DNA from: an uncultured Clostridium sp.
GTDB taxonomy: Bacteria; Bacillota; Clostridia; TANB77; CAG-508
NCBI GenBank assembly: GCA_948470025.1
Contig: CAOKNG010000004.1
Span: 1 to 62,863, forward strand
Reading direction: 5' to 3'
DNA: 62,863 nucleotides
Each line of letters begins with the position of its first letter. Position 1 is the stretch's first letter. The notes below the pieces were generated by a model. The model ran no database searches and had not been told where the DNA came from. It saw only the letters and a program-made list of their open reading frames with translations. This document shows positions 1 to 62,863 of this stretch, in pieces. A program made the translations under genes and the position numbers.

Positions 1-38
1 CTTAAATTTTGTAGTTCAACTTGATTTAAATCTGCCAT
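1..38 (-). CDS. 5' end (12 codons, MADLNQVELQNL) of an unidentified gene running off the left edge
   Basis: ATG at 36-38 on the minus strand, preceded by a GGAAGGA ribosome-binding site. Too short to identify. Confidence 0.3.
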   Translation of the reverse strand, partial: MADLNQVELQNL

Positions 39-278
39 GAAAATCCTTCCTTTCTTATTTGATTCTCCTATTAGTTTGTACAGATTTTCAAAAAATTATT
101 CAATTTTGAATCTAATTTTAATTTTTCGCTCTTTACATAACATTGGCAAGTGCCTTAAAATAGTCTATAATTAAATTAATGATTTGCATTTACCCTTTAT
201 GTTGCTTATTATTAACTGGAGGGTAGCACCTCCAGCATTTGGAGGTAATCACATGAAAAAACTTTTCGTAACCTTGTT

Positions 279-2646
279 TCATATGATTTCTAATCCGGCA
301 AATTTTGCCATGAGACGTTTATGTCCTGCTTTGTCGAAGGTGATGTCTACTTTTAGGTCGTTTCCTTCCTTTTCGACATAATTGATGGTGCCTTCTCCAA
401 ATTTTTTGTGGTATACTCGGATTCCTGCTTTGTATTTTGATAAGTCTAGTGTTTCTTCTTTTGGTTTTGTTAGTGAATTTAGGAAGCTTTCGGCACTTCT
501 AAATTGATAGGTGTTTGTTTTGTTTATTTGATTGTTTACTTGTCCTGCTTTTTCAGAGTTCATTTGGTAAGAAGTAACATGTTTATTGGTTTTTCCATAT
601 CCCCATGAATATGAGGAGTCTTCGAAGTTGTCTTGCTTTTTTGTGGTTATTTCTTGTAGTCCTTCTACTTTGTCTTCTGGAATTTCTTCTAAAAACCTTG
701 AAATGGAATTGTAACTAGTGGAACCAAATATGGTTCTATGTTTGGCACAAGTAAAAAATAGGTTTTCTTTGGCTCTTGTAATTCCTACATAGCAAAGTCG
801 TCTCTCTTCTTCTAATTCTTTTGGTTCTCCTATGGATTGTCTTCCTGGGAAAATTCCTTCTTCCATTCCTACTAAAAATACTGCTGGGAATTCTAGCCCC
901 TTAGCACTGTGTAAGGTCATTAAGGTAACACTGTCTTGTTCTTCTTCTAAGTTGTCAATATCGCTTGATAATGTAATGCTTTCTAAAAATTCTGCTAGCG
1001 TATTTTCTGCTGCTTGTTCTTCAAATTCAATGGCAACGGTTAGGAATTCTTCTAGGTTGGCAATACGGTTTTCGGCTTCAATGGTGTTTTCTAATTCTAG
1101 TGCTTTGGTATATCCTGTTTTGTTTAAGGTTTCTTTTATGAACTCGGAAATGGATAATTCTTTTTGCATTTGCCTTAATTCTTCGGTAATGGATATAAAG
1201 TCTCTGGAATTAGCATATACTCGGTTTAATCCATAGGTATCTGCTTGTTTAATTACTTCATACATGGATATTCCTTGGGTTTGGGCTATTTTTTGTACTT
1301 GTTCTAAGCTGGTTTTTCCAATACCGCGTTTTGGTTCATTGATAATACGTGTTAGGCTTAGGTTATCATTGGTGTTATGTAAAAATCTTAAATAGGCGAT
1401 GGTGTCTTTTATTTCCTTTCTTTCGTAGAATTTTAGTCCACCAATAATTTTATATGGTATATCTTCTCTTACTAAGATTTCTTCAATGGCACGGGATTGT
1501 GTGTTCATTCGGTAAAGAACAGCAATATCGGAATAGTGGTAATATTCTTGTGTTTTTAAGTGATTGATTTGTTCTACAATATAACGTGCTTCATCGTATT
1601 CATCTTCTGCTTGATAGGCTTTTGGAATATTTCCGTCTTCATTTTGGGTCCATAGTTTTTTATCATATTTTACTTCATTGTTTTTAATAACAGAATTTGC
1701 TGCATTTAATATGTTTTTAGTACAACGATAGTTTTGTTCTAATTTGATAATTTTGGTTCCTGGAAAGTCTCTTTCAAAGTTTAGAATGTTTGAAATGTCG
1801 GCTCCTCGAAAACTATAGATTCCTTGGTCATTATCACCGAACGACTGTAATATTGCCATACCTTGAGGCAAATAAGGATACTAACATAAATTGGGCTTTG
1901 TTGGTATCTTGGTACTCGTCTACTAATACATATTTGAATTTTTCTGAATAGTATTGTAAAACGTCTGGATTTTCGGTTAGGATTTTTATTGTAAAGTTAA
2001 TGATGTCATCAAAATCAAGAGCATTGTTTTGTTTTAGGCGTTTTTGGTATAGGGTATATACTGTCGCTATTTTTTCTTTTCGGAAGTCTCCATTTGCTCT
2101 TGCTGTGTAACTTTCTGGTTCTATCATTTCATTTTTGGCATTACTAATTTCGTAGGCAATGACACGGTCTGTAAACATTTTGTCATCAATTTCTAATTCT
2201 TTTAGACAGTTTTTTATCATTGTTTTTTGGTCGCCTGTATCGAAAATGACAAAAGAAGATTCAAATCCAATTCGGTCGATGTATCTTCTTAGAATTCTTA
2301 CACAAATGGAATGGAAAGTTCCCATCCATATGTCTTTTGCTTCTTCTCCCACTAAGGCTTCTACTCTTTCTTTCATTTCATTTGCTGCTTTATTGGTAAA
2401 AGTAATGGCTAAAATATTCCATGGCTTTACCTTTTTTTCTTGTACCAAATAGGCAATTTTATGGGTTAACACTTTGGTTTTCCCACTTCCTGCTCCTGCA
2501 ATTACTAAGCTTGGCCCTTCAAAATTAGTAACTGCTTCATATTGTTTATCATTTAATCCTTCTAATATTTCCATGTTTTCTCCTTTTGTTTTCCAAATTT
2601 TTGTTTGTGTTTTGTTTATTATATCCGATAAATTTAAAAAAATCAA
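279..2646 (-). CDS. pcrA: ATP-dependent DNA helicase, PcrA/UvrD family; reading frame steps +1 at in-frame CGG 1837-1839
   Basis: Overlapping ORFs 1834-2646 and 279-1871. Walker A AGAGSGKT and DEYQD are present. Helicase motif III is rebuilt across the junction (NITVV-GDNDQGIYSFRGAD). Confidence 0.9.
1837..1839 (-). other. in-frame CGG at ORF junction (GTT C GGT) in pcrA
   Basis: Upstream frame reads GTT CGG TGA. Skipping the C enters the downstream ORF frame at GGT. Confidence 0.85.
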
Positions 2647-2723
2647 TCATTTTTTGATTTTTTTAATTTATCAATCATACCAAAAAAGAGTAGCCTAATA
2701 TGCTACCCTTGCATTTTAACACT

Positions 2724-3435
2724 TTATTCATAAAAATAGGATATGATACCTGTATAGATGCCCCATGCTAGCTTATCTTGGTATTCTTCGCTCATCAATT
2801 TTTTTTCTTCCTCTTCATTTGATAAAAATCCACATTCTACAATGCTTGTTGGAATTTCTACATTTTTTATGATATAGACATTGTCTATTTTTAACGGTAC
2901 TCTTTTATTTTCTTTTTCGATGGCTTCATTTAAGGAATTTTGAATACTAGTAGCAAGTTTTTTTCCTTGTTCGTTTCCATCTTTGTAAAAGGTTTGCCAG
3001 CCATCATATTGTTCTTGTGGAATCTTGTTTAAGTGGATACTAACAAAGATGTCTGCACTTGATTCGTTTCCAATTTTTACTCGATTTTTGATGTCTGACG
3101 ATTTTTTTTGCTTTAAGGTTTTAGAATCTACATCATATATCGCATTGTCATCTGACCTAGTAAGAATAACATTGCATCCGCTTTGTTCTAATAATTTTTG
3201 CACTTTTAGTGTAATTGCTAAATTGGTTTTTGCTTCTGTAGTACCATTTTTTGACTGGGCTCCCTCATCTTCTCCGCCCATGACCAGCATCTAATATTAC
3301 GGTTTTTCCGCTCACTGGCAAACTTACGGTTTCTACGGTTTTATACATATAATTTGACCCAAATAGAAAGCTAAAGATGGAAAGAAATATCGCTCCTAAA
3401 ATGAGTAACATTCGTTTTCTTTGTAATAAAATCAT
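2724..3435 (-). CDS. cwlD: N-acetylmuramoyl-L-alanine amidase, CwlD-like (germination-specific type); +1 step at CGG 3274-3276
   Basis: N-terminal signal-anchor ORF from ATG 3435 ends ...ILDAGHGRRR*. Skipping the C gives DAGHGGEDEGAQS, the Amidase_3 signature, which continues into ORF 2724-3290. Confidence 0.8.
3274..3276 (-). other. in-frame CGG at ORF junction (GGG C GGA) in cwlD
   Basis: Upstream frame reads CAT GGG CGG AGA AGA TGA. The +1 frame reads GGA GAA GAT GAG. Confidence 0.85.
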
Positions 3436-3535
3436 GTCTTTCTCCTTATCTTCTTTTTGCTATATTATATGTTTCTATTTCTATTTTTATAACCACTTTA
3501 ATTGTAGAGGCATCTATTAGATACCTCTTGTATTA

Positions 3536-4471
3536 TTATTTCCTAATTTCATTTCTACGGTCAATTACATAGCTACTACCTACTATGGTTTTAGCTAGGT
3601 GTTTTACTTGTGCTCCTACTTCTCCAATTTCTAATGCATTACGGAACCTATTTCCCTCTACCTCTACAACACCAATGGAAATGGAGGTTAATGGGAATTG
3701 TTCAATAATTCCTCTTCTGTTTGCTACTTCTACATAGCCTCTGTTCGCATCTTCTTTTGTAAAATAACCAATTACGTTTTCATCAAATTCCTGAATAATG
3801 TTTTTACAAATTTGTTCATAGTCTGTATTTGAAACTAATGCAATAAAGTCATCTCCACCGATATGCCCTACAAAACTACTTTCTGAATCACTATTGTGGA
3901 TGTTTTTACTAATGGTTCTTGCTGTAAATTTAATAATCTCGTCTCCTTTACTAAAACCATATAAATCATTATAAGATTTGAAATTGTCTAAATCTACATA
4001 AATAACAGCAAAGTTTTCTTTTTTTAATAAACGTTTTTTGATTTCTGTTTGAATTTGTACATTTCCTGGAAGTCCTGTTAATGGACTTACTCGTCTATTC
4101 ATGTACATAAGTCTTACCAAATTTTTAATGGTATAATACATATAATCTTGATCAACTGGTTTTACAATATAATACGCTACATTTTGTTTTAAAATTGAAA
4201 TACGATGTTCTTTTTCCCATGTATTGCCTATTACAATAATCGGTGTAATACTATTGTCCTCATCTTCTCGAATTTGATGACACAATTCTAAAATGTCTTT
4301 TTTTGTTCCCTCTTCATGAATCATAATAAGAGAAGGAATGTTTTTTAGTGCAATATCAATATCTTGTGTTTTGACATTTTTAAATTTATATTCTTTTTCA
4401 TTTTCAAACATTTTTTCCATATTTTTTGTTAGTTCTTCACTATCGTCAATAATATAAATTTCTTGTACCAT
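3536..4471 (-). CDS. Response-regulator receiver domain fused to a GGDEF-type domain (motif reads GGDDF)
   Basis: 311 aa. N-terminal REC-like region, C-terminal GLPGN...YVDLDNFKSYND...HIGGDDFIALV. Confidence 0.75.
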   Translation of the reverse strand: MVQEIYIIDDSEELTKNMEKMFENEKEYKFKNVKTQDIDIALKNIPSLIMIHEEGTKKDILELCHQIREDEDNSITPIIVIGNTWEKEHRISILKQNVAYYIVKPVDQDYMYYTIKNLVRLMYMNRRVSPLTGLPGNVQIQTEIKKRLLKKENFAVIYVDLDNFKSYNDLYGFSKGDEIIKFTARTISKNIHNSDSESSFVGHIGGDDFIALVSNTDYEQICKNIIQEFDENVIGYFTKEDANRGYVEVANRRGIIEQFPLTSISIGVVEVEGNRFRNALEIGEVGAQVKHLAKTIVGSSYVIDRRNEIRK

Positions 4472-4482
4472 ATGTTTCTCCT

Positions 4483-5259
4483 TTAATCTTTCCCTTTTCG
4501 AATACTTTCTTTTTTCTCTTTTAAAAATTCGTTTATTTTTTCAATGGTATCCGATTTAATGGTTGGGAATGCTTTTTTCAAATGATTGGTTTGACGTATT
4601 AATTTTCGTTTTAATACGGTTTGTTTGTATTTTAATTCTTCAATAACGGCTAGAAGATGTTCTTTGTTTACTTGTTTTGTTTCAAGTTCTTCTATCTTTT
4701 CTTTGATATTTTCACCAATTTCTTTTATTTTTTCTAGTTTTCCTTTAATGTTGCTTACTTTTACGACACTGACAATGGTATCTACAAAAATGGCGATACT
4801 AACCATGATGACATTAAACATTAATATTTTGTCTGGAATCAGGTCAATTTTCTGTGCTAAAAAAGGATGTACGTATCGAATAAAAATCACTCCTAAAAAT
4901 CCCCAAAATAGGGAATTTAATAGGCAAACTCTTCCTTTTATATTAAATTTATTTTCGGTATAATCCCAGTATTTTGTATGGAATATTTTTTCTAATAACC
5001 AGCCTACCATATATTCCCATAAGGACATCGTAAAAAATGCAATGATAAATAGTAAGATTACATTTCTTTTATACCCTTGTAAAAATAGTAGCATAAAGAT
5101 GGCACCAAATCCATAGATTGGACAAAATGGTCCATATAAAAAACCACTATTCACCGGCTTTTTTTGTAAATATGTTTTTAATACCGATTCCATAACCCAG
5201 CCAAAAAATGAATAGATCATGAAATATGCCATCATTTTGATGATGATTATATTATCCAT
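4483..5259 (-). CDS. Polytopic membrane protein of the 'putative ABC-transporter type IV' (DUF1113-like) family with a C-terminal coiled coil
   Basis: GFLYGPFCPIYGFGA motif and several TM helices. Paralogue at 50318-51043. Confidence 0.5.
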   Translation of the reverse strand: MDNIIIIKMMAYFMIYSFFGWVMESVLKTYLQKKPVNSGFLYGPFCPIYGFGAIFMLLFLQGYKRNVILLFIIAFFTMSLWEYMVGWLLEKIFHTKYWDYTENKFNIKGRVCLLNSLFWGFLGVIFIRYVHPFLAQKIDLIPDKILMFNVIMVSIAIFVDTIVSVVKVSNIKGKLEKIKEIGENIKEKIEELETKQVNKEHLLAVIEELKYKQTVLKRKLIRQTNHLKKAFPTIKSDTIEKINEFLKEKKESIRKGKD

Positions 5260-5322
5260 ATTGTTTCATTCCTTTTTAACGCATAATAGAGAAGGTAAGG
5301 AGTTACCTTCTCTTTTTTGGTT

Positions 5323-6264
5323 CTATTCTTCTACAATGCACTTACCGTTTACTTCTGTAATGCCACCTTCCATGTTTTCTGCTGATAATTCAATTCGGTT
5401 TTCTCCTGGAATTAAATCGATGGCATGGTCAATTACTTTTACAACTCCCATATTCATTTGGTATTTTTGACCATTTAATACAAAGTTAACAACTTTTATT
5501 TGTTGTTCGTCTTCTACGTGGATGATTAATCTGTTTCCATCTTGTCTTAATGAAACGGTTGGTCTTTTTACTCCTTTTACCTCAAGTTCCTTTGTGGTAA
5601 TCATGTTATCAATATTAACAGCTTCTACTCGTAATGTATTTTGTCCTAATGGAATTTCTACTAATTCATCAATTAGTTTTAAGTCTTCTATATTGGCTTC
5701 TATTGTTACATAATTTCCACTATTCCATGTATAGCGAATATATTTTAATCCTATCATGTCTTGTACTTTAATTCGTATTTTATTTTCTTTGGTTAATAAT
5801 AATTCGATTACTGGTCTACCATCACCATTAGAAGTATATTCTTTTTCATAGCTTGTCTCTTTTCCTTCTTGGTCAGTAATGGTTATATATAATTTGTTAT
5901 TACCAAATGGCATACTGATTATATCTGAAACGGTTAAACCATTATGGGTTTCTATTGTTTGTATATCTTCTTCATTCCAATGATAGGTAACACTGGTGAT
6001 TGGTTTTGTATGGTTAATGTGAATGGCAAGATTCTCTTTTTCTTTTGTTATGGTTACATCTGGAACAGATGCTTGTACTCCTTGTTTTGTTTCTTCTTTT
6101 GTTCCGGTAAACATAGCATATGAACCTCCCACAATTAGTATGGCTCCAAATAAAATCATAACGACTGCAAAAAATCTTACAATTTTTTTAATTTCAATTG
6201 GACCTTTTGGTTTGTTTTCTGTTTGTAATATTTGATTCATATGGTTTGACACCTCTTCTTTCAA
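5323..6264 (-). CDS. Membrane-anchored hypothetical protein (N-terminal TM helix, beta-rich ectodomain)
   Basis: 313-aa ORF with one N-terminal hydrophobic helix. No recognisable motif. Confidence 0.5.
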   Translation of the reverse strand: MKEEVSNHMNQILQTENKPKGPIEIKKIVRFFAVVMILFGAILIVGGSYAMFTGTKEETKQGVQASVPDVTITKEKENLAIHINHTKPITSVTYHWNEEDIQTIETHNGLTVSDIISMPFGNNKLYITITDQEGKETSYEKEYTSNGDGRPVIELLLTKENKIRIKVQDMIGLKYIRYTWNSGNYVTIEANIEDLKLIDELVEIPLGQNTLRVEAVNIDNMITTKELEVKGVKRPTVSLRQDGNRLIIHVEDEQQIKVVNFVLNGQKYQMNMGVVKVIDHAIDLIPGENRIELSAENMEGGITEVNGKCIVEE

Positions 6265-6393
6265 AAAAGATTATACCATAAGCCTTTCGGCTTGTAAATA
6301 TTTTGTGAAAGGATTTTGTCTTTTCTTTTACTTGACTATGAAAATAATCTATGATACAGTAGGAAACACAATATGAGATGATTAGGGGGTTGT

Positions 6394-7755
6394 ATGGAAA
6401 AGCTAACAAAATTGTTCTGGTTTGTGTGCTTGTTTGTGGTTGGTGTGATGATTAGTATTGTTACCTTGGAAAATGGATTATTGTTGTCTGTTTTATCGTT
6501 TTTATTGGTATTTTTGTTTACGAAAAAAGTGGAAATTAAGAATTTTTCCGTTTTTTTATTTTTGTTTTCTTTGATTACTCGTATTATTGCAGTCTTATTA
6601 GTAGAAATTCCAATTCAGTCAGATTATTATATTATGTATGATGCTGCAATTAGTGCTATTAATGGGGATTTCTCTTTTGGAAAATCGTTTTATTTTTCAA
6701 ATTGGGGGTATCAATTAGGGCATGTGTTTTATCAAGCTTTTATGTTAAAGATTTTTAATAATGTGCTGTTTTTGAAGATTTTGAATTGTGTGTATTCTTC
6801 TGTGATTGTTTTGTTTGTATACTTGTTGTTAAAGAAGATGGTAAGTGAAAATTCATCTCGTGTTATGAGCTTGATTTATAGTATTTCGTTATACCCTATT
6901 TACTTAAATATGACGTTAAGTAATCAACAATTGTCGTTAATGCTTATTTTGATTGGAATTTATTTCTTGTTTTGTAAAAAATATAAGTTTATACATTTGA
7001 TGATTGCCGGTCTTTTGATTGGGCTTGGAAATATAGAACGTCCTGAGGGAATTGTGTATTTGCTAACGATTTTTATTTATTATGTGTTTACTTTAAAAAA
7101 TGTAAAATTGACTTTGAAAAATACTGCTATTGTTGTCATTTCTTCATTACTGATTACCAACTTGGCTTCTTTTGCCTTAGTAAAATCTGGAGTCAGTGAG
7201 ATTGGATTAAAAAATACAAATTCTTATTGGAAGTTTTTGCTTGGTTTTAATTATGAATATAACGGAAAAAACAATGCAGAGGACGATCAATACGGAGACT
7301 CTCTTGAAAAGGAAAAGGAAGTTTTAGTTGAAAGAATTACAGATGTTAAAAGAATTCCTAGATTGTTTTATAATAAAATTCGAATCCAATGGCTATACAG
7401 TGATTTGGAATTTAGTTTTCCTACAAATAATATCTCTCAATTTTTAAATAAAATCATGCAGATTGCAATGAATTATATTAAGGTAATTAATTCATTGGTT
7501 ATTGTACTAGCATTTATTGGAATTTTCGCACAAACACGACAAAAAAATAGAATTACAAATGATTCCACAAACAGTCCACAACATTATATCGATTTGTTTT
7601 TTATGATTAATTTGCTAATTTATTTTGGAGTATATTTGCTAATTGAAGTAAATGCAAGGTATTATTATAATCCACAGATTGCGGTAATTATATTAGGTGG
7701 TATTGGGTTGGAATATGTTGTAAATTGGATTGAGAAACATTGTAGGGGTGTCTAG
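6394..7755 (+). CDS. Polytopic membrane protein, GT-C-fold glycosyltransferase-like (family assignment tentative)
   Basis: 453 aa with about 10 hydrophobic segments. The last 5 codons and the stop lie inside the GC-rich repeat at 7741. Confidence 0.4.
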   Translation: MEKLTKLFWFVCLFVVGVMISIVTLENGLLLSVLSFLLVFLFTKKVEIKNFSVFLFLFSLITRIIAVLLVEIPIQSDYYIMYDAAISAINGDFSFGKSFYFSNWGYQLGHVFYQAFMLKIFNNVLFLKILNCVYSSVIVLFVYLLLKKMVSENSSRVMSLIYSISLYPIYLNMTLSNQQLSLMLILIGIYFLFCKKYKFIHLMIAGLLIGLGNIERPEGIVYLLTIFIYYVFTLKNVKLTLKNTAIVVISSLLITNLASFALVKSGVSEIGLKNTNSYWKFLLGFNYEYNGKNNAEDDQYGDSLEKEKEVLVERITDVKRIPRLFYNKIRIQWLYSDLEFSFPTNNISQFLNKIMQIAMNYIKVINSLVIVLAFIGIFAQTRQKNRITNDSTNSPQHYIDLFFMINLLIYFGVYLLIEVNARYYYNPQIAVIILGGIGLEYVVNWIEKHCRGV

Positions 7756-7845
7756 TAGACGCCCGCTCTTCAAGGAATTGGATAAATATGTAATTATTTT
7801 AGGATAAGCCTTTGTAGTGACGAGCGACTACTAGTCGCCCCTACA
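7741..7845. repeat. MITE/BIME-like element with TGTAGGGG...CCCCTACA termini, each terminus containing a GC-rich hairpin
   Basis: Left tgtaggggtgtctagtagacgccc versus reverse complement of right tgtaggggcgactagtagtcgc; AT-rich centre. Confidence 0.6.
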
Positions 7846-7885
7846 GCACAAATAGAGAATAGCGCATGCTATTCTCTATTTATTT

Positions 7886-10800
7886 TTATAATACAAATTT
7901 TTTGATTAGGACAATTCCGCCTGCTAGTGTTACTAGGATGATTCCTGTTAGTGTAAAGTAGATGCTTGCTTCTCCTGTTTTGATGGCTAGTAGTACTGGG
8001 GCTTGGTCGATGTCGTCTTCTCCTGGTTTTTTGTTGTTTGGTGTTGAATCGATATCTGGTGTGTCTTCATATTCATTGTAGTCTTTGCTAATTTCTGCCC
8101 AGTTTACTTTTAAACCTAGATTATCTCCGCTATTTTCCCATGTTAGTACAATTTCAACAGTGGTACTTTCTCCTGGTTTTAATAATATGTCTTTGCATTG
8201 GTCGGTTACGACTTCTTTTTCACTAAGTTGTGTCCATTTTGGGTTATCATCAGCATTAAATCTTAATCCATCTGGAATATAGTCTTTGATTTCTTTTACG
8301 TATCCTTCAATTTCACCTTCATTGGTTACTTTTATTTTGTAACGGAATTTAACAGTTACTTGGTTTATTTTCTTTGCTTGTAAGTCTACTTTTACTACTG
8401 GTTCTGGGTTTTCATCTCCTGTGTGTCCTGTTTCGGTAATCACTTCATCTTTTCCAGCTTCTTTTACAATTGCTTGGCTTACCCATTTTTTAAGTGCTAA
8501 ATCAAAGTATTTTACTCTTACTTTTTCAATATCGATGTCGTCTTCGTCTGGGTCTTCGTTTCCTGGTGTTGAGTCTACATCATCGACTGGATCTCCTTCT
8601 TCGTCTGTGTCTTCTGAGATTTCTGCTGTGTTAATTAGAATTCGGTCTGATGTATTTGGTTCTGTTACTTTGAAAGCAATTTTTACATCTCTATGGTCTG
8701 GGTTGGTGTCGCTTAATTCTGCTTTTTTGTTAAATCCTTTTAGTAAATTTGCTCCTGCTTCTTTTTCTTGTTCTTTGGATAGATAATCGGTTGTGATTTT
8801 TTCGGCTTCTTCTACTTTGTCAGTTTCATTTCCATCTTTATCGATCATTTTCCAACGGTATTCTATGTTTGTTTCGTTTTCTGGTAAGAATACAAGTCCT
8901 TCTGGTAAGTCGTCTGTTACTTCGCTTGCATATCCTGCCATGGTTCCTTCGTTATAAATTCTAATGGTATAGGTTACGATGTTTCCATTGGCTACTAGTA
9001 CTGGCTCTTTGGTGTGGTCGTATTTAATGTTTCCATCTTCACCCATGCTTAAATTTGGATAACGGTTGTTGTAGTCTACAGTATTTACTTTGGTAATGAA
9101 TTTTCTTAGTGCTAAATCGAAGTATTCAATAACAACACTGTCAAAATCATCATCATCTTCTTGTCCTGGGATGTATTTATCTCCTTTGTCAATTTCCTCT
9201 TGTTTATAGTTTGGTAAGTTTTCATCTTCTGGTAGTTTTACATTATCTTCGCTAGAGTCTACGTCTTTTACTTCGTGTCCATCTGCATCAGTAAATTTTG
9301 TAATTTCTGCAATGTTTACTACTCTATCGCTATATTTTGGATCATTTGTTACTACTTTACAGTTTACACTAATTTCTTTATATGATAATGTCGTTCCATC
9401 AAATGCTTTTATTAAGTTGTTTTCGCTTCTTTCTTTTGATAGGTAATCGGTTTTGATGGTTCTATGAGTTTCATCGCTTTCATCATATACCCATCCTTTT
9501 GCAATATTTTCTTCATCCTCTGGTAAGAATTCTAATTGCGCTGGTAAGTGGTCTGTAATTTCACTTGCATATCCATCTTTTGGTCCTTCATTATATACTC
9601 TTATGGTATAGGTTACAATGTCTCCTACTCGTACGGTAAGTGGTGCTTTTGGATGGTTGTAGGTTGCGGTTGTTGTGGTTCCTGCTTGCAATCCTGAAAT
9701 GTCTACTATTGGTTCACGGCTAACATCTGGCACTTTTCCATTAACTGCTGTAATGAATTTTCTTAAAGATAAGTCGAAGTAGATAATTCTTACATTATCA
9801 AAATCATCATCGTCTTGTTGTCCTGGAATATATTCGTCCCCTCTGTTTATTTCATCTAATTTGTAGTTTGGTAGAGTATCATCTGGTGGTAACACTACAT
9901 TTCCACCTTGTGAATCACGATCTGTTACTGGATTTCCGTATTTATCACTAAACTTGGTAATATCAGCAATGTTCACAATTCTCTTTTCAAAGGTAGGTGG
10001 TGCAATGACTTTACATTTTACTTTTACTTCTTTGTAATCTAATGTATTTCCATTAAATGCTTTTATGATATTGTCGCTATCTACATCTCTTGATAGATGT
10101 GATGTTTTGATGGTTCTTAATGAAGTATCACTTTCATCATAGTACCATCCATTGGCAATGTTTTCTTCATCATCTGGTAAGAATTCTAATTGTGCTGGTA
10201 AGTGATCTGTAATTTCGTTTACATATCCATCTTTTTGTCCTTCATTATATACTCTTATCGTATAGGTTACAATGTCTCCTACTTCCACTGATAGTGGTGC
10301 TTTTGGGTGATTGTATATAGCAGTCGTTGAGGTTCCTGCCTTTAGACCTGTTATATCAACAACTGGTTCACGGCTTGTTTTTGGTGCTTCTCCATTGACT
10401 GCACTTATGAATTTTCTTAAAGATAAGTCGAATGGTTTTACTTTAATATAAACACTATCAAAATCGTCATCGTCTTGTTGTCCTGGAATATATGGGTCTT
10501 TACGATTGATTTCTGTTTGTTTATATCCTGGTAATGTACTGTCTGTTGGTAATTGTACGTTGTTTTTTTGTGAATCGCGATCTGTAATAGGATTTCCGTT
10601 TTTATCGGTAAATTCTGTAATATCTGCAATATTAACGATTCGTTTTCCTTCTTGTGTAGTTTCTTTTAATTTACATCTTACTTTAATGTCTTTGTAGTTT
10701 AAGGTGTCTCCACCATCATATGCTAAAATTAAATTGTTTTCGCCATTTGCTTTTGATAAATAGTTTGTTTTGATGGTTCGGTTACTTGGATCGCTTGAAT

Positions 10801-12391
10801 CATAAACCCATCCATAGGATTTGTTTACACTATCATTTGGTAAAAATTCTAACTCTGGTGGTAAGTGGTCTGTAATTTCGGTTGCATATCCATCTTGTTT
10901 TCCTTCATTATATACACGTATGGTATAGGTAATAAGGGAACCTTCATTTACTTCTAATGGTGCTTTTGTATGATTATATGTTGCTGTTGTTTTTCTTCCT
11001 GCTTTTAAGTCTGTTACATCAACTTGTGGTTCACGGCTTACGGTTGGTACTTTTCCATCTACTTCACTTATGAATTTTCTTAAAGATAAGTCGAATGGTA
11101 ATGGTGTTGGTATTTTAATACTATCTGTTGCAGTATAGGATTGTGGTCCTTTTTCTACTAATACAACTGGTTGCTCATCGGTATGTAATGTATTTGGTTT
11201 ACTTTTTGTATAATAATATGCTGATGTTCTTTGATAACTTATCTCTATATTAAATTGAATGGTTTTTCCTGCTTCACTTTCTGGTACTCTTACATAAAAA
11301 TCTTGGTTTAAAGGAATTTGATTATTGGCTACTGGATTTTTATTTGCATCTAATAAAGTGTAGTTTGCACCAGAAAATCCTAGTTTATTTGTGGTATAAG
11401 CAAGGTCTGAGTTTCGATTAATTCTGTAAGGTCCTACAATATAGTTTCCATTATTATCTGGTAGCGTTTGTACCCTTGTTTTATCAAAGCTTAATGGTGA
11501 TACTGCATCTTTTGATTCATATGCTCCTTGTTTGTTTGCTTCTGTTATTAAATATTGATATAATTTGTTACAATCTTCACTACGATATCTTCCATATTCA
11601 TATCCACTATTCCAGTCTGCACTATTTTCAAACCAATCTGAAAATACTTTATATTCTTGATCACGACCAGTCCAACCATTAAATAGTAAATTTGATAATG
11701 CTGAAGTATGATAATTTGAATCCTCTACATTAGTAAAATACCAAATCGCCATTTGTTGTATCACTTCAATATCATCATCTGTAATAAGTACACAATTATC
11801 TCCTTCTTGTATATTTCCAAGTTTAAAATCTGTATCAGTAACATATCTTATATTTTGTGTAGACGTAATTATTCCTGATTTTAACAATAAGTCTTCCTTT
11901 TCACTTTCATTACTTTGTTTTGGCAAATACATGTGATCTAATAGCCACATTACTTTATTGTAAGCAGTTGGGTCAGACTTAAATACATCGATTGCTTGCA
12001 AACGTGCTAATACATCTTGTTTTTGAGATTTCATATCGTATTTTAAATCATAGGTTCTTTGTTCTGTTGAGGTATTTGCATTGCCATCTTGTAATGCAAA
12101 CCCATATTCTGCTTTTAAACAATAAAAAGCATTTGCATATGAAATTGTATAATCTCCTTCTCTTGGATAGGATACAATCTTCCATATTTTTTTATTTGGC
12201 ATTCCAGTGGTTTTTAGTCCCCCAAACCCATATGCTGCTCCTTTTTTTCCATTTTGTGCCTCTCTTACATTGGTTAAGCCCAATACGTAGTTATCTTTTT
12301 CTGCATATGTATTTTTTGTATTTATGGTTAAGGTTGCTATTAAAACAATTATCATCACCATAAGTATTCCGATTCTTTTTTTCAGTTTCAT
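7886..12391 (-). CDS. Surface adhesin: signal peptide, thioester (TQxA-type) domain, five tandem ~200-aa DUF11-like repeats, C-terminal sorting-signal-like anchor
   Basis: 1501 aa. FYCLKAEYGF plus QQMAIWYF (Cys/Gln thioester signature). Repeats begin FDL(S/A)LRKFI...VTYTIRVYNEG. C-terminus is IKTGE + TM helix + KKFVL. Confidence 0.75.
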   Translation of the reverse strand: MKLKKRIGILMVMIIVLIATLTINTKNTYAEKDNYVLGLTNVREAQNGKKGAAYGFGGLKTTGMPNKKIWKIVSYPREGDYTISYANAFYCLKAEYGFALQDGNANTSTEQRTYDLKYDMKSQKQDVLARLQAIDVFKSDPTAYNKVMWLLDHMYLPKQSNESEKEDLLLKSGIITSTQNIRYVTDTDFKLGNIQEGDNCVLITDDDIEVIQQMAIWYFTNVEDSNYHTSALSNLLFNGWTGRDQEYKVFSDWFENSADWNSGYEYGRYRSEDCNKLYQYLITEANKQGAYESKDAVSPLSFDKTRVQTLPDNNGNYIVGPYRINRNSDLAYTTNKLGFSGANYTLLDANKNPVANNQIPLNQDFYVRVPESEAGKTIQFNIEISYQRTSAYYYTKSKPNTLHTDEQPVVLVEKGPQSYTATDSIKIPTPLPFDLSLRKFISEVDGKVPTVSREPQVDVTDLKAGRKTTATYNHTKAPLEVNEGSLITYTIRVYNEGKQDGYATEITDHLPPELEFLPNDSVNKSYGWVYDSSDPSNRTIKTNYLSKANGENNLILAYDGGDTLNYKDIKVRCKLKETTQEGKRIVNIADITEFTDKNGNPITDRDSQKNNVQLPTDSTLPGYKQTEINRKDPYIPGQQDDDDFDSVYIKVKPFDLSLRKFISAVNGEAPKTSREPVVDITGLKAGTSTTAIYNHPKAPLSVEVGDIVTYTIRVYNEGQKDGYVNEITDHLPAQLEFLPDDEENIANGWYYDESDTSLRTIKTSHLSRDVDSDNIIKAFNGNTLDYKEVKVKCKVIAPPTFEKRIVNIADITKFSDKYGNPVTDRDSQGGNVVLPPDDTLPNYKLDEINRGDEYIPGQQDDDDFDNVRIIYFDLSLRKFITAVNGKVPDVSREPIVDISGLQAGTTTTATYNHPKAPLTVRVGDIVTYTIRVYNEGPKDGYASEITDHLPAQLEFLPEDEENIAKGWVYDESDETHRTIKTDYLSKERSENNLIKAFDGTTLSYKEISVNCKVVTNDPKYSDRVVNIAEITKFTDADGHEVKDVDSSEDNVKLPEDENLPNYKQEEIDKGDKYIPGQEDDDDFDSVVIEYFDLALRKFITKVNTVDYNNRYPNLSMGEDGNIKYDHTKEPVLVANGNIVTYTIRIYNEGTMAGYASEVTDDLPEGLVFLPENETNIEYRWKMIDKDGNETDKVEEAEKITTDYLSKEQEKEAGANLLKGFNKKAELSDTNPDHRDVKIAFKVTEPNTSDRILINTAEISEDTDEEGDPVDDVDSTPGNEDPDEDDIDIEKVRVKYFDLALKKWVSQAIVKEAGKDEVITETGHTGDENPEPVVKVDLQAKKINQVTVKFRYKIKVTNEGEIEGYVKEIKDYIPDGLRFNADDNPKWTQLSEKEVVTDQCKDILLKPGESTTVEIVLTWENSGDNLGLKVNWAEISKDYNEYEDTPDIDSTPNNKKPGEDDIDQAPVLLAIKTGEASIYFTLTGIILVTLAGGIVLIKKFVL

Positions 12392-12705
12392 AATCTTTCC
12401 CTTCCTTTAAACATAATTACTCTATAATATATTTTACTTTTCTATTTTTCTTTCGTCAATAGTAGGTTTTTCCAATTTTTTGCACTTTGTTTTTCACATA
12501 AAAAAATTGCTTTACGGAAGCTACTTTTTTCAAAAGCCTCTTTGAAACCTAATTTAGTGTTACAATTATATAACATTTTTGTAACATTTGCAACGAATTA
12601 TGTAGAATTTATTAAATTTTCTTGCTTGCGTAAGATTTTAACATTTTTGTCATACTTTTTTCTCTACTTGCATATTATTTAATACATGAATTTTTTTACG
12701 AGACC

Positions 12706-12734
12706 TTGACTTATGAATGAATTTTTGCTATGAT
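12706..12734 (+). promoter_or_regulatory. sigma-A-type promoter upstream of the tRNA-Gly/tRNA-Cys pair
   Basis: TTGACT, 17 nt spacer, TATGAT. Confidence 0.5.
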
Positions 12735-12822
12735 AGTAATTAGTTTCTACATAGGAAATCATATAAGCAATAAAACATCGCCTAAACAAGGCGAAGTTCA
12801 TAAGTTTGTTATTTTCTTTTAT

Positions 12823-12896
12823 GCAGGTATAGTTTAGTGGTAAAACGAGACCTTGCCAAGGTTTAGTCACGAGTCCGATTCTCGTTACCTGCTCCA
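12823..12896 (+). tRNA. tRNA-Gly (anticodon GCC), CCA encoded
   Basis: Hand-folded cloverleaf: acceptor GCAGGTA/TACCTGC, anticodon loop TTGCCAA. T-loop reads TCCGATT (C at position 55). Confidence 0.85.
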
Positions 12897-12909
12897 AAAA
12901 ATTTTATAT

Positions 12910-12983
12910 GGCGAGTTAGCCAAGCGGTAAGGCACGAGTCTGCAAAACTCTGATGGTGGGTCCGACTCCCACACTCGCCTCCA
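12910..12983 (+). tRNA. tRNA-Cys (anticodon GCA), CCA encoded
   Basis: Acceptor GGCGAGT/ACTCGCC, anticodon loop CTGCAAA. T-loop reads TCCGACT (C at position 55). Confidence 0.85.
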
Positions 12984-13052
12984 ATAGATTAGCATTTTAA
13001 GCCACTTGCACAGAATATCACAAAATATCATATACTGGCACAAAATGCAGAA

Positions 13053-13080
13053 ATACTCTCTTTGTAAGGGAGTATTTTTT
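13053..13080 (+). terminator. Rho-independent terminator after the tRNA pair
   Basis: tactctc/gagagta-type stem followed by a T-run. Confidence 0.5.
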
Positions 13081-13434
13081 GTTTTATAGAATAGATACCT
13101 ATCATGGATTATCACAATTTAGTATAAAATTTGCTGTACATTGTTGTAAGCAAATTTTTATATTATAGATTAAAAATTAGTAAATAATAAGTTCTAATAT
13201 ACCAATCTATTATTTATCTGCTTATTGCTCTTTATTTAAATTTTTTGATAACACACTTCGCAAGTTAAATTTATCACTTTACTTAAATACAAAAATATGC
13301 AAAATTTTGTTTTGTTCGCTTGTATTATTATCAAATATGTAGTATAGTAATTAAAGATAGAAATGAGATAGCAGATATGTTGTGGCTACCACTTTCAATA
13401 CTCGATACATTCGAGAGCAAGGAGGTGGTTGTTT

Positions 13435-13539
13435 ATGGTAGATTTTTTACTATTCCTAATATTAGGATTTATGATTTCAATAACTATAAACGTAGCCTTA
13501 TTGTGTATTATATACATAATGTGGACTAATAAACAATAA
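13435..13539 (+). CDS. 34-aa hydrophobic peptide (MVDFLLFLILGFMISITINVALLCIIYIMWTNKQ), type I toxin-like
   Basis: Strong RBS AAGGAGGTGG 6 nt upstream. Single TM helix with a polar tail. A 12-bp-stem hairpin follows at 13540-13582. Flanked by inverted repeats 13357-13391 and 13593-13626. Confidence 0.45.
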   Translation: MVDFLLFLILGFMISITINVALLCIIYIMWTNKQ

Positions 13540-13760
13540 AAACAACACATTCTGCTTTAGTCGGTAGGAATGTGTTGTTACTAAAATATATATGGTAGCC
13601 ACATTTCTGTGACTCTCATTTTCTATCTATATTATACACAGATTTTTAGGGAAAGTCAAATAGATTTTTGAAATCATTTGTAAATGAATATTGTATAATT
13701 AAATGCACGTTTTTTTTAATTTTTCTTGACAAGTTACATAATTCATGTTATGATTGTAAT

Positions 13761-14201
13761 GTTGTTATGAATTAGCACATTTGCAAGCGCTTTTTTACGG
13801 CTTGCAGAAAGGACTACTATGAAAAAAGTAGTATCTCGGAGTATTCATGTAATCCTCCAAAGAGGACCACGTGGTCCGGATAGATTGTTTTAATTTTTGT
13901 AACCCGTTACTTTTGATTTTTGAAAGGAGACTAATCCAAATGAAAGCAAGAGGCGAGCCCGTATGGGCTAATACTAATACAAAAACAAACAATCTTATGG
14001 TAGCTGCTACTGGCGAGAGCACGAGAGCCGCTTTGCAGTGGGGCAGAGAAGACTTCAGGGGGCGTTCCCTGATCCAGGTAAACTTACAGGCATAACGGGG
14101 TCCGGCTTTGACACGTATGGTGTAAGAGAGGTTGGTAGCACCTCTAAATCCTAATAAAAAAGCTACGAGGAGACCTATTTAAGAGGTCTCCTCATTTTTT
14201 T
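13761..14201 (+). ncRNA. Candidate structured RNA of unknown class (about 440 nt) with its own promoter and terminator
   Basis: Promoter TTGACA-17-TATGAT at 13726-13754. Locally GC-rich with many short hairpins (ggaccacgtggtcc, gtaacccgttac, agcccgtatgggct). Ends at hairpin 14167-14193 plus T-run. No + strand gene follows. Confidence 0.4.
14167..14201. terminator. Bidirectional rho-independent terminator (shared by the + strand RNA and the minus-strand fadD-like gene)
   Basis: gaggagacc / ggtctcctc stem, with an A-run upstream and a T-run downstream. Confidence 0.7.
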
Positions 14202-14204
14202 ATT

Positions 14205-16049
14205 TTATTTTTTGTCCTTTTGCAATTCCACAAAACGTTTTATTTTCATGGTTGTGGTTTTTTCAAATTCGTCTTTTTTGATTTCTAAATTTTTGATTGC
14301 TTTGTAAGAAGTTAATTTTTTATTTACTTTTTTAATTTCTTCCCAAATAATTTTGTGAATCTCTTCTTCACTTAAATCTTTTGCATGTTTTTCTTCTATT
14401 TTTTCATAGTCTGGTATGACTTTTACAGAAATTAAAAGTTCCTTTGAGCCTTCTTCTTCCTTTCCATATACCATGCATTCCTTAATTTCTTCTATTTTTC
14501 CAAGTAATAACTCAATTTCTTCTGGATAAATGTTTTTACCATTTTGTGTAACAATTACATTTTTACTTCTACCAGTAATAAATAAATATCCGTCTTCATC
14601 TAAATATCCAACATCTCCTGAATTAAACCATCTTTCTCCATCAATTTCGTGAACTACTTCATTGGTAGCTGCTTCATCTTCATAATAGCCAAGCATTAAA
14701 GTATCACTTTTAATGAATACTTCACCTTCTCCTACTTCATTTGGATGGTTAATTTTTAATTTCGCACAAGTAACAGCTTTTCCAGCAGAACCAACTCTTG
14801 GGTCAAATTCTGGTGTTAAGGCTGCAATTGGTGCTGTTTCTGTTAGTCCATAACCTTGTAAGAAACTAATTCCAATATCTTGTACCCATTTTCCAACTTT
14901 TGGATCAATTGGTGCTGCGGCAGATACAATAATTCGAATATTTCCACCTAGGTTTTCATAGATTTCTTTAAATACTTTTCTTTTTATATCTAGATTAACA
15001 CCTTTTAGGGCATTGGTTAAATGAATCATAGATTTTACTAATTTGTCTTTTTTGCTTTTTACAATATTGGCATTAATTTTTTTGTATAAGTTTTCCACTA
15101 ATAGTGGAACAGTTAGCATAATGCTTGGTTTCGTTTCTTGTAAGTTTGGTACAATATATTTTAGTCCTTCACAAATGGCAATCGATGCTCCTACCGACAT
15201 CGGTAGTAAAAAGCCAATGCTTGATTCATAAGTATGGTGTAGTGGTAATACAGAGAAAAATCGATCTTGTTCATTAATATACACATAGGCTCCTACAACA
15301 TTTACATTTTGGCTTAAGTTTTTATTATTAATCATAACACCTTTGGCTTTGGATGTTGTTCCTGATGTGAAAATTAGTACTTTGAATTCTTCTGGATCAA
15401 TTGTTATATCCATAAGAGTAGAATCACCAGATTCCACAATTCGATTTCCTTGTTCAATTACGTAATTGGCTCCTACATCTCTACCATCAATTCCACTATT
15501 TTCATTCATTTCAATAAAATATTCTACTTCTGGTAAGTTGTCCTTTATTTTTTTGATGATTTCTTTTTTCTTTGTAGAATAAATAATAGCACTTGCTTTG
15601 GAACGTTTTACTACATTTTCAATTTCATTGGCAGGTAGTTCTTTATCTACTGGGACTGCAATTCCTACACCACATAACATGGCAATATAGGATACATACC
15701 AATGGTAAGTATTTTCTCCAATAATCACTACTCGTTTATCTTTTTGGTTTAGTATTTTAATGAGTCCTGTTCCTAAACCAATAACATCTTTTCGAAATTG
15801 TCCATAGGAAATTTCGGTAAATGGCTCTTTATGGTCAAATTTTTCTAAGATAAATGGTCTATCTTGAAATTTAGTTGTTACTTCATCAAAAATTTCTTTG
15901 ATCGTTTGATAGTCTTTTGCTTCATATTTTATCTTTTTTTTGGAAACTGGCTTCTGTTCTATTGTTTCTTCATCAATTTCAGATATGCCTTCCATCTTTA
16001 ATTTTGGAAATTTAAAATTGGGCACTTTGAAATCTTTTAATATTCTCAA
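14205..16049 (-). CDS. AMP-dependent synthetase / long-chain-fatty-acid--CoA ligase
   Basis: 614 aa. AMP-binding signature FTSGTTSKAKGV, then GYGLTE, then C-terminal ...MKIKR. Confidence 0.85.
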   Translation of the reverse strand: MRILKDFKVPNFKFPKLKMEGISEIDEETIEQKPVSKKKIKYEAKDYQTIKEIFDEVTTKFQDRPFILEKFDHKEPFTEISYGQFRKDVIGLGTGLIKILNQKDKRVVIIGENTYHWYVSYIAMLCGVGIAVPVDKELPANEIENVVKRSKASAIIYSTKKKEIIKKIKDNLPEVEYFIEMNENSGIDGRDVGANYVIEQGNRIVESGDSTLMDITIDPEEFKVLIFTSGTTSKAKGVMINNKNLSQNVNVVGAYVYINEQDRFFSVLPLHHTYESSIGFLLPMSVGASIAICEGLKYIVPNLQETKPSIMLTVPLLVENLYKKINANIVKSKKDKLVKSMIHLTNALKGVNLDIKRKVFKEIYENLGGNIRIIVSAAAPIDPKVGKWVQDIGISFLQGYGLTETAPIAALTPEFDPRVGSAGKAVTCAKLKINHPNEVGEGEVFIKSDTLMLGYYEDEAATNEVVHEIDGERWFNSGDVGYLDEDGYLFITGRSKNVIVTQNGKNIYPEEIELLLGKIEEIKECMVYGKEEEGSKELLISVKVIPDYEKIEEKHAKDLSEEEIHKIIWEEIKKVNKKLTSYKAIKNLEIKKDEFEKTTTMKIKRFVELQKDKK

Positions 16050-16201
16050 ATTAAATCACTCCTATCTTTTACGTTCCTATTATTGCACATTATTTTCTTT
16101 TTGTAAATGGGTTTGGAGTTTTATTGAATATTTACCATATTCAAAATAGCAACATAATTCTATGTTGCTATTTTGAATTTCTATTTTCCTCTATTTTCTC
16201 T

Positions 16202-16666
16202 TTATTGCTTTTCTATTTTCAAATCATATACATTAGTATAATCTATTGTAATTCCTACATCCAATTGCACACTTTCTCCTGCTTTCATTGGCGAGATTAA
16301 TCCATTTACCTCTCCTAATACTTGCTTTTTATTATCATATAATGTTAGTTTAATTGGTGTAAATTCTATATCGTTATCTGTTTTATTGGTTACAGTTGCT
16401 AGTATTTTTGATACTCCATTTTGGTTTGTTAATTGTATCTGTGTTATTTCCATTCCATCTACTTTTTTGGTTCCTTTTAGATTGTTGCTTTTGTTTGATT
16501 CATTTCCATCTTCTAATATTCCTACATATTGTTCGTTTTCTGGTATTTCCTCTCCTTTTGTTACTTCTTTCTTCTTTGATATGTTTTTAATGAACAGTAT
16601 TCCTGCTATAAGAATCATTCCTATTATGACGATAATCACTATTATCTTCTTTCCTTTATCTTTCAT
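16202..16666 (-). CDS. Membrane-anchored hypothetical protein
   Basis: ATG 16666 preceded by GAAGGAGG. N-terminal TM helix. The upstream ATG at 16705 lacks an RBS. Confidence 0.5.
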   Translation of the reverse strand: MKDKGKKIIVIIVIIGMILIAGILFIKNISKKKEVTKGEEIPENEQYVGILEDGNESNKSNNLKGTKKVDGMEITQIQLTNQNGVSKILATVTNKTDNDIEFTPIKLTLYDNKKQVLGEVNGLISPMKAGESVQLDVGITIDYTNVYDLKIEKQ

Positions 16667-16794
16667 GTTTTTCCTCCTTCTTCTATTTTTCCTTATTTTA
16701 AGCAATTTATTTTATGATATAATTTTATCTTTACTAATCTTGCTTGTCAAGGTATTTTTTGTTATTTTTATAACATCAAAAGTTAATACAAGTA

Positions 16795-16822
16795 TAAGGG
16801 TTGCATAGTATGCAACCCTTAC
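16795..16822. repeat. GC-rich REP-like hairpin TAAGGGTTGCAT-AGT-ATGCAACCCTTAC
   Basis: Perfect 12-bp stem; same architecture as copies at 23660 and 58716. Confidence 0.6.
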
Positions 16823-16832
16823 AGTTTTATAG

Positions 16833-19800
16833 CTATTTCCTCCATTTAATGGTTTTATCTTTAATGTGAAAGGCTTTTATTTTTGTTTTTCGACTTAAGT
16901 AGATTTCTGCTAGGATTAGAATTCCTAATAATATCCAACACATGTAAACTAAATTCATTTCTCCTGTAGATACTCCTATGATTACTTCTTCGCTTGTTGC
17001 TTTGTTGTTCTCTAGGTTCGTTTCTTTAAATCCTATATCACTTGTTGTTTCTTTTAGTTCTACTTGAATCCTCTTGGTTCCAAAGTTTTCTAGTCCATTT
17101 TTCCAGTTTAGTATTAATTCAATTTCTGCATAGTCTCCTGTTTTTAAGTCTCTTCCTTTTAGTCCTTCGGTTACTACTTTTCCGTTTTCTTCTTTCCAGT
17201 ATGTTTTATTATTGCTTGCTACAAAACTCATTCCTGCTGGTATGCTTATTTCGATTCTTCCTACTTGTCCTGTGATTTTCTTTTCATTGCTTACTTTTAT
17301 TTTGTATACAATTTCTATTTGTTCGGTTCCTATTTTTTTGTCTTTGATGTCTACTTTTTTGGTTGTACTATCTTCTTTTTTGTTTTCGTATTCTGTCTGA
17401 CCATTTCTTCTAATTGCTTGTACTTGTGTTTCTACTTGTAAATCAAATTCTTCTTTTTCGATTTTGATTCCTTCTGTTCCTTGCATTCCTTGTTTGTCTT
17501 TGATGCTTATGGTTGTATTAATTGGTTTGTAGCCATATGGTACTTTTGTGCTTTCGATGGTGTAATCTCCTACTGGTAGTCTGTTTAAGATGTTGTTTGT
17601 TTCTTCTTCGTTTTCTCCTATGGTTATTTTTCCTACTTCGTTTCCTTTGTCGTCTTTGATGATGATTTCAATTCCTTTTATTTCTTCTCCTGTGTCTTCA
17701 TCTTTTGGTTTGATTTGTATTCTGGTATAGTCTTGTAGCATTTCTACTACTTGTACTTCTTTTACTTCTTTTACTTCAAAGGCTACTTTTTCGGTTCGTA
17801 CATATCCTTGTAGGGTTGGTGCTGATACTTCATTTAGGTAGTATTCTCCAATTGGTAGTTTATCAATTCTATGTGGTTTTCCATCTGTTACCCATCTTTC
17901 GGTTACTTCTTTTCCATCTTTGTTGGTAATAACTAAAGTTCCTCCAATGACCGGTTCTTTGGTGTCGATATCTAGTAGGCTTACTTCTACTTTCGTATAA
18001 TCTTGTTTGTGTTGTAAAGTTGTTCCTTCTATGTCATCTGTAATGGTAATATCGTTGTCGTCTCCTCTAATGTATCCTTTGTCATAGTCTACATCTTTTA
18101 CACGAATGATGTAGTCTCCCTGTGGTAGTTTTTCAATGATTTCATCTCCATCTCCCATTATGACCTCTTTTACGACTTCTCCTGTTTCTTTATTAACAAC
18201 TTCAATTTCCGTTCCTGGTGCGTATCCGTCTTCTCCTCCTTTTATAATGAGTATGGTAACTGGTTGCTTAATGGTTACTTTTTGTATTTCTTCTTTTGCT
18301 TCTAGTGTTACTTCTACATCTTTATTGGTTACATATCCTTGTTTTCCTAGATTTTCTTGTCCCTTTGGTTGTCTTATGATGTAGTTTCCTACTGGTATTC
18401 TTTCAATGTAGAAGTTTGTTTTTCCAGTTGTGAAGCTTTGGATTAATTCTTCACTTCCATCTTCTTTTTTTCTGTATAGTTCCATTTCAATGTCTTCTAT
18501 TTTTTCTTTTGTGTCTTTGTCAATTAATTCCACTTCTAATTTCGTTGTATCGTCTTTGTAGTTTTCTTCATAATATGTTACTGGTGTTGTTTGTGGTGTT
18601 GTTTCTTCTTGGTTGTTTGTTCCATATATGATGTTTACTTCTCTTTCTTCTTGGTTTACACTAAATCCATTTCCTTTTTCTACTTGTTTTATACTATATT
18701 TTCCTTGTGGTAGGTTTTCTGCATAGGCTACTCCTTCTTCATTTGTAGTAACCATGGTTACTAGTTCTCCTTCATTATATAGCTTGCTTTGTCCATCTTT
18801 ACTTTGTATCTCTTCTTTTGCTTTCACATGATATGTCGCTCCTTCTACTCCTTTGGTTTCATATTCTACTTTGCTTTCTCCTTTGTCGTTATTACTAATT
18901 CCTGTAAAGTAGTCTCCTACATTGGTAATTTTGATACTTCCTACTTGTGCCTGACTTTCTTGGCTTACTACAATGATATTGTTTTCTCTTTCATTATCCA
19001 CATAGTAGATTTGATTTGTGGCAATTTGGAACTTTACATTTCCCATTGGTGTTTTAATCGTTTCTCCATTTTCACTGTATCCTTCATATCCTCTTAATAC
19101 ATATCCTTCTGATGCTTCTAGTTGAATTATTTCATAATTTCCTAGTTCTAAATTCATTGGTGTTTTGATATATCCCTCTTTGTTCGTTTCAAATGGTTTT
19201 TCATAGGTTCCATATTCTACATTTCCTTCTAACAGGTTCCATCCTTTATAGGTTACTAGTTTTCCTGTTGCTTGGTTTTTTATTACAAATTTTGCATTTC
19301 CTTTTCGAATAATTTCTCCGGTTTTGCTGTCTTTGGTATAAATTTTAATTTTTGCTTTGAAGTTTGGGTCTGTTATATATTTTAAGCTTTGTAATTCTCT
19401 TGAGTCTATGTTTACTTTTATTGTGATTGGTGTTACCGCTTCTTTGTTATGTGGTACGCTGGTTTCTATTACAATATATTCTCCATAGGCTAATTCTGGA
19501 CTTTTTAAGTATCCCCCTGCGTTACTAATGATTTCTTCTATCTCTTCTCCTTCTGCTTTGTTTCCATAATTTTTTACCTTTTCTTCTTTACTTAAATTAT
19601 ATGGATGATACGCATTCTCACTTTGTGGTAGTTGTTTCATATTTTCTTCTTTGTAGTTTATTTTATAGTAATAGTCTACTAATACTCCTATGTTATAACT
19701 TCCATCGATGTTTGCCTTATTTGTTAGTCCTTCCTCTTGTTTTGCAACTTCGTCGTTTAGGGTATAGGTTCCATCTTCGTTTTTTGTAATTTTTCCTGTC

Positions 19801-22800
19801 TTAACAATACTTAGGTCTTTTATTTGGTAAATGGTAAATCCTGCATTTGCTAATGGTGAAGTTTCATTATTTCCTATCATTTGTTGTTTTAATATTTGAA
19901 AGGCTTGTTTTTTTACTCTATTTTCAAAGAATTTTTCTATTTTTACTAGTTTTGTTTCTTGCCCTTTGTATTCAACATTAATTTCGTGTGTATTTTCATC
20001 TTTTATATATCCTTCTGGTATTGTGTGTTGTTTTACATAGTATGTTCCACATTCTAGGTCATCTATGTTTATTTTTCCTTCTTCATTTGTAGTAACAATT
20101 CGAATTAATTCATCTTTTTTATATAGTACTCCTAATTCTCCTTCATATCTTGTGGTGATTCCATCTGGATGATTGATTTGGTCTTTTGCATAGATTTCGT
20201 ATTCTACTCCACCAAAATTTCCACTTCCTTGTGCTTCTTTTTTGCTTTCGCTATCGATGAGTTGAATATTAATTTCAGTGCTTACTCGTTTGCTTTCAAT
20301 ACTTGTTTTTTCTTCATTATTGAATAATTGGATTGTACTTTCATTTTCTGTTGTTTGGTTTTCATAGTTTCCTGTTTTTACGATGTCTAATATGTTAAAA
20401 GCATATTCTCTTTTATTTCCGTTTTCATCGTAGTCTCCATAGTATCCTGTTGCTGGGAGAGTTTCTACTATTTTATATTTTCCTTCATTGTTTTTGGTGT
20501 AGTATAACCATTCGTTTGATTCATAAATTTTATCGTTTCTTCTTGTCATTGTAACTGGTTTTCCACTGATTTTGCTTATGTATTCTTGGTATTGTCCGGC
20601 TTTCTTTGTTCCATTCATAAATCGTATATACGGTATTGTTTTGGATCACTTTTTTGGTTTCGCTATCTACATTATTGATACTTACTTTTATTTTATATGG
20701 TTCATTTTCGACTATTCCTGCCACTCTGTCAAAGTCATCTGGATTTCTTATTGCATATGCAATTCGATATTTTCCATTATTGTAGTCTGGTGTTATAGTA
20801 TAATTGTCTGGATGTAGTTGATCTATTACATATTCCATGCTGAATTCTAAGTTTTTATGGTTTAATGGTATTCCTGTTTCTACTACTCTATACTTTCCTC
20901 CAGTTACTTCGTTCCATGCATAGTAAGTTTCCGTCTTTATCATCATCGGTTAAGATTTCTTTTTCTACATATTCACTTCCATTCCATTCATATAATGTAA
21001 AGGTTGCATCACTTAGGTTTTCTTCTGTGATACTATCTGTTTTTCGTATTTGTAGTCTTGCAACTGGTTTTTGGTATTTTACTTCAAAGTTTTTTTCTGT
21101 TCTTGTGATTTGTCCTAAATCAATACTGGTATTTGTTCCTTTATAGTCTGTTAGATTTCCTATTAATGTAATACTATTGTTGTATTCTTTTATTTTACTA
21201 AATTCTCCTATTACTTTGATGGTTAATTTGTCTCCTGGTTTGGTAACATGGTTTTCTCCTTCTCCATATTCAACAATTAGATTATTTTTTTGTAGCATAT
21301 AGTCTTCTATTTTCGTTTCTTTTCCTGTTATTCCATCTGTATAGATAACTTCTATATTGTTTTTGTCTATTGTAAATCCATCATCAATTAGGTATGCTAC
21401 TTTGCTATTGTTGACTCCTGTTTTCCCTTGGTTATTTCTGCTTGCTTCTACAGTCGCTACCATTTCTAGTTTAGTATTTTTTAGGTATTCTCCTCGGAAT
21501 CCTTCTATTAGGTTGTACTCAATTTTACTTGTATAGGTTGGTAATACTATGTTGTTGATGATATTGATTCTCACGTTTTGTGTTTGGTTACTTGCTATAT
21601 TGTTTCCTTCATAGCTTATTTCATATCCTTCTATATAGTCTTCTGCTATTCGGAAAATATATCGGTTTCCATTGTCATCACATTCTCTAGTTTGGAAACT
21701 GTAGTTGTTGGTTTGTCCTGGTACTATAGCGATGTCTGCTATTTTTGTTTCTGCTCCATTTGCTCCTACTTTTCTATATATGTGCATTGTTGTTGCTTTT
21801 CTTGAGTTGTATTTGTTGTTTTGGTCATTCCATGTAATATTTCCTTCTATATTGATTTCTAGATTCTTTACTATGGTACTACTTCCTGAACCTACTCCTC
21901 CATTAATTTGTGATATGTTTCCTGCTACATCTTTTGCCCATGCATAGTATGTTCCGTTTTTATTTACTGTGAATTGGTTGCTTGCTTGAAAGCTACTTGC
22001 TGCTGGTGCTGTATTAGTTGTTGTTATGGCATATCCTGCTACTCCTGATGCTGCATAGTCTGCATTTCCTGTATCTGTTGCATTTACGGTTAAAACAGTT
22101 TGTTTTTTATTTGCACTTAAACTTTGTCCGATACTATTTACTACTGGTGCAATTTTATCTATATTATTAATACTAATACTTGCTGTTGCTGTTAAGTCAT
22201 AGTTGTTTATGACATTGATATTGTATGTTCCGTTTTTACTTATGGTATATGTATTGGCTGCTGTTCTTGTTCCTCCTTGCCATGAATATGGACTTGCTTT
22301 TAGTCCTCCTAATTCATCTCTTGCCGTTGCAGTTAAGGTAAGGTTTTGGTTGGTATAGTTTCTACTATTTACATTTACACTTACTTCTGGATAGGATTTT
22401 AGTAATGTAATTTTTACATATCCATTTCCTTCTCTTGAATTTTCTCCTGCTGTTACATTACTAAAACTTGTACTATTATAACTAGTTCCTGCACATTGTG
22501 TTTGTCCTCCATAGTAGCCTCCCCCTCCTGCTTTAGAACCTTTATATATTTCATTATTGGATTCTGCCTTTCCACTACCATCGATACACTCGTATTCGTC
22601 TATATCTACTCCTTCTTCTTTTCCACAAATAATAGAATGATGCCATGTCGTAGTAGTACTTCTATGTGAGCATTTATCTGAAGCAGAGGAATATACACCA
22701 CCATGATGTGGACAAGTATAAGTGCCTCCATGCCATACTCCATCATCACTTTGATACTTGTCTGTTTGGTACAATGTTGCTGTACATTTATTGCTTGTTG

Positions 22801-23422
22801 TTGTTGAATAATTTTTATAACATCCACTTGTTCCTGTTACGTTTTCTTTATTTCCTGTATGATAATGATAGTGTGGTTCAGCGTAAGCACCACCACCACC
22901 ACCTGCTACTAAAATACGGTTAGATGTGGCTGTTCCTCCCATACGAATGTCGGTTGCTCCCCCTCCATTTGCATATCGTCCTTCAGAAGGATAAATTACA
23001 TTAATTTCCGACAGTTCTTGACTGTATTCTGTTATATGAATATCTCCTGGATAATATGAATTTCCTCCTCCATTATACCCATCTTGTCCTCCTACATGAA
23101 TGGATAATACTGTATTTTTATCAAAAGTAGCTTCTCCTATTCGATAACTTCCTTTTCCTCCTAACACATCTCTTCTTACTGCTGCTCCTGAGGAAGTATC
23201 CGCTACCATAAGATTTCCCCCTTGTGCCCCATAGGCTTCTATTTTGTAGATTCCTTTGTATGGCAATGTTACAGTTTGTTCTTGTCCAGTATATTGAAAT
23301 TCCCATACCATTTGTGTTGCTGCTGCCTCTGATTCTGGAATTATATTAAAATTTGTAAACACTGGCAAATATGAAACCAAAATACTAATAACTAATATGC
23401 TACTAATTAACTTTTTCTTCAT
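16833..23422 (-). CDS. Giant (~2200 aa) surface protein: signal peptide, glycine-rich domain, Ig-like region, many SpaA/Cna-B-type domains, C-terminal VSTGE + TM anchor. Two +1 frame changes.
   Basis: Three overlapping ORFs (20888-23449, 20530-20946, 16833-20618). Recurring G(K/T)Y.(V/I).E...P.GY motifs. Frame change at CGG 20596-20598 and a second near 20931-20947. Confidence 0.75.
20596..20598 (-). other. in-frame CGG at ORF junction (AGC C GGA) in the giant adhesin
   Basis: Upstream frame reads GAA AGC CGG ACA. The +1 frame reads GGA CAA TAC CAA, joining YEWNKES-GQYQEYISK. Confidence 0.85.
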
Positions 23423-23659
23423 CTTTTTCCGTCTCCTTTGACTTAACAATTCTATTTCATATTTATTATATCGACTCGTCTTTACTTAGTAAATGGTACT
23501 TTTTGCCTGTTTCTATACAGGTTCTTCTTTCTTACTACGGAATCTTTTTTTTTCGACTTTTTTTACATTTTAGTTACATTTTTATAATATTTAATATTGT
23601 TGTGTTTCAATATTCTTCCTTTCTTTACGGAATCAACGGACTCGTGTTACATATAGAAA

Positions 23660-23689
23660 TAAGGGCTTGCATGATATGCAGGCCCTTAC
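23660..23689. repeat. GC-rich REP-like hairpin TAAGGGCTTGCAT-GAT-ATGCAGGCCCTTAC, probably doubling as the rpoC terminator
   Basis: Lies 17 nt downstream of the rpoC stop codon. Stem followed by a T-rich tract in the minus sense. Confidence 0.55.
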
Positions 23690-23705
23690 GGTTTATAAAA
23701 ATATT

Positions 23706-26700
23706 CTATTCTACAATATTCGCATTTCTTACCTCTTCTATTAATGGTGATTCTGCTTCTTCTAATTCTAGGTCTAATTCTGGCTCTTCTTCTGTTTCGG
23801 TATTAATCTTAATGCTTTTATACTTATTCATTCCTGTTCCTGCTGGAATTAGCTTTCCAATAATAACGTTTTCTTTTAGTCCTATTAATGGATCTACTTT
23901 TCCTTTAATTGCAGCTTCGGTTAATACTCTTGTGGTCTCTTGGAAGGATGCTGCTGATAGGAAGGATTCTGTTGCAAGAGATGCTTTGGTAATTCCAAGC
24001 AACGTACGTTTTCCAGTTGCTGGGCGTTTTCCCTCGGCTTCTACTTCTTTATTTTTGTCTGCAAATTCGTACATGTCAACTAATGAGCCTGGGAACATGT
24101 CGGTATCACCATTGTCTTCCACTCTTACTTTTTTAAGCATTTGTCTTCCAATAACTTCAATGTGTTTGTCGTTAATATCAACACCTTGGTTACGGTATAC
24201 TTTTTGTACTTCTTGAATTAGGTATTCGTATACGCCTTCTGGTCCTTTGATTAGTAAGATTTCGTTTGGATTGATAGAACCTTCTGTAATTTGGTCTCCT
24301 GCTTCTAATTCGTCTCCGTCTTTTACACGTAGTTTAGAACCAAATGGAATGGTGTAAGTTTTTGAGTCGTCTTTTGATGTTACAATTACTTCTTTCTTTT
24401 TCTTGTTTTCTGCTATTTTTACTTTTCCTGCAATTTCAGTGATGATGGCAAGACCCTTTGGTTTTCTTGCTTCAAATAGTTCTTCAACCCTAGGAAGACC
24501 TTGTGTAATATCTCCTCCTGCAACACCACCTTGGTGGAAGGTTCTCATGGTTAACTGGGTACCTGGTTCACCAATGGATTGTGCTGCGATAATTCCAACG
24601 GCTTCTCCTATGTTTACTTCGGTTCTAGTCGCAAGACCCATTCCGTAACATTTTGCACATACTCCATGTTTTGAATGACATCCTAGTGCAGAACGTACTT
24701 TTACTTTTTCAAATCCTGCTTCTACGATTTTTTCTGCTATTTTGTCAGTAATCATGGTGTTAGTGTCTACAATGACTTCTTTGGTTTTTGGGTTGATGAT
24801 GTCTTCTAATGGGTATCTTCCTTCTAGTCTTTCTTGTAGTTTTTCGATAACTTGGTTTCCGTCTTTTATGTCATAGACTAAAATTCCTTCATGGGTTCCA
24901 CAGTCATGTTCACGAACAATGATGTCTTGGGATACGTCTACTAATCTTCTGGTTAGGTATCCAGAGTCTGCGGTTCTAAGCGCTGTATCGGCAAGTCCTT
25001 TTCTTCCTCCATGGCTTGATACGAAGTATTCTAGTGGGTCAAGTCCTTCACGGAAAGAGGAACGAATTGGGATTTCTACGGCTTTACCAGAGGTGTTTGC
25101 CATTAGTCCTCTCATTCCTGCTACTTGGCGTAATTGGTTCATGTTTCCACGAGCTCCAGATTCAATCATCATGTAGATTGGGTTTAATTCATCAAAGTTA
25201 TCTTGCATTGCAAGGGATACATCCTGTGTTGCTTGTTCCCATACTTTAATAACGGATTCATAGCGTTCGTCTTCGGTGATTAAACCACGTTTATATTGTT
25301 TTGCAATGTGTTCTACTTTTTCTTCTGCTTCGGCTAAGATATCTTGTTTCTTTTCTGGAATGATAATATCTTTTGTGCTAACTGTAATAGCACCTTTTGT
25401 TGAGTATTTGTATCCAGTGTCTTTGATGTAGTCTAGTAGTTCAGAGGCTCTGGATAGTCCATGTACATTAATACATTTTGCAACGATTTTTCCTAGGTTT
25501 TTCTTGATAACTGGGAAATCGATTTCTAAATCAAATTCGTGTTCTGGGTCAGTTCTATCGACAAATCCTAAGTCTTGTGGTATTCCTTGGTTATAAATGA
25601 CTCTTCCTACTGTGGTTTGGATTCGTTTTGAACGAACATTTCCTTCTTCATCCTGAGCACTCATACGGATATATACTTTAGCATGTAGTCCTAAGTCTCC
25701 GTTGGCATATGCCATTAGGGCTTCGTCGATATCTTTATAATAACTTCCTTCTCCTGGTTCTCCTTTTACTTCCATGGTTAGGTAGTAACTTCCTAAAATC
25801 ATATCTTGGGTTGGAACGGTTACTGGTTTACCATCTTGTGGTTTTAATAAGTTGTTTACTGATAGCATTAAGTATCTTGCTTCTGCTTGTGCTTCTGGTG
25901 ATAATGGTACGTGTACTGCCATTTGGTCTCCATCGAAGTCGGCATTGAAGGCGGTACATACTAATGGGTGTAGTTTGATGGCTCTTCCTTCTACTAATAC
26001 TGGCTCGAAGGCTTGTATTCCAAGTCTATGTAGTGTTGGTGCACGGTTTAGCATAACTGGGTGGTCTTTAATAACTTCTTCTAAGATGTCCCATACTTCT
26101 GGTCTTAGTCTTTCTACCATTCTTTTGGCATTTTTGATGTTATGTGCAATGCCTCTTCCTACTAATTCTTTCATAACAAATGGTTTGAATAGTTCCACTG
26201 CCATTTCTTTTGGTAGACCACATTGGTAGATTTTTAGTTCTGGTCCAACAACGATAACGGAACGTCCTGAGTAGTCAACACGTTTTCCAAGTAAGTTTTG
26301 ACGGAAACGTCCTTGTTTTCCTTTTAGTAAGTCAGATAGTGATTTTAGCGGTCTATTTCCTGCACCTGTTACTGGTCTTCCACGTCTTCCGTTGTCGATT
26401 AGGGCATCAACGGATTCTTGTAACATTCTTTTTTCGTTTCTTACAATGATTTCTGGTGCTCCTAATTCTAGTAGTCTTTTTAAACGGTTGTTACGGTTGA
26501 TTACACGGCGGTATAGGTCGTTTAAGTCAGAGGTTGCAAAACGTCCACCATCTAGTTGTACCATTGGTCGTAGGTCTGGTGGGATGACTGGTACAACATT
26601 CATAACCATCCATTCTGGTTTGTTGCCAGATAGACGGAATGATTCTACCGTGTCTAAGCGTTTTACTAATTTTACTCTTTTTTGCTCACTGGCTCCTTCT

Positions 26701-27365
26701 AGTTCTTTTTTAAGTTTAGCTGCTAATTTGTCTACATCGATTTCTTGTAATAGTTTTTGAATGGCTTCTGCTCCCATTTCTGCTTTGAAAGAACCTCTTC
26801 CGTATTTTTCTTCTGCTTCATGGTATTCTTTTTCGGTTAGGACTTGGGTTTTGATTAGTCCTGAGGTTCCTTTGTCGGTTACGATGTAAGAGGCAAAGTA
26901 GATTACTTTTTCTAAGTTTCTTGGTGAGATGTCTAACATTAAAGCGACTCTACTTGGAATTCCTTTGAAGTACCAAATGTGTGCAACTGGTGCTGCAAGT
27001 TCAATGTGTCCCATTCTTTCTCTTCTTACTTTGGCTTTGGTAACTTCTACACCACAACGGTCACAGACAATTCCTTTATAACGTACTCTTTTGTATTTAC
27101 CACAATGGCATTCCCAGTCTTTGGTTGGTCCAAAGATTCTTTCACAAAATAGTCCGTCTTTTTCTGGTTTTAAGGTTCTGTAATTGATGGTTTCTGGTTT
27201 TTTAACTTCTCCTTTTGACCATTCTCTAACCTTTTCGTCTGATGCTAGACCAATTTTTAATTTATCAAATATCTCTAATTCATCCACGGTTTGTTTTTTC
27301 TCCCTTCCGGTTTGGATTTTTTGGTTTGTCTCTGTTTTTTCTTGTTTATTTACACTGCTGTACAA
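23706..27365 (-). CDS. rpoC: DNA-directed RNA polymerase subunit beta'
   Basis: Unmistakable RpoC sequence (NADFDGDQM, zinc-binding Cys clusters). The true start may be GTG 27287, preceded by GGAAGGGAG, rather than ATG 27365. Confidence 0.97.
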
Positions 27366-27473
27366 TTTATGGTTGCTATAAACAGGAATATAAGAGGCTT
27401 ATTCAATTACAAGAACCCCCAGTCTGCTTCGCAGACAGCCCCCTTAAGTAAAGGGGCCTTTACTCTACTTTTT

Positions 27474-27530
27474 ATTCTATCGCATATAATGATTTGTAAG
27501 TGGCAAAGCCACTAACACAATCATTATATG
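27474..27530. repeat. Compound hairpin, copy a (inner stem agtggc/gccact inside outer stem catataatgatt/aatcattatatg)
   Basis: Homologous copies at 31757-31806 and 56566-56617 carry compensatory stem changes. Confidence 0.6.
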
Positions 27531-27880
27531 TTTAGCACTTGGTTGATTTGGTTACATACTTGGGTGAAGTTGGTTTGTATGTCTTTGTTTTTGTAGCGTA
27601 ATACGGTTAAGTTGTATGCGTTTAATAGGTCTGTTCGTATTTTGTCGTATTCTTTTCCATCTACTGTATAGTGTTGGTTTCCGTCTATTTCTATAATGAG
27701 TTTCTTTTTAGGGCAGTAAAAATCTACAATATAGTTTTCTATAATTTTCTGTCTCGTAAAGCGATATTGGTTTTTACTTAAAAATTCATACCAAATTTTT
27801 CTCTCCTCTGGTGTCATATTATTTCGTAAAACTCTCGCTCTCTCCACATACTCCTTATTATATCGAATATACATTGCCAA
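27524..27880 (-). CDS. DUF559 (Vsr-like PD-(D/E)XK) endonuclease domain protein
   Basis: 118 aa with the family pattern LR..MT.EE..(I/L)W......RF.RQ..I..YIVDFYC....LIIEIDG..H.....YD..R...L......VLR. Confidence 0.8.
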   Translation of the reverse strand: MAMYIRYNKEYVERARVLRNNMTPEERKIWYEFLSKNQYRFTRQKIIENYIVDFYCPKKKLIIEIDGNQHYTVDGKEYDKIRTDLLNAYNLTVLRYKNKDIQTNFTQVCNQINQVLNI

Positions 27881-27966
27881 CCTCCATCATAAACAGTAGA
27901 GTAAAGGCCCCTTTACCTAAGGGGGCTGTCTGCGAAGCAGACTGGGGGTTCTTTTAGTGTCTTTTA

Positions 27967-30900
27967 CTAAATCATATCATTGTCATTTGCTAAATTGTCT
28001 TCACCTAAATCGGTGTCTTCTAATAGCATTTCGTCTTCGTCGTCTAAGATTGGGTCATCGAATAATTCGTCTGATTCTTCTTCATCGTCTACGATTTCGT
28101 TTCCGTCTTCGTCTTCTTCCATGTAGCCATCTGCTAGTTCGTCTTCTACTAAGATGTTTTGGGCTTTGTCTTTTTCTGGGTTGTATTCAATTCCTTCTTC
28201 AATGTTTTCTTTTAGTTCTAATTCTTGGTTATCGCTTGAGTATAGACGAACATCTAGTCCTAAGCTTTGTAGTTCTTTTACTAGTACTTTAAAGCTTTCT
28301 GGTACTCCTGGTTCTGGTACATTTTCGCCTTTTACAATGGCTTCATAGGTTTTTACACGTCCTACGGTATCGTCTGATTTTACGGTTAGAATTTCTTGTA
28401 GGGTATGTGCTGCACCATATGCCTCTAATGCCCATACTTCCATTTCTCCAAAACGTTGTCCTCCAAATTGTGCTTTTCCTCCTAGTGGTTGTTGGGTAAC
28501 TAATGAGTATGGTCCAGTAGAACGGGCATGGATTTTGTCGTCTACTAAATGGTGTAGTTTTAACATGTACATAACACCAACGGTTACTGGATGGTCGAAT
28601 TTTTCTCCAGTTCTTCCGTCGTATAGTGTTACTTTTCCGTCTGGGGTACGTCCTGACTGTTCTAGTAATTCGGTAATTTCTTCTTCAGAAGCTCCGTCAA
28701 ATACTGGGGTTGCTACTTTCCAACCAAGTTCTCTAGCAGCTGCTCCTAAATGGACTTCTAACACTTGACCTAAGTTCATACGAGATGGTACACCAAGTGG
28801 GTTAAGAACGATATCGACTGGGGTTCCATCTGGCATAAATGGCATGTCTTCTACTGGCAAGATTCTTGATACAACACCTTTGTTTCCATGTCGTCCTGCC
28901 ATTTTATCTCCAACCGAGATTTTTCTTTTTTGTGCAATATAGCAACGAATGACTTGGTTTACCCCTGGTGCTAATTCATCAGAATTGTCTCTTGTAAAGA
29001 TTTTGACATCTACAATGGTTCCTTCTTCTCCATGTGGTACTCTTAAGGAGGTATCTCTTACTTCTCTTGCTTTTTCTCCAAAGATGGCACGTAGTAATCT
29101 TTCTTCTGCAGTTAATTCGGTTTCTCCTTTTGGTGTTACTTTTCCAACTAGGATGTCTCCTGGTCTTACTTCTGCTCCAATACGGATAATTCCATTTTCG
29201 TCTAAGTCTTTTAAGCTATCTTCTCCTACGTTTGGAATGTCTCTTGTAATTTCTTCTGGTCCTAATTTTGTATCACGGCATTCGCAATCATATTCTTCAA
29301 TGTGGATAGAGGTATATACGTCTTCTTTTACTAATCTTTCGCTAATTAGTACCGCATCTTCGTAGTTGTAACCTTCCCATGTTGCAAAGGCGATTAGTAC
29401 GTTTTTACCTAGTGCCATTTCTCCTTTATCAGTAGATGGTCCATCTGCAATAACGTCTCCTGCTTTTACTTTTTCTCCTTTTACAACAATTGGTCTTTGG
29501 TTGATACAGGTTCCACCATTGGTTCTTTTGAATTTACGTAAATGATAGGTTTCTAAGTCTCCTTTTTCGGTTTTTAGAACGATTTCATCACCAGTTACTT
29601 TATGAATGGTTCCATTGGATTTTGCAATTTGCATAATTCCTGAGTCTTTGGCTGCACGGTATTCAATTCCAGTTCCTACAATTGGTGATTCTGGTACCAA
29701 TAGTGGAACGGCTTGACGTTGCATGTTTGCTCCCATTAAGGCACGGTGAGCATCGTCATGCTCTAGGAATGGTATCATGGCTGCACCAACGGATACTAAT
29801 TGTTTTGGCGATACGTCTACATAGTCTACCATTTCAGGGGCTACTTCTTCGATATCGTCTAAGTGTCTTACTTTGATTTTTTTGCCTACAAAGTTTCCGT
29901 TTTTATCAATTTGTTCAGAAGCTTGTGCAATTCTTGCTCCTTCTTCGTCTTCTGCACTTAAATATTTTACTTTCTCTGTTACTTTATGGGTGTTAGGGTC
30001 TACTACACGGTATGGTGTTTCCACAAATCCATATTCATTGATGATGGCAAATGAGGTTAGGGCAGAGATTAATCCAATGTTTGGTCCTTCTGGGGATTCG
30101 ATTGGACATAAACGTCCATAATGGGTATAGTGTACGTCTCTTACCTCGAAACCTGCTCTTTCTCTTGAAAGTCCACCTGGTCCTAAAGCAGATACCCTTC
30201 TTTTATGGGTTAACTCGGATAATGGATTGGTTTGATCCATGAATTGTGATAATTGGGAGCTTCCAAAGAATTCACGGATTGATGATGTGATTGGTTTTGT
30301 GTTAATTAAGGTTTGTGGGGTTACAACATCTAGGTCTTGAATGGTCATTCTTTCACGAACCACTCTTTCTAGTCTGGTTAAACCAATTCGGAATTGGTTT
30401 TGTAATAGTTCACCAACACAACGAATACGTCTATTTCCTAAATGGTCGATGTCATCTATGTATCCTAGTCCATGTTGTAGGTTCATTACATAGTTAACCG
30501 ATGCAATGATGTCTTCTGTGGTAATATGTTTTGGAATTAATTCTCCCATTCTTTCTTGAATCATTTTTTCTACGTCTTTTTTGTCTGTATTTTCTAAGAT
30601 ATTTTGTAGAATGGCAAAATTAACATCTTCTTTTATGACAATATTTTTTAGGGTTACATATTCATGAATGTCTACTGTACCATTTCCAATGACTTTAACA
30701 GCTTTTTCTCCTACTTTTACATCTACGGAATTGATTCCTGCATTTTGAATTTGTCTTGCTAGCTCTTCTGTAATAACACCATCTTTTTCTACTAAAATTT
30801 CTCCAGTAGATGGGTTCATAATGTCGTTTGCTGCTACTTGGTTTTTAATTCTTCCAGCTAATCCTAGTTTTTTGTTGAATTTGTATCTTCCTACTTTTGC

Positions 30901-40213: not shown

Positions 40214-42103
40214 TTATTTATAGTCTTTTCCTAATATAATTGTGTAGTCTACTTGTGAATTGTTGTATTTTTTACTAATTGTACCATATTTTAAGGCTTG
40301 TTTTAGTTTTTTAGATACACTGTCTTCCTGATTGCTTCGGTTAATAATGCTTGTTTTGGTAGTTGTTTTAGTATTACCTTTTTTTACAACTTCATACCCT
40401 TTTTGTTCTAATTGTTCTACTGCTTTTGTAAGATTTTTTTCACTTCCACTTCCATTTAGTAATTCGATTTTTATTTTAGGTTGTGTTACACTCGAAGTGG
40501 TGTTCCCTCCTGGAATCGTATTTCCTACGGTATTTGTGTTTTCCTCTTGTTCATCTTCTTGTATTTCTCTTTCTTCTATGAATAATTCTTCTACTAATTT
40601 TTTGGTTTGTTTTATATTTGGTGTATAAATCCATACTTTGTTTGCAAGTTCTGCCTCTCCTGGTAAGGTTCCTGTTTTTAATTCTTCTGGATTAAAATTA
40701 ACTGCGTAAGGAAGATAGTCTTTTATGGTATCAAAAGTCATATTGGTAGTAATATTTTTAAATCCGATTTCTGCAATTTGTACTAGTTTTAATAAGTTTT
40801 CTGGTCTTACGGTTTGTTTCATTACTTGTGTAATAAATTCTCTTTGTGTTCTCATTCTTCCTATATCGTTGTCTCCATATTCTGTTGGATACGTACTTAG
40901 GTCATTACTATGCCTGAAACGTACAAGTCCTTCTGCTTGTTTTCCATCTAGTTTTTGTACTCCTGCTTTTAGATGAATGTATAGGTCTTGGGTTGGGTCA
41001 TCATAGTCCATATCGATTGGTACATCAAATGTAATCCCACCTAGGGCATCTACTAGTTGCACTAATGCTTTTGTATCGATAACAAGGTAGTTGTCAATTT
41101 CAAGTTCCGTTAATTCCTCAAGATGATTTACCATTCCTTCTAAGTTTTCGCCATTTCGATAAACAGAATTAATTTTGTAACTTGCAGAGGCTTTTGTTTT
41201 GTCTTTTCCAACATATGTGTCTCTTGGAATTGATAAAATAGCTGCTTTTTGGGTTTTTGGGTTATAGGAACATACCATGATAGTATCTGCTAATTTATAT
41301 TCCTCTTCTCCACTAATTCCTACTAATAAGAACTGAATAGGCTCTAGATCTTTTAATGTGTTTTCATCATGTCCTAATGCAGTTGCCATGAAACCCTGTA
41401 ACCCTCCTCCGTTTTTTTCCATACGGTACGCAAAGTAACATCCATATGCAATTCCTGAAAGGATTAATAAAATTACAAGCGTTTTAAAGATTTTCCATGG
41501 AATACTCTTTTTTCTTCTTTCTTTCTTTTCTTGTTTTCTTCTCTTTTTCTCTTGTCTTTTTTCTTCTTTTAATTCTCTTTTGTTTTTTGTTTTTTGTTTT
41601 TCTCTCATTTCCCCAATTTCCCTCTTTGTTCTTGGTTTTCTATTTTGTGGATTCGTATAAGTTTCTTCTCCTACATTCCTTTTTGTTGTTTTTCTGGTTT
41701 GTGAGTTGGCGTATGCTTCTTTTTTCACGTTTTTTTTATTCGTTGTTGCTGATTTTTTGTTTGTACTTGTTCTCGTTTGTGGGTCAATGTGGGAACTTGT
41801 CTTTCCATTTTTTTTACTAGTTGTTCTTGTTTGTGGAGCAATGTTAGCCTCTGTTTTTACAGGCTTTTGAGATTGTTTTTGAGTTGCCCTTTGTACTTGC
41901 ATGGTCATTTCCTCAATCCTTCTTGCTCCTCTTTTGGTTCTTGTTGCTCTACTAGGTGAAATATTATAATCTATCTCGTTACTTTTTCTTGTTGTTGATT
42001 TTCTATTTTGTGTATCTATATTAGCACTTGCCCCAGTGTTTTTTTTCGTTGTTTTTGGTCTATTATTTGGTTTATTTCCTTCTTCTGTTCCTTCTTTTTT
42101 CAT
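40214..42103 (-). CDS. LytR-CpsA-Psr (LCP) family protein with a long basic repetitive N-terminal tail and a LytR_C-like C-terminus
   Basis: TM helix then ...ILSIPRDTYV...KIN(S/A).Y... LCP core; 629 aa. Confidence 0.85.
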   Translation of the reverse strand: MKKEGTEEGNKPNNRPKTTKKNTGASANIDTQNRKSTTRKSNEIDYNISPSRATRTKRGARRIEEMTMQVQRATQKQSQKPVKTEANIAPQTRTTSKKNGKTSSHIDPQTRTSTNKKSATTNKKNVKKEAYANSQTRKTTKRNVGEETYTNPQNRKPRTKREIGEMREKQKTKNKRELKEEKRQEKKRRKQEKKERRKKSIPWKIFKTLVILLILSGIAYGCYFAYRMEKNGGGLQGFMATALGHDENTLKDLEPIQFLLVGISGEEEYKLADTIMVCSYNPKTQKAAILSIPRDTYVGKDKTKASASYKINSVYRNGENLEGMVNHLEELTELEIDNYLVIDTKALVQLVDALGGITFDVPIDMDYDDPTQDLYIHLKAGVQKLDGKQAEGLVRFRHSNDLSTYPTEYGDNDIGRMRTQREFITQVMKQTVRPENLLKLVQIAEIGFKNITTNMTFDTIKDYLPYAVNFNPEELKTGTLPGEAELANKVWIYTPNIKQTKKLVEELFIEEREIQEDEQEENTNTVGNTIPGGNTTSSVTQPKIKIELLNGSGSEKNLTKAVEQLEQKGYEVVKKGNTKTTTKTSIINRSNQEDSVSKKLKQALKYGTISKKYNNSQVDYTIILGKDYK

Positions 42104-42266
42104 AGTTTCACTCCCTATTATTTTATGTACTTTTTAGTATAGCAAATATCCTTTAAAATATCAACTAATTCGACTAGAAAATCAAAATCTTCATTTTATT
42201 TTAATATTTTACTAAATTTATATTGACCATATTAAAATAGCCAAGTTTGCTACTTGGCTATTGGTT

Positions 42267-42929
42267 TTAGAAAAATAGGATTAAGATAAGGTTGTAGTTG
42301 TATAAAAATTTGGTAATAAAACTATGGTCGATTTGTTCTAGTATGGCGGTTTGGTTTAACATTGGTAATACGAAGCTTGCTATGGCAAGAAGGGCATATA
42401 AGATAACCATTCCTCTTAGGATACCGTATAGAATTCCTCCTAGTTCATTAAATTGTTTGACGATTGGTAATTCGGATAAGGCTTCTAATAGGACTTTTGC
42501 AAATAGTAATAGTAATCGTGTTACTATGAATATGACTATCATCGTGATAATTTGGATGATACTTGTGGTTAAGTTTTTGGTTACCATCTCGGCTACGTTT
42601 TGTTGTGCTTGTTTTACGGTGGTTTCAATTCCATCGTTTATGTAGTTTACTACCATTCCTGGTAATTCGCTTTCTTCTTTGTTTATTTTTTTGCCTGCTT
42701 CTATGTTAGTTCCTGCTAGTTTTTCGTAGATGGTGTTTTGTATTGCGTCATCCCATGTGGTGTTTTCAATGATGAGATTTGCTACTGGTTTGTATAAAAT
42801 TAGCGTAATTAAAATTGCGATGATAAAGGCTACAATTTTAAAAATAACACCAATTAGTCCTTGTTTGTAGCCAAGAAATATGCTAAGTGCTAAAATTGCA
42901 ATGACTGCTAAATCCAAAAATATTGCCAT
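42267..42929 (-). CDS. cvpA: CvpA family membrane protein
   Basis: N-terminus LDLAVIAILALSIFLGYKQGLI with four TM helices. Confidence 0.75.
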   Translation of the reverse strand: MAIFLDLAVIAILALSIFLGYKQGLIGVIFKIVAFIIAILITLILYKPVANLIIENTTWDDAIQNTIYEKLAGTNIEAGKKINKEESELPGMVVNYINDGIETTVKQAQQNVAEMVTKNLTTSIIQIITMIVIFIVTRLLLLFAKVLLEALSELPIVKQFNELGGILYGILRGMVILYALLAIASFVLPMLNQTAILEQIDHSFITKFLYNYNLILILFF

Positions 42930-42943
42930 TGTTTTTCTCCTTT

Positions 42944-44156
42944 CTACAAATTCACCACATCAATTCGGTCTTTGTATAGAATTCCTGCAATTTTGTCCCC
43001 TAATAGAATGTCTTTTACTTCTTTTTCGGAGGTGTATTTTCTGGTTAACCAACCATTGGTGGTAATAAATTGAATTTCACTTCCTAGGTTTAGGGCTATG
43101 TTGTTTCCATGTGTTTTTAGGTCTTTTACGGTTCCTTCTGCAATGTAGAGATTTTCTTTTTCGGTAGTGATACTTTTGATGGTGACTTGTGTGTTGATAT
43201 TTAGGAAGCCTCCATTTTTTTCGATGGTGTACATGGCATATCCATCTAGTTTGATACTGGCAAATGTGACTTTTTCTCCCAAAAAGGATATGATTTGTTC
43301 GTTTTGGTCTTGGTAAATACTACGAATTTCGTTATCGTACATACAGGCTAAGTGGTTTTTTCCTTCGTATTCTACATTTTTGATAAGTTGTTCCCCAGTT
43401 ACTTGGTAGGTATCAATAACGGAATTGCTTGGGTCTGTTTGTGCTTTTTCGATTGAGATGATTTTGACACTGGATTGAATGAGTGTTCCACTGGTATTAA
43501 TTTCTGCAATAGCAAGTTGCCTGTTGTCTCTTGAAATGCTACAATCGATACAGGTTGTACTAGATAGATAGGTTTTAAATAATTCTTTTCCTGAGGCATT
43601 GTAGACAATTACAACATTTTTGTAGCTTCCTCCTGTTACAATAACTGATACATAACCATTTCGATTGACATTGATTTTTTGAATTTGTCCTTCTATTTCT
43701 TTTTGCCAAGAAATGCTACCACCTTCAATTTGATACAGGTTTTGTCCATTTTTTTGCCCTACTACAAAGTAACGTCCATTTGAAGCATATAGGGCATCAC
43801 TTACCCCAATTTCAATTTCATATTCTTTTTTTCCGAGAGGCATTATAAATGCTCATTTGATGCTTGCTTAGTACCGTAATATATTGGTCAAAGGCATATA
43901 TACTTGGATTTTCTAAATCGCTAATATCAATACGGCTTGCATTGTTTTCGGTAATTTCTTTTCGGAAAATGTAACGGTCAAAAAACGTTCTGACATTTCG
44001 ATTTCCTATGTAGAAACCGATGGATAATATGATAATGGTTGTTACTGCAATACTAATTCCAATTGCAATTTTCTTCTTTTTTTCAATATCAAGCGTAATT
44101 TGCATTTTTTCCTCCCTTTCTTCTTTTGTTATATCAGTTTTTGTGGTTTTTTTCAA
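42944..44156 (-). CDS. Membrane-anchored repeat protein (DUF5711-like, tentative); +1 step at CGG 43833-43835
   Basis: ORFs 43818-44156 and 42944-43843 join as SIYNAS-GKKEYEIEIG. Confidence 0.6.
43833..43835 (-). other. in-frame CGG at ORF junction (TCT C GGA)
   Basis: Upstream frame reads GCC TCT CGG AAA AAA AGA ATA TGA. The +1 frame reads GGA AAA AAA GAA TAT GAA. Confidence 0.8.
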
Positions 44157-45173
44157 GTTTTTTTATTTTTTTTTAAGATTAAAATCATTTGAAAAAGTCC
44201 TAATACTCCACAAATAGGATAAAGTAGGTTTACAAGTGTGGTGAATCCTATTTTGGAAACAAAGAAGGCGATGGCACACATGATGATTACTTTTGTTTTA
44301 TATTGTTTTTTACTAACTTTGTATTTTTCTAAAAAACCATAGCCCGCTGATATGGCTGAGGTGTAGATGGAGGCTAAAATGACGATTCCAAATAGGATTT
44401 GATAGCTTTTGTTCATTTGTCCTGCTACATAAACCGTGGGAAGTTCTATTTTGCTAATATCGATATCGATGGTTTGGAGTATTGCAAAAACGCTTAAGGC
44501 AAGAAGGGTTAGTATGATAATGCATACGATTGCTATTGCCGTAATGTCTATTTTTTTCCTAATACATTTAGCAAGGGATAGTAGCATGGGTATTAGAACA
44601 ATACTATTATAGCTTGTGTAGATAATGGCTTTGGTGATGGCTTCTATCATTGTGGTTTGATTTACGGAATAAAGGGGTAGGGTAATGGCGTTTTGATTTT
44701 GATAGGTTAGTAACATGATGGCTAAAATGAGAATGGGTACTAGTAGGGTGTTTACTTTCATGAGTGTTTCGATATTTCCTATTAATATTTTATAGCATAA
44801 TAAAACAATAATGCCTGTTCCTATGGAAGCTGGAATTTGCCATTCTTGTGAGAAATAGGCACTAAATCCTGCTATCATAACATAAAAGGAAATCAGTAGA
44901 AACAAATTCATAATGATTTGTATAACATTTTTTACTCTTTTACTTACTCCAAAGCTGTTAATAAATTGTTCGTAGTTTTCGATGTTTTCTTGTTTGCTCA
45001 TGGTAAGGATTTTGTAAATTAAAATTCCCATTAGGACAGAGGATACAAAAATTCCTATTATTCCAGCAGTTTGATATTTTCCAAAGAATAAGTAGATTTC
45101 TTGCCCGTGATGCAAACCCTGCTCCTATAATGGTGCCAATAATAACAAAAATAATTTTTGCAATTTGTTTCAT
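44153..45173 (-). CDS. YkvI-family polytopic membrane protein; +1 step at CGG 45105-45107
   Basis: ORFs 44958-45173 and 44153-45115 join as IIGAGFAS-GQEIYLFFG. Confidence 0.65.
45105..45107 (-). other. in-frame CGG at ORF junction (TCA C GGG)
   Basis: Upstream frame reads GCA TCA CGG GCA AGA. The +1 frame reads GGG CAA GAA ATC TAC. Confidence 0.85.
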
Positions 45174-45217
45174 AAAAACCTCCCATTGTTTATCTTATGA
45201 GAGGTTTTTTTGAAATA

Positions 45218-47312
45218 TTATCTTTTCTTTTTACGAAGAAACCATATTCCCATTCCTAATATAAGAATACTCATTGGATATAGAACAATGATGCTTCGAA
45301 TGATGGCATGTTCCGTAGGGCTTGCGGTATATTGTATGGTTCCTATATTTTTTCTAATGGATATTCCTTCTTCCCTTTTGGTTAGTTCTGCAATGGTATT
45401 TAGAAAATAATCTTTGTTGTTATAAAATTCGATTGGGGATACTTGTGTGTTTTGTATGGTGATGGGATAATCGGCTACAAAGAAGTTGTTGGAAATGGCA
45501 TATAAGGTTGCAGTTGGTGCGTTTTCTTCCTCGGATAATTGTTTTTCTAAACTTACTCCTAATATGAATTTTCCTTCTTCATCTGAAGCAATTTTTCCGG
45601 TTTTGTGTGTTTTCGATTTCGGTTCGGAAAAGTGCTTGCTCAGAGGTGGTTAAAATGACATGTGGTGTGATGTTTCTTTGTTCTAATTCTTCATCTGAAA
45701 GTAAGCTGATTTTTGTGGCATTTATCAATAAAATTCCTCCACTTCTTGCTATGTCTTTTGTTGCATTGGTAGTGGTGATGTTCGGGATAATGTAGTTTGG
45801 TGATTGTAGTGCCATTTTACTAGTATCTTGTTCTAAGATAATTCCATTTTCTATGGTGAGCCCAAATTGGTCTAGTAGTTTTTGTAGGTTTGGAAAGGCT
45901 TCTTTGGTGATGAATGGGTCACTTATATAAAGTAGTTTTCCTCCTTTTTGAATATAGGTTGTTAGGGTATTTACTTCTTCTTCAAAAAAGTCTTTTTGTG
46001 GGCTTTGTATGATGATTAAATTTGCCTCTTCTGGTATGTCTTTGGTAACGAGTAAATCTAAGGTGTGTATGTCGTAGCTTTCATTTTGCAAATAACGTTG
46101 TAATAGTGTTTGTTCTTCTGCTAGGTTGTATTCCCCATGTCCTATTAAGAAGTATAAATGTGTTTTGTCTTGTTTGCTTACATTGACAATGGCATTGGTT
46201 ATTTTTTCTTCGGAAATGTCGGTTTGTTCATTGCTTACATAATCGTAGGTATATAAATCTTCTAATTCTATTTTTTGGTTTTGTTGTTGGCTTTCAATAA
46301 GAAGGCATTGTGTTTGTGTTGTTATGTTATATTTTTCTTTTAAGTCTGCTCTTGTATTTATATCTTCTATGGTTTCTACTTGAATATGTTCATTTGCTTT
46401 GGTGTATTGTTTTGCTAAATCTTTTAGGGAAGATTCTTCGCCAAATCCAACTAGATAGATGGTAATATCGGTTTGGATGTCTTGTATTTTTTGTTTGGAT
46501 GTATTAGACAAGGTAAATAGTTTTGTTTTGGTAAGGTCAAGGTCTGGTATGTCTATTTTTCGTAAGATAAGGTTGGTTGCAAAAAATAACAAAAACAAAA
46601 TAACAATAATGAGAATGGTGGTTATATTTTGCCTTTTGATACTTTTTCTTTTTTGTAATACTAGAATGGTAAGAATGACAAAAACAATGGTAAAACTTAT
46701 GTAGTTAAAGATTTCCGTAATAGAAATTAGTCCTGCTGGAAATTTGTCAAACAAGTTAATTAGAGATAGTGGCAAAAGGTTTTGGCTAAAGTTTGGTAAA
46801 AACCATGTGATAACGAAAAAGGTAATGGTGATAACTCCTGCTACAATCTGGTTTTCTGTAATACTTGAGGCAAACATCCCAAAGGAAAGATATGCCATAC
46901 TTAGTAAGAAAAAACCAAATAGGGTTACTAGTATGGTTGGTAGATATATTACTCCTAAAAAACATAGTATTCCTAAATAGATAAGAGTACAAATTTCGGA
47001 AATTACAATCACAAGGATACTAGCAATTAACTTTCCTAATACAATACTGGTGGTACTAATGGGGGATGTGTATAGTAAGGTTTCGGTTCCTAGTTTTCGT
47101 TCTTCTGCAAACATACGCATGGTTAAAATGGGGGTGATAAAGGTTAAAATAGTACTAACAGAATAGAACATGTTTTCAAATTGTAAACTTCCATAGTTAA
47201 TTACATCTAGGTAAAAAAATAGACTTGCCATTGCTAAAAATAACCCAATAAATACATATCCAATTGGGGATAAAAAATAGGTTTTTACTTCTTTTTTGAT
47301 AATGGCCCACAT
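45218..47312 (-). CDS. ABC-2-type permease fused to a GldG-like domain with a C-terminal TM anchor; +1 step at CGG 45597-45599
   Basis: ORF 45579-47312 continues in the +1 frame (NTQN-GKIASDEEGKF...GIWFLRKKKR*) to the stop at 45218-45220. Confidence 0.7.
45597..45599 (-). other. in-frame CGG at frame junction (AAC C GGA)
   Basis: Upstream frame reads CAA AAC CGG AAA AAT TGC TTC AGA TGA. The +1 frame reads GGA AAA ATT GCT TCA. Confidence 0.8.
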
Positions 47313-47315
47313 GTT

Positions 47316-48296
47316 TTAGTTTTCCTCCTTTTTGGTTATTAATTCCATAAATGCCTCTTCTAAAGTGGCTTCCGATTTTTTTAATTCAAATATCGTCATT
47401 TGTTCTTTGGCATATTTAGCAAATAATTCTTTTCGAATGTCTACGTCTTTTTTGGTTATGATGTTATATTCTTTGGTTCCATCTTCATTGTCTTGTATAA
47501 ATTCAAGTTTTTCAATTCCAGAAATCGTTTTGGCAATCTCTTCTATTTTTTCTTTCTTGCCTTCAACGGTTAGTTTAATGATGGTTTCTTTTTTTACTTT
47601 GTTTTCTAAGTTTTGTGGTGTATCAATTGCGACAATGTTTCCTTGGTTTAGAATGATTACTTTTTTACATAGTTTGCTAACTTCGGATAAAATGTGAGAG
47701 CTTAAAATGATGGTATGGTTTTTTCCTAAGTTTTGAATTACTTCTCGAATTTGGGTGATTTGTTTTGGGTCAAGTCCTACGGTTGGTTCGTCTAAGATAA
47801 GAATTTTGGGATTCGCAACAAGTGCTCCTGCTAAACTTACTCGCTGTTTATAGCCTCTTGATAATTGCTTAATTAGTTGGTTTTGTACTTCGTTTAAATT
47901 GGTTTTATTGATGGCTTCTTCCATGTTTTTTTGTTTTTCTTTTGGTGGTACTTTTTTTAAGTCTGCCATAAATCCAATAAATTCTTTTACGGTTAAGTCT
48001 TTATACAATGGGATTCCTTCTGGCATATATCCAATTTGTGCTTTTGCGTTTTTAGGGTCTTTTAATAAATCGTATCCGCAAATTTGGATTTCTCCTTCGG
48101 TTGGTTCTATAAAACCAGTTAGTAGATTCATGGTTGTACTTTTTCCTGCACCATTTGGTCCAAGTAGTCCTACGGTTTCTCCTTCTTTTATATGGAAGCA
48201 TAGGTTACTTACTGCGGTTTTGTCTCCATATGCTTTGGTTACTTTGTTTACTTTTATCAATTCTTCTTCCTCCTGTTTTTGTTCCCATACTATCAT
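47316..48296 (-). CDS. ABC transporter ATP-binding protein
   Basis: Walker A GPNGAGKST, signature LSRGYKQR, Walker B ILILDEP. Confidence 0.9.
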   Translation of the reverse strand: MIVWEQKQEEEELIKVNKVTKAYGDKTAVSNLCFHIKEGETVGLLGPNGAGKSTTMNLLTGFIEPTEGEIQICGYDLLKDPKNAKAQIGYMPEGIPLYKDLTVKEFIGFMADLKKVPPKEKQKNMEEAINKTNLNEVQNQLIKQLSRGYKQRVSLAGALVANPKILILDEPTVGLDPKQITQIREVIQNLGKNHTIILSSHILSEVSKLCKKVIILNQGNIVAIDTPQNLENKVKKETIIKLTVEGKKEKIEEIAKTISGIEKLEFIQDNEDGTKEYNIITKKDVDIRKELFAKYAKEQMTIFELKKSEATLEEAFMELITKKEEN

Positions 48297-48443
48297 GTCT
48301 GTTTTAGAATTTCAATTCTTTTTGTCAAGTTCACGAAAAATTCACATTTCTTACGGCTGTCTGTTTTTGCCGTTTTTTGTCTTCTTACATATTTTGTGCT
48401 TTTTAAGAATATGTATTAACAATTATGATGGGAGGCTTATCGT

Positions 48444-49055
48444 ATGATTTCCTTATTTTTCCTTGCTTTTTTTCTTATTTTTGTATCGGAGTTAGGGGAT
48501 AAGACACAACTTTTGGTATTATCCTTTTCTTCGAAGTTAAAGAGTTATTGTATTTTACTTGGGGTTGCCTTAGGGTCTTTTTTTAGCCATGGAATTGCAA
48601 TTTTATTTGGTGGTGCTCTTGGTAGTCTCAATCATCCCATAATTCATACTCTATTACAGTTTGTGACTTATCTTTCTTTTGTGTTTTTTGGTCTTTTGAC
48701 ATTGCTTACAAAAGAAAAAAAAGAGGATACGTCCTCTTCTTCTGGATTTTTGCACACGATTTCTAAATTACCAATTGGCTATATTCTTATGATTGCTAGT
48801 AGTATTGCCGTAGGGGAATTTGGTGATAAGACGTTTCTTGCGTCTTTAGGGCTTGGTATTAGTTATCCGAAAGCAAAGTTGTGGCTAATGTTAGGTGCTA
48901 TTTGGGGAATGGTAGTCAGTGATTCAATCGCCATTTTATTTGGGAAATTGCTATCCCATAAGGTTTCAGAAAAGCACATGAAATTATTGTCTGGTGGTTT
49001 GTTTTTGATATTTGGTGTAGGCGGGCTTGTTTCGTTTTTTATGGGAATATTATAA
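48444..49055 (+). CDS. UPF0016 / GDT1-TMEM165 family cation transporter
   Basis: Two E-x-G-D-K-T motifs (SELGDKTQL, GEFGDKTFL); six TM segments. Confidence 0.8.
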   Translation: MISLFFLAFFLIFVSELGDKTQLLVLSFSSKLKSYCILLGVALGSFFSHGIAILFGGALGSLNHPIIHTLLQFVTYLSFVFFGLLTLLTKEKKEDTSSSSGFLHTISKLPIGYILMIASSIAVGEFGDKTFLASLGLGISYPKAKLWLMLGAIWGMVVSDSIAILFGKLLSHKVSEKHMKLLSGGLFLIFGVGGLVSFFMGIL

Positions 49056-49067
49056 TTGCATTTCTTT

Positions 49068-49094
49068 GTAAGGGTGGGCCTTGTGTCCACCCGC
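49068..49094. repeat. GC-rich REP-like hairpin GTAAGGGTGG-GCCTTGTGT-CCACCCGCAT
   Basis: Shares the CCTTGTGT loop with 39772-39849 and 58605-58629. Confidence 0.5.
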
Positions 49095-49201
49095 ATTCAT
49101 TTATTGGCATATTTTTCAATACGTTTTGTGTTTTCCATTTGCAAATTTCTGTTTTTCATTGTATAATGTTTTTGCAAATATCTTTATCAAAGGAGACAAA
49201 C

Positions 49202-49495
49202 ATGACTAGTAAACAAAGAGCGTATTTACGAGGATTAGCAAATCCGTTAACTGCTATTTTTCAAATTGGGAAAAATGGTTTGAATGATAATTTAATAAAA
49301 CAAGTAAATGATGCCTTAGAGGCTCGTGAATTAATAAAATTATCTGTTTTAGAAACAGCACCAGAAGATAATCGTACTCTTGCAGAGGCACTTGCCTTGG
49401 CTACAAATTCGGTTTTAGTACAAGTAGTAGGAAATAAGATTACCTTATATCGTGCAAAAAAGAAAAATTCAAAAATTCAATTACCAGAAGGATAA
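49202..49495 (+). CDS. YhbY-family (CRM domain) RNA-binding protein
   Basis: ATG 49202 preceded by AAAGGAGA. Sequence reads KQRAYLRGLAN.L...FQIGKNG.... Confidence 0.7.
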   Translation: MTSKQRAYLRGLANPLTAIFQIGKNGLNDNLIKQVNDALEARELIKLSVLETAPEDNRTLAEALALATNSVLVQVVGNKITLYRAKKKNSKIQLPEG

Positions 49496-49501
49496 TAAAT
49501 T

Positions 49502-50308
49502 ATGTTATATCAAAACAAAGGAAAATTAAACCAACTTTCATTAACTGCCTCTAATTATGCAGTATTAATTGATTTTGATAGAACCATGACCACAATAGAT
49601 AGTGATGATTCTTGGACGGTTATTCAAAATCCTAATTTTCTAAACCCTGATTTATCCATAAAATCTAATAAACTTGCTCAAAAATACTGTCCTATCGAAA
49701 TGGATTATCACATGCCATCAGAAGAAAAATATTCCCATATGATAGATTGGTACACACAAGTTTTGGATTTATACTATCAATATGGTTTAACAAAAGAAAA
49801 ATTGATTTCTTGCGTGAAATACGGGAATCTTACTTTGCGTGAAGGCCTAAAAGACTTTCTATTTACTTTGCACCACAATCATGTCCCTGTTATCATTTTA
49901 TCGGCTGGAATTGGTAATGTGATTGAAGAAGTTTTAACTTTACATCATTGTTTTTATGATAATATTCACATTATTAGTAATTTTTTCACATTTCAAGATA
50001 ATACCCTTTTACCTTTTTCTAACCCTATTCTTCATACTTGTAATAAAACCATCAAAACTTTACCTAATCCCCTTATACAAATCTTAAAACAAAAAGAATA
50101 CTTTCTACTATTCGGTGATTTTATTGAAGACATCCACATGGTACCAAAGGGATATTTACCAAAAACTCTAAGTTTTGGTTTTTTAGAAAAAAACATAAAT
50201 GAAAATTTACAACCTTACAGAAACGCCTTTGATATTGTTTTAACAGATAATACTTCCTTTTACGAAGTACAAAATATCATTCATTCTCTTATGAAAAACG
50301 AGGATTAA
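49502..50308 (+). CDS. HAD-superfamily hydrolase, pyrimidine 5'-nucleotidase-like (tentative)
   Basis: DFDRTMT (DxDxT) near the N-terminus; 268 aa. Confidence 0.5.
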   Translation: MLYQNKGKLNQLSLTASNYAVLIDFDRTMTTIDSDDSWTVIQNPNFLNPDLSIKSNKLAQKYCPIEMDYHMPSEEKYSHMIDWYTQVLDLYYQYGLTKEKLISCVKYGNLTLREGLKDFLFTLHHNHVPVIILSAGIGNVIEEVLTLHHCFYDNIHIISNFFTFQDNTLLPFSNPILHTCNKTIKTLPNPLIQILKQKEYFLLFGDFIEDIHMVPKGYLPKTLSFGFLEKNINENLQPYRNAFDIVLTDNTSFYEVQNIIHSLMKNED

Positions 50309-50317
50309 CTAATTTTG

Positions 50318-51043
50318 TTAATCCTCGTTTATAATATCTCTTATATAATACTGATTTCCGTCTTTGTCTACGTATCGTAAATTGGGAAAGGTTTTTACCA
50401 TTTTTTCATTGGAAAATAGCGTTTCTTCTATTTTTCCTTTTGCTTTTTGCCATGATGATTGGTTTATAGAAGCTTGGCTCTGTTCTAGTTTATTTCCTGC
50501 TCTTTTTTGATATGCTGTAATTGCCCATACAGTTGCTAGTCCGTCTAGAATTAGTAATATGATAATGATACTATATATTCTCTTTTGGTTTGGTATTTTT
50601 TTAATGAATTTATCTACTTTGGGTTTGACATATCTTATAAGGACTACGGATAGCACGCCCCAATAAATGGAATATAGTAGACAAATTCTTCCGTTTATAT
50701 CGAAACCATAATAGGAATAGTCCCAAAAGCGAGTTCCATAGTAGGCTTCTAGTAAATAGCTTAGCGCATATTCAATGATATTTCCTAAAATACATCCTAT
50801 AAGAAATAGTCTCATTGGTTTTTCTTTGTAGGTGTGTAATGTTAAAATTAGTATGGTAGCTCCTACTCCATAAACAGGGCAAAATGGCCCCCATATTAAT
50901 CCTTTTCGACTTTCGATTACACCAGTTGTAACATAGCAAAATATGGTTTCTACGATTAATCCAATGATAGAAAAAATAATAAAATACCATAGTATTTGCT
51001 GATATGTTATCTCTTTTATTGTTTTTGATTGATTGTTATCCAC
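50318..51043 (-). CDS. Second 'putative ABC-transporter type IV' (DUF1113-like) membrane protein
   Basis: GLIWGPFCPVYGVGA motif. Paralogue of 4483-5259. Confidence 0.5.
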   Translation of the reverse strand: MDNNQSKTIKEITYQQILWYFIIFSIIGLIVETIFCYVTTGVIESRKGLIWGPFCPVYGVGATILILTLHTYKEKPMRLFLIGCILGNIIEYALSYLLEAYYGTRFWDYSYYGFDINGRICLLYSIYWGVLSVVLIRYVKPKVDKFIKKIPNQKRIYSIIIILLILDGLATVWAITAYQKRAGNKLEQSQASINQSSWQKAKGKIEETLFSNEKMVKTFPNLRYVDKDGNQYYIRDIINED

Positions 51044-51141
51044 ATTTTTCTCCTTTTTGCAAATGAGTTATTCTTATTTTACACCATTTTGTGAATAATT
51101 ACTATTTATTTTTTAATACTATATGAAAAAGGATAATTTTT

Positions 51142-52140
51142 ATGTTTGTTCCAAGTGCTATTTATTATGAAAAAAATATTACCGATTATCCTCTTGGTAG
51201 AAAATTGCTAGACCAATATGCTTCCATTCCTAAGTTGGTAATCGATAGTCATAACAATATTCCAGAAATGCGTAAAAATCAGAATTCCGAGTTTCCAAAA
51301 ATGAAACGAAATTTAATTATTGGAATTCGTAAAACACATCAATTTGTATCCAACCATAAGGTATCAGATTTTCTTGTTCCCTATACCTCTTCTGGTTGCA
51401 CTGCTATGTGCTTATATTGTTATTTGGTGTGTAATTATAATAAATGTTCCTATCTACGTTTATTTGTAAACCGTGAACAAATGCTAAATAAGATTATGAA
51501 AGTAGCAAATGATAGTAAGGAAGAATTAACTTTTGAAATTGGTAGTAATAGTGATTTAATTTTGGAAAATTCCATTACGGATAACTTGGTTTGGACAATT
51601 GAACATTTTGCTCATACAAAAAAAGGGTTTTTAACTTTTCCTACAAAATTTGATATGGTAGACCCTATTTTAAATCTTCCCGGAAAAGAGCGTATTATTG
51701 TTCGAATGAGTATGAACCCAAAAGAAATTATTCAAAAAGTAGAATTTGGTACCTCACCTTTACAAGCCCGTATTACCGCAATTAACAAACTAAAATCCGC
51801 TGGTTTTCCAGTTGGTATCCTAATTGCTCCTATTATTTTAGTGGATAACTGGAAGGAGTTGTATGAAAATCTTTTCATTGAGCTTTCTTGTCAATTATCA
51901 AATGAAGTAAAAAAGGATGTCTTTTTTGAACTAATTTTTATGACTTATAGCTATGTTCATACAAAAATCAATGAAGAAGCTTTTCCCAATGCTATTCCCC
52001 TTTATGAAAAAGATTTGATGACAGGTACTGGACGAGGAAAATATCGATACCGTCCTAATATAAAAGAAGAAGCCTCTTCTTACCTATTATCCCTAATGAA
52101 AAAGTATTTCCCAAACAATCCTATTTTATATATTGTATAG
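51142..52140 (+). CDS. splB: Spore photoproduct lyase (radical SAM)
   Basis: CTAMCLYCYL (CxxxCxxC) cluster and overall SP-lyase-like layout; 332 aa. Confidence 0.8.
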   Translation: MFVPSAIYYEKNITDYPLGRKLLDQYASIPKLVIDSHNNIPEMRKNQNSEFPKMKRNLIIGIRKTHQFVSNHKVSDFLVPYTSSGCTAMCLYCYLVCNYNKCSYLRLFVNREQMLNKIMKVANDSKEELTFEIGSNSDLILENSITDNLVWTIEHFAHTKKGFLTFPTKFDMVDPILNLPGKERIIVRMSMNPKEIIQKVEFGTSPLQARITAINKLKSAGFPVGILIAPIILVDNWKELYENLFIELSCQLSNEVKKDVFFELIFMTYSYVHTKINEEAFPNAIPLYEKDLMTGTGRGKYRYRPNIKEEASSYLLSLMKKYFPNNPILYIV

Positions 52141-52217
52141 AATTTTCCATTTTTTCAAGCTAAGTTGTTGACACCACTATGTTTTTGTGCTATTATAATG
52201 AGTGCGTTATATCATAT

Positions 52218-52294
<77 letters not shown>

Positions 52295-52562
52295 AAAGAA
52301 AAACCGCCATTTCAATAGATTGGGCGGTTTTTTGTTGTTTAAATTTTGATTAAATCTTTTTCATATTTTAAACGTTTTTACTATTTTAGTGTGTCAAAAG
52401 CAAGTTAGATTTCGGTATAAAATTCTATATTAGAAACCTATGGAATAGAAAACTTGTATTGTAGAAAAAAGCACCGATTAAACACTAGACTTGGTTTAAG
52501 GGATGCTTTTTTTGATATAAAATGTTTCTATTGAATTAATCAAAGGTATATATTAATGGCTT

Positions 52563-52710
52563 TGTAGGGGACATTTAAAGGGTTTTAAAATCTTTCCGTA
52601 TATGTGGGAGTTTGAAAACATTTCAGGAACCTTCGTTATTTAATTGGAATGTTTTGGGCTAGAAATAGATATGAGAGTTTGAATACAAATAATAAAAGAC
52701 ATCCCCTACA
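52563..52710. repeat. MITE-like element with TGTAGGGGA...TCCCCTACA termini
   Basis: Left ttgtaggggacat versus reverse complement of right ttgtaggggatgt. Lies in a 600-bp gene-free region after tRNA-Arg. Confidence 0.5.
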
Positions 52711-52921
52711 AGATTAATAACATAAATTAAAATTAGCTTGGCTTCTTTTGTGGTTTCATTTAATTGTTTTTTCTTTTTGGAGTTTTTTAAGATTTCTTAA
52801 TTTTTTCTGAAAGAAAAATTTTCTTGAATGTTTGAATCATAAATTAAATCAAATGAAATATAGTGTTGCTTAACACATTTACTATATTACTACTTTTTTT
52901 CACAAATGTCAACAAAAACTT

Positions 52922-53449
52922 TACGACAAAAATCGACAAATTGCTACAGAAATCAGCATTCCAGCAATATCTGCTGCTAGTGCTGCTACTAATACGAATC
53001 GTATTTTTTTAATGCCTACTGCACTTGTGTATAGGGCAATGGTATAGAATGTAGTTTCGGTTGACCCCATGATGGTGGAACAAATTAGCCCGAATCATGC
53101 TATCGACTCCATGTTTTGATATAATGTCCGTAGCCACTGCCATAGAGGCACTCCCAGATATTGGTCTTAACAGTGCAAGTGGCATGATTTCTGCTGGTAA
53201 ATGAAGTAGATTGATAATAGGTTTTATAATTTGAATGATGACATTGATTAAGCCAGAACTTCTTAGGGCTCCTACAGCCAAAAATATTCCGATTAGTGTT
53301 GGAAAAATGTTGACTACTACTTGCATTCCTTCTTTGGCTCCTTCTATAAAGGTATCATATACTTTATTTTTTTCTAAAATGCCATATACGATAATGAGTA
53401 ATATTACCATTGGTACAGCAATGGTAGATATATAATTAATAATTTGCAT
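52922..53449 (-). CDS. spmB: Spore maturation protein B; +1 step at CGG 53090-53092
   Basis: ORF 53009-53449 continues in the +1 frame as DSMI-GLICSTIMGSTETTFYTIALYTSAVGIKKIRF...CRFLS*. Confidence 0.85.
53090..53092 (-). other. in-frame CGG at frame junction (ATT C GGG) in spmB
   Basis: Upstream frame reads ATG ATT CGG GCT AAT. The +1 frame reads GGG CTA ATT TGT TCC ACC. Confidence 0.85.
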
Positions 53450-53476
53450 GTTTGAATCTCCTCCCCTTCTTATTTT

Positions 53477-54052
53477 CTAATATCGTTTCATTAAGATTTT
53501 TGCTGTTACGATTCCTACGATTGCCGAACCAATGGTTGCAATCCATACTGGTAAGATAATAGAAGTAGGATTGCTAGACCCTAAAGAATTTCGTATGGCA
53601 ATCACTGTAGTAGGAATGATTTGGATTGATGCGGTATTAATAATAATAAACATTGCCATTGAATTGCTTAAGGTATCTTTTTTTGAATTTTGTTTTTGCA
53701 TTGTTTTCATTGCTTTTAATCCTAGTGGAGTAGCTGCATTGCCTAAGCCTAATATATTTGCCACCATGTTCATTGATATTTCTTTATAAGCTTCGTCTTC
53801 TTTCGAAATATCGGGAAATAGTATTTTCATGATTGGTTTTAGTATATTGGCTAGTTTTGACATAAGTGTGGTTTTCTTTGCTATGTGCATAATTCCTGTC
53901 CATAAACACATAGTTCCTAAAAAAGTAATGCTTAAATCGACAGCACTTTTACAAGATTCGAAAATAGAATTGTTAATGTTTTCTACATTTCCTACACAAA
54001 TGGCATATATATATGAAATAATAATAAATACTGGCCATATAATATTTAACAC
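53477..54052 (-). CDS. spmA: Spore maturation protein A
   Basis: 191-aa membrane protein directly upstream of spmB. Nucleoside-recognition-domain-like. Confidence 0.8.
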   Translation of the reverse strand: MLNIIWPVFIIISYIYAICVGNVENINNSIFESCKSAVDLSITFLGTMCLWTGIMHIAKKTTLMSKLANILKPIMKILFPDISKEDEAYKEISMNMVANILGLGNAATPLGLKAMKTMQKQNSKKDTLSNSMAMFIIINTASIQIIPTTVIAIRNSLGSSNPTSIILPVWIATIGSAIVGIVTAKILMKRY

Positions 54053-54295
54053 GGTTTTTCTCCTTTTTTCTATTATGCTTCTATTGTATTCTCTTTTTTT
54101 AAAAAAAGAACTTTTTTCGTTATGGGTATATTTATACCTAAAAGTTCTAGTTTCTCAATGTTTTCCATTTTTCCTAATTTTTTCCTATTTTTCTTGCAGT
54201 TTTTGTTGACATTTTTATTTTTTTTTGGTATGATTGTGGTGGAAGAAATATCGAACTTTGTTACTACAGTCCAATTCGATAAGGGAGGAAATGTT

Positions 54296-54550
54296 ATGAA
54301 ATCAACAGGAATTATTAGAAGAGTCGATGAATTAGGAAGGGTTGTTATTCCAATTGAACTTAGAAATAAATTTGGAATTTATGAAAAAGATCCTATTGAA
54401 ATTTTTGTCGATGGTTCTTCGATTGTGTTAAAGAAATATGAGCCAAATTGCATTTTTTGTGGGAATACAAAAAAATTAGTTTCTTATAATGATAAATTAG
54501 TTTGTGCAAAGTGTGCTACCAAAATTAATAAATTGTCAGAGAATGTATAA
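54296..54550 (+). CDS. abrB: AbrB/SpoVT-family transition-state regulator
   Basis: MKSTGIIRRVDELGRVVIPIELR (SpoVT-AbrB swapped-hairpin motif). RBS AAGGGAGG. Terminator hairpin at 54565-54590. Confidence 0.85.
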   Translation: MKSTGIIRRVDELGRVVIPIELRNKFGIYEKDPIEIFVDGSSIVLKKYEPNCIFCGNTKKLVSYNDKLVCAKCATKINKLSENV

Positions 54551-54657
54551 ATTGTTATTAAACCCCCATGTAATCGCAAAATTACATGGGAGTTGTTTTG
54601 TTATTTTACTCTTTTTAGCTTATCTTTCGTAATACTGAAATTGCCTTTCTATGTTTC

Positions 54658-55522
54658 TTATTTTCCTATAAATTTTTGATAAATTTCATTTTTGCTTACC
54701 TTTCTGTCTTTTGCAATTCGTTTCATTATTTCCTTTTTATCTAAGCCTTGCTTTTCATAGTATTGATAATGTTGCTCTAGTGTTAAAGTGTTTCTTTTCT
54801 CTTTTTGTTGTTGTGCTTCTGTTATTTCGTTTTTTTCGATAAGAATAACATATTCTCCTTTTGGTGTTTGTATTTTTTGTTTTACTTCTTCTACTTTTCC
54901 TGTTATATATTCTTCATGTATTTTGGTAATTTCTCTTGCTAATACGATTTTTCGGTCTGCTAATATTTTTTCTAATTCGTTTAGGGTTTGCATTAGTTTG
55001 TGTGGTGCTTCATATAGAATGGTAGTATATTCTTGTTTTGCAATTTGTTCTAGTTTTTCTTTTCGGTTTTTCTTGTTTAATGGTAAAAATCCTAAAAATG
55101 TAAATTCTGTTGCCTCCATTCCAGAGGCAACAAGTGCTGTAATAAGAGCACATGGTCCTGGTATGGGAATTACTGTAATTCCTTCTTCTAATGCTTTTTT
55201 TACGATTTCTTCTCCTGGGTCTGATATAACTGGGGTTCCTGCATCGGAAACTAATGCGATGTTTTTTCCTTCTAATAGTTTGTTTATTAATTCATCTGTT
55301 TTTACTTCTTCATTATGCCTATGGTAGCTAATCATTGGTTTGGTAATTTGTAGATGATTTAGCAGTTTTAATGTATGCCTTGTGTCCTCTGCTGCAATGA
55401 TATTTACTTGTTTTAGAATTCGAATGGCTCTTAGGGTAATGTCTTCTAAATTTCCAATTGGTGTTGCAACGATATATAATTCTCCGCTTCATTTTCTTTA
55501 CCATGATATATTGATATATCAT
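54658..55522 (-). CDS. rsmI: 16S rRNA (cytidine1402-2'-O)-methyltransferase RsmI; +1 step at CGG 55484-55486. Start uncertain (ATG 55522, 55504 or 55492).
   Basis: Junction gives [40 protein letters not shown]..., the canonical RsmI N-terminus. Confidence 0.9.
55484..55486 (-). other. in-frame CGG at frame junction (AAG C GGA) in rsmI
   Basis: Upstream frame reads ATG AAG CGG AGA ATT ATA. The +1 frame reads GGA GAA TTA TAT ATC GTT GCA. Confidence 0.85.
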
Positions 55523-55594
55523 ATCTCCTTTCTTTATTTTTATATCCTCTAACGATGTTACCTCATAATCTTGATTTTCAAATAAAATCTCTTT

Positions 55595-56335
55595 TTATAT
55601 TTTTCCATATATCTTTAAAATATCTTTTGTGTATTCTCCATTTTCTTCATATACATATAATGGTTCTTCGATTTTTAAAAATGGTTTTGCATATTTGGTA
55701 GCTTTTATTAATATTAAATTTGGTGCTTTTCCCAATTTAGGGTGTACAAATTGTAGCTTTTTTGGCTCTAATTTATATTTTCGTAAAAGTTCTAATATGT
55801 CTACTAATCTATCTGGTCTATGTACCATGTATAGGTCTTTTTTCTCTTTTAATAACTTAGAAGAAATTCGAATAAAATCCTCTAGGGAAGCACTTATTTC
55901 ATGCCTTGCCATTCGTTTTTTTGGATTTTCATTTTGTATGCCTGTATCATTCTTTTTATATGGTGGATTGGTAACAACAGCATCAAAACTTCCTACTTCT
56001 AGCTTTGCTTCTAATTCTTTGATATTGGCATGAATTAGGGTAAATTGTTTTTCTAAATGATTTAGCCTAATGCTTCTTTTTGCCATATCATACACCTCTT
56101 CTTGAATTTCCACTCCTACCATTTGTATGCTTGGAATTTTAGCACATAACAAAATTCCAATAATTCCTGTTCCTGTTCCTAAATCAATTACTTTACTTCC
56201 ATTTTTAATATCACTTGCAAAATGAGCAAGAAGTATACTATCGATGCCAAAACAAAACCCTTCTGTGTTTTGAATGATTTTTAATCCTTTATATTCTAAA
56301 TCATCCATTCTTTCATTTTCTTTTAAATGTTCCAT
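55595..56335 (-). CDS. SAM-dependent methyltransferase, tRNA (adenine-N6) TrmN6/YfiC-like
   Basis: DLGTGTGI SAM-binding motif and NPPY catalytic motif. Confidence 0.8.
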   Translation of the reverse strand: MEHLKENERMDDLEYKGLKIIQNTEGFCFGIDSILLAHFASDIKNGSKVIDLGTGTGIIGILLCAKIPSIQMVGVEIQEEVYDMAKRSIRLNHLEKQFTLIHANIKELEAKLEVGSFDAVVTNPPYKKNDTGIQNENPKKRMARHEISASLEDFIRISSKLLKEKKDLYMVHRPDRLVDILELLRKYKLEPKKLQFVHPKLGKAPNLILIKATKYAKPFLKIEEPLYVYEENGEYTKDILKIYGKI

Positions 56336-56407
56336 AATACCTCACTTTTTTTGTTTCTTGTCATATTATATAATAAATACTGTTTTTATGCAAAGGTGGA
56401 ATGAAAT

Positions 56408-56581
56408 ATGAATGGCTATTACCCAAACCGAAGACCTTGTAATAATGGTTGCCCTAGAAAAAATTTTAATTTTTCACAAAAAAAAGAGAACGCTCTTTGT
56501 TCTCTTTATCAAGTAGAAAATTTTTTATGCCAGTTTTCGAAGGCTTTAAAATGTTTCAATTTTTATAAATGGTTGTGTTAA
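56408..56581 (+). CDS. 57-aa cysteine-rich hypothetical protein (below the ORF-track length cutoff)
   Basis: RBS AAAGGTGGA and 7 Cys residues. The stop codon lies inside compound hairpin copy c. Confidence 0.35.
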   Translation: MNGYYPNRRPCNNGCPRKNFNFSQKKENALCSLYQVENFLCQFSKALKCFNFYKWLC

Positions 56582-56617
56582 TGGCTTCGCCATTTACAAA
56601 CCATTATATGCGTTAGA
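56566..56617. repeat. Compound hairpin, copy c
   Basis: ataaatggttgtgttaatggcttcgccatttacaaaccattatatgcgttag. Both stems differ from copy a by paired (compensatory) substitutions. Confidence 0.6.
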
Positions 56618-56626
56618 ATCATTTTT

Positions 56627-57201
56627 TTAAATAGTTTCATCTTTTGGTAAAAATACATCTTTTAACGAAAGGGCATTATCCGAAAAAGCACAATCTTCTT
56701 TGCCATCTACTACAATTTTTACCGAAGATACTTCATTTAATTGTGTCATTGTATTTACAATAGAATATACTGTCCCCGATTCTGCCTCTGCCCCATTTTT
56801 GTGGTTATCAATAAATTCCTTCGAAAAATCAATCCACAATACATTTCCTTTTAATTCTACCTTGTTTACTTTTGTCCCCTCTGGAATGGTTCTTTCTAAT
56901 TTTTCACCCTTTGGTCCTTCGATTAGTAAATTCAATAAGGTTTGATATGGTTCCTTGGTTAATTCTTTTACATCAATACTTCTTGCCTCTGGTACGAGTG
57001 TGTTTGTATCTTTGTTATTAAAATACAAAGCAATCATCGTTTGTCTTAGCTGTTCTCCGTGTAATTTCTGCTTCTGGCGTATACTCCATAATTTCTGTGC
57101 CTGTTTTTGATATCTCCACTTGGCTATAAACAAAATATCCGAACCCCTGCTAACAATACCACAATACACCCCAATATTGCAATTCTTTTCTTATTCTTCA
57201 T
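56627..57201 (-). CDS. gerM: GerMN-domain sporulation/germination protein; two +1 steps at CGG codons
   Basis: ATG 57201 preceded by GGAGGG. MKNKKRIAILGCIVVLLAGV-GYFVYSQVEISKTGTEIMEYTPEAEIT-GEQLRQTMIALYF... continues into ORF 56627-57169. Confidence 0.7.
57057..57059 (-). other. in-frame CGG at frame junction (ACA C GGA), gerM site 2
   Basis: Middle frame reads ATT ACA CGG AGA ACA and runs on to a TAA stop. The +1 frame reads GGA GAA CAG CTA AGA. Confidence 0.8.
57139..57141 (-). other. in-frame CGG at frame junction (GTT C GGA), gerM site 1
   Basis: First frame reads GGG GTT CGG ATA TTT TGT TTA TAG. The +1 frame reads GGA TAT TTT GTT TAT AGC. Confidence 0.8.
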
Positions 57202-57471
57202 AGCTCATCCCTCCTACATGTTCTATTCATATGTAAGACAAGTTATTTTTAGAACTTATTTTTTGTTTCTTGTATAATTGTGTTTTTCTGTTTAATTGTA
57301 AATTTTTCATATTCCTTCCTATTTGAAAAAAGCTAGTAACTCTTTTATTTCGAATTACTAGCTTAAAAATGGTACTAAAATATAGTCCCTTTCAGAAATG
57401 CTTATTAACAAATTATATCCCCCTGTCGCAAGAAGACCTGAGGCCTTCTCGCGAGCTTATGCCTCTATTTT

Positions 57472-58680
57472 CTACTCACTTATCATCCATGCTCCACTCG
57501 CGTCTTTGCTACTTGTCTGGATATTCGATTTTAGATATACTATTGGACGCACCGCCAAACCATCGTCATACTCGCTCAAAAAGCTCGAATTGCCGCCACA
57601 CAAGTAGTCGCTGTCCGCACAGCCCTCATGCACAAAGAACACATCGAAGTCCGCACGCTCTGAATCCGAAAAGACACCACGAGATGCTACCCTGTATACT
57701 AGGTCATTGTTTCCAAATAACATTTTATATATTGCACTTTCTGCATCTGTTAAATATTCTGAACCTTGGTACCCGTATCCTGTAAATTTGTCTGTTCTCT
57801 CTGTTGCACTGCTTGATGCTCCTGTTTCGGTTGTCTTCGTTGGGTAGTATATCGTATGTGTATATTCTTCCCCATATTTATAGGTTGTTCCATCTTCATC
57901 CCATGTGAATGTAGTTGGGTCGAATTTGGTTATTTGGTTAATATCGTCTACCGTTATACTTCTTGCTCCACTTCCTGTTATCGTTCCTGTACTTAAACCT
58001 TCTACTACATCTCCTGTTTGATAACGAAATGTTTTACTTGTATTTGCTCCTTTTCCATACCCATATATTTTACAGATTTCATTTAGTTCTTGTTCATAAT
58101 ATAAATATCCTATTGCTCCATTCATAGTAAGTTCATGTATTGGTGTTTCACTGATTAATACGACTTCTCCTGTCGTCTCATCTTTGCTTAAGACTCTCCA
58201 TTTTGTATTACTTTCTACGCTAAAAGTTTGTTCACTATCTCCATTTCCATGTGACATTCCTGTTCCCTTTGGTGATGTATAGCTTAGTTTGCTTGTGTCT
58301 GTTACTCCCGCAGTTGGGTCGTATGCTACATAATCTCCTATTTCTACTTTCTTTGCTAGTGCATTTTCCGGTAGTGGTTCGCTACTTCCTCCTCTATTTA
58401 TTCCGTCTATGATATCATCTGCTTCTTTTAGGAAATCTGCTAATGCTTCGTCTTCTCTTTTTGCTGCTTCTTGGTAGTTTCTTCCTGCTTCTTGGGCTCT
58501 TGTTAATATCCCTCTTTGTCCTACCGTTAGGTTGATGGTAATTGCTGCTAGGATTAATAGAATGATTATTGTGATTACGAGGGCTATTAATGTGATTCCT
58601 CTTCGGGCAGACACAAGGCCTGCCCCTACATTCGGTTTACATAGTTTTTCGGTTTCGGTTAATTTTCTTTCTTTTTTCAT
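57472..58680 (-). CDS. Pilin/pseudopilin-like secreted protein (prepilin-type N-terminal hydrophobic segment) with a GC-rich C-terminal module
   Basis: ATG 58680 preceded by GAAGGAGG. ...RRGITLIALVITIIILLILAAITI resembles a class III signal peptide. A REP-like hairpin is embedded in the leader. Confidence 0.5.
   Translation of the reverse strand: MKKERKLTETEKLCKPNVGAGLVSARRGITLIALVITIIILLILAAITINLTVGQRGILTRAQEAGRNYQEAAKREDEALADFLKEADDIIDGINRGGSSEPLPENALAKKVEIGDYVAYDPTAGVTDTSKLSYTSPKGTGMSHGNGDSEQTFSVESNTKWRVLSKDETTGEVVLISETPIHELTMNGAIGYLYYEQELNEICKIYGYGKGANTSKTFRYQTGDVVEGLSTGTITGSGARSITVDDINQITKFDPTTFTWDEDGTTYKYGEEYTHTIYYPTKTTETGASSSATERTDKFTGYGYQGSEYLTDAESAIYKMLFGNNDLVYRVASRGVFSDSERADFDVFFVHEGCADSDYLCGGNSSFLSEYDDGLAVRPIVYLKSNIQTSSKDASGAWMISE
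58605..58629. repeat. GC-rich REP-like hairpin GGGCAGACACAAGGCCTGCCCCTAC inside the pilin-like leader coding region
   Basis: Same core as 39825-39849. Translated as VGAGLVSA. Confidence 0.6.
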
Positions 58681-58715
58681 TTTTTTCTTTTGCCTCCTTC
58701 TTATATTTTTTTGCC

Positions 58716-58741
58716 GGGGTTGCATGGTATGCAACCCCTAC
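58716..58741. repeat. GC-rich REP-like hairpin GGGGTTGCAT-GGT-ATGCAACCCCTAC
   Basis: Near-identical to 16795-16822. Confidence 0.6.
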
Positions 58742-58895
58742 TGGCATGTTTTTTTGTTTTACAATTATTATGTATCTTTTCTTTTTGTTTTATTCTTTTT
58801 TAAGTATTTTAATTTGAAAATGCATAGATTTGATATTAGCATTTCTTTTTTGTTTATTCAATTGTCAATGTGCCTTTTTGGTATGGTTATGTTTA

Positions 58896-58922
58896 GGGGG
58901 CGATGTGGACATCGACCCCTAC
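58896..58922. repeat. GC-rich REP-like hairpin GGGGGCGATGT-GGA-CATCGACCCCTAC
   Basis: Same stem-plus-CCCCTAC architecture as the other copies. Confidence 0.5.
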
Positions 58923-59227
58923 GGATTTCCCTACCTTATGGCACCATTTTATATTTATACTTATTTACTGTCAAGTATTTTTATATGACATTTGTGTGAC
59001 AATGTCAAGTCTTTTTCCAGTTTTTTACAATCATTTGTTTTCGTAATGTGTCCATTTACTGAAACTACATTTCACGATTCTTTCACATTTGTTTAATCAT
59101 GCCGAAAGTCTTCGTATCCGTATATTTCTTACAGTATTTTACATTTGACAAATGCCTTTTTTCGTAATAAAATATAGGTTGAATGTATTGCTTTTCCACA
59201 TATGTGGAAAAGGAAGGAGAGAGGGTT

Positions 59228-62863: not shown

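What the first reader, a model, noticed from the sequence alone, without database searches (positions are those of the whole stretch)
27411..27953. DUF559 endonuclease cassette with 58-bp terminal inverted repeats inserted between rpoB and rpoC
SEEN: the rpoB stop (27967-27969) and the rpoC start are separated by a 543-bp unit. Its ends, 27411-27468 and 27896-27953, are reverse complements with a single mismatch. Each arm holds two GC-rich hairpins (gtctgc-ttc-gcagac, and gtaaagg-cc-cctttac / gccccctt-aagt-aaggggc). The inner arm boundaries read CTAC...GTAG. The unit encloses one gene, a 118-aa DUF559 (Vsr-like PD-(D/E)XK) protein co-oriented with rpoBC. ESTABLISHED: rpoB and rpoC are normally adjacent and co-transcribed. 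REP-associated transposases (RAYTs) are typically flanked by inverted REPs carrying a GTAG tetranucleotide. INFERENCE: this looks like a selfish or domesticated nuclease cassette of a kind I cannot place. It may be the nuclease associated with the GTAG-hairpin family scattered through this window. In a read-through rpoBC transcript the arms would form a 58-bp duplex. That is an obvious RNase III substrate and could uncouple the rpoB and rpoC mRNAs.
Basis: partly seen in the sequence, partly recalled or inferred. Interest (0 to 1): 0.75.

Follow-up and report, generated by a model that had tools for sequence, protein, structure and literature searches.

The report
Hairpin-flanked DUF559 nuclease cassette in rpoBC
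A small nuclease gene of unknown function, bracketed by two inverted copies of a conserved double-hairpin repeat, sits between the two large RNA polymerase genes; the same gene-plus-repeat pairing recurs across gut Clostridia and resembles the known REP-RAYT partnership, but with a different kind of enzyme.

Summary
A 549-bp unit (27408-27956) lies 10 nt after the rpoB stop and about 120 nt before the true rpoC start (GTG at 27287). It consists of a 68-nt arm, a Shine-Dalgarno site, a 116-aa DUF559 (Vsr-fold) gene, a nested AT-rich hairpin, and the inverted arm.

The arms are not private to this locus. They belong to a conserved two-hairpin repeat family (AACCCYCAGTC-stem1-GACAGCYCCCTT-loop-AAGGGRGC) with strong covariation. 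It has no Rfam match and is spread as solo copies, doublets and arrays through intergenic DNA of many gut Clostridia.

About half of related DUF559 genes (39 of 80) are flanked by these modules, against 5 of 130 neighbouring ORFs.

The cassette comes and goes at orthologous sites. It fills rpoB|rpoC in two sister species and is absent from two relatives of about 78% DNA identity. A 78%-identical cassette fills carA|carB, which is empty in a relative with 93%-identical CarA.

The gene is under purifying selection as strong as rpoB (pN/pS 0.033).

Best reading: a REP-RAYT-like partnership that uses a PD-(D/E)XK nuclease. That the nuclease acts on the modules is inferred, not shown. The window's GTAG hairpins are a different family.

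The parts
27967..31707 (-). rpoB (RNA polymerase beta), stop TAG at 27967-27969
   Evidence: ORF list; six Rpb2 Pfam domains
27957..27966 (-). 10-nt gap between the rpoB stop and the arm. It reads TAAAAGACAC and is followed by TAAAAGAACCCCC, so TAAAAGA occurs twice in direct repeat. In sister locus L001 the rpoB stop TAA is itself the first bases of the arm.
27889..27956 (-). Upstream arm: a CAG-class two-hairpin module (core 27897-27954), read 5'->3' on the - strand, with the AACCCCC end pointing outward
   Evidence: Inverted repeat; covariance model R1 score 69.3 bits, E 3e-19; folds into two hairpins
27881..27885 (-). Shine-Dalgarno GGAGG, 6 nt before the ATG of the DUF559 gene
   Evidence: read directly from the sequence
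27524..27874 (-). DUF559 (Vsr-fold PD-(D/E)XK) endonuclease gene, 116 aa plus stop; the only copy in the window
   Evidence: Pfam PF04480 E 5.5e-30. PDB profile hits 3hrl E 3e-22 and 3r3p. AlphaFold2 pLDDT 87.5 and Foldseek top hits 3hrl and 3r3p. Invariant D51, E62, D64, H68, D77, R80. Single copy by tblastn. pN/pS 0.033 against L001.
27476..27530 (-). Nested 47-nt AT-rich hairpin with a GC tip, overlapping the DUF559 stop. It belongs to a second repeat family (other copies at 31763-31799 and 56568-56619) and is absent from the carA|carB cassette.
   Evidence: (z -8.3)
27408..27475 (+). Downstream arm: the same CAG-class module (core 27410-27467) on the opposite strand
   Evidence: Inverted repeat; R1 score 68.8 bits
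27288..27407 (-). Native rpoB-rpoC spacer carrying the rpoC ribosome-binding site; about 85% identical to the L001 spacer
23706..27287 (-). rpoC (RNA polymerase beta'), start GTG at 27287 by homology
   Evidence: Pfam; start aligned with L001, L143 and L144

Best explanation
The unit belongs to a family of cassettes in which a small stand-alone DUF559 (Vsr-fold PD-(D/E)XK) endonuclease gene is bracketed by an inverted pair of a conserved ~58-nt two-hairpin repeat module. The same modules are scattered as solo copies, gene-less doublets (about 170 nt, REPIN/MITE-like) and arrays through intergenic DNA of many gut Clostridia.

Shown:
- The cassette entered the rpoB-rpoC spacer right at or after the rpoB stop codon. 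This happened in the common ancestor of two sister species (about 89% DNA identity) and after their split from relatives of about 78% identity.
- A close relative of the cassette sits between carA and carB in another lineage, whose near relatives have an empty junction.
- The gene has its own Shine-Dalgarno site. No promoter-like or terminator-like signal stands out against shuffled sequence.
- The gene is co-oriented with the operon.
- The gene has stayed under purifying selection as strong as that on rpoB and rpoC.

Inferred:
- The gene is translated from read-through rpoBC transcripts.
- The nuclease recognises the folded modules through their invariant single-stranded motifs AACCCYCAG and GACAGC next to structure-only stems. 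It nicks or cuts them as extruded hairpins or single-stranded DNA.
- Host replication or repair then copies or relocates the modules, and occasionally the whole cassette. This would be the counterpart of the REP/REPIN-RAYT partnership, but with a hydrolytic PD-(D/E)XK enzyme in place of a HUH tyrosine transposase.
- In the rpoBC messenger the two arms can also pair into a roughly 60-bp duplex. That may be processed, but this is a side effect rather than the reason the element exists.
For: - Inverted repeat and gene.
- The arm is a widespread family.
- Both stems covary. Stem 1 shows AU 75 / GC 42 / UA 8 / CG 5 and CG 63 / GC 53. In the model-fitted alignment, 95% of cells pair and 216 cells changed on both sides, against 69 in shuffles (0 of 500 shuffles reach this), and slid controls collapse.
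- Within single cassettes the two arms differ by compensatory changes in stem 1 (L001 and L005).
- Modules show no strand bias relative to transcription, 38:35. This argues for a DNA-level element.
- Gene-centred sample: 39 of 80 DUF559 loci have a module within 160 nt and 21 have one on both sides. For other ORFs in the same loci the counts are 5 of 130 and 0 of 130. Odds ratio 24, P 7e-15.
- Every inverted pair spaced 200-400 nt encloses DUF559 or its pseudogene. Wider pairs enclose ordinary host genes.
- Decay series: a truncated pseudogene (L073) and gene-less doublets, one of which (L041) keeps the DUF559 leader sequence.
- Presence/absence at rpoB|rpoC and at carA|carB.
- The 39 flanked loci lie in 32 distinct flank contexts.
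- pN/pS is 0.033, against 0.033 for rpoB and 0.041 for rpoC.
- Fold and catalytic residues.
- Independent literature: 'DUF559 domain-containing protein' is 14-fold enriched among genes overlapped by inverted-repeat pairs (PMC9881135).
Against: - No biochemical or in-vivo evidence that DUF559 binds or cuts the modules; the link is purely physical association.
- A hydrolytic PD-(D/E)XK nuclease cannot by itself perform strand transfer, so the copying step is unexplained.
- Two opposite topologies exist: modules pointing inward, as here, in 6 of 21 loci, and pointing outward in 12 of 21. This is unlike a classical transposon with fixed ends.
- Half of the related DUF559 genes have no detectable module.
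- This window holds no solo module in 62.8 kb, so activity in this genome is not demonstrated.
- Insertion boundaries and any target-site duplication could not be resolved.
- Many modules sit at orthologous positions in different species, so they are old and stable.
Confidence: 0.5

Rival explanations
1. Free-standing homing endonuclease ('intron-less homing', as known for phage T4 seg/mob genes; from my own knowledge). The DUF559 gene sits between highly conserved genes and cleaves the junction in genomes that lack it. It is then copied in by recombinational repair, using the conserved neighbours as homology. Under this reading the hairpin modules are incidental or act as insulators.
For: - The closest solved relatives include the Vsr-like homing endonuclease I-Bth0305I.
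- The cassette lies between conserved gene pairs, rpoB|rpoC and carA|carB, with clean presence/absence among relatives.
- It is co-oriented with its hosts, 23:7.
Against: - It does not explain the abundant solo modules and gene-less doublets, or why modules bracket the gene so consistently.
- Strong purifying selection has continued after fixation in two species. That is not what the classical homing cycle predicts.
- The 32 flank contexts were not typed by gene, so it is not known whether cassettes generally lie between conserved housekeeping pairs.
Confidence: 0.15
2. Passenger model. The two-hairpin modules are mobilised or generated by some other enzyme, or by replication slippage or recombination. 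DUF559 is merely a small gene that such repeats tend to surround, and its own role lies elsewhere (repair, restriction-like defence).
For: - Half of the related DUF559 genes lack modules.
- Modules also populate many ordinary operon spacers.
- PADLOC gives weak matches to restriction-type nuclease domains.
- A hydrolytic nuclease is not a transposase.
Against: - The enrichment is 24-fold over neighbouring ORFs, and both-sided flanking is seen only for DUF559.
- The fit is tight and stereotyped. Modules lie 1-20 nt from the ORF, one module class supplies the GGAGG ribosome-binding site, and the stop codon lies inside the TAAGAACCC tip.
- Gene and arms moved together between rpoB|rpoC and carA|carB.
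Confidence: 0.17
3. Domesticated RNA-level device. The arms exist to form a long duplex or local hairpins in the rpoBC transcript. An RNase III site or RNA stabiliser there would uncouple or tune rpoB and rpoC expression, and the ORF would be secondary.
For: - The predicted minimum-energy fold pairs the arms over about 60 bp, z -14.
- Between the sister species the arms are 91-96% identical, while synonymous sites of the flanking genes differ at 26-43%.
Against: - The family shows no strand bias relative to transcription.
- Within-arm covariation shows selection on each arm's own hairpins, not on arm-arm pairing.
- Relatives manage with a plain 120-205-nt spacer.
- The ORF itself is strongly constrained.
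- The same cassette occurs in unrelated operons.
Confidence: 0.1
4. Invertible switch. The 68-nt inverted repeats mediate flipping of the DUF559 gene, turning its read-through expression on or off.
For: - DUF559 proteins are 14-fold enriched among predicted programmed-inversion targets (PMC9881135).
- Both orientations relative to neighbouring genes occur across loci, 23:7.
Against: - Every copy of this cassette seen (window, L001, L002, L003, L004, L076) is in the same orientation relative to its operon.
- No recombinase gene lies next to it.
- The literature enrichment is equally expected from simple inverted-repeat flanking.
Confidence: 0.05

Closest known systems
REP/REPIN-RAYT systems (repetitive extragenic palindromes and their REP-associated tyrosine transposases)
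   Same: - Short structured palindromic repeats are dispersed in intergenic DNA as singles, inverted doublets and clusters.
- A small nuclease gene is bracketed by inverted copies of the same repeat.
- The nuclease is under purifying selection and inherited vertically between sister species.
- Only one copy was seen in the DNA available.
   Different: - The enzyme is a Vsr-fold PD-(D/E)XK hydrolase (DUF559), not a HUH/Y1 transposase.
- The repeat unit is a two-hairpin module with long invariant unpaired motifs shared across several families of Clostridia. It is not a species-specific single hairpin with a GTAG tag.
- Two opposite gene/module topologies occur.
MITEs and their parent TIR transposons (for example Correia elements, IS630/Tc1-type TA targeting)
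   Same: - Terminal inverted repeats.
- Gene-less derivatives that keep the ends and part of the leader sequence.
- Insertion into short operon spacers.
- TA-rich tips (TAnAAGAACCCCC).
   Different: - No DDE or serine/tyrosine transposase is present.
- No target-site duplication could be established.
- The arms are selected for their own hairpins.
- Solo half-elements are the commonest form.
Vsr-like (EDxHD) homing endonuclease I-Bth0305I, and free-standing homing endonucleases of T-even phages
   Same: - Same fold and catalytic core.
- A selfish nuclease gene wedged between or inside conserved genes, with presence/absence polymorphism.
   Different: - It lies in no intron or intein.
- It is chromosomal in bacteria and almost absent from viral collections.
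- It carries flanking repeats that also exist without the gene.
E. coli YcjD (DUF559) and the GC-rich dispersed repeat beside it (which I recall as 'BoxC'; that name is from memory)
   Same: A stand-alone DUF559 gene whose 3' end runs into a GC-rich palindromic repeat, with an inverted copy 154 nt downstream. That repeat has a median of 16 places per E. coli genome.
   Different: - The repeat sequence is different.
- The window protein scores 68 bits against the YcjD model, below its cutoff of 218.
- The association in E. coli rests on a single locus and was not analysed further.
CGTC-tagged REPs (Di Nocera et al. 2013, PMC3733652)
   Same: A hairpin repeat super-family for which the authors state that no dedicated transposase is known. 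One module class here begins its first stem with CCGTC.
   Different: Those are single 8-9-bp-stem hairpins with a CCA tail, found mainly in alpha-Proteobacteria. No test of relatedness was made.

Membership tests
DUF559 / Vsr-like PD-(D/E)XK nucleases (Pfam PF04480) | Match to the family profile above the curated cutoff | tested here: met
   103.9 bits against a cutoff of 20.6, E 5.5e-30, covering positions 4-108 of the 109-position profile
DUF559 / Vsr-like PD-(D/E)XK nucleases (Pfam PF04480) | Vsr-type restriction-endonuclease-like fold | tested here: met
   AlphaFold2 model with pLDDT 87.5. Foldseek top hits are 3hrl (TM 0.83 on target) and 3r3p; Vsr structures 1cw0 and 1vsr appear lower in the list.
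DUF559 / Vsr-like PD-(D/E)XK nucleases (Pfam PF04480) | Conserved acidic and histidine catalytic residues | tested here: met
   D51, E62, D64, H68, D77 and R80 are invariant in 48 homologues
DUF559 / Vsr-like PD-(D/E)XK nucleases (Pfam PF04480) | Nuclease activity | not testable with these tools
   Needs purified protein
REP/REPIN-RAYT system | Dispersed intergenic palindromic repeats in many copies | tested here: inconclusive
   Met for the family: at least 118 loci, with several contigs per genome in other Clostridia. In this window only the two cassette arms exist, and the rest of the genome was not available.
REP/REPIN-RAYT system | Nuclease gene flanked by inverted copies of the repeat | tested here: met
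REP/REPIN-RAYT system | The nuclease is a HUH/Y1 (IS200/IS605-like) tyrosine transposase | tested here: not met
   The protein is DUF559 with a Vsr fold
REP/REPIN-RAYT system | Conserved GTAG tetranucleotide at the repeat's 5' end | tested here: not met
   The family-wide invariant motifs are AACCCYCAGTC and GACAGC. CTAC/GTAG occurs only in the subfamily extension CCTTTACTCTAC.
TIR transposon / MITE | Terminal inverted repeats | tested here: met
   68 nt at 96%; 67 nt at 97% in L003
TIR transposon / MITE | Target-site duplication | tested here: inconclusive
   TA or TTATAT flanks are possible but cannot be told apart from an extension of the inverted repeat. The empty-versus-filled alignment has fuzzy edges.
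TIR transposon / MITE | Encoded transposase (DDE, serine or tyrosine) | tested here: not met
   The only ORF is DUF559
TIR transposon / MITE | Non-autonomous, gene-less derivatives | tested here: met
   Doublets in L040, L041, L124, L140, L068 and L108, and the pseudogene in L073
Homing endonuclease genes | Residence in a group I intron or an intein | tested here: not met
   The gene is intergenic between rpoB and rpoC. Rfam at E <= 10 gave only sub-threshold hits to unrelated sRNA and miRNA families.
Homing endonuclease genes | Cleavage of the cognate empty site | not testable with these tools
   Empty junctions are identified (L225, L226, L229; L143, L144), but cleavage needs an assay
Any curated RNA family (Rfam 15) | Covariance-model match to the arms | tested here: not met
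   Nothing at gathering score. Only chance-level hits, none to the arms' own structure, at E <= 10.

The most novel reading that the evidence does not exclude
Stand-alone DUF559 nucleases are the cognate enzymes of 'orphan' structured intergenic repeats. This would be a second, non-HUH repeat-nuclease partnership parallel to REP-RAYT. It would cover the Clostridial two-hairpin modules described here, and possibly E. coli YcjD with its adjacent GC-rich repeat and other REP classes that lack a known transposase. It would give a function to a very large family of unknown function and a mechanism to repeat families whose spread is unexplained.
Probability: 0.35. Interest if true: 0.85.

Novelty: new variant of a known kind. 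Interest (0 to 1): 0.72.

Why it matters
DUF559 is a large, widespread family with solved structures but no assigned role. Short structured intergenic repeats are common in bacteria, and several classes have no known mobilising enzyme.

A tight, statistically strong and phylogenetically recurrent pairing of the two makes both questions directly testable, by protein-on-hairpin assays and by genetics in culturable hosts. Supporting the pairing are decay series and filled/empty orthologous sites.

Locally, it shows that a selfish or domesticated nuclease gene can reside for a long time inside the rpoBC operon of a gut Clostridium. It is translated from its own ribosome-binding site on what is inferred to be the polymerase messenger. 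Its arms can form a roughly 60-bp RNA duplex between the two essential genes.

Tried and rejected
- **Exact look-up of the window's DUF559 protein:** not on record. I used the 97%-identical P0001 instead.
- **Rfam, at gathering and permissive thresholds:** no family for the arms.
- **The idea that the arms are the window's GTAG hairpins:** rejected. Model R1 misses all five GTAGGGG hairpins.
- **Simple TIR alignment on P0055 loci:** it found nothing. Model R1 later detected the downstream arm, and reading the sequence showed a diverged upstream arm of the other module class. Two module classes were then confirmed across loci.
- **L142 as an empty rpoB|rpoC site:** too distant, about 70% identity. 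L143 and L144 were used, but their spacers do not align base for base.
- **Target-site duplication:** TA or TTATAT candidates, and a 15-20-nt carA-tail duplication, could not be distinguished from low-complexity similarity.
- **Remnants of DUF559 in the L228 carA|carB spacer:** none found, only a degenerate solo arm.
- **Phage or virus carriage:** two weak protein hits and two module hits among 2.9 million viral contigs. The element is not phage-borne.
- **Strand-specific terminator role for modules:** rejected as a general role, because orientation is 38:35. Some copies are followed by T-runs.
- **Literature:** no paper links DUF559 or ycjD to repeats. The only trace is an undiscussed enrichment in an inversion screen.
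- **Defence-system models:** only weak domain-level hits.
Full report
**1. Observation**

All three genes lie on the - strand:
- rpoB at 27967-31707
- a DUF559 ORF at 27524-27880
- an rpoC ORF from 27365 down to 23706

Pfam confirms all three. DUF559 scores 103.9 bits, E 5.5e-30. The repeat finder returns one outstanding inverted repeat: arms 27408-27475 and 27889-27956, 68 nt, 96% complementary.

Three details need correcting.
- The likely start of the DUF559 gene is ATG 27874, with GGAGG 6 nt upstream, which gives 116 aa.
- rpoC starts at GTG 27287 by homology with three related loci. About 120 nt of native spacer with the rpoC ribosome-binding site therefore follows the unit.
- Between the DUF559 stop and the downstream arm lies a separate 47-nt AT-rich hairpin. 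It belongs to another small repeat family with copies at 31763-31799 and 56568-56619.

**2. The arms belong to a large family**

Three related cassettes showed an invariant core around a variable first stem. A pattern built from that core is AACCCYCAGTC-N8-16-GACAGCYCCCTT. All come from Clostridia assemblies, nearly all uncultured; most name gut, rumen or faecal sources. The named taxa include Oscillospiraceae, Ruminococcus, Lachnospiraceae, 'Clostridium sp.' and Flintibacter muris. Most hits are solo, and many genomes contribute several contigs.

The module is about 58 nt. Stem 1 has an invariant GTC/GAC base and a freely covarying top. Stem 2 is GCYCCCTT/AAGGGRGC.

Covariation is strong in a plain MAFFT alignment. 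Pair types are AU 75, GC 42, UA 8, CG 5 for one position, and CG 63, GC 53, AU 9, UA 5 for another. It is also strong in the model-fitted alignment:
- 95% of cells pair.
- 216 cells changed on both sides, against 69 in shuffles (0 of 500 shuffles reach this).
- Controls with slid partners collapse.
- The stem-2 pair is UA 71 / CG 67.

Within single cassettes the two arms differ by compensatory changes in stem 1 (L001 and L005). Selection therefore acts on each arm's own hairpins, not merely on arm-arm complementarity.

Rfam has no such family. A covariance model, R1, finds only the two cassette arms in the whole window when run with filters off. The GTAGGGG hairpins at 7742, 7844, 58629, 58741 and 58922 are a different family.

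**3. Link between modules and DUF559**

*From the repeat side.* Six of the 118 arm-seeded loci carry a DUF559 gene, and in each case it lies directly against a module. Every inverted module pair spaced 200-400 nt encloses DUF559 or a truncated pseudogene of it. Wider pairs enclose ordinary host genes such as rnhB or mnmA-iscU.

*From the gene side.* I sampled 80 metagenomic loci encoding relatives at 41-59% identity. Of these, 39 have an R1 hit within 160 nt and 21 have one on both sides. Other complete ORFs in the same loci score 5 of 130 and 0 of 130. The odds ratio is 24, P 7e-15.

*Two topologies occur.*
- Modules pointing inward, as in this window: 6 loci, with both arms of the 'CAG' class.
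- Modules pointing outward: 12 loci. The upstream module is usually of a distinct 'CCG' class, whose reverse complement supplies the GGAGG ribosome-binding site. The downstream module is usually CAG, and in L038 its TAAGAACCC tip holds the stop codon.

Gene-less doublets of both polarities are common: 9 inward and 24 outward at a spacing of 40 nt or less. The inward ones that I read through (L040, L041, L124, L140, L068, L108) are CAG + spacer + reversed CCG, about 170 nt long. One of them (L041) keeps the sequence that precedes the DUF559 start codon. So a decay series runs from full cassette through pseudogene to doublet.

Modules show no strand bias relative to transcription, 38 same to 35 opposite. 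That argues for a DNA-level element rather than a strand-specific RNA signal.

**4. Mobility**

L001 and L002 come from a sister species (88.6% DNA identity over 9.4 kb). They carry the cassette at the same place, and there the rpoB stop TAA is the first three bases of the arm. The next relatives found, L143 and L144 at about 78% identity, have plain spacers of 205 and about 120 nt. Neither spacer shows a DUF559 ORF or the arm motif when read through.

A cassette 78% identical in the gene and about 90% identical in the arms lies between carA and carB (L003, L004, and genome locus L076). The state of that junction differs among relatives:

| Locus | CarA identity | State of carA\|carB |
|---|---|---|
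| L003, L004, L076 | reference | full cassette |
| L225, L226 | 93% | empty; stop and start 14 nt apart |
| L229 | 87% | empty; about 20 nt apart |
| L228 | 88% | degenerate solo arm right after the stop, no gene |

The filled site carries about 577 extra bases. The edges are AT-rich, and neither the exact ends nor a target duplication could be fixed.

The 39 module-flanked loci fall into 32 different flank contexts. L001 also has a truncated solo module (939-981) that the window lacks. The element is essentially absent from phage and viral collections.

**5. State of the gene and its expression**

Between the window and L001 the DUF559 gene has pS 0.43 and pN 0.014, a ratio of 0.033. That equals rpoB (0.033) and is close to rpoC (0.041). 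The protein is therefore functional and constrained, not a decaying remnant.

The fold and catalytic residues are those of Vsr-like PD-(D/E)XK nucleases. The closest solved relatives are 3hrl and the homing endonuclease I-Bth0305I.

No promoter-like or terminator-like signal stands out above shuffled sequence; the two terminator-like calls are stem 2 of each arm. The gene has its own Shine-Dalgarno site. Across loci it is co-oriented with both neighbours 23 times and opposed to both 7 times. I infer expression by read-through of the host operon.

A read-through RNA is predicted to pair the arms over about 60 bp (-199 kcal/mol, z -14). Each arm alone forms its two hairpins.

**6. Interpretation**

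The best-supported reading is a repeat-plus-nuclease partnership built like REP/REPIN-RAYT, but using a hydrolytic Vsr-fold enzyme.

Shown:
- the architecture
- the family-wide structure of the modules
- the statistical association
- the decay series
- the filled and empty sites
- the selective constraint

Inferred:
- that the protein recognises and cuts the folded modules
- that host repair or replication then spreads them

The copying step is the weak point, because such a nuclease cannot transfer strands by itself. The two opposite topologies also do not fit a classical transposon. Rivals are free-standing homing, passenger gene, RNA-processing device and invertible switch. Each explains part of the data, and each is listed with its tests.

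**7. Comparison with what is known**

Architecture matches REP-RAYT, but membership fails on the defining enzyme class and on the GTAG tag. TIR-transposon and MITE features are met for the ends and the gene-less derivatives. They fail on the transposase and are unresolved for target duplication. Homing endonuclease membership fails on intron or intein residence.

In the searchable literature no paper links DUF559 to repeats. Two published observations fit the pattern:
- 'DUF559 domain-containing protein' is 14-fold enriched among genes overlapped by inverted-repeat pairs in a screen for programmed inversions. The authors do not discuss it (PMC9881135).
- One REP super-family is stated to lack a dedicated transposase (PMC3733652).

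A lead beyond Clostridia: in E. coli K-12 the DUF559 gene ycjD ends inside a GC-rich palindromic repeat, with an inverted copy 154 nt downstream. That repeat has a median of 16 places per genome across 5426 E. coli genomes. I recall it as 'BoxC', but the name is from memory.

**8. Limits**

- Only 62.8 kb of the source genome was available, so copy numbers in this organism are unknown.
- Model-fitted alignments lean towards the model's structure, although the MAFFT alignment shows the same covariation.
- The novelty claim rests on an open-access literature search only.

Noticed in passing
window 27476-27530, 31763-31799, 56568-56619: A second small repeat family: a 47-nt AT-rich hairpin with a GC tip (GTGGC-AAA-GCCAC). 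One copy is nested in the cassette over the DUF559 stop, one lies just upstream of rpoB, and one lies after a gene ending at 56627. Copies identical over 24-26 nt also occur in L066 and L116.
   Followed up: partly
window 7742(+), 7844(-), 58629(-), 58741(-), 58922(-): Five REP-like hairpins that start with GTAGGGG. Two form an inverted pair about 100 nt apart, and one lies inside the 5' extension of the ORF 57472-58734. The arm model does not detect them. No associated transposase was looked for.
   Followed up: partly
window 27957-27973: Just after the rpoB stop, TAAAAGA occurs twice in direct repeat (TAAAAGAcacTAAAAGAACCCCC). The sister locus L001 has a single copy, which also serves as the rpoB stop. 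This is either a 10-bp duplication in one lineage or a deletion in the other.
   Followed up: no
L232 (E. coli K-12 NC_000913.3 1351000-1351800): The DUF559 gene ycjD ends inside a GC-rich palindromic repeat. An inverted copy lies 154 nt downstream, and a partial duplicate of the ycjD 3' end sits between them. The repeat has a median of 16 places per genome in 5426 E. coli genomes.
   Followed up: partly
L228:3566-3630: In a species with 88%-identical CarA, a degenerate solo module (with the CTCTAC extension) follows the carA stop directly. About 270 nt of unrelated non-coding DNA come next, with no DUF559. This is either an independent hit on the same junction or a decayed cassette.
   Followed up: partly
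L194 and L196, about 1940-3500: A DUF559 gene embedded in a long tandem array of alternating + and - modules, period about 188 nt, with at least six units on either side.
   Followed up: no
L001:939-981 versus window about 33550-33610: A truncated solo module (first hairpin only, preceded by a GGTTCTT...AAGAACC hairpin) is present in the sister species and absent from the window at the orthologous intergenic spot. The window also has about 550 bp there that L001 lacks, overlapping ORF 32826-33377.
   Followed up: partly
window 13940-14100: A GC-rich island (above 60% GC in a 33% GC genome) downstream of tRNA-Gly and tRNA-Cys, followed by a strong terminator hairpin at 14160-14200. It has no Rfam match. 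It can be read as a roughly 50-codon ORF with a GGAG site upstream.
   Followed up: partly
window 7886-12391 (-): A 1501-aa predicted surface protein with about five tandem repeats of roughly 220 aa (DNA period 654-663 nt), a signal peptide and a C-terminal membrane anchor.
   Followed up: no
window 57472-58734 (-): The ORF finder's N-terminal extension of this pilin-like protein is a translation of GTAG-type hairpin repeats. The real start is probably further downstream, near the hydrophobic segment.
   Followed up: no
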